This document shows, one piece after another, positions 1-64,000 of a stretch of DNA of 64,000 bases (position 1 is its first letter; the number at the start of each line of letters is the position of its first letter). This DNA comes from Candidatus Aldehydirespirator sp. (GTDB taxonomy: Bacteria; Actinomycetota; Acidimicrobiia; Acidimicrobiales; Aldehydirespiratoraceae): positions 628,590-692,589 of the forward strand of contig OZ242033.1 in the NCBI GenBank assembly GCA_965205155.1. Reading direction: 5' to 3'. Under the pieces are notes generated by a model. It saw only the letters and a program-made list of their open reading frames with translations, made no database searches and was not told where the DNA came from. A program made the translations under genes and the position numbers.

Positions 1-87
1 GTGCAGCTCATGCGGGAGTGCGGGGTGAAGATCGTCAAGCTGCCTTCCGACTTCGGAACCACCGTCCCGAAGGTTCTGCGCCGCTAG
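1..87 (+). CDS. 3-prime end of an unidentified CDS entering from upstream (…VQLMRECGVKIVKLPSDFGTTVPKVLRR*)
   Basis: Frame 1 is open from base 1 to TAG at 85-87. The gene is convergent with the next gene. The fragment is too short to assign a family. Confidence 0.3.
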   Translation: MQLMRECGVKIVKLPSDFGTTVPKVLRR

Positions 88-89
88 GT

Positions 90-2483
90 CTAGCCGCGGA
101 CCCGGGTCTTGTCGGGGTCGTAGAACGGGTACCGCACCACCTCGGCCGCGATCCGCTTCTCGTGGCCGTCGAGCTTGCCGATCTCTACCGCGGTGCCGAT
201 CTCGGCGTGCTCGACCGCCATGCGGCACAGGGCGATGTTCTTGCGCAGTATGGGCGAGACAGTGCCGCTGGTGATCACGCCCACCTGATTGCGACCGGCG
301 TACACACCGTCGCCGTGGGCGGCGGGTTCGCCCCCGGCCACCTCCAGGCCCACCAGCCGTCGCTGCGGGTTGTCACGGCGCTTCAGGAGGGCGTCACGGC
401 CGATGAAGTCGTCCTCCTTGGTCTTGAGCGGCACCGTGAAGCCGATCCCGGCCTCGTAGGGGTCGGTCTGGTCGCAGAACTCGTACCCGGCGAAGATGAG
501 GCCGGCCTCGATGCGCAGCATGTCGAGCGCGGCCAGGCCCATGGGCACCAGGCCGTGCTCGGCGCCGGCCTCGAAGATGGCGTCCCACACCGCGGGTGCG
601 TCCGAGGGGTGGCAGAACACTTCGAAGCCGAGCTCGCCGGTGTAGCCGGTGCGAGACACCACCAGCGGGATCCCGTCGTAGTCACCGATGCGGGCGATGG
701 CGAACCGGAACCATCCCAGCTCCGCGATCGTCGGCTGGTCGGGACGGGTCCAGATCACCTGATCGAGGATCCGGCGGCTGTTGGGCCCCTGGACCTGGAG
801 GTTGTGGAGCTGCTCGGTGGAGCTGCGCACCCAGACCTGCAACCCCAGACGGGTGGCCTGCTCTCGTAGCCACACGCCGCTGTAGCCCAGCTGGCCGCCG
901 ATCCAGCGGAAGTTCTCGCGCCCGAGCCGGAACACCGTGCCGTCGTCGATCATGCCGCCGGTGTCGAGGCACATGGCGGTGTACGACACCTGGCCGTCGG
1001 AGAGCTTGCGGACGTTGCGGGTGACGCAGGTCTGCATCAGCAACTCGGCGTCGGGGCCGGTGACCTCGTACTTGCGCAGCGGGGAGAGGTCTATGGCCGC
1101 CGCGGCCTGCCGGCAGGCCCAGTACTCCTCGATGGGGCCGTGGGCGGTGTAGGAATCGGCCAGCCAGTAGCCGCAGTACTCGCTGAAGCTGCGGGTCAAC
1201 CCGGAGGTGCGGGGATGGAACCCCGTCTCCTTGGTCAGCTGTGCCTCGGAGTCTGCGGTCATGCGGATCGCCGTCGCTTTCTTGAACCGGTTGGCAGAGG
1301 GATAGACCCGCACCGCGATGTCGGTCGGGTTCCAGGCGTTGGCCGCGTCGATGTCGTCGGGGCATGAGGTGGACACGCACACCAGGTCCTCCAGAGCTCG
1401 CAGCAGGACGTAGTCGCCCGGACGGGACCACGGCTCGTCGAGGTAGATCTGGTTGTGGTCGTCGAGGTTGGTGTTGTAGAAGAAGTTGATGGCCTCCCAG
1501 CCCCGGCGGCGGGCCACTCCGTAGGGGTCGAGGACGTCGTTGATGTTGTCGGTGCAGTTGATGTGGCCGGGGTAGCCCAACTCCTCGTAGTAGCGGGCGT
1601 TGCAGGCGGTGTTGAAGGTGTCATGGCGGCCGACGGTGTCCTGGATCACCTCGACCAGGGGCTGCATCCTGGCGTTGTAGAACTTGGAGTAGAGGCCGGG
1701 CGCCGGGCAGGTCGCTCCCATGAGGGAGCGGGTGATGGTGGCGTCGAGGCTCACGTCGGCGCCGGCGTCGAGATCGGCAACCGCGAAGCACTGGAAGTCG
1801 GAGCATTGCCGCCCTTCCACATCGACGACCTGGAACCAGTCGCCCTTGGCAACCTCGTAGGCCCTGGCGGTGCTGTGCTTCACGATGAAGTCCTGGCTGG
1901 GATCGGCCAGCGGTGCGGGCAGCAGAGGCTCGGTGGAGGCGCGGGTTGCATCGCGGCGGTGCACGAAGGCGATCAGGTCGGTGGGGGGAGAACCGCCGTG
2001 GGCCGGCATCGACTCGCCGGGCGCGACGATCACGCAGGCGACGTCGGCATGGGCCACCATCCTGGCCCGGGCGCCGGGTGCGGTGTCGTCGCCCAGGACC
2101 CTCAATGGAGTCGCGGCCCGCAACGCGGCCAGATCCACCCCGACGCGTTCGAGCCCGACCCGCACCCGGCGGGCGTCCTGAAGCCCCGCGGAGAGGATGC
2201 CTACCGCGGCCGGATCCTCGGTAGGTCGAGCCCGACTGCCGTTGCCGTTCCCCGAAGCGTCCGCGGGGCCGAGGAGGCTGGGATCGGATCGGCCGCCGGC
2301 GTCGAATGCCACCAGCTCGCAAGGCTGGCGACCCTCGGGATCGACAATCTCCAGCTCGTCGCCCGCGTCGAGGGCCAGGACGGTGGCGCCGCCGCCGGTC
2401 ACCCGGTAGCGCTCCACTCCTGGTCCGAGCAGCAACAGCGGCGGCACCAGCCCTATGGGCTGCCCGGAGAGAGTCGTAGTCAT
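90..2483 (-). CDS. DUF1989-domain / GcvT-type aminomethyltransferase fusion protein
   Basis: ORF 90..2546. I prefer the internal ATG at 2483 (MTTTLSGQ…) because it lies 4 nt after the stop of the upstream membrane-protein gene. The middle part (FIVKHSTARAYEVAKGDWFQVVDVEGRQCSDFQCF…) resembles DUF1989 / urea-carboxylase-associated proteins. The last ~360 aa (SRTGYTGELGFEVF, MGLAALDMLRIEAGL, VGVITSGTVSP) have GcvT/aminomethyltransferase hallmarks. Confidence 0.8.
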   Translation of the reverse strand: MTTTLSGQPIGLVPPLLLLGPGVERYRVTGGGATVLALDAGDELEIVDPEGRQPCELVAFDAGGRSDPSLLGPADASGNGNGSRARPTEDPAAVGILSAGLQDARRVRVGLERVGVDLAALRAATPLRVLGDDTAPGARARMVAHADVACVIVAPGESMPAHGGSPPTDLIAFVHRRDATRASTEPLLPAPLADPSQDFIVKHSTARAYEVAKGDWFQVVDVEGRQCSDFQCFAVADLDAGADVSLDATITRSLMGATCPAPGLYSKFYNARMQPLVEVIQDTVGRHDTFNTACNARYYEELGYPGHINCTDNINDVLDPYGVARRRGWEAINFFYNTNLDDHNQIYLDEPWSRPGDYVLLRALEDLVCVSTSCPDDIDAANAWNPTDIAVRVYPSANRFKKATAIRMTADSEAQLTKETGFHPRTSGLTRSFSEYCGYWLADSYTAHGPIEEYWACRQAAAAIDLSPLRKYEVTGPDAELLMQTCVTRNVRKLSDGQVSYTAMCLDTGGMIDDGTVFRLGRENFRWIGGQLGYSGVWLREQATRLGLQVWVRSSTEQLHNLQVQGPNSRRILDQVIWTRPDQPTIAELGWFRFAIARIGDYDGIPLVVSRTGYTGELGFEVFCHPSDAPAVWDAIFEAGAEHGLVPMGLAALDMLRIEAGLIFAGYEFCDQTDPYEAGIGFTVPLKTKEDDFIGRDALLKRRDNPQRRLVGLEVAGGEPAAHGDGVYAGRNQVGVITSGTVSPILRKNIALCRMAVEHAEIGTAVEIGKLDGHEKRIAAEVVRYPFYDPDKTRVRG

Positions 2484-2487
2484 GGCG

Positions 2488-2898
2488 TCAACGCCTCCGT
2501 CTACCCAAGGGCCCAGCGAGTCCGTGCCCTGGAGGTTTGCCTTCACCGCCGGATGCGGACACTCCGGCGAACATGTCCCAGATCAGCAGGACGACGGCCA
2601 CGAGGGAGACCGCGGCCGCTATCCAGAGTCCCGATGCGGGATCGGTCTCGCCGTCGAGGATCTTCCGGATGGTGATGGCCCCGGCGAAGCCGGCGCCGAT
2701 CCAGGCCGGTCGCCAGCCCACCTGGATCAGCCCTACGGTGATCAGGCTCACGACCAGGACCAACTGGCCGTCATTGACGGCGACTCCCCGCACCGACTCC
2801 GTCCCACCATCGGCTGCGGTGGTATGCCACGGCAGGAACATCACCGCGGCCGCAACGGCCGCGCAGACCTGCGCGATCCGCTTGCGAGGGATCCTCAC
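2488..2898 (-). CDS. hypothetical integral membrane protein (136 aa)
   Basis: ORF with a GTG start and three hydrophobic stretches (LVLVVSLITVGLIQVGW, AWIGAGFAGAITI, LWIAAAVSLVAVVLLIW). No clear SD, so the start is uncertain. Confidence 0.5.
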   Translation of the reverse strand: MRIPRKRIAQVCAAVAAAVMFLPWHTTAADGGTESVRGVAVNDGQLVLVVSLITVGLIQVGWRPAWIGAGFAGAITIRKILDGETDPASGLWIAAAVSLVAVVLLIWDMFAGVSASGGEGKPPGHGLAGPLGRRRR

Positions 2899-2931
2899 GG
2901 CGTCAGGCTAGAGGCCCAAGTGCAGGGGCTG

Positions 2932-2954
2932 GCGCCGCACCGCCAGTGCGGCGC
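2932..2954 (-). other. GC-rich intercistronic stem-loop (9-bp perfect stem GCGCCGCAC / GTGCGGCGC, 5-nt loop)
   Basis: Read directly from the sequence between the 41-aa and 136-aa genes. No U-tract follows, so it is not a canonical intrinsic terminator. Confidence 0.4.
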
Positions 2955-2988
2955 GGCGCCAGCCGCCTTGAATGGGGTGAGCCAGGTG

Positions 2989-3114
2989 TCAGAAAGCCTG
3001 GATGGCGATGATGGTGAAGACGATGCAGGCGATCGTGAAGACGATGAACGCCATCTCGATGCCCTTGTCGTGTCCCTGCTTGCCCTGGAACTCGATTTGC
3101 TTACGACGAGCCAT
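2989..3114 (-). CDS. small single-pass membrane protein, 41 aa (MARRKQIEFQGKQGHDKGIEMAFIVFTIACIVFTIIAIQAF)
   Basis: Absent from the ORF track, presumably because it is too short. ATG at 3114 is preceded by GGAGGACTGAC. It starts 1 nt after the stop of the 74-aa gene. Basic N-terminus followed by one hydrophobic helix. Confidence 0.55.
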   Translation of the reverse strand: MARRKQIEFQGKQGHDKGIEMAFIVFTIACIVFTIIAIQAF

Positions 3115-3115
3115 G

Positions 3116-3340
3116 TCAGTCCTCCGAGCTGTACTTGTCGGCGAGCCGGTCGGCTGCGTGGTTCAGCAGCTTGTCCTCGCGAACGGTCACGAGCAGTGCC
3201 GAGACTACCGAAACCGCGATCCCGATGATGGAGAGGACGATCGAGGGGCCTGCACCGAATACGGGGCCTTCGGCCCACGTGAAGTACGCGCCAGCCAACT
3301 CGACGCCCTGTTCCCAACTGTCGAAGGGGAAGCTGTTCAT
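3116..3340 (-). CDS. small membrane protein, 74 aa
   Basis: ORF 3116..3340 with ATG preceded by AAGGAGGACTGA. One TM helix (IVLSIIGIAVSVVSALLV). Confidence 0.6.
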   Translation of the reverse strand: MNSFPFDSWEQGVELAGAYFTWAEGPVFGAGPSIVLSIIGIAVSVVSALLVTVREDKLLNHAADRLADKYSSED

Positions 3341-3366
3341 TCAGTCCTCCTTAGTTCTGAACGTTG

Positions 3367-3495
3367 TTAGTGGTCGTGTCGATGATCCTGTACCTCCAGC
3401 TGCGCTCGCCGGCGCTTGCCCCAGTACCCGGCGGCTGCGACCACCAGGTACATGACGGCAAGGGCGCCGATGAGCTGCAGCCATGAGGCAGACAC
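3367..3495 (-). CDS. possible 42-aa membrane peptide (VSASWLQLIGALAVMYLVVAAAGYWGKRRRAQLEVQDHRHDH)
   Basis: GTG lies 3 nt after the amt stop and in the same frame. Hydrophobic helix followed by a basic tail. No SD, so any expression would depend on termination-reinitiation. Hand-translated and speculative. Confidence 0.3.
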   Translation of the reverse strand: MSASWLQLIGALAVMYLVVAAAGYWGKRRRAQLEVQDHRHDH

Positions 3496-3498
3496 CGA

Positions 3499-4887
3499 CT
3501 AGCGGTTGGCGGCCAGGTCCGCCCGCAGCGTGGCTTTGGCCGATTCCGTGGAGCCGTCGGCATGGATGATGGGCTCGTCGGCCCGGCCGAACTCCGGATA
3601 GAAGTCCGTCTCGAATTCGGCCATGTCGAGGCCCTCGACCTCCACCTCGGGCGGGACCCTCAGCAGGTTCAGCTTCTTGAGGATCCAGGACGCTACGTAG
3701 CCAGTGACGAACGACAGCGCGAAGATCGAGGTGACGCCCACAAGCTGGCCCAGGAAGCTGGTCTCCACGCCGGCGGGGCCCGTCGGGTACCCGCTGGCGA
3801 AGATGCCAACGGCCAGCGCGCCCCACATTCCCATGAAGCCGTGGACCGACACCGCGCCGACCGCGTCGTCGACACGGGCCTTGCTCTCCAGCCAGCCGCC
3901 GATGTAGTAGCAGGCTCCGGCCGAGAAGAAGGCCAGGATCAGCACCAGGTTGGGGCTGTAGATGTCGGCGCCCGCCGATACCGCCACCACGCCGGCCAGG
4001 CCTCCGGAGATGGTCCAGAACGGATCACCCTTGGAGAAGATGTACCCGCCGGCGAAACCGCCCGCGAAGCCCATCGTGATGGTGTAGGTGATGGCCGACA
4101 GCGTGGCCGGGTTGAAGTAGATGTTGGCCCAGCCCGGAGTGGTGTCGGCTGTGATGGCGAGGCACGCCGCGTAGAAGGCGTAGAACGCGGTGAAGATGAT
4201 CATCAGCCCCATCAGCGTGAGGTGCAGGTTGTGGGGCTTGAAAGCCCTCGTGCCGCCGTTGCTGTCGTACCTGCCGATCCTCGGACCGAGGTTGTACAGC
4301 ACGCCCAGGGCGAAGATGCCGGCCACACCGTGGACCACCATCGAAGCCGCGAAGTCGTGGTAGCCGAAGTGCACGCCCAGCCAGCCTCCGTAGCTCCATC
4401 CCCAAGCCGCGGCGACGACCCATACCAGGCCGCCCATCAGGGCGGTCAGCCACAGGTAGGCCGAGATTCGGATGCGCTCGATCACCGCGCCGGACATGAT
4501 CGATCCCGTCGTCCAGGAGAACAGCACGAAGGCCGCCCAGAAGACGCCGGTGATGTTGTCGCCGAGGTGCGGTCCCGCGGAGCCGTCCCACGCCAGGCCG
4601 TAGCCGTCACCGCAGAAGTAAAGCCCCGTCAGACCTGCGGGGCTTGCTCCATCGGCTGAGACTGTGAACTTCAGACCCTCCTGCATGCAGAAGTACACGT
4701 ACCAGCCGAGGTAGTAGAACGTCGGCGTCACCACGGCAATCGTCATGATGTTCTTCATCGCCGTCGACATGATGTTCTTGCGGCGGCTGACGCCGGCTTC
4801 GTAGGTCATGAACCCCACGTGCAGCAGCCACATAATGGCGACGGTGAAGAAGTAGTAAGCCTCGGTGAACACAATTGCTGTGTTCAT
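3499..4887 (-). CDS. amt: ammonium transporter (Amt/MEP/Rh family)
   Basis: ORF 3499..4971. Start placed at MNTAIVF (4887), preceded by GGGGGTGAG. Multi-TM protein with Amt motifs (DFAASMVVHGVAG, AVSVHGFMGMWGAL). Confidence 0.9.
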   Translation of the reverse strand: MNTAIVFTEAYYFFTVAIMWLLHVGFMTYEAGVSRRKNIMSTAMKNIMTIAVVTPTFYYLGWYVYFCMQEGLKFTVSADGASPAGLTGLYFCGDGYGLAWDGSAGPHLGDNITGVFWAAFVLFSWTTGSIMSGAVIERIRISAYLWLTALMGGLVWVVAAAWGWSYGGWLGVHFGYHDFAASMVVHGVAGIFALGVLYNLGPRIGRYDSNGGTRAFKPHNLHLTLMGLMIIFTAFYAFYAACLAITADTTPGWANIYFNPATLSAITYTITMGFAGGFAGGYIFSKGDPFWTISGGLAGVVAVSAGADIYSPNLVLILAFFSAGACYYIGGWLESKARVDDAVGAVSVHGFMGMWGALAVGIFASGYPTGPAGVETSFLGQLVGVTSIFALSFVTGYVASWILKKLNLLRVPPEVEVEGLDMAEFETDFYPEFGRADEPIIHADGSTESAKATLRADLAANR

Positions 4888-4975
4888 TGACTCACCCCCA
4901 ATTCTTCTTGTCCGCTCCGACCGATCGGCCGGACCCGCCGACAATAGCACACACCTTGCCGCCGTTCCCATCGGG

Positions 4976-5040
4976 CTCTTTCCGAGGGTTCGCGAACCTT
5001 TCCCAGAGTTCGCGAGTCTTTCTCAGGGTTCGCGGCGGAG
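4976..5040 (-). promoter_or_regulatory. three direct repeats at an exact 20-bp period upstream of amt (plus-strand GTTCGCGA at 4988, 5008 and 5028; the first is embedded in the palindrome GGTTCGCGAACC)
   Basis: Read directly: GGGTTCGCGAACCTTTCCCA / GAGTTCGCGAGTCTTTCTCA / GGGTTCGCGGCGG. Located ~100-150 nt upstream of the amt start, in the 4888-5043 intergenic region. Confidence 0.55.
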
Positions 5041-5043
5041 CGA

Positions 5044-5442
5044 CTACTCCTCGTCCGGCTGGTGGACGATGACTTGCTCGAGCTCGCCGGTATTGGCGTT
5101 GACCCAGATGTCGGCCTTGTGGAGGAAGTCCTCGGGGCCGCCCTCGGGGTCGGCCACGCTGAAGACCACCACCCACATCAACTTGGCCGGGAAGCCCTGG
5201 CGCAGCAGCTTGGCCTCTGTCTTCTCCGGGGCGAAGGCGTCGGGCTCGGCGGCCAGCGCCGTCGAGGCAGTCGCGACGGCCTGCTCCTCGTCCACCTGCC
5301 TGCCGCCGCAGCTCTGGGGAGCGAAGACGGAGACGCCCACCAGCAGCAATCCGACCGCGATCAGCAGCCTGGTGCGTCCCTGCATAGCGCGGAGTCGGCC
5401 CGGCAGACCTGCGGGCGTCGGGTCGGGCGTCGGGTCGGTCAT
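5044..5442 (-). CDS. putative exported protein (signal/anchor helix, possibly PepSY-like C-terminus)
   Basis: ORF with N-terminal RLLIAVGLLLVGVSVFA followed by a soluble domain ending …IWVNANTGELEQVIV. Family assignment is tentative. Confidence 0.5.
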   Translation of the reverse strand: MTDPTPDPTPAGLPGRLRAMQGRTRLLIAVGLLLVGVSVFAPQSCGGRQVDEEQAVATASTALAAEPDAFAPEKTEAKLLRQGFPAKLMWVVVFSVADPEGGPEDFLHKADIWVNANTGELEQVIVHQPDEE

Positions 5443-5473
5443 GATTGCGGTTCCGGCGCGTCGGGAGGCGGGG

Positions 5474-5701
5474 TCAGGCCTTGTCGGGAGGGCGGACGAA
5501 GAAGCGCAGAATTATGTATCCCAGCACGTGCGTGATGGCCACGATGCTAACCCACCACAGCATCACGTGAATCCGGTAGCCGCGCTCGCGGCACTCCCAG
5601 ACCGTGAGGCCCACCGCGCCGGCGAGCAGGATCCACAGCACGAGGCTCTGGCGGACGGCGTTGCCCTCGCTGAACCAATCGAGGATGATCAGCAGGCCCA
5701 T
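5474..5701 (-). CDS. small two-TM membrane protein (75 aa)
   Basis: Internal start MGLLIILDW… at 5701, preceded by GGAGGATGACGCC. It lies 4 nt downstream of the regulator stop. Confidence 0.55.
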   Translation of the reverse strand: MGLLIILDWFSEGNAVRQSLVLWILLAGAVGLTVWECRERGYRIHVMLWWVSIVAITHVLGYIILRFFVRPPDKA

Positions 5702-5705
5702 GGCG

Positions 5706-6386
5706 TCATCCTCCTGTCGCGGGCCGCGGCTCGCTGGCCGGGTACACCTTGATGGAGATGAAACGTATCGGCAACTCGACGAGCTCGACCGGGCCGTGGG
5801 CCACCTCGCCGTGGATCTGCATGGTGTCGCCCGCATCGAGGCGGTAGGCCCTGCCTCCGTAGCCGTAGTCGATCGATCCCTCCAGAACATGGATGAACTC
5901 CACGCCGGGATGCTGGTAGAGGGGGAACACCCCGCCCCGCTCGGTGATGGTGGTGATCATCGGCTCGATAACCCGGTTGGGACCGCGAAGGGTGCCGAGA
6001 TCCTGGTACAGCCGCCCCGGACCTCCTCCCTGGTGGTGGATCTCATGGCCCTCACCGGCCTTCACGATCACCAGGTCGTGCTCCTCGTCCAGGCCGCGGA
6101 ACAGCGCGGTGACCGGGACCCGGGCGGTGGCCGCGAGGCGCACGAGCGTCGACAGGCTCGGAGCGCTCTGGCCGTGCTCGATCTTGGAGAGCATCCCGAG
6201 GGAGATCTCGGCGCCGGCCGCGAATGCCGACATCGTCATGTTCAGCGACCGGCGGAACTCGCGGACCCGGCTTCCCACCACACGACACACCTCCTCGGTG
6301 GAGACCGAGGCTCCCAGGGCGTCGGCGAGGTCCCGGTCGATGCTGTCGCCGTCGGGACCGGATTGGGTGGCGTCCGCTAGGGCCAT
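5706..6386 (-). CDS. XRE-family HTH transcriptional regulator with C-terminal cupin domain
   Basis: HTH_3-like segment (LNMTMSAFAAGAEISLGMLSKIEHGQSAPSLSTLVRLA) plus a cupin-like C-terminus (GVEFIHVLEGSIDYG…GDTMQIHGEVAHG). Confidence 0.85.
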   Translation of the reverse strand: MALADATQSGPDGDSIDRDLADALGASVSTEEVCRVVGSRVREFRRSLNMTMSAFAAGAEISLGMLSKIEHGQSAPSLSTLVRLAATARVPVTALFRGLDEEHDLVIVKAGEGHEIHHQGGGPGRLYQDLGTLRGPNRVIEPMITTITERGGVFPLYQHPGVEFIHVLEGSIDYGYGGRAYRLDAGDTMQIHGEVAHGPVELVELPIRFISIKVYPASEPRPATGG

Positions 6387-6567
6387 TCCGAAGATAATGC
6401 CAGACCGCGACGGGTTCAGAAATACTCGGGCCGCCAGAGCCGGTGTGGGCCGCGGCCGGCCGGGCCTTCAACCGGTGCCCGGCCCGCCACATTGGCTAAC
6501 TGCTGCCGTCCGGACCTATCGTCGAGCCCGTATCGGAGGCTCCGGCCTCGGAGGAGACTGCGCAACG

Positions 6568-7041
6568 ATGATCTCAGGAATGAACCACGCGGTTCTCTAT
6601 GTGCGCGATGCCCGCCGCCACCAGAGGTTCTACGCCGACGTGCTCGGTTTCGCCACCGTGATCGACGGACCCGGTGCCTACGTCTTCATGCGGGCGCCGC
6701 ACTCGGAGAACCACCACGACATCGTGTTCTTCTCGATCGGTGAGGATGCCGGCGCCTCTCAGGCCGGCCGGAGCACGGTCGGCCTGTATCACATCGCCTG
6801 GGAGGTCGGCACCCTCGACGAGCTGGTCGAGATGCGCGAGCGGCTGATCGCAGCCGGAGCCCTGGTCGGTCAGAGCGACCACGGTCCCAACAAGAGCCTC
6901 TACGCCAAGGATCCCGACGGCTTGGAGTTCGAGGTGATGTGGCTGGTGCCGCGGGAGCATTGGGGAGACGAGGAGCACCAGGCCATCATCCGCCCGCTCG
7001 ACCTCGACGCCGACAGGGCACGGTTCGCCGCGCTCAGCTGA
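6568..7041 (+). CDS. VOC-family (glyoxalase / extradiol dioxygenase-like) protein
   Basis: Real start MISGMNHAVLYVRD at 6568, with GGAGGAG upstream. VOC-like pattern (HIAWEV…LYAKDPDGLEFEV). Confidence 0.8.
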   Translation: MISGMNHAVLYVRDARRHQRFYADVLGFATVIDGPGAYVFMRAPHSENHHDIVFFSIGEDAGASQAGRSTVGLYHIAWEVGTLDELVEMRERLIAAGALVGQSDHGPNKSLYAKDPDGLEFEVMWLVPREHWGDEEHQAIIRPLDLDADRARFAALS

Positions 7042-7098
7042 TCCGCCGGGCCGGATCCAACCGACGTCGAGGGCGGGAGACGACAAGGAGCAGCGCCC

Positions 7099-7497
7099 AT
7101 GAGCATCGCCGAGAGTCTCGGCAACCCGTATTGCTACTTCCTCGACGACGACGCCTTCGTCGAGACCGCCCGTCCAGGCTTCAGGCACCGGGTGATCACC
7201 GGCGAGCACCTGCAACTCTGCTTCTGGCGCATCGCCGGGGGGTCGGCGGGCTCGGTGCTCCACAACCACACCGAGAACGAGCAACTCGGCGTCATCATGC
7301 GGGGCAAGCTCGACTTCCGCATCGGTCCCGAAGGGGCCAACGACGAGCGCATCGTGCTCAGCGAGGGCGACTCATACCTGGCGCCCCGCTCGGTATGGCA
7401 CGGCGACTCGGTGTTCATTGGCGACGACGCCTACGGCGAGTGCTGGATCCTCGACGTGTTCGCCCCGCCCCGCGCTGACCTGGCCGACACGGGCTGA
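7099..7497 (+). CDS. cupin-domain protein
   Basis: ORF 7099..7497 with a cupin_2-like core (VLHNHTENEQLGVIMRGKL…WHGD). Confidence 0.7.
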   Translation: MSIAESLGNPYCYFLDDDAFVETARPGFRHRVITGEHLQLCFWRIAGGSAGSVLHNHTENEQLGVIMRGKLDFRIGPEGANDERIVLSEGDSYLAPRSVWHGDSVFIGDDAYGECWILDVFAPPRADLADTG

Positions 7498-7519
7498 CCG
7501 CCGGCGGACATGCGCTGAC

Positions 7520-9604
7520 ATGGCTGATTGGCGGCTCGCGGTCGACATTGGCGGGACGTTCACCGACGTGGTGCTGCTCGACACCTCCTCGGGACGGGTG
7601 GTGGTGGACAAGACCCTCACCACCCCGGCCGCGCCGCTGGAGGGGGTGCGAGCCGGTGTCAGCCAACTCCTGTCCAAGGCACAGGTCACACCGGCGGAGA
7701 TCACCGCGCCCATCGTCCACGCCACCACCCTCATCACCAACGCCCTGATCGAGGGCCGCACCGGCCGGGCCGGACTGGTGACGACGGTGGGTTTCGGTGA
7801 CACGCTGCTGATCCGCGATGAGCATCGCTACGACATGTACGACCTGCAGATCGAGTTCCCCGACCCCCCCATCGGACGGGATCTCACCTTCGAGATCGAC
7901 GAACGCACCTCGGCTACCGGCGCCGTGCTGGCCGTGCCGACGGCAGCCGACCTGACCCGGCTGTCGGTGCAGCTGGCCGACGCGGCAGTGGAGTCGGTGG
8001 CCGTGTGCCTACTCAACTCCTACGTCAACCCGGCCAACGAGCAGGCCGTGGCCGAGCACCTTCGCGGACAGCTCGGAGTGCCGGTATGCATCTCCGCCGA
8101 GATCTCCCCGCAGATCCGCGAGTACCCCCGCATGATCACCGCGGCCTGCAACGCGGCCACCATGCCGGTGATCGGTCCCTACCTCGACGAGTTGCAGAAG
8201 TGGCTGTCGGCGGAGGGGTTCGGCGGCGCGGTGCTGATGATGCTGTCCAACGGCGGCGTGGTGTCGGCCGACGACGCGGCCCGCGGCCCGATCCGCCTGG
8301 TGGAGTCGGGTCCGGCCGCGGGCGCCCTGGCGGGCACCTGGTACGCGCAGCGCCTCGGTTCGGAGCGGCTGCTGTGTTTCGACATGGGCGGGACCACAGC
8401 CAAGGCCTGCCTGATCGAGAACGGCGAGCCCGCCCTCACGAACACCTTCGAGGTGGCCAGGATCTACCGGTTCAAGAAGGGCTCGGGATTCCCGGTGTCG
8501 GTGCCGTCGGTCGACCTGGTCGAGATCGGTGCCGGCGGGGGGTCCCTGGCCCACCTCGACCGTTTCGGCCTGCTCAAGGTGGGGCCGGAGTCGGCCGGGG
8601 CCGATCCCGGACCGGCCTCCTACGGCCGGGGCGGCACCACCGCGGCGGTGACCGACGCCGACGTTGTGCTCGGACTGCTCGACCCCGACGCCTTCCTCGG
8701 CGGAGACATGCCCCTCGATGCGGCCGCAGCCTCCGCCGCGACGGCTCGTCCGGCGGAGGGCTTGGGGCTGTCACCGGTGGACACCGCGGCGGGGATCCAC
8801 GAGGTCGTGAACCAGAACATGGCCGCCGCTGCCAGCATGCACGGGGTGGAGCAGGGGGTGGACCTGCGAGGGGTCACCATCCTGGCCTTCGGCGGTGCCG
8901 GCCCGGTGCACGCCTGCGGTGTGGCCGATCTCCTGGAGAGCGACCGGGTGATCTTCCCCGTCAACGCCAGCGTGCTCTCCGCGTTCGGGACCCTGGTGTC
9001 GCCGGTGCGCATCGACCTGGCCCGTTCCATGCCCCGGCTGCTCGACCACACCGACGTCGCCGAGCGGGACGGGTTGCTCGACGAACTGCGGAGCGAGGGA
9101 CGCAGGGTGCTCTCCGCCGCCGGGGTACCGGCGGGCGACGTGCGCTTCCGCTACGGGCTCGACGCCCGATACTCGGGCCAGGGCAACGAGATCACGGTCT
9201 GGGTGGGCACGGGCGAGGCATGGCCGGCGAGCCAGGCCGACGTGCGGTCGGCCTTCGAGTCGGAGTACCGGCGGATCTACGGCATGACGATCCCCGACGT
9301 GGCCGTCGAGGCGGTGACCTGGCGGCTGTCGGCCTACGCCGAGAAGGTGCAGGTGCGACCGGACACCGGCGCCACCGGCGCGGCCGGAGCGGCTGAGCCG
9401 GCGACGCGGCGTCCGGTGGTGTTCGGGCGCGGCGCCGACGCGGTTGATGTGCCCGTGTACCGGCGGCAGGATCTGGGCGTGGGAGCGGAGTTCACGGGCC
9501 CGGCCATCGTGGAGGAGCGGGAGACCACAACGGTGATCCGGCCGGGCTGGCATGCCGAGGTGGCATCCGACGGCAGCCTCGTAGCCACCAGGAGTCGATC
9601 ATGA
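7520..9604 (+). CDS. hydantoinase/oxoprolinase family protein, A-type subunit
   Basis: Start at MADWRLAVDIGGTFTDVVL (7520), the hydantoinase_A N-terminal signature. The stop overlaps the next start. Confidence 0.85.
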   Translation: MADWRLAVDIGGTFTDVVLLDTSSGRVVVDKTLTTPAAPLEGVRAGVSQLLSKAQVTPAEITAPIVHATTLITNALIEGRTGRAGLVTTVGFGDTLLIRDEHRYDMYDLQIEFPDPPIGRDLTFEIDERTSATGAVLAVPTAADLTRLSVQLADAAVESVAVCLLNSYVNPANEQAVAEHLRGQLGVPVCISAEISPQIREYPRMITAACNAATMPVIGPYLDELQKWLSAEGFGGAVLMMLSNGGVVSADDAARGPIRLVESGPAAGALAGTWYAQRLGSERLLCFDMGGTTAKACLIENGEPALTNTFEVARIYRFKKGSGFPVSVPSVDLVEIGAGGGSLAHLDRFGLLKVGPESAGADPGPASYGRGGTTAAVTDADVVLGLLDPDAFLGGDMPLDAAAASAATARPAEGLGLSPVDTAAGIHEVVNQNMAAAASMHGVEQGVDLRGVTILAFGGAGPVHACGVADLLESDRVIFPVNASVLSAFGTLVSPVRIDLARSMPRLLDHTDVAERDGLLDELRSEGRRVLSAAGVPAGDVRFRYGLDARYSGQGNEITVWVGTGEAWPASQADVRSAFESEYRRIYGMTIPDVAVEAVTWRLSAYAEKVQVRPDTGATGAAGAAEPATRRPVVFGRGADAVDVPVYRRQDLGVGAEFTGPAIVEERETTTVIRPGWHAEVASDGSLVATRSRS

Positions 9605-11238
9605 GCGGCGCTCGCGCTTTCGACCCGGTCGAGTTGGAGATCTTGTGGCAGTCGCTGATCTCCACGGTCAACGAGCAGGCCCGAGCCCTGCAGCGGGCGG
9701 CGTTCAGCCCGATTGTGCGCGAGGCGGGGGACCTGGCCAACGCGGTCTTCGACCGGCGGGGCCGCATGGTGGCCCAGGCGGTGACGGGCACACCGGGTCA
9801 CATCAACAGCCTGGCCCTGGGTGCGGCCGCCATGCTCGAGGAGTACCCGGTCGGGTCGCTGGTGCCCGGTGACGTGCTCATCACCAACGATCCGTACAAG
9901 ACTGCGGGCCAGCTCCTCGACGTCACCGTGCTGGTGCCGGCCTGGCGGGTGCCCGCCGGCGGGGGCAAGCCCCGTCTCATCGCCCTGTTCGGCTCCACGA
10001 TCCACCACACCGACGTGGGCGGCTACGGCATCGGCGCCGGCGGCCGGGACTGCTTCGAGGAAGGGCTCTGGATCCCCATCTGCAGGCTGATGTCCGGTGA
10101 CGGCTCCGGGGGCTCGGAGCGCAACGCCGACGTCTGGAAGTTCATCCTCTCCAATGTCCGCCAGCCGGATCACATGGCCGGCGACCTCCACGCCCAGATG
10201 GCCTCGGGCGAGGTGGGGGCGCAGCGGCTGGCCACGTTGTGCGACACCCACAGCCTTGACGACATAGAGGCCCTGGCCGACGAGATCATCGAGCGGTCCG
10301 AGGCTGCCACCCGGGCCACCATCCGCGAGCTGGATGAAGGCACCTACGACGCGTCAGCCGTGCTCGATCTCGCCGACGGGAGCCGGGTGGACATCGTGTG
10401 CTCCATGCATGTCGATCCCGACGCCGGGGAGATCACGGTGGACTATGCGGGCTCCAGCGAGGCCAGCCCGTGGGGCATCAACGTGGTTCGCAACTACACC
10501 CACGCCTACACCACCTTCACGGTCCGGTCGGTGCTCAACCCCGATATTCCCAACAATCACGGCAGCCTGGCCCCCATCAGGATGCGAGCTCCGGAGGGGT
10601 CGGTGGTGCATGCCGTGCCCCCGCAGCCGGGCACGGCCCGCCATGTGGTGGGGATGTTCCTGCCCAATGCGCTGCTCAAGGCCCTGGCTCAGGTGAAGCC
10701 CGCCGGTGCCATGGCCGAGGGCGCGGGCGCGGTGTGGACCATGCAGGTGAACGGCCACCACGAAGACGGCTCCCCCTTCATCACCGCCATGTTCACCTAC
10801 GCGGGCGGCGTGGGCGCCCGGGCCACCAAGCCCGGTCTCGACGCCTGCTCTTATCCCACCGGGGTTTCGGCGGTGCCCATCGAGGTAGTGGAGGCGTCGG
10901 CTCCGGTCCGGTTCCTGCGCAAGGCGCTGCGACCCGGCTCGGGGGGCACCGGATCCCAGGCCGGCGGGCTGGGCCAGGTGATCGAGTTCGAAGTGGACAC
11001 GGCCCGGCCCTGGCAGCTCAACGCGGTGACCAGCCGCCTCACCGAGCCGCCCCAGGGCATCTTCGGGGGAGAGCCGGGCGCGTCCGGGTCGTTCCAGGTG
11101 AACGGCGAACCGGTCACTACCCAGACTCGCATCACGCTCCAGCCCGGCGACACCGTGCGCCTGGAGCTGCCCGGCGGAGGCGGCTACGGCCGCCCGGCAC
11201 CGGATGTGCAGGATCAGGATCACCCGGTCGCGTCGTGA
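9601..11238 (+). CDS. hydantoinase B/oxoprolinase family protein
   Basis: ATGA overlap with the upstream gene. Hydantoinase_B-like sequence (FDPVELEILWQSL…AAFSPIVREAGDL…ITNDPY). Confidence 0.85.
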   Translation: MSGARAFDPVELEILWQSLISTVNEQARALQRAAFSPIVREAGDLANAVFDRRGRMVAQAVTGTPGHINSLALGAAAMLEEYPVGSLVPGDVLITNDPYKTAGQLLDVTVLVPAWRVPAGGGKPRLIALFGSTIHHTDVGGYGIGAGGRDCFEEGLWIPICRLMSGDGSGGSERNADVWKFILSNVRQPDHMAGDLHAQMASGEVGAQRLATLCDTHSLDDIEALADEIIERSEAATRATIRELDEGTYDASAVLDLADGSRVDIVCSMHVDPDAGEITVDYAGSSEASPWGINVVRNYTHAYTTFTVRSVLNPDIPNNHGSLAPIRMRAPEGSVVHAVPPQPGTARHVVGMFLPNALLKALAQVKPAGAMAEGAGAVWTMQVNGHHEDGSPFITAMFTYAGGVGARATKPGLDACSYPTGVSAVPIEVVEASAPVRFLRKALRPGSGGTGSQAGGLGQVIEFEVDTARPWQLNAVTSRLTEPPQGIFGGEPGASGSFQVNGEPVTTQTRITLQPGDTVRLELPGGGGYGRPAPDVQDQDHPVAS

Positions 11239-12794
11239 CCGCCTGGGCTGAGCCCGTCTCCTTCGCTTCGGCGTGGGATCGGGCGGTGGCCGGCCGCGCC
11301 GACGAGACGTTCCTGGTGTTCGAGACGCCGTCGGGGGATGCAGCTCGCTGGAGCTACGGGGACTTCGACGAGGCGGTGGACCGGGTGGCCGGGACGCTGA
11401 CCGCGCTGGGCGCCGGGCCCGGCGCGGCCGTACACCTCGCCCTCACCAACTCGCCGACGTTCGTGGCGGCGTGGCTGGCCGCATCCCGGCTGGGCGCGTG
11501 GATCGTGCCGTCGGATCCGATGGGGCGCACCCCCGAGTTGGCCGGCCACATCGAGCGCACCCGTCCCGCGGTGGGGCTCTGCGCCGGCGCGAGGGCTGGC
11601 ACTTACCGGGCCGCAGTGGCCGAGGCGGGCCGGGACGATCTGGGTGTGATCGAGATCGACGAGGCCGACACCGCGCTGGCGCCGTTCGACGCCGCGCCTC
11701 TGGCCGCCGCCGAGCGACCAGAGGCCGGGCTGCGGGACAGGGCCGCGGTGATGTTCACGTCGGGCACCACGGGACGGCCCAAGGGTGTGGAGGTGACCCA
11801 GGCCAACTACGCGTTCGCGGGCAAGGTCATGGCGGAGGCGGCCCAGCTGGCGCCCGATGACCGCCAGCTGGTGGTGCTGCCCCTGTTCCACGCCAACGCG
11901 CAGTACTACTCGTTCGCGTCGGCGATCTGGGTCGGGGCCAGCGTGGCCCTGATGCCGTCCTTCTCGGCGTCGGGGTTCCTGCCTGCGGCGGCCCGCCACT
12001 CGGCGACCTGCGCCAGCCTGTTCGCGGCGCCGATACGCATGATCCTGGCCCGGGGCGGACCCGTCGGCGGTCTGCAGCTGCGTCACTGCTGGTATGCGCA
12101 GAACATCGCCGCCGACCAGTACTCCACGGTGGCTCGATGGTTCGGTTGCCGGCCCCGCCAGCTCTACGGCATGACCGAGACCATCCCCGCGGTCCTCACC
12201 GACGAGTCGGCCGACCCGCACCACGCCTCGATGGGCCGGGTCTCGCCCGGCTGCGCGGTGGATGTGCAGGACGCGGCCGGGGGTTCGGTGAAGCCGGGCG
12301 TTGTGGGCGAGGTGGTCGTAGGGGGCGAGCCGGGCATCACCCTGTTCGCGGGGTACCTCGATGCCCCGGACATCACCGCGGCCAGCTTCCGGGACGGATG
12401 GTTCTGTACCGGTGACCGGGCGGTGCGCGACGACACCGGACGCCACTACTTCGACGGCCGTCGCTCTGACGTGCTCAAGGTGTCGGGTGAGAACGTCTCG
12501 ATAGTCGAGGTCGAGTCCACCCTGGCCGAGCATCCGGCGGTGCTGGAAGCCGCGGTGGTGGGCCGCCCCGACGAGATCCGCGACGAGGTGCCGGTGGCGT
12601 TCGTGGTCGCCGCCGACCCGTCGGCCCCGCCGTCCGTATCCGAGCTCGACGCCTGGTGCGCCGAGCGCCTGGCCAAGGCCAAGCGCCCCGCTGCCGTCAC
12701 CCTGATTGACGAGCTGCCCCGAACCAGCGTCGGCAAGATACGCAAATTCCTGCTAGCCGAGCAAGCTGCCGACGAGGCGCCACAGGGCGGTTAG
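11235..12794 (+). CDS. AMP-dependent synthetase/ligase (acyl-CoA synthetase family)
   Basis: GTG at 11235 overlaps the HyuB-like stop (GTGA). AMP-binding motifs MFTSGTTGRPKGV and …GKIRK near the C-terminus. Confidence 0.85.
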   Translation: MTAWAEPVSFASAWDRAVAGRADETFLVFETPSGDAARWSYGDFDEAVDRVAGTLTALGAGPGAAVHLALTNSPTFVAAWLAASRLGAWIVPSDPMGRTPELAGHIERTRPAVGLCAGARAGTYRAAVAEAGRDDLGVIEIDEADTALAPFDAAPLAAAERPEAGLRDRAAVMFTSGTTGRPKGVEVTQANYAFAGKVMAEAAQLAPDDRQLVVLPLFHANAQYYSFASAIWVGASVALMPSFSASGFLPAAARHSATCASLFAAPIRMILARGGPVGGLQLRHCWYAQNIAADQYSTVARWFGCRPRQLYGMTETIPAVLTDESADPHHASMGRVSPGCAVDVQDAAGGSVKPGVVGEVVVGGEPGITLFAGYLDAPDITAASFRDGWFCTGDRAVRDDTGRHYFDGRRSDVLKVSGENVSIVEVESTLAEHPAVLEAAVVGRPDEIRDEVPVAFVVAADPSAPPSVSELDAWCAERLAKAKRPAAVTLIDELPRTSVGKIRKFLLAEQAADEAPQGG

Positions 12795-13198
12795 GCGGCG
12801 GCGAGGCGCTCGGCTTCGTCGATGTAGTCGACGGTCTCGTGGATGAGCATCTTGATGTCGGCTGGCTCGCAGAGGCCCAGGTAGAAGCAGTCGCCGTGCA
12901 GCACGTCCCGGGCGGTGTGGTAGTGATCGGTCAGCCGGCCGACGCCGTCATCGGCGCGCGCCAAGCGCCGTAGTTCTTGCGTGGTGATGGGGGACTTGGC
13001 GGGCTCCTCGCCGGTGCGGGTCAAGATGAGGGCGTCGGCGGCGCGCTTGGTGGCGCACCAGGCCTTCTCGGCGGCGTCGCGGATGTCGCCGGCCTCCAGC
13101 CGGGCCAGCGCCGCGTCGTGCAGGGCCCGGGCGTCGGCGAAGAGCGCGGCGCGATCTGTCGCCATGTCGGCTGGGGGCTGCCGCCCCGTACGGCTCAT
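12791..13198 (-). CDS. PaREP1/HEPN-like helical protein, paralogue 1
   Basis: Start at 13198 (MSRTGRQPPAD…) chosen because of the ATGA overlap with paralogue 2 and the N-terminal alignment to it. AEKAWCATKRAADALI…LHGDCFYLG resembles the PaREP1 family by eye. Confidence 0.6.
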   Translation of the reverse strand: MSRTGRQPPADMATDRAALFADARALHDAALARLEAGDIRDAAEKAWCATKRAADALILTRTGEEPAKSPITTQELRRLARADDGVGRLTDHYHTARDVLHGDCFYLGLCEPADIKMLIHETVDYIDEAERLAAA

Positions 13199-13632
13199 TG
13201 CTGGACAGCGAGGCGCTCGGCTTCGCGGATGTAGTCGACGGTTTCGTGGATGAGGCGCTCGATGTGTTCGGCCGGCTCGCAGAATCCGAGGTAGAAGCAG
13301 TCGCCGTGCAGCGCGTCCTTGACGATGTGGTACCGATCCGCTAGGCGCCGGATGTCCTGGTTGGCGATGGCGAGACGGTTCAGTTCCCGTGTCGTGTGAG
13401 GGGACTTTGCGGGCTCGTTGCCGGTGCGGGCCAGGATGAGGCCGTCGGCGGCCCGCTTGGTGGCGCACCAGGCCTTCTCGGCGGCGTCGCGGATGTCGCC
13501 GGCTTCCAGGCGGGCCAACGCGGCGTCGTGCAGGGCTCGGGCGTCCGCGAACAGCGCGGTGGTCCGCTCGGCAACGGAGTCACTGGCGGGCGGCCGGCTG
13601 CTGGACGTATCGCTCGTACCAGTTGTTGTCAT
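13195..13632 (-). CDS. PaREP1/HEPN-like helical protein, paralogue 2
   Basis: Start MTTTGTSD at 13632, preceded by GGGAGGCACACG. Roughly 75% identical by eye to paralogue 1. Confidence 0.6.
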   Translation of the reverse strand: MTTTGTSDTSSSRPPASDSVAERTTALFADARALHDAALARLEAGDIRDAAEKAWCATKRAADGLILARTGNEPAKSPHTTRELNRLAIANQDIRRLADRYHIVKDALHGDCFYLGFCEPAEHIERLIHETVDYIREAERLAVQQ

Positions 13633-13717
13633 CGTGTGCCTCCCAGTGTCTTTCGTCCTTCTTGCCGCACGCACTGTATCCGGGTCATTCAAGAGGAACA
13701 ACTAGATAACATGAAAA
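13633..13717 (-). promoter_or_regulatory. AT-rich intergenic island (likely promoter region for the PaREP1-like genes)
   Basis: A locally AT-rich stretch (minus sense …GATTTTCATGTTATCTAGTTGTTCCTCTTGAATGA…) in an otherwise GC-rich window. No promoter elements were assigned. Confidence 0.3.
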
Positions 13718-16700
13718 TCACTGGAGTTCGTAGACGGCAGCGATGCGGTTCAGGGCCCGGTACAGGAGGCCGCAGGTGGCCTCGACCTTCCATACATTGC
13801 CGGGCAGCGGCTGGGTGTCGTATACCCATGCCCACGACGCCTCCCTGAGCGCCTCGGTGTCGTGGAGGCTGGCGCCGAGCAGCCGCTCCTCGGTGCGCTC
13901 GGCGCGGTACGGCTTGGGTGCCACCGCGCCGAGCGATACGCGTGCGTCGGCGATAGTGGCACCGTCGTCGTCCAACGCCAGAGACACCGCCGCGGAGCAC
14001 ACCGCGAAGTCGCCGGCGTAGAGCCTCAGCTTCTCGAACGCCGCGGGGCGGGAGCGCGCCACCGCCGGCACTCTCACCTGCGTGAGCAGTTCAGCTTCGG
14101 CCAGGTCGGGCTCCCCGGGTCCCTTGTAGAGCTCGTCGATCGTCCGTTGGCGGGACGGCCCCGACCTGGGCGGCACACTCTCGGCGACGGCGTTGAGGGC
14201 CAGCAGTCCGGTAGCCAGGTCCGACGGGGTGACGGCCTGGCAGCGGTGCCCGCCGAGGACTGCGTGGTGGAACCGATGATCGCCAAGCACGGCGTAGCAG
14301 GGGCTGGCCCATCCGCTGCGCTTGTAGCAGGGAAAGCCGTTGCGGTAGAAGGCGCAGCGCTTCTCCTGCAGGAGGTTGCCGCCGACCGTGGCCAGTTCAC
14401 GGATCTGGTGGGTGGCGAGCTCATCGAGCAGGTCGGACAGCATCGAGTCGCCCGGCTGGGCATCCGGCGCCGACACCCGTCGGCGGAGATCCTCCAGAGT
14501 GACGGCTGCACCGATGCACAAGTCGCCGTCGGGCGTCTCATCGAGTCGGCGCAGTTCACGGACGGAGGTCGTGTCGATGAGGCGGACCGGCGCGGCAAGC
14601 CCCTGCTGCCGGGCCACCAGCAGATCGGTGCCTCCCCCCAGGAAGGCCGAGTCCGCGGGCTGGACGGCACCGGCCTCCACGGCGGCCTCCACGGTCTCGG
14701 GTCGAGCGATGGCCTCGATGTCGGGAACAGGTGCCAGCGGGCTCTGCCTGCCTCCGCGTCTGCGGGCCCGCCGGTCGAGGAGCTTGAAGAGACCGCGCCC
14801 GTAGAGACTGCGCATGAGGTTGATCCAGATCATCTCCCAGCCCAGGGCGCCGGGCTCAGGCCGGCCGCGGCTGGCGCGCGCGGCCGAACTGTGCGGCTTT
14901 AGCAGCGGCAGGAGCTTCTCGGGGGTGAGGGGCAGCTCCCGCGCTCGAACGCCGGTGGCGTGGGCCACCGCGTTGGCCACCGCAGCCGGGGTGGGCACCA
15001 CCCCTATCTCGCCGATTCCCTTGGCTCCGTAGGGTCCCGCCGGATCGTGCCCGTCGAGCAGGACGGCCCGGATCGGCGGCAGGTCCGAAGCCCGCGGCGC
15101 GGCGTAGTCCAGCAAGCTGGGGTTCACGAGACGGCCCTGCTCGTAGACGAGTTCCTCACCGAGCGCAGCACCCAGTCCCATGGCCATGGCCCCGACGGCC
15201 TGGCCTTCGGCCGCGGCCGGGTTGAGCGCGGCCCCCGAGTCGTGCACCGTCACCGCGTCGATCACCTGCACCTGGCCGGTGGCGTAGTCGACCTCCACTT
15301 CCACCGCCTGCACGCAGAAGGAGTACGCGGGCGAGAAGTGGCCCCGGCCGTGCACCTTGTCCATCTTGTCGACATCGGTGAGATAGCTGCCCTGCACCCG
15401 CAGGCATCCGTCGGCTGCTCCCTCGGCGAGCGCCACGAGGTCGCCTATGGGCACGGCGTCGGCGCCGGAGCGGGCCTCGCCGTCCGTGAGCGCGACGTGG
15501 GCGGACTCGGTACCGAACTTGGCCGCCGCGGCCGCCTTGAGGGCTCGGGCCGCGCCCCGGGCCGCGTCGGCGGCGGCGTGGCCGCTCCACATCGTGCCCC
15601 GCGACGACCACGCCCCGAGGTCCCGGGGTGCGTCGTGGCTGTCCATCATGGTCACCGTGACATCGTCGAAGGCGAGCCCCAACTCGTCCGCTGCGATCTG
15701 GCGCAGCATTGCGGCCTGGCCCGTTCCGGCGTCGGCGCCGGCGAAGCAGACGCGCGCCGTGCCGTCCTCATGGACCTCCACCGCGGCCTCGCTCAGCTCG
15801 GAGTGCTCGAAGGCGTTGGCTCCCGAGACGTGAACCGCGGCGGCCACGCCCACCCCGCGCCCGCTGCCGGCCAGGTCTCGCTTGGCATCCCAATCGATCT
15901 CGGCGCGGGCCCGCTGGAGGCACTCGTCGAGGCGGGCCGAACCCAGGCGCCAGCCGGTGAGGGTCACGTCGCCGCGGCGGGGGGCATTCAAGAGCCGCAG
16001 TTCGATCGGGTCGATGCCCAGCTTCTCGGCCAGTTCGTCGATCTGCGACTCCATCGCGAAGGTCATCTGCGGGTTGCCGTAGCCCCGGAACGACGCTCCC
16101 GGCTGCTTGTTGGTGTAGACCAGTGACACCGCCGTCTCGCACCCGCCGAGCCGGTACGGCCCCGCGGCCAGCATGGTGGCGTAGATGGCTACCGACGGCC
16201 CGGCGTGGTTGTAGGCGCCGTTGTCCACCGTCACGTATCCGTCGCGGTGCGTGAGCGTGCCGTCGCGCCGGGCGCCCGTGGCGAGGTCCACGTAGAAGGC
16301 GTGACGGACTGCCGTCGTCGCGAACTCCTCGTTCCGGTCAAGCACGAGACGCACCGGCCGCTTCGCCCTGATTGACAGCGCGGCCGCGATCACCTCGTGG
16401 CAGCCGGCCTTGGCCTTGGCCCCGAAGCCGCCTCCGACGGCCACGGGGTGGGTGCGCACCTGGTCCATGTCGAGGTCGAGCATGTGGGCGACCTCTTTGC
16501 GCACGAAGTAGGGCGCTTGGGTGGACACCCAAAGATCGAGCTGCTGCCGGGCTGAGTTCCAGCGGGCGATCACGGAGTGCGGCTCCAGGCACACATGGGC
16601 TGCGGGCTTGTAGGCATAGTTGCCGCTGACAACCACCTCAGCCTCCGAGCGTGCGGTGTCGGGGTCGCCGTAGCTGCGGACCGCCTGCATGGAGAGATTG

Positions 16701-17143
16701 CCTGCGGCGTCGTCGTGGACGACAGGGGCCTCACCGACGCGGGCGAACTGAGCGGTGACCACGCTGGCTCGCGGCTTGTAGTCCACATCGATCAGGTCGA
16801 GGGCCGCATCGACGTCGGCCCGGCTGCTGGCCGCGACCGCGGCCACCTCCTCGCCGATGAAGCGGACCCGTCCCCGCGCCAACGCGGACCGGTCGCTGAA
16901 CGGCTCACCCAGGTGCAGGTAGGTACGGTCGGGCAGGTCGCCGGCGGTGATCACCGCGGCTACGCCACGGAGGGCTTCGGCCCGGGACGTGTCGATGCTG
17001 CGGATGTCGGCATGGGGGTGGGGGCTGCGCAGGATGCGGGCCTCGAGCATCCCGGGCAGCACCACGTCGGTGGTGTAGACGGCCGTCCCCGAGGTCCGCT
17101 CGTCCCACTGGTCGGGCCGTACCCGCCGGCCGAGAACCGTCAA
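13718..17143 (-). CDS. xanthine dehydrogenase/aldehyde oxidase-family molybdopterin subunit fused in frame to a CoxM-type FAD-binding subunit
   Basis: ORF 13718..17611. The start is probably TTG at 17143 (LTVLGRRVRPDQWDERTSGTAVYTTDV…), 13 nt after the 2Fe-2S subunit stop with GAGG upstream. Mo-subunit motifs: VGGGFGAKA, FRGYGNPQ, GIGEIG. The last 333 aa form an FAD-binding domain (AFLGGGTDLL…). No stop codon separates the two parts. Confidence 0.8.
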   Translation of the reverse strand: MTVLGRRVRPDQWDERTSGTAVYTTDVVLPGMLEARILRSPHPHADIRSIDTSRAEALRGVAAVITAGDLPDRTYLHLGEPFSDRSALARGRVRFIGEEVAAVAASSRADVDAALDLIDVDYKPRASVVTAQFARVGEAPVVHDDAAGNLSMQAVRSYGDPDTARSEAEVVVSGNYAYKPAAHVCLEPHSVIARWNSARQQLDLWVSTQAPYFVRKEVAHMLDLDMDQVRTHPVAVGGGFGAKAKAGCHEVIAAALSIRAKRPVRLVLDRNEEFATTAVRHAFYVDLATGARRDGTLTHRDGYVTVDNGAYNHAGPSVAIYATMLAAGPYRLGGCETAVSLVYTNKQPGASFRGYGNPQMTFAMESQIDELAEKLGIDPIELRLLNAPRRGDVTLTGWRLGSARLDECLQRARAEIDWDAKRDLAGSGRGVGVAAAVHVSGANAFEHSELSEAAVEVHEDGTARVCFAGADAGTGQAAMLRQIAADELGLAFDDVTVTMMDSHDAPRDLGAWSSRGTMWSGHAAADAARGAARALKAAAAAKFGTESAHVALTDGEARSGADAVPIGDLVALAEGAADGCLRVQGSYLTDVDKMDKVHGRGHFSPAYSFCVQAVEVEVDYATGQVQVIDAVTVHDSGAALNPAAAEGQAVGAMAMGLGAALGEELVYEQGRLVNPSLLDYAAPRASDLPPIRAVLLDGHDPAGPYGAKGIGEIGVVPTPAAVANAVAHATGVRARELPLTPEKLLPLLKPHSSAARASRGRPEPGALGWEMIWINLMRSLYGRGLFKLLDRRARRRGGRQSPLAPVPDIEAIARPETVEAAVEAGAVQPADSAFLGGGTDLLVARQQGLAAPVRLIDTTSVRELRRLDETPDGDLCIGAAVTLEDLRRRVSAPDAQPGDSMLSDLLDELATHQIRELATVGGNLLQEKRCAFYRNGFPCYKRSGWASPCYAVLGDHRFHHAVLGGHRCQAVTPSDLATGLLALNAVAESVPPRSGPSRQRTIDELYKGPGEPDLAEAELLTQVRVPAVARSRPAAFEKLRLYAGDFAVCSAAVSLALDDDGATIADARVSLGAVAPKPYRAERTEERLLGASLHDTEALREASWAWVYDTQPLPGNVWKVEATCGLLYRALNRIAAVYELQ

Positions 17144-17156
17144 GGCTCTTCGCCTC

Positions 17157-17627
17157 TCAAGCCCCGTCCGGCACCGCGCCGCCGGAGGCGTGCTGCACCG
17201 CGGCCACCACGCCGTTGTAGCCGGTGCACCGGCAGAAGTTCCCGGCCAGTGCCCGCCGGACATCGTCAGGATCGGAGGGGTCGCAGTCGCCCGATTCGAT
17301 GAGCCGGTGGGCCCGCACCACCAGTCCGGGCGTGCAGTACCCGCACTGCAACCCGCCCACGTCGGCGAAGGCCTCCCGCAGGGCCGAGGCGTCGGCGGCC
17401 AAGCCCTCCACGGTTCGCACCGGCGCGTCCACGCGGGCAGCCAGCACCAGGCACGACGGCACGGCCCGGTCGCCGACCAGCACCGTGCACGCTCCGCAGT
17501 CACCCCGGCCACAGGCCTCCTTGGTGCCGATGAGCCCCAGGCGATCTCGCAGCAGGTCCAGGAGCCTGGTCCCCGGTGTGGTGTCGATGGTTGCCGGCGA
17601 CCCGTTGACAACCAGTCGAACGATCAA
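17157..17627 (-). CDS. (2Fe-2S)-binding small subunit of the molybdenum hydroxylase (CoxS-like)
   Basis: Two Cys clusters typical of the family: CGRGDCGACTV and CGYCTPG…CRCTGY. Confidence 0.9.
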   Translation of the reverse strand: MIVRLVVNGSPATIDTTPGTRLLDLLRDRLGLIGTKEACGRGDCGACTVLVGDRAVPSCLVLAARVDAPVRTVEGLAADASALREAFADVGGLQCGYCTPGLVVRAHRLIESGDCDPSDPDDVRRALAGNFCRCTGYNGVVAAVQHASGGAVPDGA

Positions 17628-17642
17628 CGGTGCGCTCCGGTG

Positions 17643-18890
17643 CTACTCATCGGCAGGAGCAGCCGCCGAGTCGGCGGCACGGTAGCGCTCCAGAAGCCAC
17701 TCCGCGAGCTGGGATCGGAAGAAGTCCTGGCCGCTGAGCGGGCCCTGGGGAGCGAAGCGCGATCCCATGCCCCGCTGGCTGGCCACCGCCACCGGCATGT
17801 CCTGGTCGTAGAAGAGCTCGACGCCTCGCTGGTGCTGCTCCAGGAGCTGGTCGAAGAGCTTGAGCTTGGTGGTGGGCTCCGGGAACAGGTATCCGAGCCT
17901 GCCGAGCGATTGGTCGACCGAGACCGGCTGCACGGCCAGCCATTTGACCGAGTCGCTGTAGGCACCGATCAGCAGGGAGGGCGCCACGTACAGGTAGACG
18001 ACGTTCCAGCGGTCGTCTTCGTTCAGGGTCGGTATGGCAGGGAACAGCGTGGCCTGCGTGGGGTTCATGCCCCGATCCTTGAAGCCGGTCCGGCCTCTGC
18101 CCCCGATCCCGATGGAGCCCGGTTCCAGCGGCGGGAAGGTGCCGGCCAGCAGGGTCTCGTTGCTGGTGTCGGCCTCGGTGAAGTCGTAGAGCGAGGCATG
18201 CAGCCGCAGCGAGTGGTATGCGTCCATGAAGTTCTCGGCGAAGACCTTCCAGTTGAACGGCATCGGCAGGAGCTCCGGCTCGGTGGTGACCATCTCGTCG
18301 ATGCAGTAGTTGTCGAGCATCTCATCGAATTCGGTGAGCCTCGGTCCCAGTGGCGCGGGATCTGCGGCGAACGAGCAGAAGACGAAGCCCTGCCATTCCT
18401 CGGTGGCCAGTTGGTGCAGTGAGATGTCCGAGCGAACGAAGCCGGGACGCTGATGCATCTCCGGCGCGCCGATGAGACGACCGTCGAGGTCGTAGGTCCA
18501 CCAGTGGTACGGGCAGCGGAAGTTCCTGGTTGAGCCGCTGCATTCACCGGGCGGATCGAACCACTGGTCCTTGGGCCGATCGGCCGGAGCGGTGATGCAC
18601 ATGGCACGGTGCTGGCAGATCGAGGACATCACGTTGATCCGGCCGTCGCGGTTGCGCACGACGATCACGGGCTCGTTGCCCAGCAGCGTGACGGTGAAGT
18701 AGTCGCCGGGCTCGGGTACCTGGCTGGAACGGCCCACGCACAGCCATTCGGTGTCGAACACCGCAGCCTTCTCGAAGGCGTAGAAATCGGCGTCGGTATA
18801 GCAGGCTGGGGGAAGGCCGACGGCTTCGTTCACCGGGCGGGCAGCGGGCTCCATCAACTCCAGCGGGATCGGGCTGCGCATTGGTCTCAT
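17643..18890 (-). CDS. Rieske (2Fe-2S) / non-haem-iron oxygenase alpha subunit
   Basis: CQH…CPYHWW Rieske ligands, with an unusually long spacer, and the Fe motif ENFMDAYHSLRLH. Confidence 0.85.
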   Translation of the reverse strand: MRPMRSPIPLELMEPAARPVNEAVGLPPACYTDADFYAFEKAAVFDTEWLCVGRSSQVPEPGDYFTVTLLGNEPVIVVRNRDGRINVMSSICQHRAMCITAPADRPKDQWFDPPGECSGSTRNFRCPYHWWTYDLDGRLIGAPEMHQRPGFVRSDISLHQLATEEWQGFVFCSFAADPAPLGPRLTEFDEMLDNYCIDEMVTTEPELLPMPFNWKVFAENFMDAYHSLRLHASLYDFTEADTSNETLLAGTFPPLEPGSIGIGGRGRTGFKDRGMNPTQATLFPAIPTLNEDDRWNVVYLYVAPSLLIGAYSDSVKWLAVQPVSVDQSLGRLGYLFPEPTTKLKLFDQLLEQHQRGVELFYDQDMPVAVASQRGMGSRFAPQGPLSGQDFFRSQLAEWLLERYRAADSAAAPADE

Positions 18891-18972
18891 GCCGGGTGCC
18901 TCCAGTCGCCGATGCGGGAGAAAGTACCGCCGGCCCGGTGAGACAGTAAAGATGGGCGAGTGGTAACGTCCG

Positions 18973-18998
18973 CCCGTCGACGGGTCTGATTGTCAGAC
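18973..18998. promoter_or_regulatory. two abutting perfect palindromes in the divergent Rieske/BMP promoter region (CCCGTCGACGGG and GTCTGA-TTG-TCAGAC)
   Basis: Read directly from the 18891-19035 intergenic region. Candidate operator. Confidence 0.4.
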
Positions 18999-19035
18999 AA
19001 CGGCATGCAACGCGGTTCAACAACCTGGAGGAAAC

Positions 19036-20268
19036 ATGAAGCGACGCACGATTATCTGGTTCGCAGCCGTGATGGCGGTGTTCGGGCTGGTCGCCTCGTC
19101 CTGCGGCGACGATGACGACGCTGACGACGGTGCTGCCGCAGTGACCGAGGCCGCCCCCGAGCCGGCCGACGAGGCGCCTACGGCCGCTGAGGAAGAGGAA
19201 ATGGCCGAAGAGGAGCCGATGGCCGAAGAGGAGCCGATGGCTGAAGAGGAGCCGATGGCCGAGGAAGAGCCGATGGCTGAAGAGGAGCCTGAAGCCGATC
19301 CGATGGACTACAACGGCGACGGCGTGGTGCGCATCGGCGTGGCCGTGCCCGGGGACGCCAACGACGGCGCGTACTACCAGGCCTCCGTGGACGGGGCCAG
19401 GGAGTTCGCCGCAGCCAACGGCTATCCCGAGCCGCTCTATATCGACAAGATCGACCAGGCCGAGGCGGCCACCGAGTTGCGCAACCTGGCCGATCAGGGG
19501 CTGGACATCATCGTCATCGCGGCCGGCGAGATCTCGGAGCCTCTGCCCGACCTGACCGAGGAGTATCCGGAGATCTTCTGGTACTGCCGGTGCGAGGACA
19601 CCTTCCCCGACCTGCCCGGACTGGCCCAGTCGTCCGACAACAGCGCGGCCATCGAGTACATTGCCGGCTTCGCGGCCGGGCTGCTGCTGCAGGAGCGGGG
19701 CGGCGAGAGCGTCTACATGCTCGGCGCCCACGGGGCCGCATTCGAAGTCGAGACGGAGCTCTCGTTCCGGATGGGTCTGAAGGCGGTGGACGAGGCCTAC
19801 GAGATTCACTACGTGCCCACCGGCGCCCACCCCTTCGACTTCGACAATGTGGCCGGAGCGTCCGAGGCCTTCCACAACGCGGTGGCCGCGGGCGCGGACG
19901 CCATCTACCCGTACCTGGGCGGTGCCCACAACCCGGTGATCGCCCTGGCCAACGAGGAGGGCCTCCTCACCATGAGCGCGGGCGCCTCGGACGTGTGCAC
20001 CCGTGAGGGCGACCTCCAATGGGATCTCGCCATCAAGTTCGACGGCGGCGACTACATCAGGGCAGTGTTCCCGCTGATCCAGCAGGGCCGGTTGCAGGAG
20101 GGTGAGCGGTTCATATTCACCGTCGAGCCCGGCTCGGTGGCCGGCGCCGAGATCTGCGATCCCACCCCTGAGCAGGCCGAGCGCATGGAGGCCGAGATCG
20201 AGAAGGTCGGCACGGGTGTCTTCGAGGACCAGTTCAACGAGATCAGGGCCATCGCCTACGGCGGCTGA
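19036..20268 (+). CDS. BMP-family ABC transporter substrate-binding lipoprotein
   Basis: Signal peptide with a lipobox-like LVASSC, an acidic repeat linker, then a BMP/PnrA-like domain (VRIGVAVPGDANDGAYYQ…). Confidence 0.8.
   Translation: MKRRTIIWFAAVMAVFGLVASSCGDDDDADDGAAAVTEAAPEPADEAPTAAEEEEMAEEEPMAEEEPMAEEEPMAEEEPMAEEEPEADPMDYNGDGVVRIGVAVPGDANDGAYYQASVDGAREFAAANGYPEPLYIDKIDQAEAATELRNLADQGLDIIVIAAGEISEPLPDLTEEYPEIFWYCRCEDTFPDLPGLAQSSDNSAAIEYIAGFAAGLLLQERGGESVYMLGAHGAAFEVETELSFRMGLKAVDEAYEIHYVPTGAHPFDFDNVAGASEAFHNAVAAGADAIYPYLGGAHNPVIALANEEGLLTMSAGASDVCTREGDLQWDLAIKFDGGDYIRAVFPLIQQGRLQEGERFIFTVEPGSVAGAEICDPTPEQAERMEAEIEKVGTGVFEDQFNEIRAIAYGG
19189..19293 (+). repeat. 18-bp tandem repeat (about 5.5 copies) encoding (EEEPMA)n inside the lipoprotein linker
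   Basis: GAAGAGGAGCCGATGGCC units are visible directly. The translation reads EEEEMAEEEPMAEEEPMAEEEPMAEEEPMAEEEPEA. Confidence 0.9.
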
Positions 20269-20310
20269 CCCTTCCAGCGGCGGCACGCCGTCGACTCTCG
20301 CAGCCCAGCG

Positions 20311-21906
20311 GTGAGCGACACATTGGACGCGGCGGGCGCCGGAGCCGATCCGGCGCCCGCCATCCATCTGCGCGGTATCGACAAGCGCTTCGGCGCCATC
20401 GTCGCGTGCGACAAGGTCGAGCTGCGTCTGCAGCGAGGCCGCATCCACGGCATTCTGGGTGAGAACGGGGCGGGCAAGTCGACCCTGATGAAGATCGTCA
20501 TCGGGCTGGTCACCCCTGACGGGGGCGAGGTCTACATCGACGGCACCCGGCAGTTCATCCGCGATCCACTCGACGCGGCAACGCACGGCATAGGAATGGT
20601 CCACCAGCACTTCAGCCTGGTGGAGGCTCTGACGGTGTGGGAGAACGTGATCCTCGGGGAGGGCGGGTCGCTCGACCGCAAGGCGGCTCGCCAGCGGGTG
20701 ATGGACATCAGCGAGCACTACGGACTCGGGGTCGACCCGGACGCCCGGGTGGCCAACCTCCCGGCTGGCGTACGCCAGCGGGTGGAGATCATCAAGTGCC
20801 TCCGCCGCGATCCCGACATCATCATCTTCGACGAGCCCACATCGGTGTTGACCCCGGCCGAGTCAGAGCAACTGTTCGCGGTGCTTCGCACCGCGGTGCG
20901 GGACGAGGACAAGGCAGTCGCCCTCATCAGTCACAAGCTCGACGAGGTCCTGCACTCCACCGACGAGATAACCATCATGCGAGCTGGAAGCGTGGTCGCA
21001 CACCTGGAGACCTCCGAGGCCACCGCGGCCGGCCTGGCTCGGGCCATGGTCGGCCGCGAGGTGTCGCTGCGCTCGGAGGCCGCGGCCCTGGGGCTGGTGG
21101 AGGAGATCGAAGCCTTCGCCGAGCATCACGCCGACGGGTCGTCCGATGCCGTTCCGGCCCTGTCGATGGCGGACGTGGTCGTTCGCGGGTCCGACGGCTC
21201 GATGGCCCTCGACGGGCTGACACTGGAGGTTCCTGCGGGCACGATCGTGGGTGTGGCCGGTGTGGAGGGCAACGGTCAGGCTGCGTTGACCGAGGTCCTG
21301 TCGAGCCTGAGGCCGATCGCCGAGGGCACCATCGAGGTCGCCGGCAAGCCCGTGGTCACCGGTCGGGCCGGAGCCATGGCTCGAGCCGGAGTGGCCGTCA
21401 TCCCGGCCGACCGCCACGATTCGGGCTGCGTGCTGGACATGACGGTCGCCGAGAACCTGTTCCTGATCGACATCGAACGGGTGGCCAACATGGGGTTCTA
21501 TGAACAAGCCGGCATCAACCGCAAGGCCCAGGAGCTGATCGACGAGTTCGAGATCCAGACCTCCGGTCCGGGTGCGCCCTTCTTCACCCTCTCGGGGGGC
21601 AACCAGCAGCGGGTGGTGCTGGCCCGGGAGCTGAGCGCCGACCCGCAGGTACTCCTTGCCGACCAGCCGACCCACGGTCTCGATGTGGGCGCCATCGAGT
21701 ACATCAGCGACCGGCTCCGCAAGGTGGCCGACGATGGCGTGGGTGTGCTGCTCATATCGAGCGAACTGGAGGAGCTGCTGCATCTGGCCGACAACATCGT
21801 CGTGCTGTACAGGGGCAGGATCGTCGGGCAGATGGCCCGCGACGAGGTCGATCTGGAGCGTCTGGGAATGCTCATGGGCGGAGCCTCAGAGGTCGAGGCG
21901 CGCTGA
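20311..21906 (+). CDS. ABC transporter ATP-binding protein (duplicated NBD, sugar/nucleoside type)
   Basis: Two Walker A/signature sets (GENGAGKST … LSGGNQQRV). Confidence 0.9.
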   Translation: MSDTLDAAGAGADPAPAIHLRGIDKRFGAIVACDKVELRLQRGRIHGILGENGAGKSTLMKIVIGLVTPDGGEVYIDGTRQFIRDPLDAATHGIGMVHQHFSLVEALTVWENVILGEGGSLDRKAARQRVMDISEHYGLGVDPDARVANLPAGVRQRVEIIKCLRRDPDIIIFDEPTSVLTPAESEQLFAVLRTAVRDEDKAVALISHKLDEVLHSTDEITIMRAGSVVAHLETSEATAAGLARAMVGREVSLRSEAAALGLVEEIEAFAEHHADGSSDAVPALSMADVVVRGSDGSMALDGLTLEVPAGTIVGVAGVEGNGQAALTEVLSSLRPIAEGTIEVAGKPVVTGRAGAMARAGVAVIPADRHDSGCVLDMTVAENLFLIDIERVANMGFYEQAGINRKAQELIDEFEIQTSGPGAPFFTLSGGNQQRVVLARELSADPQVLLADQPTHGLDVGAIEYISDRLRKVADDGVGVLLISSELEELLHLADNIVVLYRGRIVGQMARDEVDLERLGMLMGGASEVEAR

Positions 21907-23060
21907 TGGCGTCCGAAGAGACAGAAGCCGGGATGAACTCGGCGGGCACATCGACCGGCGGCCGCGCCGTGATGTACTCCAAGGCCAGGGAAGCAGGCGT
22001 GGTGGCCGGGCTGTACATCGGCAGCGTGGCCGTGGCCCTGATCATGTCGGCCGCACTGGTGGCGGTCACCGGAGGTTCGTGGCGGGAGGTCTTCTCAGCT
22101 CTGCTGGACGGCAGCCTGAGGGCGCCCGGCCGGTGGGGCGACACCCTGGGCGTGGCTGTGCCTCTGATCTTCGTCGGCGTGGGCACGGTCATCGGCGGCC
22201 GAGCCGGGCTCATCAACATCGGCCAGGAGGGCCAGCTCACCTTCGGCGCGGCCGTGGCCATGTACGCCGGTCTCAACCTGTTCGGTCCCGGCCCGTTCGC
22301 CCTGGTGGGCATGCTCCTGATCGGCCTGGCCGCCGGAGCGTTCTGGGCCGGCATCGCGGGCGTGCTGCTGTACTGGAGGCGAGTACCCGAGGTGCTGACC
22401 ACGCTGCTGCTGGTCACCGTGGCCGCGCAGGTAGTGGGCTTCGGGCTGCAGCGGTCCTGGATCCTGCTCGCGCCCATCGAGGGCCGCTCGTCCCGCAATA
22501 TCGTCAGCGAGCAGCTCGACCCGAGTCGGCGCATCGGCCGGATCGAGCTGTTCGGAAACGAATTCCCCATCAGCGTGTTCTTCGCCCTCGCGTTCGTGAT
22601 CGTGGTGGCGGTGGTGCTGGGTCGCACGGTCTGGGGGTTCAAGCTGCGGATGCTGGGCCGCAGCGCCCGGACCGCCCAGCGAGCCGGGGTGTCGGAGTGG
22701 CGCTACGGCATGGCCGGGCTGCTGCTGTCGGGGGGCTTTGCCGGCCTGGCGGGGTCGGTGATGGTGGCCGGCGGCGACTTCGGCAACTTCCGGCTGGTTC
22801 CCGGCTTCGCGGTGAACATCGGATTCGACGGGCTGCTGGTGGCGCTGGTGGCCCGGCAGAGACCCCTGCTCGTGGTGCCGCTGGCCCTGGTGTTCGCCGG
22901 TCTCAGGACCGGGTCGGGGTTCCTGGCCGCCACCGGCGTGGAGCGGGAGATCACCCAGATCGTCCAGTCGCTGCTGGTTCTGGCCCTGCTGGTCCCTCCG
23001 GCCATCCTCTTCATACGCGAGCGGCGCCGGGCCCTGGCCGCCATGACCGCGAGGACCTGA
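21906..23060 (+). CDS. ABC transporter permease
   Basis: Multi-TM ORF whose start overlaps the ATPase stop. Confidence 0.85.
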   Translation: MASEETEAGMNSAGTSTGGRAVMYSKAREAGVVAGLYIGSVAVALIMSAALVAVTGGSWREVFSALLDGSLRAPGRWGDTLGVAVPLIFVGVGTVIGGRAGLINIGQEGQLTFGAAVAMYAGLNLFGPGPFALVGMLLIGLAAGAFWAGIAGVLLYWRRVPEVLTTLLLVTVAAQVVGFGLQRSWILLAPIEGRSSRNIVSEQLDPSRRIGRIELFGNEFPISVFFALAFVIVVAVVLGRTVWGFKLRMLGRSARTAQRAGVSEWRYGMAGLLLSGGFAGLAGSVMVAGGDFGNFRLVPGFAVNIGFDGLLVALVARQRPLLVVPLALVFAGLRTGSGFLAATGVEREITQIVQSLLVLALLVPPAILFIRERRRALAAMTART

Positions 23061-23063
23061 GCG

Positions 23064-23999
23064 GTGGAAGCCCTCTTCAGCGCGCTGGCCGACGTCTTCG
23101 GCACCGACGTCACCTATTCGAGCGCGGCCCGCTTCGCCGTACTGCTGGCCTTCTGCGCTCTGGGCGAGACCATCGCGGAGCGGGCCGGCACGCTGAACAT
23201 CTCCACCGAGGCCATGATCCTGGCCGGGGCGTTCGCGGCCGCGGTCGGGTTCGACATGACCGACCGGGTCACCATCGGGTTGATGTTCGCGATGGCCGCC
23301 GGGCTGGTGGTCGCCATCGTCCACGCCAACCTGAGCCACCGGCTCACGGCCAACACGTTCGTGGTGGGGCTGACCCTCAACATCCTGGTCCTGGGCCTGG
23401 CCACCTTCTTGAACCGGAACCTCGAGCCTCACTCGAAGCGGGCCCATGTGTTCGAGGTTCCGATCCTGTCGGATATCCCGCTCGTGGGCCCGGCCCTTTT
23501 CGGGCAGTCGTGGCCCTTCTATCTCATCTACCCGCTGATCCCGCTGTCGTTCTGGCTGCTGTACCGCACCCGCTGGGGGCTGGAGGTGCGAGCCGTGGGC
23601 GAGAACCCGCAGGCCGCCGACGTGTCGGGCATCGACGTCAACAAGCGCCGGCGCCAGGGTGTCTACCTGAGCGGGATCACCAGCGGGCTGGGCGGCGGCT
23701 ACCTCCTGCTGGGTCAGGTGGGACTGTTCGAGGAGCAGATTGTGGGCGGCCGGGGATTCATCGCCATCGCGGCGTTGATCTTCGGCGGCTGGACGCTGCG
23801 GGGCGCGGTGGCCGGCTGCCTGCTGTTCGGCGCGGTGGACTCGTTCAGGCTCAGCCTGCCCACGGTCGGCTACGAGGTGACCGCGGAGGTGCTGCAGGCA
23901 CTGCCGTTCGTGGTCACCATCGCGACGGTGGCCGTGTTCGCCCACCGGACCCGCCAGCCGGCCGCTCTGGCCCAACCATTCGTACGGGGTCTGACCTAG
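23064..23999 (+). CDS. ABC transporter permease
   Basis: Multi-TM ORF with a GTG start 3 nt after the previous stop. Confidence 0.85.
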   Translation: MEALFSALADVFGTDVTYSSAARFAVLLAFCALGETIAERAGTLNISTEAMILAGAFAAAVGFDMTDRVTIGLMFAMAAGLVVAIVHANLSHRLTANTFVVGLTLNILVLGLATFLNRNLEPHSKRAHVFEVPILSDIPLVGPALFGQSWPFYLIYPLIPLSFWLLYRTRWGLEVRAVGENPQAADVSGIDVNKRRRQGVYLSGITSGLGGGYLLLGQVGLFEEQIVGGRGFIAIAALIFGGWTLRGAVAGCLLFGAVDSFRLSLPTVGYEVTAEVLQALPFVVTIATVAVFAHRTRQPAALAQPFVRGLT

Positions 24000-24014
24000 A
24001 GCGAGCGTGAATTG

Positions 24015-24140
24015 ACCATGAGCGTCTCGCGTCGCAGCAGTGTCACTCCCGCTCTTGTTCGCTGCGCTCACGGGCCGCTCGGGCCGCGGCCTCGCCCGTA
24101 TGGGCCGGATACGCCCGCCCATTCGCTCGGCCTCTTGGCA
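24015..24140 (+). repeat. intergenic repeat element, copy 1 (core …CGCAGCAGTGTCACTCCCGCTCTTGTTCGCTGCGCTCACGGGCCGCTCGGGCC…)
   Basis: Near-identical core found again at 51820-51962 (same orientation) and at 59190-59300 and 62962-63016 (inverted). Boundaries are approximate. Confidence 0.75.
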
Positions 24141-24160
24141 GACCTGGCGGGAGTGCATAC

Positions 24161-24826
24161 ATGAGGCCGGGGGGCGGCGGCAGCGACGACGCGAGGAGCT
24201 TTCGGTCCCGGATCGTGCTGGCGGTCGTCGTGGCGGCGGTGGCCGTGCTGTGGGTGATGTCCGGGCTCGGCGCGATCGAGGTTCCCTACCTGTTCTCGGG
24301 CCGGGACGCCACCAGGCTGGTGGTGACCGACGAGTCCGACGACTGCCGGGAGGCGGGCCGGGATTGGGGCGAGGGGTGCGACGCCGCGGCCGACATCTCC
24401 ACCATCACCGTGTGGCGAGTGGGCCACCGGATCCTCATGGCCGAGTTGGAGCTGGCCGAGGCCCCGGATCTCGGGCCGGACGTGGAATGGACGGCCGAGT
24501 TCTTCGCGGAGACACAGAACGCCTTCACCGAGCAGGGCATCATCTGCGGGCTGTCCAACGCGGTCGACGGTGGCGAGTCCGGGACCGAGGCGGTGGCCTA
24601 TGCCCTCGAATTCCGCTTCTCCACCGAGCAGTTGGGACCCGAGGCCTGTGAAGGCTGGCTGGACGGCTCGTCGGCCCGGTTCGCCATCGATGTGACCGGG
24701 CAGCCGGTCGACTCGGAGGTCCGGCTGGTCGGCCTGGTGAGACTGGAGTTCCCCAACGATCCGGACCGTCGGGGCACCGCGGACGACTTCCTGGTCAAGA
24801 CGGCGCTGGCCGACCTGCCCCGTTGA
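24161..24826 (+). CDS. hypothetical membrane-anchored protein
   Basis: ORF with an N-terminal TM segment (IVLAVVVAAVAVLWVM). No family recognised. Confidence 0.5.
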   Translation: MRPGGGGSDDARSFRSRIVLAVVVAAVAVLWVMSGLGAIEVPYLFSGRDATRLVVTDESDDCREAGRDWGEGCDAAADISTITVWRVGHRILMAELELAEAPDLGPDVEWTAEFFAETQNAFTEQGIICGLSNAVDGGESGTEAVAYALEFRFSTEQLGPEACEGWLDGSSARFAIDVTGQPVDSEVRLVGLVRLEFPNDPDRRGTADDFLVKTALADLPR

Positions 24827-24842
24827 TCGGGTCTTGTCGCTC

Positions 24843-25823
24843 CTAGAGCAAGCTGGCGGCGATGGCGACTACCTCGGTCAACAGCTCGCGGTTGGCAGTC
24901 GGGCCGGGCGAGATGATGTTCACGAAGAAGGCGTCGAGGCGGTGCGCGCCGATCAGGCCCTGGAGCTGGCGGCGGCACTCCGCGGGTGTGCCCGCGATCT
25001 GGTATTCGGCCACCAGCTCGTCGGTGACGAGCCGGCCGACGGCTTCGGGGCCGCCCTCGTCGAAGGCCCGCTTCAGCCCGGCGATCTCGGCTTCGTCGAG
25101 GCCGAGGTTCTTGAGGATCCGGGGCGGGCTGTCCATGATGGCGTAGCCGTAGAGGTGCTTGGCCTCCTCGATCATCTCGGGCTTGTAGGCCAAGCGGTCG
25201 AGGTAGACGCGCGTGAGCGGGGCGCTCGCCTCCGTTCGGGCTTGGTCGGCAAGGCCGAACGCGTCGCCGAGGTCGGACTTGACCATCAGCACCAGGCCGT
25301 CGGCGTTGGTGCCGGCCAGGGCCAGCATCCTCTCGCCCCGGGCCGCGACCCAGATCGGGATCGAATGGGTGCCGGTGGTGAGTTGCGCCCCTTCCAGCGA
25401 GAGTCTCCGTCCCTCCCAGGTGACGGGCTCTCCCCGCCACAGCAGCCGGAGCGCCTCGATGGTGTCGGCCATCCGCGCCAGCGGGTCGGAACGCTCGAGG
25501 CCGATCGGACGCAGCACCATGGTGCCGCCGGCCACCAGCGTCACGAAGGCCCGGCCCCCGCTCATCTCGTCGACGGTGGCGACCGCGGCCGCGGTGGCGG
25601 CCGGGTGGCGGGTGTAGGGGTTGGTGACCGCCCCCAGGCGGATGGTGCTGGTGGCCCGGGCCGCCGCGCCGAGAACCGCGTAGACGTCCAGCATCAGGCC
25701 CTCGTCGGCCACCATGCAGTACGAGTAGCCGAGTTCCTCGGCGGCCACGATGGTGTCGATCAGCTCCGCCGAGCCCATCGTCGGCACGATCTGCAGACCG
25801 AGGGAGATGCCCTCTGCGGTCAC
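24843..25823 (-). CDS. LLM-class (luciferase-like) F420-type oxidoreductase, Mer-like
   Basis: GTG at 25823 overlaps the SDR stop (GTGA). IRLGAVTNPYTRHPAATAAAVATVDEMSGGRAFVTLVAGG closely parallels the methylene-H4MPT reductase/LLM F420 core as I recall it. Confidence 0.75.
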   Translation of the reverse strand: MTAEGISLGLQIVPTMGSAELIDTIVAAEELGYSYCMVADEGLMLDVYAVLGAAARATSTIRLGAVTNPYTRHPAATAAAVATVDEMSGGRAFVTLVAGGTMVLRPIGLERSDPLARMADTIEALRLLWRGEPVTWEGRRLSLEGAQLTTGTHSIPIWVAARGERMLALAGTNADGLVLMVKSDLGDAFGLADQARTEASAPLTRVYLDRLAYKPEMIEEAKHLYGYAIMDSPPRILKNLGLDEAEIAGLKRAFDEGGPEAVGRLVTDELVAEYQIAGTPAECRRQLQGLIGAHRLDAFFVNIISPGPTANRELLTEVVAIAASLL

Positions 25824-26545
25824 GGCGCGGTGTCCTGCCAGGGGTCGCGAATCGGCCGGATGACGACGGGGCCAATGTCGATGCGCCGGTCGGTCTCGAC
25901 CAAGTCGGCCACCAGTTCGCCCACGCCGTCGGCGGGCATCATGCGAGCCCGCACTGGCGCGGGCGCCTTGCGGTCCCACAGTCCCGTATCGATCTGCGCG
26001 GGGCAGACGGTGATGACCCTTATGCCCCGATCCCGCCCCTCCAGCCGGAGAACCTCGCCGAGCGCGTTCATCCCACCCTTGGATGCGGCGTAGGCGGCGT
26101 TGCCCTCGAAGGCCTGGACCGCGGCGATACTGCTGATCAGCACGATCTGCCCGCCGGCCGCAGCCAGCGGTTCCCAACCGGCGCTGGTGAGGGCCATGAC
26201 CGCGCTCAGGTTGATGTTGATGACGCGGCGCCAGTGGTCCGCGCTGGCCTCGGGCACGGTTGCCTTCTCGAAGGTGCCCGCGCTGTGAACGATCACGTCG
26301 AGGCGGCCGTGCGCATCGAGGGTCTCCGCAACGACCCGCTCAGGCTCGCCGGGTTCGGTCAAGTCCGCGGCCAAGGCCACCGCAGGCGCGCCCAGCCTCT
26401 CGACAGCAGCCTTCAGCCGGTCCTCCCGCCGTCCGACAAGCACACAGCGGGTGCCCCGGGCCGACAGGGCGGATGCGCAGGCCGCGCCGATGCCGGTGCC
26501 GCCCCCGGTGACGATCGCCACTGGTTCGGTGCCGGTGTCCGTCAT
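25820..26545 (-). CDS. SDR-family oxidoreductase
   Basis: Start at MTDTGTEPVAIVTGGGTGIGAA (26545). TGxxxGxG and YxxxK-type (AYAASK) motifs. Confidence 0.85.
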   Translation of the reverse strand: MTDTGTEPVAIVTGGGTGIGAACASALSARGTRCVLVGRREDRLKAAVERLGAPAVALAADLTEPGEPERVVAETLDAHGRLDVIVHSAGTFEKATVPEASADHWRRVININLSAVMALTSAGWEPLAAAGGQIVLISSIAAVQAFEGNAAYAASKGGMNALGEVLRLEGRDRGIRVITVCPAQIDTGLWDRKAPAPVRARMMPADGVGELVADLVETDRRIDIGPVVIRPIRDPWQDTAP

Positions 26546-26552
26546 GGGTGGC

Positions 26553-27512
26553 TCACCCGAAGAAGGAGGCGGTGAGCACCTCATGGTTGATGAACCCCGC
26601 GCTGAAGGTCCGGCCGCTGGCCAGGTTGGTGAGGTGGATCTCGGCGGGGGAGTGCAGCTCTATGGGGATCTCGTAGAAGTCCCGCCCGGCGTCCTCGTAG
26701 ATCTCGATGAAGGGGCGTCCGTAGGCGGAGCTGGCCATCGACACCACCCGGTCGACGATCTCGGCGCACTGGGCGTCGTCGCCGTCGACGGTCACGTTGG
26801 AGATGCCGCCGTACAGCAGGCTGTCGTTGATGCGGCCCATCGAGATCAGGTCGTCGTCCACCAGGGGCGGCACCACCCCCAGGCCGTAGGCGCAGCGCAG
26901 GCCGCGCAGGTCCATGCCCTCCTCGGCGAGGCGGTGTATGGACTGCTCCACGATGCGGGCCGCCACCTGCACCGCGGTCACGAGGCTCCGGTTCGGCGCG
27001 AACAGCACGTAGAGGTCGCTGGGGGCTACCCGGCACGCCGAGGCGATCATGTCGGCTATGGCCACCGGGATCGGCTCGGAGGTCTGGATGGCCACCACCG
27101 ACTCGTGATGGTCGTCGCGGTAGTCGATCCACTCGAAGTAGTGGTCCAGGCTGTCGCGGTTCAGGGCCCGTCCCGGTCCGGCCAGGATGGCGGCGTGCTC
27201 GGTGCCGGGCGCCTGCAGGCGCCAGCCCGCGATCTGCGACGCCACGCAGGCCTCGATGGGGTGGTCGATCATCACCCGCACCGCAGTGAGCATCCGCCCG
27301 TCCAGATCGAAGGGTTCGTAGCTGACGATGCCCAGCCCCCCCAGGCTGACCAGGGTGTAGAGCTGGGCGGCCCGCCAGCCTCCCCTGGCCTCGAGGCCCA
27401 TGTCGATGACGGTGGCTCCGTTGTGGAGCCGGTCCACGGACACGCCCAGCGCGTCGGCCTCGTCCAGGATGAGCCGCACCGTCTTCATGGCCTCGCGGTT
27501 GACGCTGATCAT
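26553..27512 (-). CDS. mch: methenyltetrahydromethanopterin cyclohydrolase (Mch) homologue
   Basis: Start MISVNREAM at 27512 with GGAGG upstream. It runs colinear with archaeal/methylotroph Mch along the whole ~319 aa by eye (SVN…NGATVID.G…GGLG…DHP…ASQIAGW…GPGRAL…APN.S…VQVAARIVE…GRINDSLLYGG…GDD…YG.PF…DFY.I…F.PAE). Confidence 0.8.
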   Translation of the reverse strand: MISVNREAMKTVRLILDEADALGVSVDRLHNGATVIDMGLEARGGWRAAQLYTLVSLGGLGIVSYEPFDLDGRMLTAVRVMIDHPIEACVASQIAGWRLQAPGTEHAAILAGPGRALNRDSLDHYFEWIDYRDDHHESVVAIQTSEPIPVAIADMIASACRVAPSDLYVLFAPNRSLVTAVQVAARIVEQSIHRLAEEGMDLRGLRCAYGLGVVPPLVDDDLISMGRINDSLLYGGISNVTVDGDDAQCAEIVDRVVSMASSAYGRPFIEIYEDAGRDFYEIPIELHSPAEIHLTNLASGRTFSAGFINHEVLTASFFG

Positions 27513-27543
27513 GGCTGCCTCCTGCTGCCGGTGCGGGTCTGCC

Positions 27544-28326
27544 TCAGGCGGGGGTGGACTCGCGGGCGCCCAGGGCTGCGTCGACCGGGAGGATGGCGCC
27601 GTTGAGGTAGCTGGCCTCGGGCGAGGCCGCGAACAGGATGGCCGCGGTGACCTCCTCCGGCCGCCCGAAGCGTCCCTCGGGGATGTGGCGCTGGATGGCG
27701 GTCTGCAGGTCGGGGTCACGCATCCCGGCCAGCAGGGCCTCGGTGGCTATGAGCCCGGGCGCCACCGCGTTGACCCTCACGCCCTTGGGGCCCAACTCCA
27801 GGGCCATGGCCCGGGTCAGCCCCTCGACCGCACCCTTCGACGCGATGTAGGCACAGCGGTTGACCACCGCCAGCCGGGCCAGGATCGAGCTGACGTGAAC
27901 GATGGCGCCGCGGCCCCGCTCGACCATGCCCGGTGCCACCAGCCGGCTCAGCTGCAGCAGACCCCTCACGTTGGCCCGCCAGACCGTGTCGAAGGCCTCG
28001 AGGGACAGGTCGAACATCGAGGAGCGGTCGATGAGGGCGGCGTTGTTGACCAGGATCGACACCGCTCCCAGCGAGGCCTCGACATCGGAAGCGAGCCGGC
28101 CGACGTCGGCCTCGTTGCCGATGTCGGCCTGGAACACCTCGGCCGTCCCGCCGGCATCGGCGATGGCCTGCCGGGTGGCGTCAGCTCCGTCGGCGTCGCT
28201 GCGGTAGTTGACCGCGACCCGGGCGCCCTCGGCCGCGAAGGCTCGAGCGGTGGCCGCGCCGATGCCCCTGGATGAGCCGGTCACCAGGACGGTGTCGCCT
28301 TCGAAGCGGTCGGGTCTCACGATCAT
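27544..28326 (-). CDS. SDR-family oxidoreductase
   Basis: Start MIVRPDRFEGDTVLVTGSSRGIG at 28326 (ATGA overlap with the lipoyl-domain gene). YIASK catalytic motif. Confidence 0.85.
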   Translation of the reverse strand: MIVRPDRFEGDTVLVTGSSRGIGAATARAFAAEGARVAVNYRSDADGADATRQAIADAGGTAEVFQADIGNEADVGRLASDVEASLGAVSILVNNAALIDRSSMFDLSLEAFDTVWRANVRGLLQLSRLVAPGMVERGRGAIVHVSSILARLAVVNRCAYIASKGAVEGLTRAMALELGPKGVRVNAVAPGLIATEALLAGMRDPDLQTAIQRHIPEGRFGRPEEVTAAILFAASPEASYLNGAILPVDAALGARESTPA

Positions 28327-28592
28327 CCCCCTCCGATGGCCGCAGCCTCGGCCTCGTTGTCGGCGATGACGGCCAGCACTGTGCCGACGTCGACGGTCTC
28401 GTCCTCGTCTACGAGTATCCGGGCCACCACGCCGGCGCACGGCGCCTCCAGCTCGTTCTCCACCTTCTCGGTCTCCACCTCCGCGATCACCTCGCCCTCC
28501 ACGACGTGTTCGCCCTCGTCGACGTACCAGGCCACGACGGTGCCGTCCTCCATCGTCAGCCCCCACTTGGGCAGGATCACATCAGTGGCCAT
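28323..28592 (-). CDS. free-standing lipoyl-attachment domain protein (89 aa)
   Basis: Lipoyl-domain pattern with the lysine motif (VIAEVETEKVENELEAPCAGVV). GAGGAG SD. No E2 catalytic core follows. Confidence 0.8.
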   Translation of the reverse strand: MATDVILPKWGLTMEDGTVVAWYVDEGEHVVEGEVIAEVETEKVENELEAPCAGVVARILVDEDETVDVGTVLAVIADNEAEAAAIGGG

Positions 28593-28617
28593 TCAGATCT
28601 CCTCGTGCATCGTGTGG

Positions 28618-30640
<2,023 letters not shown>

Positions 30641-30641
<1 letters not shown>

Positions 30642-31315
30642 TAAGTCTCCTTCGTGTTGGCGATGAACTCCGCCCAGGGGATGCGGGGCAGGTGGTAGGC
30701 GCCATCGTCCACCGTGCGGAGGAAGGTACGCAAGCCGAGCCGACCGATGGGTCCGAGCCTCAGAGCGTCGATGCGGCCCCTCTCGTCGCAGACGGCCGCG
30801 TCGTAGGCCGCCCACACCACTTCGGCGATCACCAGATGGACCTCTCCGAACGGCAGGCCCGGCGTGCCTAAGTCCACCACCTGGCGCACTTCGCACTCCA
30901 GCCGGGCCAGCGCTTCGCCGATGGCCGGCGATGTCACCCTTGTGGCCGGCACGGGGGTCCACCCGGCCAGCTCGAACTCGTCGACCTCGCTGGGAGCCTC
31001 CATGGCGACCGTCTCGATCCGGTCGCGGAATGCCTCAGTGGTGACGTTGATGACGAAGTCGCCGCTGGCCATGGCGTTGGTGTAGGTGTCCTTGAGCTCC
31101 CCGCTCTCGCGCAGGCCCATGGTGATGCCCACCAGCATGGGATCGCCGGTGATGGGCAGGTAGTAGCTCATGGGCGCGATGTTGTTGACCCCTTCGGGGC
31201 TGCGGGTCGAGACCATGGCGATGGGGCGGGGCACCACCAGTTGCGACAGCATGTACTGCCGCTCCATCGGCGGGTGCTCGGCCGGGTCGAAGACGACGGT
31301 GCGCTCAGGGTCCAC
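30641..31315 (-). CDS. flavin reductase-like FMN-binding (split-barrel) protein
   Basis: FDPAEHPPMERQYMLSQLVVPRPIAMVST is a typical flavin-reductase N-terminus. The GTG start at 31315 is tentative. Confidence 0.7.
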
Positions 31316-31368
31316 GGGTGCTGGTCGCAGTCCTCGTCTCGTGGCGCCGTCGGTGAGGCGGGGGCTGA

Positions 31369-32538
31369 TCAGGCGCCGTTGGCGGGCCAGTGCTCGCGGT
31401 AGCGCTTCACCAGCCAGCGGTTGAACTGGACCAGGGTCTCCTCCTGCCACGAGTAGCGGCCGCGCGGGGCGAGATGGGAGTTGAGCCCCATCTGGGTCAT
31501 GGCGTCCACGTAGATGTCCTGCTGGTTGAAGTTGTTGACGCCCTCCTCGGCCGCCTTGAACAGGTAGTCGAAGAGGGGATCCTCCAGCGCCGACGGCTCC
31601 AGGCAGTAGCCGATCTGGATGGTGATGTGGCCGGCGTCCTGCGGGCTGATGATGAAGTAGGCCACCTCGTCGGGGACGATGGCCAGAGCCAGGGTGGGCG
31701 GGATCAGCACGAAGCCGCCCCGCTTGCGCTGCTCTTCGGTGAGATTCGAGAACACGGGGAGGATGCAGCGCTGGGTGGGATTGAAGGAGCTGTCGATGTC
31801 GGTGAAGTGCTGGATCCGGCCGATGGCGCCGTCGGTGTCGTCCCAGGGCAGGAAGTCGTTCATGTGGCTGGGGGCGAAGGTCTGCAGCGGCCCGTGGAGC
31901 CGGCTGGCGTGGTAGGGGTCGTTGAAGTTCTCCATCATGACCTTCCAGTTCCACGGCAGGTCGGGAATCGTCTTGCCCTCCAATGTTGTGGTCGACTCCA
32001 GGCCGTAGTTGGTGAGCATGGCGTCGATCTTGGTCATGGTCGGACCGAACGGCCGGGCGTTGCGGTCGAAGTTGGCCATGATGAACCCCTGCCAGATCTC
32101 CACCTTGAGTTGCGGGAGCGGATGATCGGTCCGGTCGAAGCCGGCGGCCCGGTCCATGGCCGGCGCGCCCAGCAGAGCGCCGTCCAGTCCGTAGGACCAG
32201 TGGTGGTAGGGGCAGGTGAAGCGGCGGCAGTTGCCGGACCCCTCCGCGATCACCATGCCCCGGTGGCGGCACACGGCCGACATCACCCGCAGCTCGCCGT
32301 CGGAGTCCCGGGCGGCTATCAGCGGCTCGCCCGCGATGGTGATGCAGCGGAAGTCCCCCGGCTCGGGCAGCTGGTCGATCCGGCCCACGCACAGCCACTC
32401 CCGCTGGAAGATGGCCCGCCGCTCGAACTCGTAGAACTCCGCCGACGTGTACAGGACGGGCGGCAGCAGCCGGGCCTCGTCCACCGGCCCCACGGAGGAG
32501 CCGAAGCTGTCCAGAAGGTCGCCGGTCAGCACTGTCAT
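31369..32538 (-). CDS. Rieske (2Fe-2S) / non-haem-iron oxygenase alpha subunit
   Basis: Start MTVLTGD at 32538 (GGAGAC upstream). CRHRG…CPYHHW and ENFNDPYHASRLH. Confidence 0.85.
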   Translation of the reverse strand: MTVLTGDLLDSFGSSVGPVDEARLLPPVLYTSAEFYEFERRAIFQREWLCVGRIDQLPEPGDFRCITIAGEPLIAARDSDGELRVMSAVCRHRGMVIAEGSGNCRRFTCPYHHWSYGLDGALLGAPAMDRAAGFDRTDHPLPQLKVEIWQGFIMANFDRNARPFGPTMTKIDAMLTNYGLESTTTLEGKTIPDLPWNWKVMMENFNDPYHASRLHGPLQTFAPSHMNDFLPWDDTDGAIGRIQHFTDIDSSFNPTQRCILPVFSNLTEEQRKRGGFVLIPPTLALAIVPDEVAYFIISPQDAGHITIQIGYCLEPSALEDPLFDYLFKAAEEGVNNFNQQDIYVDAMTQMGLNSHLAPRGRYSWQEETLVQFNRWLVKRYREHWPANGA

Positions 32539-32672
32539 GGCTCGTGTCTCCGCTAGGTCTGAGCGCGTGGCGGGATGATGTCCCTTGCCGCTGAACCTAG
32601 TTCGTCGGCTCAAGCCGCCATATATCGGGAGCGCTGGCCCGCATGTCGAGTTGGGGAGAGGTGGGCTTCTGC

Positions 32673-32873
32673 CTAGACGACTAGGGCGACGGTGACCAGC
32701 GCTCCTGCGAACGCCGCGACCATTATCAGCGCGACCCTCATCATCGTCTTGGTCAGCTCCGCAATCTCCTTGTGCAGTTCGGCGATCAGTCTCGACTCCA
32801 GCACCTGCAAGTCCTTGGTTGTGGCCAGCGTGTCCGTCGGCACGGCCGGCGAGGGCATGTCTGCGGCTGCCAT
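32673..32873 (-). CDS. small coiled-coil, C-terminally anchored membrane protein
   Basis: ORF 32673..32906. ATG at 32873 preferred (GAGAGGGG upstream). KDLQVLESRLIAELHKEIAEL followed by a TM tail (VALIMVAAFAGALVTVALVV). Confidence 0.45.
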   Translation of the reverse strand: MAAADMPSPAVPTDTLATTKDLQVLESRLIAELHKEIAELTKTMMRVALIMVAAFAGALVTVALVV

Positions 32874-32906
32874 CTCATCAACCCCTCTCAGACTCGTGGT
32901 GATCAA

Positions 32907-32966
32907 TGCTCATGTTGGTCAGTTTAGATGGTAATATAACATGAATCATGAAAATGTATTCGTAGC
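32907..32966 (-). promoter_or_regulatory. AT-rich intergenic island downstream of the amidase gene / upstream of the small membrane-protein gene
   Basis: Minus sense …CATTTTCATGATTCATGTTATATTACCATCTAAAC…. It shares ATTTTCATG / CATGTTAT with the island at 13680-13717. Confidence 0.3.
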
Positions 32967-34577
32967 TCAATCGATGTTGGAAGTCGTAGCCTCCTGGAGG
33001 GCCGTGCCGATCTGCAGGCACAGGGCGTCAGCGTGGGGCGGGGCGACTATCTGGACGGCCGCGGGGCGGCCCTCGTCGAGTCCGGCCGGCACAACCAGCG
33101 CGGGGTTGCCGGTGACGTTGAACGGAAGGAAGTTGCGGGCGACCTTGTCGAGCCAGAGCCGGTCGCCGTCATCGAAGAAGGTGGCCGGGTCGGGCGCGGA
33201 GGTCGGCGTGGCCGCGCTGACCAGTACGTCCACCCGATCGAACACCGCGTCGAGATCGGCCTGCACCAGACTGCGAGCCCGAAGCGCCCGCAAGTAGTCG
33301 GAGGCGCTGGTTCGTGCCCCGGCTGCGAGCCGGCAGGCGGCTGAGGGAGTGAACTCTTCGATGCGGTGAAGGTTGCCGGTGTGATGCGCGGCGAACTCCA
33401 CCACCGTGATGACCCAGGCGATGATGCCGGCCAGCTCGGCGTGAGGGAACGGGACAGGCACGACGGTGCAGCCGAGGTCCTCGAGTTGGGCGAGCGCATC
33501 TGACAGGGCCTGGGCCACCCTCGGTGAGGAGCCCTCGGGCAGCCATCCGGCGGGGACCCCGACGCGCAGACCCTGCACCGGAGGCCCGATGGCCCGGTAG
33601 TCGGGTACCGCGCTGTCCGACGAGTACGGGTCGGCCTGGTTGCCGCCTGCGACAACGCTCAGCACCAACCCCAGATCCTCGACGGTGCGGGCCATGGGAC
33701 CCGCATGGTCCAGCGTCCAGGACACCCCGAAGACGCCGTCGCGGGGCACCCGACCGAACGTCGGCTTCAGCCCATTCACACCGCAGTACGACGACGGCAC
33801 CCGGATCGAGCCGCCGGTATCGGTGCCGAGTGCCACACAGAAGAACCCGGCCGCCAGTCCGGCGGCGGAGCCCGAGGAGCTTCCTCCTGCCCAGCGGCCG
33901 GGCGCGCTCGGGTTTCTCACGCCGTTGCCGGTCTCGTCGCCGAAGGCGAACTCCGGCGTGGTGGTCTTTCCCACGATGATCGCGCCCGCATCCCGGAGAC
34001 GAGCCACGACGGTGGCGTCGGATGCCGGAACATGGTCGGCGAACAGTGTCGATCCGGCCGCGGTGCGCAGCCCCCGGGTGTTGATGATGTCCTTCACTCC
34101 GATGGGGACGCCCTCCAGCGGCCCGGCGCTGCCCTCTCGCCAGCGACTGGCCGAGCGCGCCGCCTGGTCCCGGGCGGTGCCGTCAAGGGTGACCACCGCT
34201 CCGATGGCGGCGCCGTCGCCGTTGATCCGGGCCAGACAGGCGTCGATCACCTCGACCGGGTCGAACGCGCCGGTCCGGTAACCCTCCAGCAGCGCCGCCG
34301 CGCTGAGGTCGGACAGGTCCCCACCGCCGAACTTCGGCGGTGATCCTGCGGCCTCGCCACTTCGAGGTTGGAGCCCGCCGGAATCCGGATCGGCATCGGA
34401 CAACCAGCGGTCGGCCGCCGCGGGACCGACAGTGTCGGGGAACGGCTCGCTCAGCGAGCGCAGCCCGGCAAGCTTGTCGCCCAGGGTGGCCTGGGACGCC
34501 GCGGCTGCAGCCAGGATCTCCGCGGGGATCTCGGCGCTTCCGTCCGTGACCGGCCAACTGTCGGCCGCCGCGGTCAC
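32967..34577 (-). CDS. amidase (amidase-signature family)
   Basis: GTG at 34577 overlaps the PPTase stop (GTGA). AS signature GGSSSGSAAGLAAG. Long N-terminal extension, so the start is uncertain. Confidence 0.8.
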   Translation of the reverse strand: MTAAADSWPVTDGSAEIPAEILAAAAASQATLGDKLAGLRSLSEPFPDTVGPAAADRWLSDADPDSGGLQPRSGEAAGSPPKFGGGDLSDLSAAALLEGYRTGAFDPVEVIDACLARINGDGAAIGAVVTLDGTARDQAARSASRWREGSAGPLEGVPIGVKDIINTRGLRTAAGSTLFADHVPASDATVVARLRDAGAIIVGKTTTPEFAFGDETGNGVRNPSAPGRWAGGSSSGSAAGLAAGFFCVALGTDTGGSIRVPSSYCGVNGLKPTFGRVPRDGVFGVSWTLDHAGPMARTVEDLGLVLSVVAGGNQADPYSSDSAVPDYRAIGPPVQGLRVGVPAGWLPEGSSPRVAQALSDALAQLEDLGCTVVPVPFPHAELAGIIAWVITVVEFAAHHTGNLHRIEEFTPSAACRLAAGARTSASDYLRALRARSLVQADLDAVFDRVDVLVSAATPTSAPDPATFFDDGDRLWLDKVARNFLPFNVTGNPALVVPAGLDEGRPAAVQIVAPPHADALCLQIGTALQEATTSNID

Positions 34578-35284
34578 CGACCGGCATCCTCGTAAGCGAC
34601 CGCGGCCGCGAACTCGTCGGTGCCGATGTTGTGGAGTCTCCAAGCGACGTCGGGCAGGTCAGCGAACCGGAAGCAGCCGCTCGCGGCACCGTCGCGCATG
34701 GCCGGCGGGATCTCGAAGCGGGCGACATCCAATGACAGGCCCATACCGTGGGCCTTGCTCAGCGCTTCCTTCATCGTCCACAGATCGAAGAACAGCTCTA
34801 GTCGGCGCTGTCCCCGCACTGCGGCCAGCTCGCTCTGCTCGTTGGGCCCGAACACGGCCGCGATCAACTCTGCGACATTGGGATGGGGGATCCTCTCCTC
34901 GACGTCGACGCCTATCTCTCCTCCGGGCGAGAGCGCGATCAAGCCGTGGCGACCGCTATGGCTCACGTTGAAGCTGATCGGGGCCGGCCGGCCGCGTACG
35001 GTGGCCGACGGCTTGTTGTGCTCGGAGGCCTCGAAGGCGAGATGCTCGTTACGGCAATCGAGCCTGTGGCACAGCACCGACCGGAGCACGGCCCGACACA
35101 GCGTGAACCGCCGCCTGGGGCTGTCGTGCACGAACCGGTCCCGCCGCTGCTGTTCGTCGCGGTCCAGCCACCGTAAGGCGCCGTCCTCGTGCCCGCCGCC
35201 GGGCGACAGGTCTACGTGCAGTACCCGGATCTCATCGATGGCGCGGAACTGGCTGCACCAGTCGTCTGGCTCTCGCGCCTTCAC
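34574..35284 (-). CDS. 4-prime-phosphopantetheinyl transferase (Sfp type)
   Basis: Motifs FNVSHSG, GVDVEE and WTMKEALSKA. Confidence 0.85.
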   Translation of the reverse strand: MKAREPDDWCSQFRAIDEIRVLHVDLSPGGGHEDGALRWLDRDEQQRRDRFVHDSPRRRFTLCRAVLRSVLCHRLDCRNEHLAFEASEHNKPSATVRGRPAPISFNVSHSGRHGLIALSPGGEIGVDVEERIPHPNVAELIAAVFGPNEQSELAAVRGQRRLELFFDLWTMKEALSKAHGMGLSLDVARFEIPPAMRDGAASGCFRFADLPDVAWRLHNIGTDEFAAAVAYEDAGR

Positions 35285-35338
35285 AGGAATGGGCGCGAGG
35301 GTACTCTCCGGACGGAGAGGAGCCCGAAGGTCTGCGGG

Positions 35339-35584
35339 TCAGCCCGAGTTGGCGTCGAGGTACGCGATCAGATCTCCCGGCGTGAGCAGCCCGGCGAACT
35401 CGTCGGCCGGAATGTCGATGCCGAACTCCTCGCATACGAGCCGCCAGAACGCCACAACATCGGCGGAGCTGACGCCCGCATCGATGATGTTGAGGTCCAG
35501 TCTTATCGGCTGACCTTCGGACCTGCCCTCGATCTGCAGGTTGGCGTCCACAAGCGCTCGAATGCGTTCTTCGGTGGAGGACAT
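35339..35584 (-). CDS. discrete carrier protein (ACP/PCP-like, 81 aa)
   Basis: Size, acidic helical character and the helix-II-like IIDAGVSSADVVAF. The attachment motif is atypical (GVSS instead of GxDS). Confidence 0.6.
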   Translation of the reverse strand: MSSTEERIRALVDANLQIEGRSEGQPIRLDLNIIDAGVSSADVVAFWRLVCEEFGIDIPADEFAGLLTPGDLIAYLDANSG

Positions 35585-35657
35585 CGGAGGGGTTCCTTTC
35601 TGTTACGTCTTGGGAGACCGCGGCAGCCTAGGGAGCCATCGATATCGCGTCAACCGG

Positions 35658-45288
<9,631 letters not shown>

Positions 45289-45296
<8 letters not shown>

Positions 45297-46194
45297 GGCC
45301 GGCCGGCTCCAGGAAGTCGCGCATGGCCGCCACGCACTCCACAGGCTGCTCCAACTGGAGGAAGTGCGTGGCGTCCGGGAGGAAGTCGTAGTCCACGGTC
45401 ATCATGTCGCTCAGGTCCAGAGTCGGAAGGTACGAGTACGGCAGCGTCGGGTCGGCTCCGATCACCTTCGTGGGGCACTTCAGGGTCTCGAAATCGACGA
45501 GCACCGCGAAGATCCGCGCATGGGCAATGATCTGCGCCTCATGCGCCCGCGGGCATCGCAACTCGAAGCCGGAGCCGTCCGCAGTCTCACGCAAAGTCGT
45601 CGTCGCCATCAAGTCCATCACACCGGGCACGGTGTGCTTGAATGTGGGCAGGAAGCCGAGAAGACTAATGAAGTCCTCTCTGGTCTTGAAGTTCGGCGCT
45701 CGTCGCTCCGCCATCCTGGCTGTCCGTTCGGCCGCCTCGTCGAATTCGTTGGTGGTCGCGCCCGGTTTGCGCAGGGGAGGATCGAACAGGATCAGGGCCG
45801 AGAACCGGCTCCCCTCGGTGGGCGACAGCAGGGGAGCGAACGACGAGACCGAGTGGAACACGCCCACCTGCGGCTTGGAGCCGTAGTGGTCGTCGATCGC
45901 GTCGAGGATCAGGTCATGGTCCTCCACGAAGGTCGGCACGGTGTGGTTCGCCAGAGGACTTACCGCGTTCCAGCCGTGGCTTCTCAGGTCATAGACCACA
46001 ATGTCGAAGTCGTCGATCAGTTGCGACCAGAACGGGTAGTAGAGGTCTATCGACAGGCCATTGCCGTGGCACAGTATGAGCCGGGTGCCGTCCGGGTTGC
46101 CGTGACGGCGCACAGTGATGACCGCCTCGTCGCCCATCCGGACCTCGTGGGCGGACAGAGGCACGGGTACGGCCCAGACGGCTTCTGACACCAT
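45289..46194 (-). CDS. alpha/beta-fold hydrolase
   Basis: HGNG oxyanion-type motif (LILCHGNGLS) and a nucleophile-elbow region VGVFHSVSS. Its stop overlaps the PKS start by 8 nt. Confidence 0.75.
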
Positions 46195-46226
46195 CGATGC
46201 GATGGTAACGGACGTAGGTCCGATCC

Positions 46227-48002
46227 CTATCGGCCGGGCCGGTTCGTGGACCTGACTTGAACCGTGACGATGTCGAGTCCGTGGAATCTCTGGTGGTGCA
46301 CCGACGATGCGTAGTGGCGCAGCAGCCGCAGAGATATTTCGCCGCCCTCTAGGCCCTCGGCACCCTGCGCCTCCTCGTTGAGGTAGGCCAGCCGGTCCTC
46401 AAGGTTCTCGTCGTCAAACACGGCCAGGAACTCCAACTCCACCACTGACCCGCTGGGACGCGCCTCTACGATCAGGCGGGGAGCGTGGTCTGCGACCTGC
46501 CCGTCACCCGGCTGATCGTGACTCCGCAGCAGGCTGATCAGCGTCTCCTCGGCGGCCGCGTTCAGCCGTTGCACCGAGACGTCGTTCCAGCCCGCGGCGG
46601 CTGCCACTCTCTGGAGGAACTGCCGGATCTGGGGCAGCGAGGCGAGGTCCAGATCCACTTCGAGCCGTCCCCGCCCTCGCGGGCTGGTCAGGTTGAGGAA
46701 CAGGGTCATCACCACAGCGGCGATCGTGCCGGCCAGCAGGCCGTTGTCGAGCAGCTTTCCCCAAGCTCCCCCCAGCGCGTCGGCGATGATGGTCTGCTGG
46801 TCGAGGCCCGCCCCGATCGCGAACGCCATTCCCGCAATCAGCGCCTTGTGGCGGTCGAGTCCGTCCTGCACCACTGTTCGGACCCCTCCGACGAAGATCA
46901 GGGCGATCGCGGTGAGCACGTAGGCCCCCATCACCGGGCTGGGGATGGTGAGCAGGACGGCCGTCACCTTGGGGAGGAACGCCAGCGCCAGCAGGGTCGC
47001 GCCGATGACGTACCCGGCACGCCGGGATGCGACGCCGGTGAGGCTTGTGAGCGACACACTGGTCGCCGAGTAGACGGTGGTGGGCGGTGCTCCCGCGAGG
47101 CCGGAGAGCAGGATGCCGAGGCCGTTGGTGTTCAGGGATCCCTGCACGACGCGGAAGTCGGTGGCCCGAGGCCTGCGCAGGCTGGCCTGCTGTACGGCCA
47201 CGCAGTCGCCCATGTTCTTGATGCCGCCCACCAGTGTGACCACCACAAAGACGGGCAGCAGTGTCCAGAAGCCGACGCCGGGGGTCAGGTCGATCCCGGG
47301 GAGGCCGGCGCCGGGAATTCCGGCCCAGGGCGCTTCGGTTACCGGCCCTGCGTCGTAGGCGCCGAGAGGGACCGCCGCCGCGCAGCCCGCAGCTATGCCG
47401 ACCACTGGCGACCAGAGCCGCCAAGGGCCGGAAGCCCGCAGCGCCATCGCCACTGTCACGGCCAGGGAGACGAGGGTGATCGCCGGACCGGCGGCATCGG
47501 CCGCGCCCTCGGGTATCTCTCGGACCCGGTCGTAGGCGACGGGCAGGATCGTCACCGCGATCAGCATGAGGACCGTGCCCGACACCACCGGAGTGATGAC
47601 CCTGCGGAGCAGCGGCAGCCACAGCGCCAGAGCTACGTAGAAGAGCGCCGCAGCCACGGTCAGGCTGGCCAGCAGCGGCGGTCCGCCCTCATTCAAGGCC
47701 AGGACCGAGATGGCTACGAAGTTGGGAGTTGTGCCCATGATCAGGATGTGGCCTGCGCCGAACCTCCAGAACCGGGTGGCCTGGAGAGCCGTCAGGGCGC
47801 CCGAGATGATCAACGCAGCAAAGACGGCCCACTCGAGATAGCTCTGATCCTGGCCGCCCGCCCGGGCGGTGACCGCCACAATCAGCACCAGTGGTGCCAG
47901 TCCGAGAACGGCGCCCTGAAGGCCCACCGCCACCGACACCGGCGCGGGGCAGGGCTCGTCCGGCTCGTAACGGATGGACTGGTTGGCTTCCGGTGATGTC
48001 AT
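46227..48002 (-). CDS. NCS2-family (xanthine/uracil-type) permease with a ~145-aa C-terminal cytoplasmic domain, paralogue 1
   Basis: Multi-TM protein with an NCS2-like segment (PPTTVYSATSVSLTSLTGVASRR). The C-terminal soluble domain is not typical of the family. Confidence 0.75.
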   Translation of the reverse strand: MTSPEANQSIRYEPDEPCPAPVSVAVGLQGAVLGLAPLVLIVAVTARAGGQDQSYLEWAVFAALIISGALTALQATRFWRFGAGHILIMGTTPNFVAISVLALNEGGPPLLASLTVAAALFYVALALWLPLLRRVITPVVSGTVLMLIAVTILPVAYDRVREIPEGAADAAGPAITLVSLAVTVAMALRASGPWRLWSPVVGIAAGCAAAVPLGAYDAGPVTEAPWAGIPGAGLPGIDLTPGVGFWTLLPVFVVVTLVGGIKNMGDCVAVQQASLRRPRATDFRVVQGSLNTNGLGILLSGLAGAPPTTVYSATSVSLTSLTGVASRRAGYVIGATLLALAFLPKVTAVLLTIPSPVMGAYVLTAIALIFVGGVRTVVQDGLDRHKALIAGMAFAIGAGLDQQTIIADALGGAWGKLLDNGLLAGTIAAVVMTLFLNLTSPRGRGRLEVDLDLASLPQIRQFLQRVAAAAGWNDVSVQRLNAAAEETLISLLRSHDQPGDGQVADHAPRLIVEARPSGSVVELEFLAVFDDENLEDRLAYLNEEAQGAEGLEGGEISLRLLRHYASSVHHQRFHGLDIVTVQVRSTNRPGR

Positions 48003-48078
48003 CGAGGCCCCTCATTGTCGCGCTGTCGCGGACTACGGCCGACGTTATGGCATTCCACCACCTCGATTGGCAGAGAGA

Positions 48079-49839
48079 TTAGCCGGAGGCCTTGACCTGG
48101 ACCGTGACGATGTCCAGTCCGTGGAACTTCTGGTGGTGGACCGAGGACGCGTAGTGCCGCAGCAGGCGGAGCGATATCTCTCCCTCGCCGAGTCCGCCCG
48201 CGCCCTCGGCTTCCTCGCTCAAGTACGCCAGCCGATCCTCCAGGTTCTCGTCGTCGAACACGGCCATGAACTCCAGTTCAACCATCGAGCCCCCGGGTCG
48301 CGCTCCGATGATCAAGCGGGGCGCCTCACCGGACTTGCCGCGATCGACCCGGTCCTCACTGCCCTGCAGCAGGCTCATCAGCGTCTCCTCGGCCGCCGCG
48401 TCCAGGCGTTGCGCCGAGGCGTCGTTCCAACCCGCGGCGGATGCCACCCTCCGGAGGAACTCTTGGATCTCGGGGAGCGAGGCCGGGTCCAGCTCGACAT
48501 CCAGCCGCCCACGTCGGTGGCCGCTGGTGAGGTTCAGGAACACGGTCATCACCACCGCGACGATCGCGCCGGCCAGCAGGCCGTTGTCGAGCAGCTTGCC
48601 CCAGGTGCCCCCGAAGACGTCGGTGACGATGGTCTGCTGGTCGAGGCCCGCGCCGATCGCGAACGCCATTCCGGCCACCAGCGCCTTCTGGCGGTCGAGC
48701 CCGTCCTGCACGACCGTCCGGACCCCGCCCACGAAGATCAGCGCAAGGGTGACGAGCACGTAGGCACCCATCACTGGTTTGGGGATGGTGAGCAGGACGG
48801 CCGTGACCTTGGGGAGGAAGGCCAGCGCCAGCAGCGTGGACCCGACGGCGTACCCGACGCGGCGGGACGCGACCCCGGTGAGGCTGGCCAGCGACACGCT
48901 GGTCGCCGAGTAGACGGTGGTGGGCGGCGTCCCGGCGAGGCCGGCGAGCAGGATGCCGAGCCCGTTGGTGTTCAGCGATCCCTGAACGACCCGGAAATCG
49001 GTCACCCGCGGCCGGCGGCGGCTGGCCTGCTGCACGGCTACGCAGTCGCCCAGGTTCTTTATGCCGCTCACCAGGGTTACCACCACGAAGGCGGGCAGGA
49101 GCGTCCAGAAGTCGACGCCGGGACTCAGGTCGATCCCGGGGAAGCCGGCGCCGGGGAGTCCTGCCCAGGGCGCGTCGGCTACCGGCCCCGCGTCGTAGGC
49201 GCCGAGCGGGATCGCGACGATGCAGCCGGCGGCGACTCCGATCACCGGTGACCACAATCGCCACCGTCCCGAGGCTCGCAGCGCCATGGCGGCCGTCACC
49301 GCCAGCGTCACCAGCATGAGCAAGGGCCCGGCCCCATCGGCGGCTCCGTCGGGCACCTCCCGTACGCGGTCGAAGGTGACGGGCAGGATGGTGACGCCGA
49401 GCAGCATGAGGACCGTGCCCGAGACCACCGGTGTCAGGACTTTGCGGATCCGCGGCAGCCACAGCGCCAGCGCGACGTAGAAGAGCGACGCCGCGACGGT
49501 CAGGCTGGCCAGCAGCGGGGGCCCGCCTTCGGTGAGGGCCAGGACCGAGATGGCCACGAAGTTGGGGGTGGTGCCCATGATCAGGATGTGGCCGGCGCCG
49601 AACCGCCAGAACCGGGTGGCCTGGAGCGCGGTCAGGCAACCCGAGATGATCAGGGCCGCGAAGACCGCCCACTCCAGGTAGCTCTGGTCCTGCCCGCCCG
49701 CCACGCCGGTGATGACCACGAAGAGCACCAGCGGTGCCAGCCCGAGGACGGCGCCCTGAAGTCCCACGACGACCGACACCGGCACGGGGCAGATCTCGTC
49801 GGGCTCGTACCGGATGGCCTGTTCGGCGGGTGACGTCAT
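48079..49839 (-). CDS. NCS2-family permease with C-terminal cytoplasmic domain, paralogue 2
   Basis: Roughly 80% identical to paralogue 1 by eye over the full length. Confidence 0.75.
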   Translation of the reverse strand: MTSPAEQAIRYEPDEICPVPVSVVVGLQGAVLGLAPLVLFVVITGVAGGQDQSYLEWAVFAALIISGCLTALQATRFWRFGAGHILIMGTTPNFVAISVLALTEGGPPLLASLTVAASLFYVALALWLPRIRKVLTPVVSGTVLMLLGVTILPVTFDRVREVPDGAADGAGPLLMLVTLAVTAAMALRASGRWRLWSPVIGVAAGCIVAIPLGAYDAGPVADAPWAGLPGAGFPGIDLSPGVDFWTLLPAFVVVTLVSGIKNLGDCVAVQQASRRRPRVTDFRVVQGSLNTNGLGILLAGLAGTPPTTVYSATSVSLASLTGVASRRVGYAVGSTLLALAFLPKVTAVLLTIPKPVMGAYVLVTLALIFVGGVRTVVQDGLDRQKALVAGMAFAIGAGLDQQTIVTDVFGGTWGKLLDNGLLAGAIVAVVMTVFLNLTSGHRRGRLDVELDPASLPEIQEFLRRVASAAGWNDASAQRLDAAAEETLMSLLQGSEDRVDRGKSGEAPRLIIGARPGGSMVELEFMAVFDDENLEDRLAYLSEEAEGAGGLGEGEISLRLLRHYASSVHHQKFHGLDIVTVQVKASG

Positions 49840-49939
49840 CGGCGTCTCCCAGTCTCGCGCTACTACCGCGACACGAACGGGATCCGGGGCTGGCTCTGAT
49901 TCAGCGTTGATAGCGTCAGTTTGGCGTTACTCTGTAGGA

Positions 49940-50182
49940 ATGGCCACCATCCAGATCAAGCATGTGCCCGAGGACGTCCATCGCAAGCTCAGGATCCGGG
50001 CCGCCGCCGCCGGCCAATCGTTGCAGCAGTACATGCTCGACGCGATCTGTCGACAGGCGGACCTCGCCAGTGCCGAGGAGATACTCGCTCGAAAGCGGGT
50101 CGAGGCTCTCACTTACGGTGAGACGCACCTGGACCCGAGCGTCGTCGTGGAGGTCATCCGGGCCGATCGCGAGTCTCATTGA
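49940..50182 (+). CDS. vapB: ribbon-helix-helix antitoxin (VapB/FitA-like)
   Basis: MATIQIKHVPEDVHRKLRIRAAAAGQSLQQYM is a typical RHH antitoxin N-terminus. 4-nt overlap with the PIN gene. Confidence 0.8.
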   Translation: MATIQIKHVPEDVHRKLRIRAAAAGQSLQQYMLDAICRQADLASAEEILARKRVEALTYGETHLDPSVVVEVIRADRESH

Positions 50183-50574
50183 TCGTCGTCGACGCCAGCG
50201 TGGCCACGGAGGCGGTGGCTGGATCGAGCGAGCGCAATCTGAGAGCGCTGAGCCGTATCACTGGTGAGGCCGCACTGGCGCCGCATGTCCTTGACCTCGA
50301 GGTGGCTTCGGCGCTCAGGGGGCTCGTACGGCGTGGGGAGCTTGCGGAGCCGATCGCTCGCAGCGGGCTGCGGCATCTGGCGGTGCTGCCGATCGCTCGC
50401 GTCCCTCATGAGCCGCTTCTGGAGCGGTGCTGGGAACTGCGCGACAACCTCACCGTGTACGACGCGGCCTATGTGGCCCTCGCCGAGGCGACCGGTGCCA
50501 CGTTGTTGACCTCCGACCAGCGACTGGCACAGGCGCCCGGCATCCGCTGCAAGGTCGAACTGCTGGAGCCGTGA
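50179..50574 (+). CDS. vapC: PIN-domain toxin (VapC)
   Basis: TTG start overlapping the antitoxin stop. IVVDASV…, YDAAYVALAE, LLTSDQRL acidic PIN pattern. Confidence 0.85.
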   Translation: MIVVDASVATEAVAGSSERNLRALSRITGEAALAPHVLDLEVASALRGLVRRGELAEPIARSGLRHLAVLPIARVPHEPLLERCWELRDNLTVYDAAYVALAEATGATLLTSDQRLAQAPGIRCKVELLEP

Positions 50575-50635
50575 ACAGCTCTGGGCTCCGGTGCGGGCTT
50601 GGACTCGCTTCGGGGGGCTCCGGTAGGGTCGCGGT

Positions 50636-51814
50636 GTGATCGCGGACCTGGAGCACGAGCCGGTGGTGGAGCGTCTGCGGCGCGCCGTGGGCGAGACGGG
50701 CGGGCTGGTCGACGCCCCGCTCGACAGCCCGATGCTGCAGCCCTACGAGGTCTACGACCAGGACCTGTTCGACCTCGAGATGGTGCGGGTCTACGCCCGG
50801 TCCTGGGTGTGGCTGGGCGACACCGAGGACCTCGTCGAGCCCGGCGACTTCATAACCGGGACCATCGGCTACCAGCCGGTGATGGTCGTCCGCCAGGAGG
50901 ACGGCTCGGTCCGGGGATTCCTCAACAACTGCCGCCACCGGGCCTCGGGGCTCCTGTACGAGCCGGCCGGCAACTGCGGCAAGACCATGACCTGCCCCTA
51001 CCACAACTGGGCCTACAACATCGACGGGCGCCTGATCGGCATCCCCGACCGGGCCCGCATGTACCCCGACGACCTTCCCGACGAGAACTACGGGCTGGTG
51101 CCGATACGGATCGAGGTGGCCTGGGACAAGCTCGTCTTCGGCTGCCTGTCCCGCAGGGCGCCAACGTTCCGGGAGTGGATCGCGCCGCTGGCCCAGCGTT
51201 ACGACCTCTACCGGTTCGGCAACTTCACCCGCTACTACCGGGAGCTGGACGAGACCTATCCCATCAACTGGAAGGCCTTCGCGGAGAACTCCAACGACGA
51301 CTACCACGTTCGCTTCGTGCACCGGCGCCTCAACCGCTTCCGCAAGCAGATGGACACCATCGTGCGCTTCGAGGGCCGCACCTGCAGCGGCTTCAAACCC
51401 CACTCCGAGGCCGAGGACGCCACCGGCGGGCGCACCGACCTCACCGATGAGCAGCTCCTCGGCCACTACGCCGACTTCATCTACCCGAACCTCACGCCGC
51501 TGCCCTACCCGACGCAGCTGATCCTGGTGCGGGCCGACCCCATCGCCTGTGACCGCACCCGGCTGTTCAGCCGCATCTACGGCGTCGACAAGTCGGCGGA
51601 GGAGCAGGACTTCGAGCTGGACCGTCTGGCCACCACCAACCTCGAGGACACCAACATGGTGACCGAGCTGATGAAGAACCTGCGCTCGCCCTTCTACCGG
51701 GTCGGGCCGGCCTCGACCTGGGAGGGCCGGGCCGCCCATGTGATGAAGCTGGTGCGGGCCGACGTGGCCACCCCGCTGGCCGACGACGAGTTCGACGGTC
51801 CGGTCGACGGCTGA
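50636..51814 (+). CDS. Rieske (2Fe-2S) / non-haem-iron oxygenase alpha subunit
   Basis: CRHRAS…CPYHNW and ENSNDDYHVRFVH. GTG start. Confidence 0.85.
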   Translation: MIADLEHEPVVERLRRAVGETGGLVDAPLDSPMLQPYEVYDQDLFDLEMVRVYARSWVWLGDTEDLVEPGDFITGTIGYQPVMVVRQEDGSVRGFLNNCRHRASGLLYEPAGNCGKTMTCPYHNWAYNIDGRLIGIPDRARMYPDDLPDENYGLVPIRIEVAWDKLVFGCLSRRAPTFREWIAPLAQRYDLYRFGNFTRYYRELDETYPINWKAFAENSNDDYHVRFVHRRLNRFRKQMDTIVRFEGRTCSGFKPHSEAEDATGGRTDLTDEQLLGHYADFIYPNLTPLPYPTQLILVRADPIACDRTRLFSRIYGVDKSAEEQDFELDRLATTNLEDTNMVTELMKNLRSPFYRVGPASTWEGRAAHVMKLVRADVATPLADDEFDGPVDG

Positions 51815-51819
51815 CAGCG

Positions 51820-51962
51820 AGCGCGGATAGGTAATGAGTCCCTCGCGTCGCAGCGGTGTCACTCCCGCTCTTGTTCGCTGCGCTCACGGGCCGCCCGGGC
51901 CACGGCCTCGCTCAGGGCCTCGCTGGATGCCCATCAGCCGCGGACCATCCGCTCGGCCTCTG
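51820..51962 (+). repeat. intergenic repeat element, copy 2
   Basis: …CTCGCGTCGCAGCGGTGTCACTCCCGCTCTTGTTCGCTGCGCTCACGGGCCGCCCGGGCC… aligns with copy 1, including the distal …CCGCTCGGCCTCTGGC end. Confidence 0.75.
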
Positions 51963-51970
51963 GCTCCCCG

Positions 51971-52762
51971 ATGACTAGCCCGACCCCGATGGCCTCCGCA
52001 GTGGCGGCCGGCAAGCTGCGCCGGGCCCGGCATCTGTTGGGCGCCGACGGCAGGGCCGTGTTCGTGGCCATGGACCATCCCGCCTACATGGGCGCGGGAG
52101 TCGGCCCGGCCGCGGCCGGCGCCATCGCCTCGGCCCGACCCGACGCCATCCTGGCCACCTGGCAGCTGGCCCGGTCCCGCCCCGAGGCCTTCGCCACCTC
52201 GGGCCTGATACTCAGGGTGGACGGCGGGATCTCCGATTTGGGCGAGCCCCCCGCCTCCGACACCACATCGCTGCTGTACTCGGCCGAGCAGGCGCTGGTG
52301 CTCGGAGCCGACGCGGTGGTGATCATGGTGTTCCCCGGCACGCCCGACGAGGAGCGCTCGCTGGGGCGGCTGGCCCGCCTCGCGGCCGAGTGCGAGCAGC
52401 TCGGCCTGCCCGTCATGGCCGAGTCGATCCCGGGCGGTTGGCCCCGGGCGGTCGAATGGAATGCCGAGAACGTCGGTCGGGGAGCCCGGATCGCGGTCGA
52501 GCTCGGAGCCGACATCGTCAAGACGGTCTGTCCCGGCCCCGCCGAGGAGTTCGCCGCGGTGGCCGAGGCCTGCCCTGCACCGGTGGTCGCGCTGGGCGGC
52601 CCCAAGGTCGACGACGAGGACCAGGTCGTGGCGCTGGCCCGCGGCGTGGTCACCGCCGGAGGCGCGGGCGTGGCCTTCGGCCGCAACGTCTGGGGCTCCG
52701 ACGACCCGGCTGCACTGGTGGGACGCCTGATGGAAGCCGTTCACGGTGCGGGGACGGGCTGA
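51971..52762 (+). CDS. class I aldolase family protein (DhnA/LsrF/DeoC-like)
   Basis: Pattern ILRVDGGIS…GADAVVIMVFPG…MAESIPGG…ELGADIVKT, typical of DhnA-type aldolases. Confidence 0.7.
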   Translation: MTSPTPMASAVAAGKLRRARHLLGADGRAVFVAMDHPAYMGAGVGPAAAGAIASARPDAILATWQLARSRPEAFATSGLILRVDGGISDLGEPPASDTTSLLYSAEQALVLGADAVVIMVFPGTPDEERSLGRLARLAAECEQLGLPVMAESIPGGWPRAVEWNAENVGRGARIAVELGADIVKTVCPGPAEEFAAVAEACPAPVVALGGPKVDDEDQVVALARGVVTAGGAGVAFGRNVWGSDDPAALVGRLMEAVHGAGTG

Positions 52763-53334
52763 TGGGCGCGCCCCCGGCGTCGGCGCTCGATGACCGCCTG
52801 TACCAGCGCCTAACCGATCTCGTATCGGCCGACTCGGCCGACTCGCCCGACCGGGGTCCCGGCCACACCGATCTGCGTCCCGCGGTGGAGCAGGCCCTCT
52901 ACCACGAGGCCCGGCTGCTGGACGACCGCGACTACCGGGGGTGGCTGGAGCGGTTCACCGACGACTGCGTCTACTGGGTCCCCCTCGATCCGGTCACCGA
53001 TCCCCGCACGAGAGTCTCCTACTTCCTCGATGACCGCCGCCGCATGGCCGACCGCATCGGACTGCTGGAGACCGGATGGGCCCACGCCCAGGAGCCGCCG
53101 TCGAGGACCTCCCGCACCGTGTCGAACGTGGAGGCCTGGCCCACCGGTGACGGCGACACTCTGGCCCGCTGCTCGACGGTGGTGTGGGAGCACCGCAAGG
53201 ACCGGCTGACCCCGTTCGCGAGTCGCAACGACTATGTGCTGGCCTCGCTGGGAGACGGCTGGGCCATCAGGTACAAGATCGTTCGCCTCGTGGACCGCGC
53301 CGGCGATGTCCGCAAGTTCTCGTTCGTGCTATAG
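52762..53334 (+). CDS. aromatic-ring-hydroxylating dioxygenase beta subunit (NTF2/SnoaL-like)
   Basis: Start at 52762 overlaps the aldolase stop. EQALYHEARLLDDRDYRGWLERFTDDCVYWVP is a typical beta-subunit signature. Confidence 0.8.
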   Translation: MGAPPASALDDRLYQRLTDLVSADSADSPDRGPGHTDLRPAVEQALYHEARLLDDRDYRGWLERFTDDCVYWVPLDPVTDPRTRVSYFLDDRRRMADRIGLLETGWAHAQEPPSRTSRTVSNVEAWPTGDGDTLARCSTVVWEHRKDRLTPFASRNDYVLASLGDGWAIRYKIVRLVDRAGDVRKFSFVL

Positions 53335-53351
53335 GTGGGTCACGTGAAGCC

Positions 53352-54665
53352 ATGAACGATCTCGACGCTCTGATCCAGCCCCACCGGGTCCATCGCTCGC
53401 TCTACACCGACAGCGACATCTTCGTCACCGAGATGGAGAGGATCTTCGGGGGCGCCTGGGTCTATCTCGCCCACGAGAGCCAGCTGCCCGAACCGAACGA
53501 CTTCATCACGGCCCGGATGGGCCTGCGCCCCCTGATCCTCACCCGCGACTCCGACGGCGGGCTGCACGGGCTGTTCAACCGCTGCGCCCACCGGGCTTCG
53601 ACCGTCTGCCAGTCCGAGTGCGGGTCGGCGCGGCGCTTCCAGTGCTCCTACCACGGGTGGACCTACTCGAACCGGGGCGAGCTGGTCAACGTGCCCTTCG
53701 TCGAGGGCTACCCGCCGGAGTTCGACAAGTCCGACCACGGCCTGGCCCTCCTGCCGCGCCTGGGCACCTACCGCGGCCTGATCTTCGGCACGCTCAACCT
53801 CGACGCGCCCACCCTGGCCGAGTGGCTCGGCCCGGCCGGCCCGCTGATCGACGAGTTCGTGGACCGCTCGCCGGCGGGACGCATAGAGGTGCGCAACTGC
53901 CAGCGGATGATCTATCGCGGCAACTGGAAGCTGGCCTGGGACAACGCCGGCGACGGGCTGCACCCCACTTTCGCCCATCGCAGCTTCCTGGTGCTCAACG
54001 AGCGCCAGCACGGGGGCGCCCGCTCGCTGTCGCAGTTCAAGGCCAGCCCCGACGACACCGGCATGTACGGCCTCGACCTGGGCCACGGCCACATGTTCGT
54101 GGACCAGCGTCCCGGCCTGCAGCAGTCCTTCTGGGAGACGCAGCGGCCGGTGCCGGGACGGGAGTGGTATGCGGACCGCATCTCGGAACGCTTCGGTGAC
54201 GACGCGTCCGGCGTGCTGGAGATGGCGCCGGGCTCGATGGTGAACCTCTCGATCTTCCCGAACCTGCTCATCAAGGGCAACACCCTCGAGACGGTGGACC
54301 CGGTGAGCGTGGGCGAGACCCGGCTGCACACCTGGGTCGCGGCCGCGGAGGGAGCGCCCGACGAGGTGAACGTCCTGCGCATGCGGATCGCCGAGGACTT
54401 CCCCAGCCTCGGCAACCCTGACGACCTGGAGATATTCGAGCGCTGCCAGGAGGGTCTGGCCATACCGGAGGTGGAGTGGGTGGACATGAGCAAGGGGCTC
54501 GGGCACGGGGCCGAGGAGGTGACCGCCGACGGGGTGAGGCGGGCGCCGGTCACCCACGAGGGCCCGATGCGGGGCTACCTGCGGGCGTGGCTGGAGTTGA
54601 TGTCGGCCGACGCGAAGCTAACCACGGCCCGGGCCGGCGAGGCCAGCTTCGAGAAGGCCGCATGA
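53352..54665 (+). CDS. Rieske oxygenase alpha subunit (partner of the preceding beta subunit)
   Basis: Start MNDLDALIQPHR at 53352. CAHRAS…CSYHGW and DNAGDGLHPTFAH. Confidence 0.85.
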   Translation: MNDLDALIQPHRVHRSLYTDSDIFVTEMERIFGGAWVYLAHESQLPEPNDFITARMGLRPLILTRDSDGGLHGLFNRCAHRASTVCQSECGSARRFQCSYHGWTYSNRGELVNVPFVEGYPPEFDKSDHGLALLPRLGTYRGLIFGTLNLDAPTLAEWLGPAGPLIDEFVDRSPAGRIEVRNCQRMIYRGNWKLAWDNAGDGLHPTFAHRSFLVLNERQHGGARSLSQFKASPDDTGMYGLDLGHGHMFVDQRPGLQQSFWETQRPVPGREWYADRISERFGDDASGVLEMAPGSMVNLSIFPNLLIKGNTLETVDPVSVGETRLHTWVAAAEGAPDEVNVLRMRIAEDFPSLGNPDDLEIFERCQEGLAIPEVEWVDMSKGLGHGAEEVTADGVRRAPVTHEGPMRGYLRAWLELMSADAKLTTARAGEASFEKAA

Positions 54666-55297
54666 CGCCTCTCGGGCGGGTCCTGCAGGAGGTGGTCGTG
54701 CCCCGCTGCGAGGGCCGGGCGGTCGAGGTGCGGGCCGGGCAGGTGCTCAGGATCGTGGCGCTGGACGGCCCGCAGGTGGCCGACTCGACGTTCCTGGCTC
54801 TCGACAACCCCCGCGAGGGCTATCACGCCGGCCAGACGGTGGCCCTCAACATGCTGGCCGGGACGGGGACCATGCGGCGGATCACCACGCTGTGGTCGCG
54901 CCCGCCCTACGAGCGGCCCATGCTGACCGTGATCGACGACCCGGTCGGCGTTCACTTCGCCTGGAACGGCGGCCGCTGCTCGGCGGGCGTCTACTCCGTC
55001 CGCGACGGCATCGAATCGGGTCACCGGACCTGCCAGGGCAACCTGGAGGAGGCCGTCAGGCCCTGGGGCGTGGACCCGGACCTGATACCGGACGTGTTCA
55101 ACGTGTTCATGTACACCGATGTGGAGGACGAGCGGCGTCTGGTGTTCCGGGAGTCGCCCGCGGCTGCTGGCGACTACATCGACCTGCGAGCCGAGATCGA
55201 CGTGCTGGCCGCAGTGTCGGCCTGCCCCAGCGAGACGTCCGCGTCCAATGGCGGCGAGCCGAAGCGCCTGGGGCTGGAAGTTCGGGAAGGGGAATAG
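54662..55297 (+). CDS. DUF1989-family (urea-carboxylase-associated-like) protein
   Basis: ATGA overlap with the alpha subunit. VVPRCEGRAVEVRAGQVLRIVALDGPQVAD…SACP pattern. Confidence 0.7.
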   Translation: MTPLGRVLQEVVVPRCEGRAVEVRAGQVLRIVALDGPQVADSTFLALDNPREGYHAGQTVALNMLAGTGTMRRITTLWSRPPYERPMLTVIDDPVGVHFAWNGGRCSAGVYSVRDGIESGHRTCQGNLEEAVRPWGVDPDLIPDVFNVFMYTDVEDERRLVFRESPAAAGDYIDLRAEIDVLAAVSACPSETSASNGGEPKRLGLEVREGE

Positions 55298-55302
55298 CTG
55301 CG

Positions 55303-55608
55303 ATGGTGAGGATGGTGCGGAAGGCCCAGGTCGATTCCAGCGACGGGGCCAGGGTGAGGCAGTGGATCGAGCGCTACACCGGCTACATGGCCGCGGCCGA
55401 TCCCGAGCAGGTGACGGTGACCTCCTGGATGGAGGCCTACGGCGCCTACGGCAAGGTGTACTGGATGATCGACGCGCCGAGCCTGGCCGTGCTCGACGAG
55501 TTCCTGGAGCGCCTTCCTACCGAGGAGGGATACCGGGAGATCCTCAAGGCCGGCAGCGAGCTGTTCGTTTCCGGCCAGACCAGCGACCTGCTGCTGAAAG
55601 AGGTCTGA
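55303..55608 (+). CDS. hypothetical small protein (101 aa)
   Basis: ORF in operon context. No family recognised. Confidence 0.45.
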   Translation: MVRMVRKAQVDSSDGARVRQWIERYTGYMAAADPEQVTVTSWMEAYGAYGKVYWMIDAPSLAVLDEFLERLPTEEGYREILKAGSELFVSGQTSDLLLKEV

Positions 55609-55612
55609 ACCC

Positions 55613-56821
55613 TTGGCCCGCCGGCCCGGCGCGTCGCCGCGCCGGGGTGCTGATCGCGACCTGCTGCCCTTCCAGTTGCTGATGGGCGTGACCGCCGGCG
55701 GCATCGGCGGGATCGTCACCGTCCTCGGCGAACTGCGCGACGAGTTGGGCTTCAGCGGGTCGGGAATCGGCATCATGGTGGCCAGCGGCTTCGTGGCCGC
55801 CTTCCTGTCGCAGGTGACTCTGGCCCGGCTGGCCGATGTGGGCCACTCCCGGGTGATGGCAACCCTCGGCATCGCGCTAAGCGCAGTCGCCATGCTGATG
55901 ATGGTCTTCGCCGTCGACCTGGAGTTGTGGATACTGAGCCGGGCTGCGCTGGGATTCGCCGGGGGGCTCATCCTGCCCGGCGTGCGCCGGGCCGCCTCGG
56001 TCCACGACCCGGTCCGGGCCGGGGAGAACCTCGGCCGCATGGTGGTGGCCGAGACCACGGGGTTCATCTTCGGTCCCTCCTTGACCGCTCTGCTGGTGTG
56101 GCTGGGAGGGATCCGCCTGCCCTTCGCCGTGTTCGCGGCGGCCATGCTGCTTTTCCTGCCGGTGGCCGTGCGCCTGCCTCCCGACCGCGGCCTCCTCGAC
56201 AGCTCGGGACGGGCGACGTCGTTCGACCTCCTGCGGGGGCGGCGCCTGCAGGGAGCGCTGATCATCGTCGGCGGCTACTTCATGATGGTCGGCGCCTGGG
56301 AGTCGGTGCTGCCGGTGATGTTCGCCGACCGGGGCGCCGGCGCTGCTCTGACCGGCATCGCCTTCACGATGGTCGCGCTGCCGATCATGCTGGTGGGCAC
56401 CCGGGCGGGGCGGCTGGCCGACCGGGTGGGACCGGTGCGGGTGACGATGGCCGGGCTCGTCGCGGTGAGCGTGAGCACGATGACCTTCGGTTTCATCCCC
56501 GGTGTGATCCCGATAGCGGGGGTGATGACGCTGGTGGGCTTCGCGGACGGCTACGGGTTCACCGCGGCTCACGCGGTGGTGGCTCGAGCCGTGCCCGAGC
56601 GACGCCAGGCGGCCGCCCTGGGCCTGATGGGCGCGTCCGAGGTGGCGGGGGCCGCCATCTCCGCGCTCCCCGCCGCTTGGATGTACGAGAGTTCCGGGTC
56701 CGGGCCGACCTGGGCCGCGGTCGGCCTGGCCGTGCTGGTGCTGGTAGTGGCGGGCTGGCTGCGCATCAGGGGCACGGTGCCGGTCTCGGGACCGGACGCG
56801 CCGCAACCGCGGCCGGATTGA
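55613..56821 (+). CDS. MFS transporter
   Basis: About 12 predicted TM segments. The TTG start is tentative. Confidence 0.75.
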   Translation: MARRPGASPRRGADRDLLPFQLLMGVTAGGIGGIVTVLGELRDELGFSGSGIGIMVASGFVAAFLSQVTLARLADVGHSRVMATLGIALSAVAMLMMVFAVDLELWILSRAALGFAGGLILPGVRRAASVHDPVRAGENLGRMVVAETTGFIFGPSLTALLVWLGGIRLPFAVFAAAMLLFLPVAVRLPPDRGLLDSSGRATSFDLLRGRRLQGALIIVGGYFMMVGAWESVLPVMFADRGAGAALTGIAFTMVALPIMLVGTRAGRLADRVGPVRVTMAGLVAVSVSTMTFGFIPGVIPIAGVMTLVGFADGYGFTAAHAVVARAVPERRQAAALGLMGASEVAGAAISALPAAWMYESSGSGPTWAAVGLAVLVLVVAGWLRIRGTVPVSGPDAPQPRPD

Positions 56822-56881
56822 TCCCGGTGCCGGCGGGTCGCTTCTGGACGCGGCCGGAGACTTCACTAAGGTTCTGCCTCG

Positions 56882-59188
56882 ATGTACTCGTCGCTGGCTC
56901 GATGGTGTTTCCGCCATCCGTGGCGTGGTGTCGTCGTCTGGCTCGTCATCCTCTTCCTGACGCTGGGCGCTTCGCAGAATCTGGGGGAGGCCTACAGCGG
57001 GGACCTGGCCATCGCAGGCACTGAGAGCCACGACGGGAACGCCATTCTCCAGCGTCACTTCTCAGGGGCCGGTGCGGGCCCCGCGGGAACGATCGTGTTC
57101 CGGGCCGACCAAGGTGTCGACGACCCGGTCGTGCGATCGGCCATGGGCGAGCTCTTCGCTCGGGTGAGGGCCCTCGAGGACACCGGCGTCATCACCCCCT
57201 ACGACCCGTTGGTCGGCCCGCTGCGCATCGCGCCCGATGGCCCCGACGCGGGCCGGATCGCCTACGCCGACGTGAGCCTCCCACCCGGCACCAGCGGCAC
57301 CGAGGCCCAAGACATGGGCCGGACCATCGAGGGTCTGATCGAGGAGTTGGACCTGAACTCCATCGAGGGCCTGGAAGTGGAGGTCGGCGGGATCTGGTTC
57401 GCCGAGTTGCGGCCGCCCGAGTCAGAGGCGATCGGCCTCGCATTCGCCATCTTCGTGCTGATCGCAGTGCTGGGTTCGGTGATGGCCATGGGGGCCACCG
57501 TGGCTGCGGCTCTGGTGACCGTCGGGATCGGCGCGGCTTTCATCATCGTCTTCAGCAACTTCATGACGGTGCCGGACTTCGCGCCGGCCATCGGCCTCAT
57601 GATCGGGCTGGGAGTCGGCATTGACTACGCCCTGTTCATCATCACCCGCTACCGGGACGCTCTGAGCGAGGGCCTCGGACGTGAGCAGGCCCTGGTGGTG
57701 GCCCTCGACTCTGCGGGCCGGTCTGTCATATTCGCGGGAGCGACGGTTGTCGTGTCGCTGCTGGGAATGCTGTTCATCGGGATCCCGTTCGTGACCGGCT
57801 TCGGTGTGGCCGCCGCGGCCACGGTGGCGGTCGTCATGATCGGCTCGGTGACGTTGCTGCCGTCGCTCATCGCGCTGCTCGGTGACCGGATCACCACCAC
57901 ACGGGTACGAGGCATCGTCGCCGCGGTGCTGTTCAGCGTGGCCCTCTTCGGCTTCGGGGCCGGCATCGAACCACTGGCGGCCGGAGCCGTGCCTGTTGCT
58001 GTGATCGTGCTGGTGGCCGGACTGTTCGGACGGGACCGCAACCCGCTGCGGCGAAGGCTGCGGCCGCGCCGGGAGCGGCCGCTGCGAGAGACCGGCTGGT
58101 ACCGGCTCAGCCGGGCGGTGCAAGCCCGACCATGGGCGTTCGCGGTCGGCGGCACCCTGCTCCTGCTTCTGCTGGCTGCTCCGGTGCTCGTGCTGCGGTT
58201 CGGCTTCGCCGATGAGAGCAACTACGGCCCCGAGACCACCACTCGCCAGGCCTACGAACTTCTCGTCGACGGCTTCGGGGCGGGCGCCAACGGTCCGCTG
58301 GTGGTGGTTACCGAAGTGTCGGAAACCTCTCAGATGGCCGAACTCAACCGCCTGGCACAGGCCATGGCGGCTACCGACGGCGTCAGCTTCGTCAGCCCGC
58401 CCATCCCCAACAGCCCGATAGCGCCCACGGCTGCCGCCATCGAGGTGCGACCGACCACCGGACCTCAAGCGGCCGAGACCGAGGCCCTCGTCAAGCACCT
58501 TCGCAGCTCAGTCATTCCCGCGGCGATCGCTGGGACCGACCTCGAGCCTCAGATCACCGGCCTGGTCGCGGTGAAGACTGATGTCAGCGACTTCTTGAAA
58601 TCGCGCACCGCGGTGTTCTTCGTGGCGGTGCTCGGCGCCTCCTTCCTGCTGCTGATGGCAGTGTTCCGCTCGCTGGTTGTGCCGATCAAGGCCGTCATCA
58701 TGAACATGCTCTCGATCGGTGCGGCCTACGGCGTGCTGGTGGCCGTGTTCCAGTGGGGCTGGCTCGGCAGCGTCGTGGGGATCGAGCCGGGCCCGATCGA
58801 GCCGTTCATGCCGATGATGCTGTTCGCGGTGCTGTTCGGGCTGTCGATGGACTACGAGGTCTTCCTGTTGTCGCGCATGAAGGAGGAGTTCGAGCGCACC
58901 GGCGACGCAGTCAACTCCGTTGCCGACGGCCTGGCCGCCACCGCCCGCGTCATCACGGCCGCCGCGCTCATCATGGTCTTCGTGTTCGGGAGCTTCGTGT
59001 TCGAGGACCAGCGGGCCATCAAGATGTTCGGCATCGGCCTGGCCGCCGCCGTCGCCGCCGACGCCAGCCTGGTGCGAATGCTGATCGTGCCCTCCACCAT
59101 GGAACTGCTCGGCGCCCGCAACTGGTGGCTGCCGGGCTGGCTCGACCGGATCCTGCCCAACCTCAACGTGGAGGGCAGCCGCCGCTAG
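56882..59188 (+). CDS. MMPL-family (RND superfamily) membrane transporter
   Basis: 768 aa with a duplicated 6-TM architecture and GIDYALFI / SMDYEVFL motifs. Confidence 0.9.
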   Translation: MYSSLARWCFRHPWRGVVVWLVILFLTLGASQNLGEAYSGDLAIAGTESHDGNAILQRHFSGAGAGPAGTIVFRADQGVDDPVVRSAMGELFARVRALEDTGVITPYDPLVGPLRIAPDGPDAGRIAYADVSLPPGTSGTEAQDMGRTIEGLIEELDLNSIEGLEVEVGGIWFAELRPPESEAIGLAFAIFVLIAVLGSVMAMGATVAAALVTVGIGAAFIIVFSNFMTVPDFAPAIGLMIGLGVGIDYALFIITRYRDALSEGLGREQALVVALDSAGRSVIFAGATVVVSLLGMLFIGIPFVTGFGVAAAATVAVVMIGSVTLLPSLIALLGDRITTTRVRGIVAAVLFSVALFGFGAGIEPLAAGAVPVAVIVLVAGLFGRDRNPLRRRLRPRRERPLRETGWYRLSRAVQARPWAFAVGGTLLLLLLAAPVLVLRFGFADESNYGPETTTRQAYELLVDGFGAGANGPLVVVTEVSETSQMAELNRLAQAMAATDGVSFVSPPIPNSPIAPTAAAIEVRPTTGPQAAETEALVKHLRSSVIPAAIAGTDLEPQITGLVAVKTDVSDFLKSRTAVFFVAVLGASFLLLMAVFRSLVVPIKAVIMNMLSIGAAYGVLVAVFQWGWLGSVVGIEPGPIEPFMPMMLFAVLFGLSMDYEVFLLSRMKEEFERTGDAVNSVADGLAATARVITAAALIMVFVFGSFVFEDQRAIKMFGIGLAAAVAADASLVRMLIVPSTMELLGARNWWLPGWLDRILPNLNVEGSRR

Positions 59189-59189
59189 A

Positions 59190-59300
59190 GGTCGAGCGAG
59201 CAGGTGAGCGAATCCGGCTCATACGGGCGAGGCCGTGGCCCGAGCGGCCCGTGAGCGCAGCGAACAAGAGCGGGAGACACACCGCCGCATCGCGACGGGC
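59190..59300 (-). repeat. intergenic repeat element, copy 3 (inverted relative to copies 1-2)
   Basis: …GGCCCGAGCGGCCCGTGAGCGCAGCGAACAAGAGCGGGAGACAC… is the reverse complement of the copy 1/2 core. It begins right after the MMPL stop. Confidence 0.75.
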
Positions 59301-59335
59301 TTGTCCCTACCAGCGCACGTTCTCAGCGAGTGCCG

Positions 59336-60439
59336 TCAGGCGCCGGGGAAGTCTCGCTTGGGGATCATGCAGTGGACGCCCTTCACGTCGTTCACCACCT
59401 GGGTCACCTCGAAGTCGGCCGCGCAGCTCAAATAGGTGTAGGCGATGTGGCGGGGCAGGCCGAGCCGGCTCTCGCAGAAGCGCAGGGCCTCGCGGACCGC
59501 CTCCCGCATCGCCTCGTCGAGATCGGTGTGAAGGCCGATCGGTACCCAGTGGTCTGCGGTCTCGCCCAGGGGGTTCTCGATCAGCCCGCAGACCCGGCGG
59601 GCCTCGGGGCCGCGTAGCAGCGACAGGCGCAGGTCGGCCCGCAGCGAGCCCTCCAGCGCGGTGAGCGCCACCTCCCCGTTGCCCTGCGCGAAGTGCGGGT
59701 CGCCCACCGCGAAGCCGGCTCCGGCGGTCTGGACCGGCAGGTACAGGGTCGTGCCGCTCACGAGGTGCTTGACGTCCAGATTGCCGCCGTGGCGCCCCGG
59801 GGGGCGGGTGGCGACCGGTTGGTCCGTGTCGGGCGCGACGCCCACCATTCCCAGGAACGGGCCGATCGGATACCGCACGGCGCGGCCACCGGTGTGGCGC
59901 AGCACCGCCGTGCCCGCGCCGGCATGGCCCTCGACCGACGTGAACACCGACACGGTGCCGCCGGGAGCGCCGGGCGTGAGCGTGTCCGCCGGCGCGGTCC
60001 CGTCGGGCATCTCGCCGCCCAGCGCGCCGAGACCGTGGCGGTTCGAGGTGACGCCGTAGGGCACCCGCAGATCGAAGCCCAGCATGTCGACCTGCAGCAG
60101 ATCGCCGGGCTCGGCTCCCCGGACCTCGATCGGTCCGGTCACCACGTGGGGGCCGTCGACTCCGAAGGTGTGGGGCACGTCGCGGGCCATCTCCACCGCA
60201 TCGGCCAGCACGTCGCGGGGGGCAACGCCCCGGGCTCCGAAGAAGGCGGCCGGATCGCGGCCCTGGTCCTCGAGGATCCCCTCGTGCGACAGGGTGTCGA
60301 CCGTGACCACCGCGCCGCCGGCCACCGACAGCACCGGGCTGGCCAGCCGGTTCGGCCACCAGCCCCACCGGCAGGTCTCCGGGGTGACCGGGAGGTAGTG
60401 CTCGCCGTCGATACGGCCCTGGCCCGGATTCAGAATCAA
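59336..60439 (-). CDS. acetamidase/formamidase-family amidohydrolase
   Basis: This is the C-terminal 367 codons of the 1052-aa track ORF. Tentative TTG start at 60439 (GAGG upstream). GPIEVRGAEPGDLLQVDML and GNLDVKHL motifs. Confidence 0.75.
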   Translation of the reverse strand: MILNPGQGRIDGEHYLPVTPETCRWGWWPNRLASPVLSVAGGAVVTVDTLSHEGILEDQGRDPAAFFGARGVAPRDVLADAVEMARDVPHTFGVDGPHVVTGPIEVRGAEPGDLLQVDMLGFDLRVPYGVTSNRHGLGALGGEMPDGTAPADTLTPGAPGGTVSVFTSVEGHAGAGTAVLRHTGGRAVRYPIGPFLGMVGVAPDTDQPVATRPPGRHGGNLDVKHLVSGTTLYLPVQTAGAGFAVGDPHFAQGNGEVALTALEGSLRADLRLSLLRGPEARRVCGLIENPLGETADHWVPIGLHTDLDEAMREAVREALRFCESRLGLPRHIAYTYLSCAADFEVTQVVNDVKGVHCMIPKRDFPGA

Positions 60440-60496
60440 CGCGGCTGCCTCACCCGCTGATTCTCGCGCGAGCCCCGGCGCGTATGCTCGGTCGCG

Positions 60497-61912
60497 ATGG
60501 GGGCCGAGACCGCGATGAGGGCCGTGCCGGCGGCCGCCGCGACGCTGCTGGTGTCGGGCGGCGACGTCGTGACCATGAACACGGCCCGGGAGGTGCTGGT
60601 CGGGGGTGCGGTGGCCGTTGCCGGTGATGTGATCGCCGCGGTCGGTTCCAGCACCGAGCTGGCCGGTCGCTATCCCGAGGCCGAGGTGATCGACGCCACC
60701 GGATGCGTGGTCACGCCGGGAATGATCAACGCCCACCAGCACCTGACGGGCGATCCCCTCATCCGCAGCTGCATTCCCGATCTCCTGCCCCCGGGCGCCT
60801 CGATCTTCGAATGGTCGGTGCCCGCCCACGGGGCCCACACCGGCGACGACGACGAGCTCTCCGCGGTTCTGTCCTCGGTCGAGAACCTCGCCAACGGCGT
60901 GACCACCGTGGTGGAGGCGGGCACCGTGGCCAACCCGCACCGGGCCGCGGCCGGGATGCGCCGGGCCGGCATCCGCGGCACGATGGGCACCTGGGGGTGG
61001 GACATCGAGGAGGGCCCCTTCACCGGGCCCGCGGACGAGGTGATAGAACGCCAGCGCGAGGTGGTGGACGTCCTGGGATCCGGCGGGCTCATCGAAGGGT
61101 GGGTGACGCTGGTGGGCCACGACCTGGCCTCCGACGAGCTGCTGGCCGGGGCGGCCGAGCTGGCCCGGGACAGATGCACCGGCCTCACCATGCACATGTC
61201 GCCCACCTCGTCGGATCCCGAGCGGTACCTGACCCGCACCGGGCGCCGTCCCCTGGTCCACCTCGACGCGCTGGACGTGCTCGGACCCCACCTGCTGGTG
61301 GCCCACGGGGTGTGGCTGGACGACGCCGAGGTGGAGCTGGTGCTGGGCACGTCGACGGCCATCGCCTACTGCCCGTGGGCCTACCTGCGGCTGGGCCAGG
61401 GTGTGGCCGGTCAGGGTCGCCACGCCGAGATCGTGGAGCGGGGCGGGCGGGTGGCGCTGGGCTGCGACGCCTCCAATGCGGGCGACACTTCGGACATCCT
61501 GCGGGTGGCGGCGCTGGCCGCCGGCCTGGCCCGAGACACCCGCGTCGATCCCGAGCGCTTCGGAGCCCACACCGCATTCGAGCTGGCCACCATCGCGGGC
61601 GCGGCCGCAATCGGCATGGGCGACCGGATCGGCAGCCTCGAAGCCGGCAAGCAGGCCGACATCGTGGTGCACGACACCTCCTCGGTGGCCTGGAACCCCC
61701 GGGGCGAAACGGTCCTCCAGCTCGTCTGGGGCACCGACGGGCGATCCGTCCGCGACGTGGTGGTGGCCGGCCGGCCCGTGGTGCGCGACGGCACCTGCGT
61801 CACCGTCGACCTCGCCGCCCTCCGCGCCGAGGCCGCCGAGGCCCAGAGGTCGCTGCTGTCGAGAGCCGGTCTGGAGATACCGCATCGATGGCCCCACATC
61901 CCCTGTCCCTAG
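60497..61912 (+). CDS. amidohydrolase-superfamily protein (chlorohydrolase / aminohydrolase-deaminase type)
   Basis: GMINAHQHL metal-binding motif and a TIM-barrel amidohydrolase pattern. Confidence 0.8.
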   Translation: MGAETAMRAVPAAAATLLVSGGDVVTMNTAREVLVGGAVAVAGDVIAAVGSSTELAGRYPEAEVIDATGCVVTPGMINAHQHLTGDPLIRSCIPDLLPPGASIFEWSVPAHGAHTGDDDELSAVLSSVENLANGVTTVVEAGTVANPHRAAAGMRRAGIRGTMGTWGWDIEEGPFTGPADEVIERQREVVDVLGSGGLIEGWVTLVGHDLASDELLAGAAELARDRCTGLTMHMSPTSSDPERYLTRTGRRPLVHLDALDVLGPHLLVAHGVWLDDAEVELVLGTSTAIAYCPWAYLRLGQGVAGQGRHAEIVERGGRVALGCDASNAGDTSDILRVAALAAGLARDTRVDPERFGAHTAFELATIAGAAAIGMGDRIGSLEAGKQADIVVHDTSSVAWNPRGETVLQLVWGTDGRSVRDVVVAGRPVVRDGTCVTVDLAALRAEAAEAQRSLLSRAGLEIPHRWPHIPCP

Positions 61913-61948
61913 CCTGTTACCGGCCTCTATCCGTGAACTAGGAGCATC

Positions 61949-62986
61949 ATGCAGGTTGCCGTCGTCACCGGACCGGGAGCGGTCGAGCTGCGCGAGGAGC
62001 CCCGGCCCGCGGCCGGCCCCGACGATGTTCTCGTGGCAGTGGATGCCTGCGGCCTGTGCACCATGGAGCGGCGCCTTTTCGATGGGACCAAGCCGGTCTA
62101 TCCCGTCGCGCCGGGCCACGAGGCCGCCGGCCGGGTGATCGAGGTCGGTGAGGCCGTTGCGTCCCTGCCGGGAACTCCCCAGGTCGGAGACCTGGTCACC
62201 ATGGACCTTCTGACCCGGTGCGGCACCTGCCACATGTGCCGGCGAGGCCGCAGCGCCCTGTGCAAGCGACCCCAGGGCGGGGCCCTCAGCGACGGAACCA
62301 TCTCTATGGGCGCCGGCCTCGCCGAGGTGGTCAGGGTGGCCGCGGCCCAGACCTACCGGGTCGGCGAGATCCCGGTCGAGCACGCCGCGATGGGCGAGCC
62401 GCTGGCCTGCGTGGTGCACTCGGTCCGGTTGAGCGGCTTCCGGGCCGGAGACCGTGTGGCCGTGATCGGTGCGGGCTATATGGGCCGCATGCACCTGTCT
62501 CTGTGCCGGGCCTGGGGTGCTTCACGGGTCGGCATGGTCGACGTGGACGGTCAGCGCCGGGCCGAGGCGGCCGAGGCCGGAGCGGGCTGGGTGGCCGGAC
62601 CCGACGACCTGGCCGGCCGGCACGGCCAGCACGATGCGGTGTTCGTGACCGCGGGTGCGCCCGGCGCGGTCGAGTTGGCCCTGGACCTGTGCGACGACGC
62701 TGGGGCAGTGGTCCTGTACGGGGCCTTCCCCAAGGACGTCATGGCGTCGGTCGGCGCGGACCGCATCCATCATCACGAACTGTCGATCATCGGGGTCTTC
62801 AGCCACGAACCGGAGGATTGGCGGACGGCCGCCGGGCTGTTGGAGTCCGGCGCGCTGGCCACCGACCTCGACCGTCTGGTGACTGCCCGCTACCGCCTGG
62901 ACGAGGTCGCCGACGCCATGACGCTGGCGGTGTCGCAGCCCGTCTACCGGGTCATGGTCGGGTGCCTGGGCCCGAGCGGCCCGTGA
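61949..62986 (+). CDS. zinc-dependent alcohol dehydrogenase (MDR family)
   Basis: GHEAAG, the structural-Zn Cys cluster CGTCHMCRRGRSALC, and GAGYMG. Confidence 0.85.
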   Translation: MQVAVVTGPGAVELREEPRPAAGPDDVLVAVDACGLCTMERRLFDGTKPVYPVAPGHEAAGRVIEVGEAVASLPGTPQVGDLVTMDLLTRCGTCHMCRRGRSALCKRPQGGALSDGTISMGAGLAEVVRVAAAQTYRVGEIPVEHAAMGEPLACVVHSVRLSGFRAGDRVAVIGAGYMGRMHLSLCRAWGASRVGMVDVDGQRRAEAAEAGAGWVAGPDDLAGRHGQHDAVFVTAGAPGAVELALDLCDDAGAVVLYGAFPKDVMASVGADRIHHHELSIIGVFSHEPEDWRTAAGLLESGALATDLDRLVTARYRLDEVADAMTLAVSQPVYRVMVGCLGPSGP

Positions 62987-63016
62987 GCGCAGCGAACAAG
63001 AGCGGGAGACACCACA
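62962..63016 (-). repeat. intergenic repeat element, copy 4 (half-copy, inverted), overlapping the 3-prime end of the ADH gene
   Basis: GGCCCGAGCGGCCCGTGAGCGCAGCGAACAAGAGCGGGAGACAC is identical to the copy 3 core. The ADH stop (TGA 62984-62986) lies inside it. Confidence 0.7.
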
Positions 63017-63042
63017 ACCTGACTGGCAGGAGGACGGTCCCG

Positions 63043-64000
63043 GTGAACTCGGTCGTCGTCGGCGTCGACCTCGGGACCGGCGGGGCCCGCGCGGTGGCAC
63101 TGGCTCGCAGCGGGAGCGTGAGCCTCTGGATGTACGAGCCCTTCGAGGGGGCCTCATCGTGGCCTCCGGGCCGGGCCGACCCTGCTGCCTGGCTCGCCGG
63201 TCTGGGCCGGCTCCTGGCCAGGGTGGACGAGGCCGGCCTGGAGATCGCAGCCGTGGGCGTGGGCGGTCAGAGTCCCACCACCGTCCCGCTGCGGGACGAC
63301 CGGAGCAGGGACCCGGTCGGGTGGGCCGCGACCTGCCGGCATCCGGCCGGCATCGGCCTGGACCGGACCGGTCAGCACCTGGCCCAACTGGAGTTTCTCA
63401 GTCACGAGGCGGGCCGCCCGCTGGCCGGAGCGCAGATCTGGGACTGGGCGCTGCGCTGCCTGGGCGCGGGCGACATCCAGGGACTGTGGCCCGACGAGGA
63501 GACCGTTCCGGGATACGGCGAGCGGGTGGAGGTGGGGACGGTCATCGGGCACTGCGACGGGTCGCTGGGCCTGCCCGCCGGCACGCCGCTGGTGAGCGCG
63601 TCCAACGACGCCTACATGAGCTTCTGGGCGGGGGGCCTGGGCACTCCCCGCCGGGGCCATGACCCCGGTGGCCGCACCGGCGGGCTGGGCGTGGCGGTGG
63701 AGGCGGCGCAGCGTCCAGTCGGGATCCCCGGGTACTTCAGCCCGGTGGCCGGTGTGGAGGTGGTCGGCGGCCCCACCAACGGGCACGGGCAGCTGCTGGA
63801 GTGGTGGTCGGGCACGTCGGGCCGATCCATCGAGGAGCTGTTGGCGCTGGCCGGGAGCGTGGCCCCGGGCGCGGGCGGCCTAGTGGTGCTGCCCTATCAT
63901 GACGGTGAGCGGGCACCGCGGTGGGAGTCCCGCCTGCGGGGTGAGATCCACGGCCTGACGTTCGACACCGGCGTGGCCGAGATCGCCCGGGCTGTGCTTG
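63043..64000 (+). CDS. FGGY-family carbohydrate kinase (3-prime truncated by the window edge)
   Basis: Hand-translated; it is absent from the track because no stop occurs within the window. GTG at 63043 with AGGAGGA 8 nt upstream. VVVGVDLGTGGARAV…, …LPYHDGERAPRW. Confidence 0.7.
   Translation, partial: MNSVVVGVDLGTGGARAVALARSGSVSLWMYEPFEGASSWPPGRADPAAWLAGLGRLLARVDEAGLEIAAVGVGGQSPTTVPLRDDRSRDPVGWAATCRHPAGIGLDRTGQHLAQLEFLSHEAGRPLAGAQIWDWALRCLGAGDIQGLWPDEETVPGYGERVEVGTVIGHCDGSLGLPAGTPLVSASNDAYMSFWAGGLGTPRRGHDPGGRTGGLGVAVEAAQRPVGIPGYFSPVAGVEVVGGPTNGHGQLLEWWSGTSGRSIEELLALAGSVAPGAGGLVVLPYHDGERAPRWESRLRGEIHGLTFDTGVAEIARAVL

Follow-up and report, generated by a model that had tools for sequence, protein, structure and literature searches.

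The window, by which we mean the whole stretch of 64,000 nucleotides analysed here, contains four related sequences at the places where an earlier note had reported them, and their ends were placed by reading them against the family consensus. Copy 1 (23999-24134, plus strand), which also figures in the orthologous-site comparison below, is full length with a right arm of the 40-nt form, and consists of a left arm (23999-24047), a core (24048-24095) and the right arm (24096-24134). Its 48-nt core reads CCCGCTCTTGTTCGCTGCGCTCACGGGCCGCTCGGGCCGCGGCCTCGC, and the first 38 nt of this core form a unit that is also found solitary and in tandem arrays. The copy is preceded by the TAG (23997-23999) of a BPD_transp_2 permease gene, and the next ORF starts with an ATG at 24161. 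Copy 2 (51815-51960, plus strand; core at 51864-51911) is likewise full length, with an alternative right arm of 52 nt, and lies between the TGA (51812-51814) of a Rieske oxygenase alpha-subunit gene upstream and a DeoC-family aldolase gene (51971-52762) downstream. Copy 3 (59188-59322, minus strand; core at 59227-59274), also full length, shares one base of its right end (GAGG... on the plus strand) with the TAG (59186-59188) of an MMPL gene, while its left end is 13 nt from the stop codon (59336-59338) of a convergent acetamidase/formamidase-like gene; nearly all of the 147-nt spacer between these two genes is occupied by the copy. Copy 4 (62964-63012, minus strand) is core-only, comprising the 38-nt unit (62969-63006) and a few flanking element bases. 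The ORF of a Zn-alcohol dehydrogenase (ADH; 61949-62986) enters this core by ~20 nt, and the last 6 or 7 ADH codons together with the TGA (62984-62986) are repeat sequence. The copy is followed by a GGAGGA ribosome-binding site and then by the GTG of the next ORF.

The neighbouring genes had been read as encoding an ABC permease, a Rieske oxygenase, an MMPL protein and an ADH, and these identities were confirmed by Pfam matches (BPD_transp_2 permease, Rieske/Ring_hydroxyl_A, MMPL and Zn-ADH, respectively). The earlier note placed all four copies immediately after stop codons, which holds for copies 1-3, where the stop triplet abuts the element end or overlaps it by 1 base, and not for copy 4, which contains the ADH stop. 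A repeat search of the window recovered copies 1 and 2 as a direct pair (24000-24095 vs. 51816-51911; 88% identical, 96 nt), copies 1 and 3 as an inverted pair (24027-24135 vs. 59187-59295; 86% over 109 nt) and copies 3 and 4 as a pair of 96% identity (59232-59280 vs. 62964-63012). The inverted ends described before are real, with GAGCGAGCG... on the left and ...CGCTCGGCCTC on the right, as is the internal CGCAGC/GCTGCG repeat of copies 1 and 2. We also agree that no transposase gene is found nearby.

The window has further features of its own. On the minus strand, a 1052-aa ORF (59336-62494) shows a family match (FmdA_AmdA) only in its last ~140 residues and overlaps the ADH gene on the other strand; it is largely spurious. 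ORF calls around this region are inflated by the high G+C content and the stop-poor repeat. At 19186-19293, five or six units of an 18-nt tandem repeat, GCCGAAGAGGAGCCGATG, look like a coding Glu/Pro-rich peptide repeat. Three direct-repeat pairs with 75-84% identity (46248-46825 vs. 48088-48665, 1840 nt apart; 12801-13149 vs. 13208-13559, 410 nt apart; and 37066-37416 vs. 44905-45261, ~7840 nt apart) are probably tandem or nearby paralogous genes.

Copy Number and Modular Build

The host genome (G000; 3.89 Mb, 68.8% G+C, two contigs) was searched by blastn with copies 1 and 2, as the earlier note had proposed, which yielded 579 matches that merged into 269 loci. An iterated nhmmer search found 289 copies, and the family amounts to ~290 copies at ~230 loci, far above chance, so that the high copy number anticipated from four copies in the window was borne out. 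When the 48-nt core alone was used, ~300 genomic matches were obtained, nearly all of them 94-100% identical; ~190 of these covered the full 48 nt and ~64 ended at position 38.

The anatomy of the element was derived from the layout of 60 full-length copies and an alignment of 42. The left arm, ~50 nt in length and beginning with GAGCGAGCGCGG(G/A)TAGG, is the most variable part of the element. It is followed by the core, CCCGCTCTTGTTCGCTGCGCTCACGGGCCGCTCGGGCC, and then by the junction ACGGCCTCGC. The 38-nt core unit, CCCGCTCYTGTTCGCTKCGCTCACGGGCCGCTCGGGCC, is almost invariant. The right arm occurs in at least three forms, of ~12, 40 or 52 nt, and has an almost invariant terminus, CCGCTCGGCCTC. 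The left end, AGAGCGAGCGCGGGTAGG, and the reverse complement of the right end, AGAGGCCGAGCGGGTAGG, constitute terminal inverted repeats. When the two arms were set against each other in register, 82% of cells paired, as compared with 36-48% in slid registers, so the arms are imperfect inverted repeats.

An element has 1 to 11 core units in tandem, with linkers of 5-9 nt between them. Arrays of 2-11 units have periods of 43-47 nt, as represented by 11 units with a period of 47 nt at C1:383076-383590 and 6 units with a period of 45 nt at C1:3376878-3377140. The element is non-coding and measures 28-160 nt, or more where it carries a core array. A mini-element of 28 nt at C1:2788606 consists of the two ends only, with TAG on both flanks. 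Many copies are devoid of the left arm, and where copies are truncated, the break coincides with a module border instead of a random point.

Beyond these copies, CCGCTCGGCCTC followed by T also terminates core-less sequences at C1:455611-455945 and at ~100 other places, including solo ends between convergent stop codons and one array with a 66-nt period. Several repeat families seem to share this end.

State of the Insertion Sites in Related Species

The flanks of 24 full-length copies were joined, and the joined sequences were searched in three related genomes. In the sister species G008, where flank identity was 75-93% for matches spanning the junction, 14 of the 24 joins matched straight across it, 3 were filled, with an interruption of ~140 nt, and 2 were rearranged. 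The species set against each other in the empty-site comparisons have flanks that diverge by 7-20%. Of 19 scorable sites, 14 were empty in G008, and the absence of the element was confirmed in the fetched site sequences. The site of copy 1 is empty in G008, G009 and G022. G024 carries at this site, immediately behind that same TAG, an element of opposite orientation that has two cores, and this is an independent insertion. At the site of copy 3, no element is present in G008 and G011. These data show that the element has been gained or lost between species, that it occurs in either orientation, and that one site can be taken twice independently. The earlier description of a MITE-like dispersed element is thus upheld by the inverted ends and by presence and absence at orthologous sites.

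Among 81 copies with well-anchored ends, the junction consensus was C-T-N-A before the element, GAG...CTC at its two ends and T-N-(G/A)-G after it. Target-site duplications, which the earlier note had suggested looking for, were seen in the cleanest empty-site comparisons, with TGA...TGA at two sites and TAG...TAG at two others; in most copies, the two flanking triplets differ. The middle base of the flanking triplet was the same in 15 of 36 copies (9.3 expected), and the best k-mer tests for triplet duplication over the genome gave z ~3.5, so that duplication is only weakly detectable.

Longer direct repeats, 7-22 nt in size and taking in the first bases of the left arm, were found in 3-5% of copies (3 of 93 among those of full length). 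Duplications of at least 8 nt occurred in 10% of copies as compared with 2.6% in controls, with about half derived from tandem arrays; arrays aside, about ten copies have duplications of 7-22 nt. Duplications of such length are outside what a fixed-stagger (DDE) cut predicts. At C1:3129733-3129901, C1:1060521-1060690 and C1:61628-61760, the right flank repeats 10-22 nt including the left-arm start. Within C1:1671502-1671606, the right flank repeats, at 1671596, 10 nt of target that lie directly before a core lacking the left arm. We also considered the left arm as a duplicated pre-existing target, and rejected this for the bulk of the family, as 90 of 93 copies showed no above-chance similarity between left arm and right flank.

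One possible explanation for the longer duplications is that the family is a retro-mobile, SINE-like repeat, the RNA of which is copied by a reverse transcriptase recognising the right end, giving left truncations and variable target duplications. The nearly invariant right end, the highly variable left end, the many copies without a left arm and the excess of duplications of at least 8 nt are in line with this. However, 90 of the 93 full-length copies have no long duplication, the truncations respect module borders, and both the inverted ends and the ends-only mini-element speak against it. Furthermore, of the 26 genomes examined in the genus only 7 contain the reverse-transcriptase domain RVT_1, which is missing from many repeat-rich ones. 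We therefore regard a retro-mobile origin as barely credible.

A bias of orientation with respect to the replichores, as expected for single-strand transposition, was sought and not seen in G000. Orientation in this genome is skewed with respect to the chromosome strand, with 42 minus and 12 plus copies between convergent genes. The skew is strongest at C1:2.0-3.0 Mb, where four of five 200-kb bins gave 0:11, 3:8, 0:2 and 6:21, and it does not change sign at the GC-skew extremes.

Association with Gene Ends and In-Frame Insertions

The position of the element relative to genes was assessed with a gene set of crude GC3-based ORF calls, covering 83% of the genome. A stop codon was present within -25 to +15 nt of an edge at 127 of 230 loci (55%), as compared with 14.6 ± 3.5 (6%) under random non-coding placement. 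Elements are commoner than expected between convergent genes and rarer between divergent genes, and relative to the adjacent gene they are found in either orientation. Copies pile up at gene 3' ends because T-N-A/TAG triplets are mostly stop codons in a genome of 69% G+C. The simplest reading of the gene-end excess is, accordingly, a preference for T-N-A/TAG combined with tolerance of insertion at that position.

Where elements seem to overlap ORFs, this is in most cases an artefact of start-codon extension, and real in-frame insertions within genes were found at about 3 of the ~230 loci. In nuoG (C1:1052278-1052381), an entire element of the short-right-arm form lies in frame between the Fe-S and the molybdopterin-like parts and adds 37 aa, AERARPWPERPVSAANKSGNDTAAARQARTYPRSFSG; this insert is absent in G007, G008 and G011. 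The in-frame insert in gltB (C1:3015797-3015878) is common to G008 and absent in G005 and G011, while G011 shares, and G008 lacks, the one in a membrane-protein gene (C1:2137123-2137236). The whole consensus has one strand and frame without stops, encoding ...ARPWPERPVSAANKSG....

Tests for a Structured RNA or Terminator

The earlier note had offered a structured RNA or terminator module as an alternative to a mobile element. Such a module would act through a hairpin formed between the arms at operon 3' ends, which would stop transcription or block 3' exonucleases. Roles of this kind have been proposed for BOX, REP and SPRITE, and such side effects have been suggested in the literature for other MITEs (PMC3049150). 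The location of copies at gene 3' ends is compatible with this idea, as are the 82% complementarity of the arms, which would give a long stem in the transcript, and an alternation of GC and AU pairs at columns 18/136 and 19/135.

In the Rfam scan, the window gave no match at the gathering score, and the element matched no family; around copy 1, the search at E <= 10 returned just a chance match to an L31 leader (E = 7). The RNAalifold consensus was weak (-16.3 kcal/mol), with a covariation term of only -0.15, and on neither strand did the consensus fold better than shuffled sequences (z = -0.5 and -1.7). Arms of the same copy were barely more complementary than arms of different copies (8.0 vs. 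7.6, and 7.4 vs. 7.0). Compensatory evolution of the arms was examined as a separate candidate and found to be marginal, with 82.1% of cells pairing as compared with 80.9% in shuffles. The GC/AU alternation is confined to the two arm positions given above and can be a single subfamily split. In the internal CGCAGC/GCTGCG repeat, 82% of cells pair, with no compensatory change.

A terminator scan of positions 50000-64000 found no site with a hairpin and T-run inside copies 2-4, and the element sequence of copies 1-4 contains no T-run. Copies also lie between divergent genes and inside ORFs, core-only copies have no arms to pair, and the two orientations relative to genes again argue against a terminator. 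The evidence says that the element is not a structured RNA, and we consider a terminator or 3'-end hairpin to be a very improbable account of the family.

Search for a Mobilising Enzyme

The label REP, which had also been applied to the element, did not survive the search for its usual partner. No Y1_Tnp (PF01797)/RAYT gene was detected in the 26 genomes of the genus, while control genomes did match, and the element contains no REP-type palindrome. In G000, no gene with DDE_Tnp_1, DDE_Tnp_1_2 or DDE_3 was found. Among PF01609, PF13586, PF13358, PF01797 and PF01548, none is distributed across the genus like the repeat. IS5/IS4, IS630 and IS110 transposases and reverse transcriptase were each considered as the partner and rejected, as they showed no co-distribution with the repeat in the genus. 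The ends of the element were not found in the IS copies sampled from relatives.

The sole RVT_1 match in G000 (C1:2163323-2163895) lies in an open frame of 639 aa, and similar reverse-transcriptase frames of 685-688 aa are present in G002 and G011. The sole match to an IS110-family transposase in G000 is located at C1:3738206-3738664. A 3-kb segment between outward-facing ends (C1:1500334-1503354) was inspected as a candidate "autonomous" element and discarded, as it carries ordinary genes (SCP2-like, SulP and fatty-acid desaturase).

Distribution across Taxa and Conservation of the Core

The core-bearing records belong to sponge-associated Acidimicrobiia and are MAGs with titles such as Ca. 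Aldehydirespirator and Ca. Poriferisodalis, and an exact 37-nt core is found in MAGs of these two named taxa, which NCBI assigns to different families. Within the genus, 22 of 24 other species have 120-490 first-look candidates each, with one species having none and two having few. In a sample of the order, 12 of 301 genomes matched, representing 7 of 185 genera and 6 GTDB families. In the five other GTDB families, the core is 94-100% identical and the arms are mostly not alignable, although the build can be recognised as the same and the end, ...CGGCCTC, is similar. Core arrays with periods of 57-67 nt were noticed in genomes of other families (G264, G152 and G089).

The alignment of 42 copies shows no variation in the core columns, as against a mean identity of 60-80% in the arms. 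A centre far better conserved than the ends is atypical of a passive MITE, and raises the alternative that the element is a cis-acting module selected by the host. Here the core would be a putative binding or recognition site for a conserved protein or ribonucleoprotein, which could belong to the host or to the machinery that really mobilises the element. The inverted arms would be of secondary importance, and the element would be kept at gene ends for a role there such as 3'-end protection, processing or nucleoid organisation. Apart from the invariance of the core, this alternative would accommodate the commonness of core-only copies and arrays, the near identity of the core in genomes of five further GTDB families in which no other part of the element aligns, its exact 37-nt form in MAGs of different NCBI families, and the lack of a transposase distributed like the repeat. 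On the other hand, the element lies in both orientations relative to the adjacent gene, most of its sites are empty in the sister species, so that individual copies are dispensable, and three species of the genus are without the family or nearly so. Horizontal spread among symbionts sharing a habitat, or gene conversion biased to the centre, could moreover mimic such conservation without any function. On balance, we consider a host-selected module unlikely.

Discussion

We think it likely that the four sequences in the window belong to a modular transposable repeat that is non-autonomous, namely a MITE whose build is like that of the pneumococcal BOX element. The family is undescribed; we found no description of it in the literature, and no paper was found on repeats of these taxa. 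According to the model that we favour, a transposase of the DDE type would act in trans on the inverted ends to insert the element, with duplication of 2-3 bp (possibly up to 5 bp) of a TA/TNA target in the manner of IS5-family (IS1031/IS427) or IS630-type enzymes. Slippage or unequal recombination may alter the count of core units, and most effects on neighbouring genes would be incidental. The element is a family of a familiar kind, unusual mainly by its almost invariant centre of 38-48 nt.

BOX has a boxA-boxB(n)-boxC build with a variable number of boxB units, and ISSpn2 has been proposed as an IS with matching ends (PMC3049150). The likeness to BOX of S. pneumoniae and S. suis is one of architecture only, no kinship in sequence being expected, with end modules of the inverted-repeat type around an internal module present in 0 to n units. 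Both families also have hundreds of intergenic copies without a transposase of their own and occasionally modify coding sequences, and S. suis BOX shares the use of alternative end modules. In contrast to BOX, the present family resides in a high-G+C actinobacterial host, its copies lie exactly on stop codons, its internal module is the best conserved part and is common to several families, and no IS with matching ends was found.

Elements of the IS5 family (IS1031/IS427) have GAG ends, use TNA or CTAG/TA targets and make short target duplications, and enzymes of the IS630 type also come into consideration. The present family resembles MITEs of the IS5 and IS630 types in its small size, GAG...CTC inverted ends, T-N-A/TAG junctions, high copy number and polymorphic insertion, and in the short duplications of its cleanest sites. 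It differs from them in that no such gene is present in G000 or co-distributed in the genus, the ends are less conserved than the centre, and duplication is not demonstrable in most copies. A precedent for mobilisation of this kind is RUP, which is mobilised by IS630-Spn1 of the IS630 family (PMC3049150).

Similarities to other repeats are partial. With REP/BIME of Proteobacteria, the family has in common a mosaic build, a high copy number, an extragenic location at gene 3' ends, both orientations and sometimes arrays; however, it has no palindrome of 20-40 nt with a conserved 5' tetranucleotide, its units are longer and its core is non-palindromic. The Rickettsia palindromic elements, reportedly described by Ogata et al. 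in 2000, are said to enter genes for conserved proteins in frame and to leave them intact. The in-frame copies in nuoG (+37 aa), gltB and the membrane-protein gene, and the stop-free strand and frame of the consensus, are reminiscent of these elements, whereas the overwhelmingly intergenic location of the present family, with so few intragenic loci, and its unrelated lineage and sequence set it apart. MIRU, reportedly described by Supply et al. in 1997, are said to be mycobacterial tandem units of 40-60 nt at tens of loci, without inverted arms. The actinobacterial host and the tandem units in spacers between co-directional genes, touching stop and start codons, are similar, but arrays here are one of the forms taken by an element that is bounded by TIRs and occupies hundreds of loci.

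We tentatively entertain, as a minority view, that the 38-48-nt core is the functional heart of the element, a putative site for a conserved machinery such as a chromosomally encoded, domesticated recombinase or nuclease in a RAYT-like role, or a DNA- or RNA-binding protein of the host. A recognition site of this kind would explain why the core is 94-100% identical across six families despite divergence of the arms, why core-only units and arrays persist, and why no classical transposase tracks the repeat. The duplications of 7-22 nt would then reflect a chemistry other than a fixed-stagger DDE cut.

In practical terms, the repeat affects the automatic annotation of genomes of uncultured symbionts, in that it leads to ORFs being falsely extended, provides stop codons as well as C-terminal residues, and adds peptides to conserved enzymes; gene calls improve when the family is known. 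Its presence or absence at given sites is a fine-scale marker of strain and species history in sponge-associated Acidimicrobiia. The family is abundant and recently mobile without a recognisable transposase, which poses the question of what moves the repeat and what reads its core. An ordinary MITE that spreads horizontally would be one more family in a long list, whereas a new enzyme family, if true, would be of wider interest.
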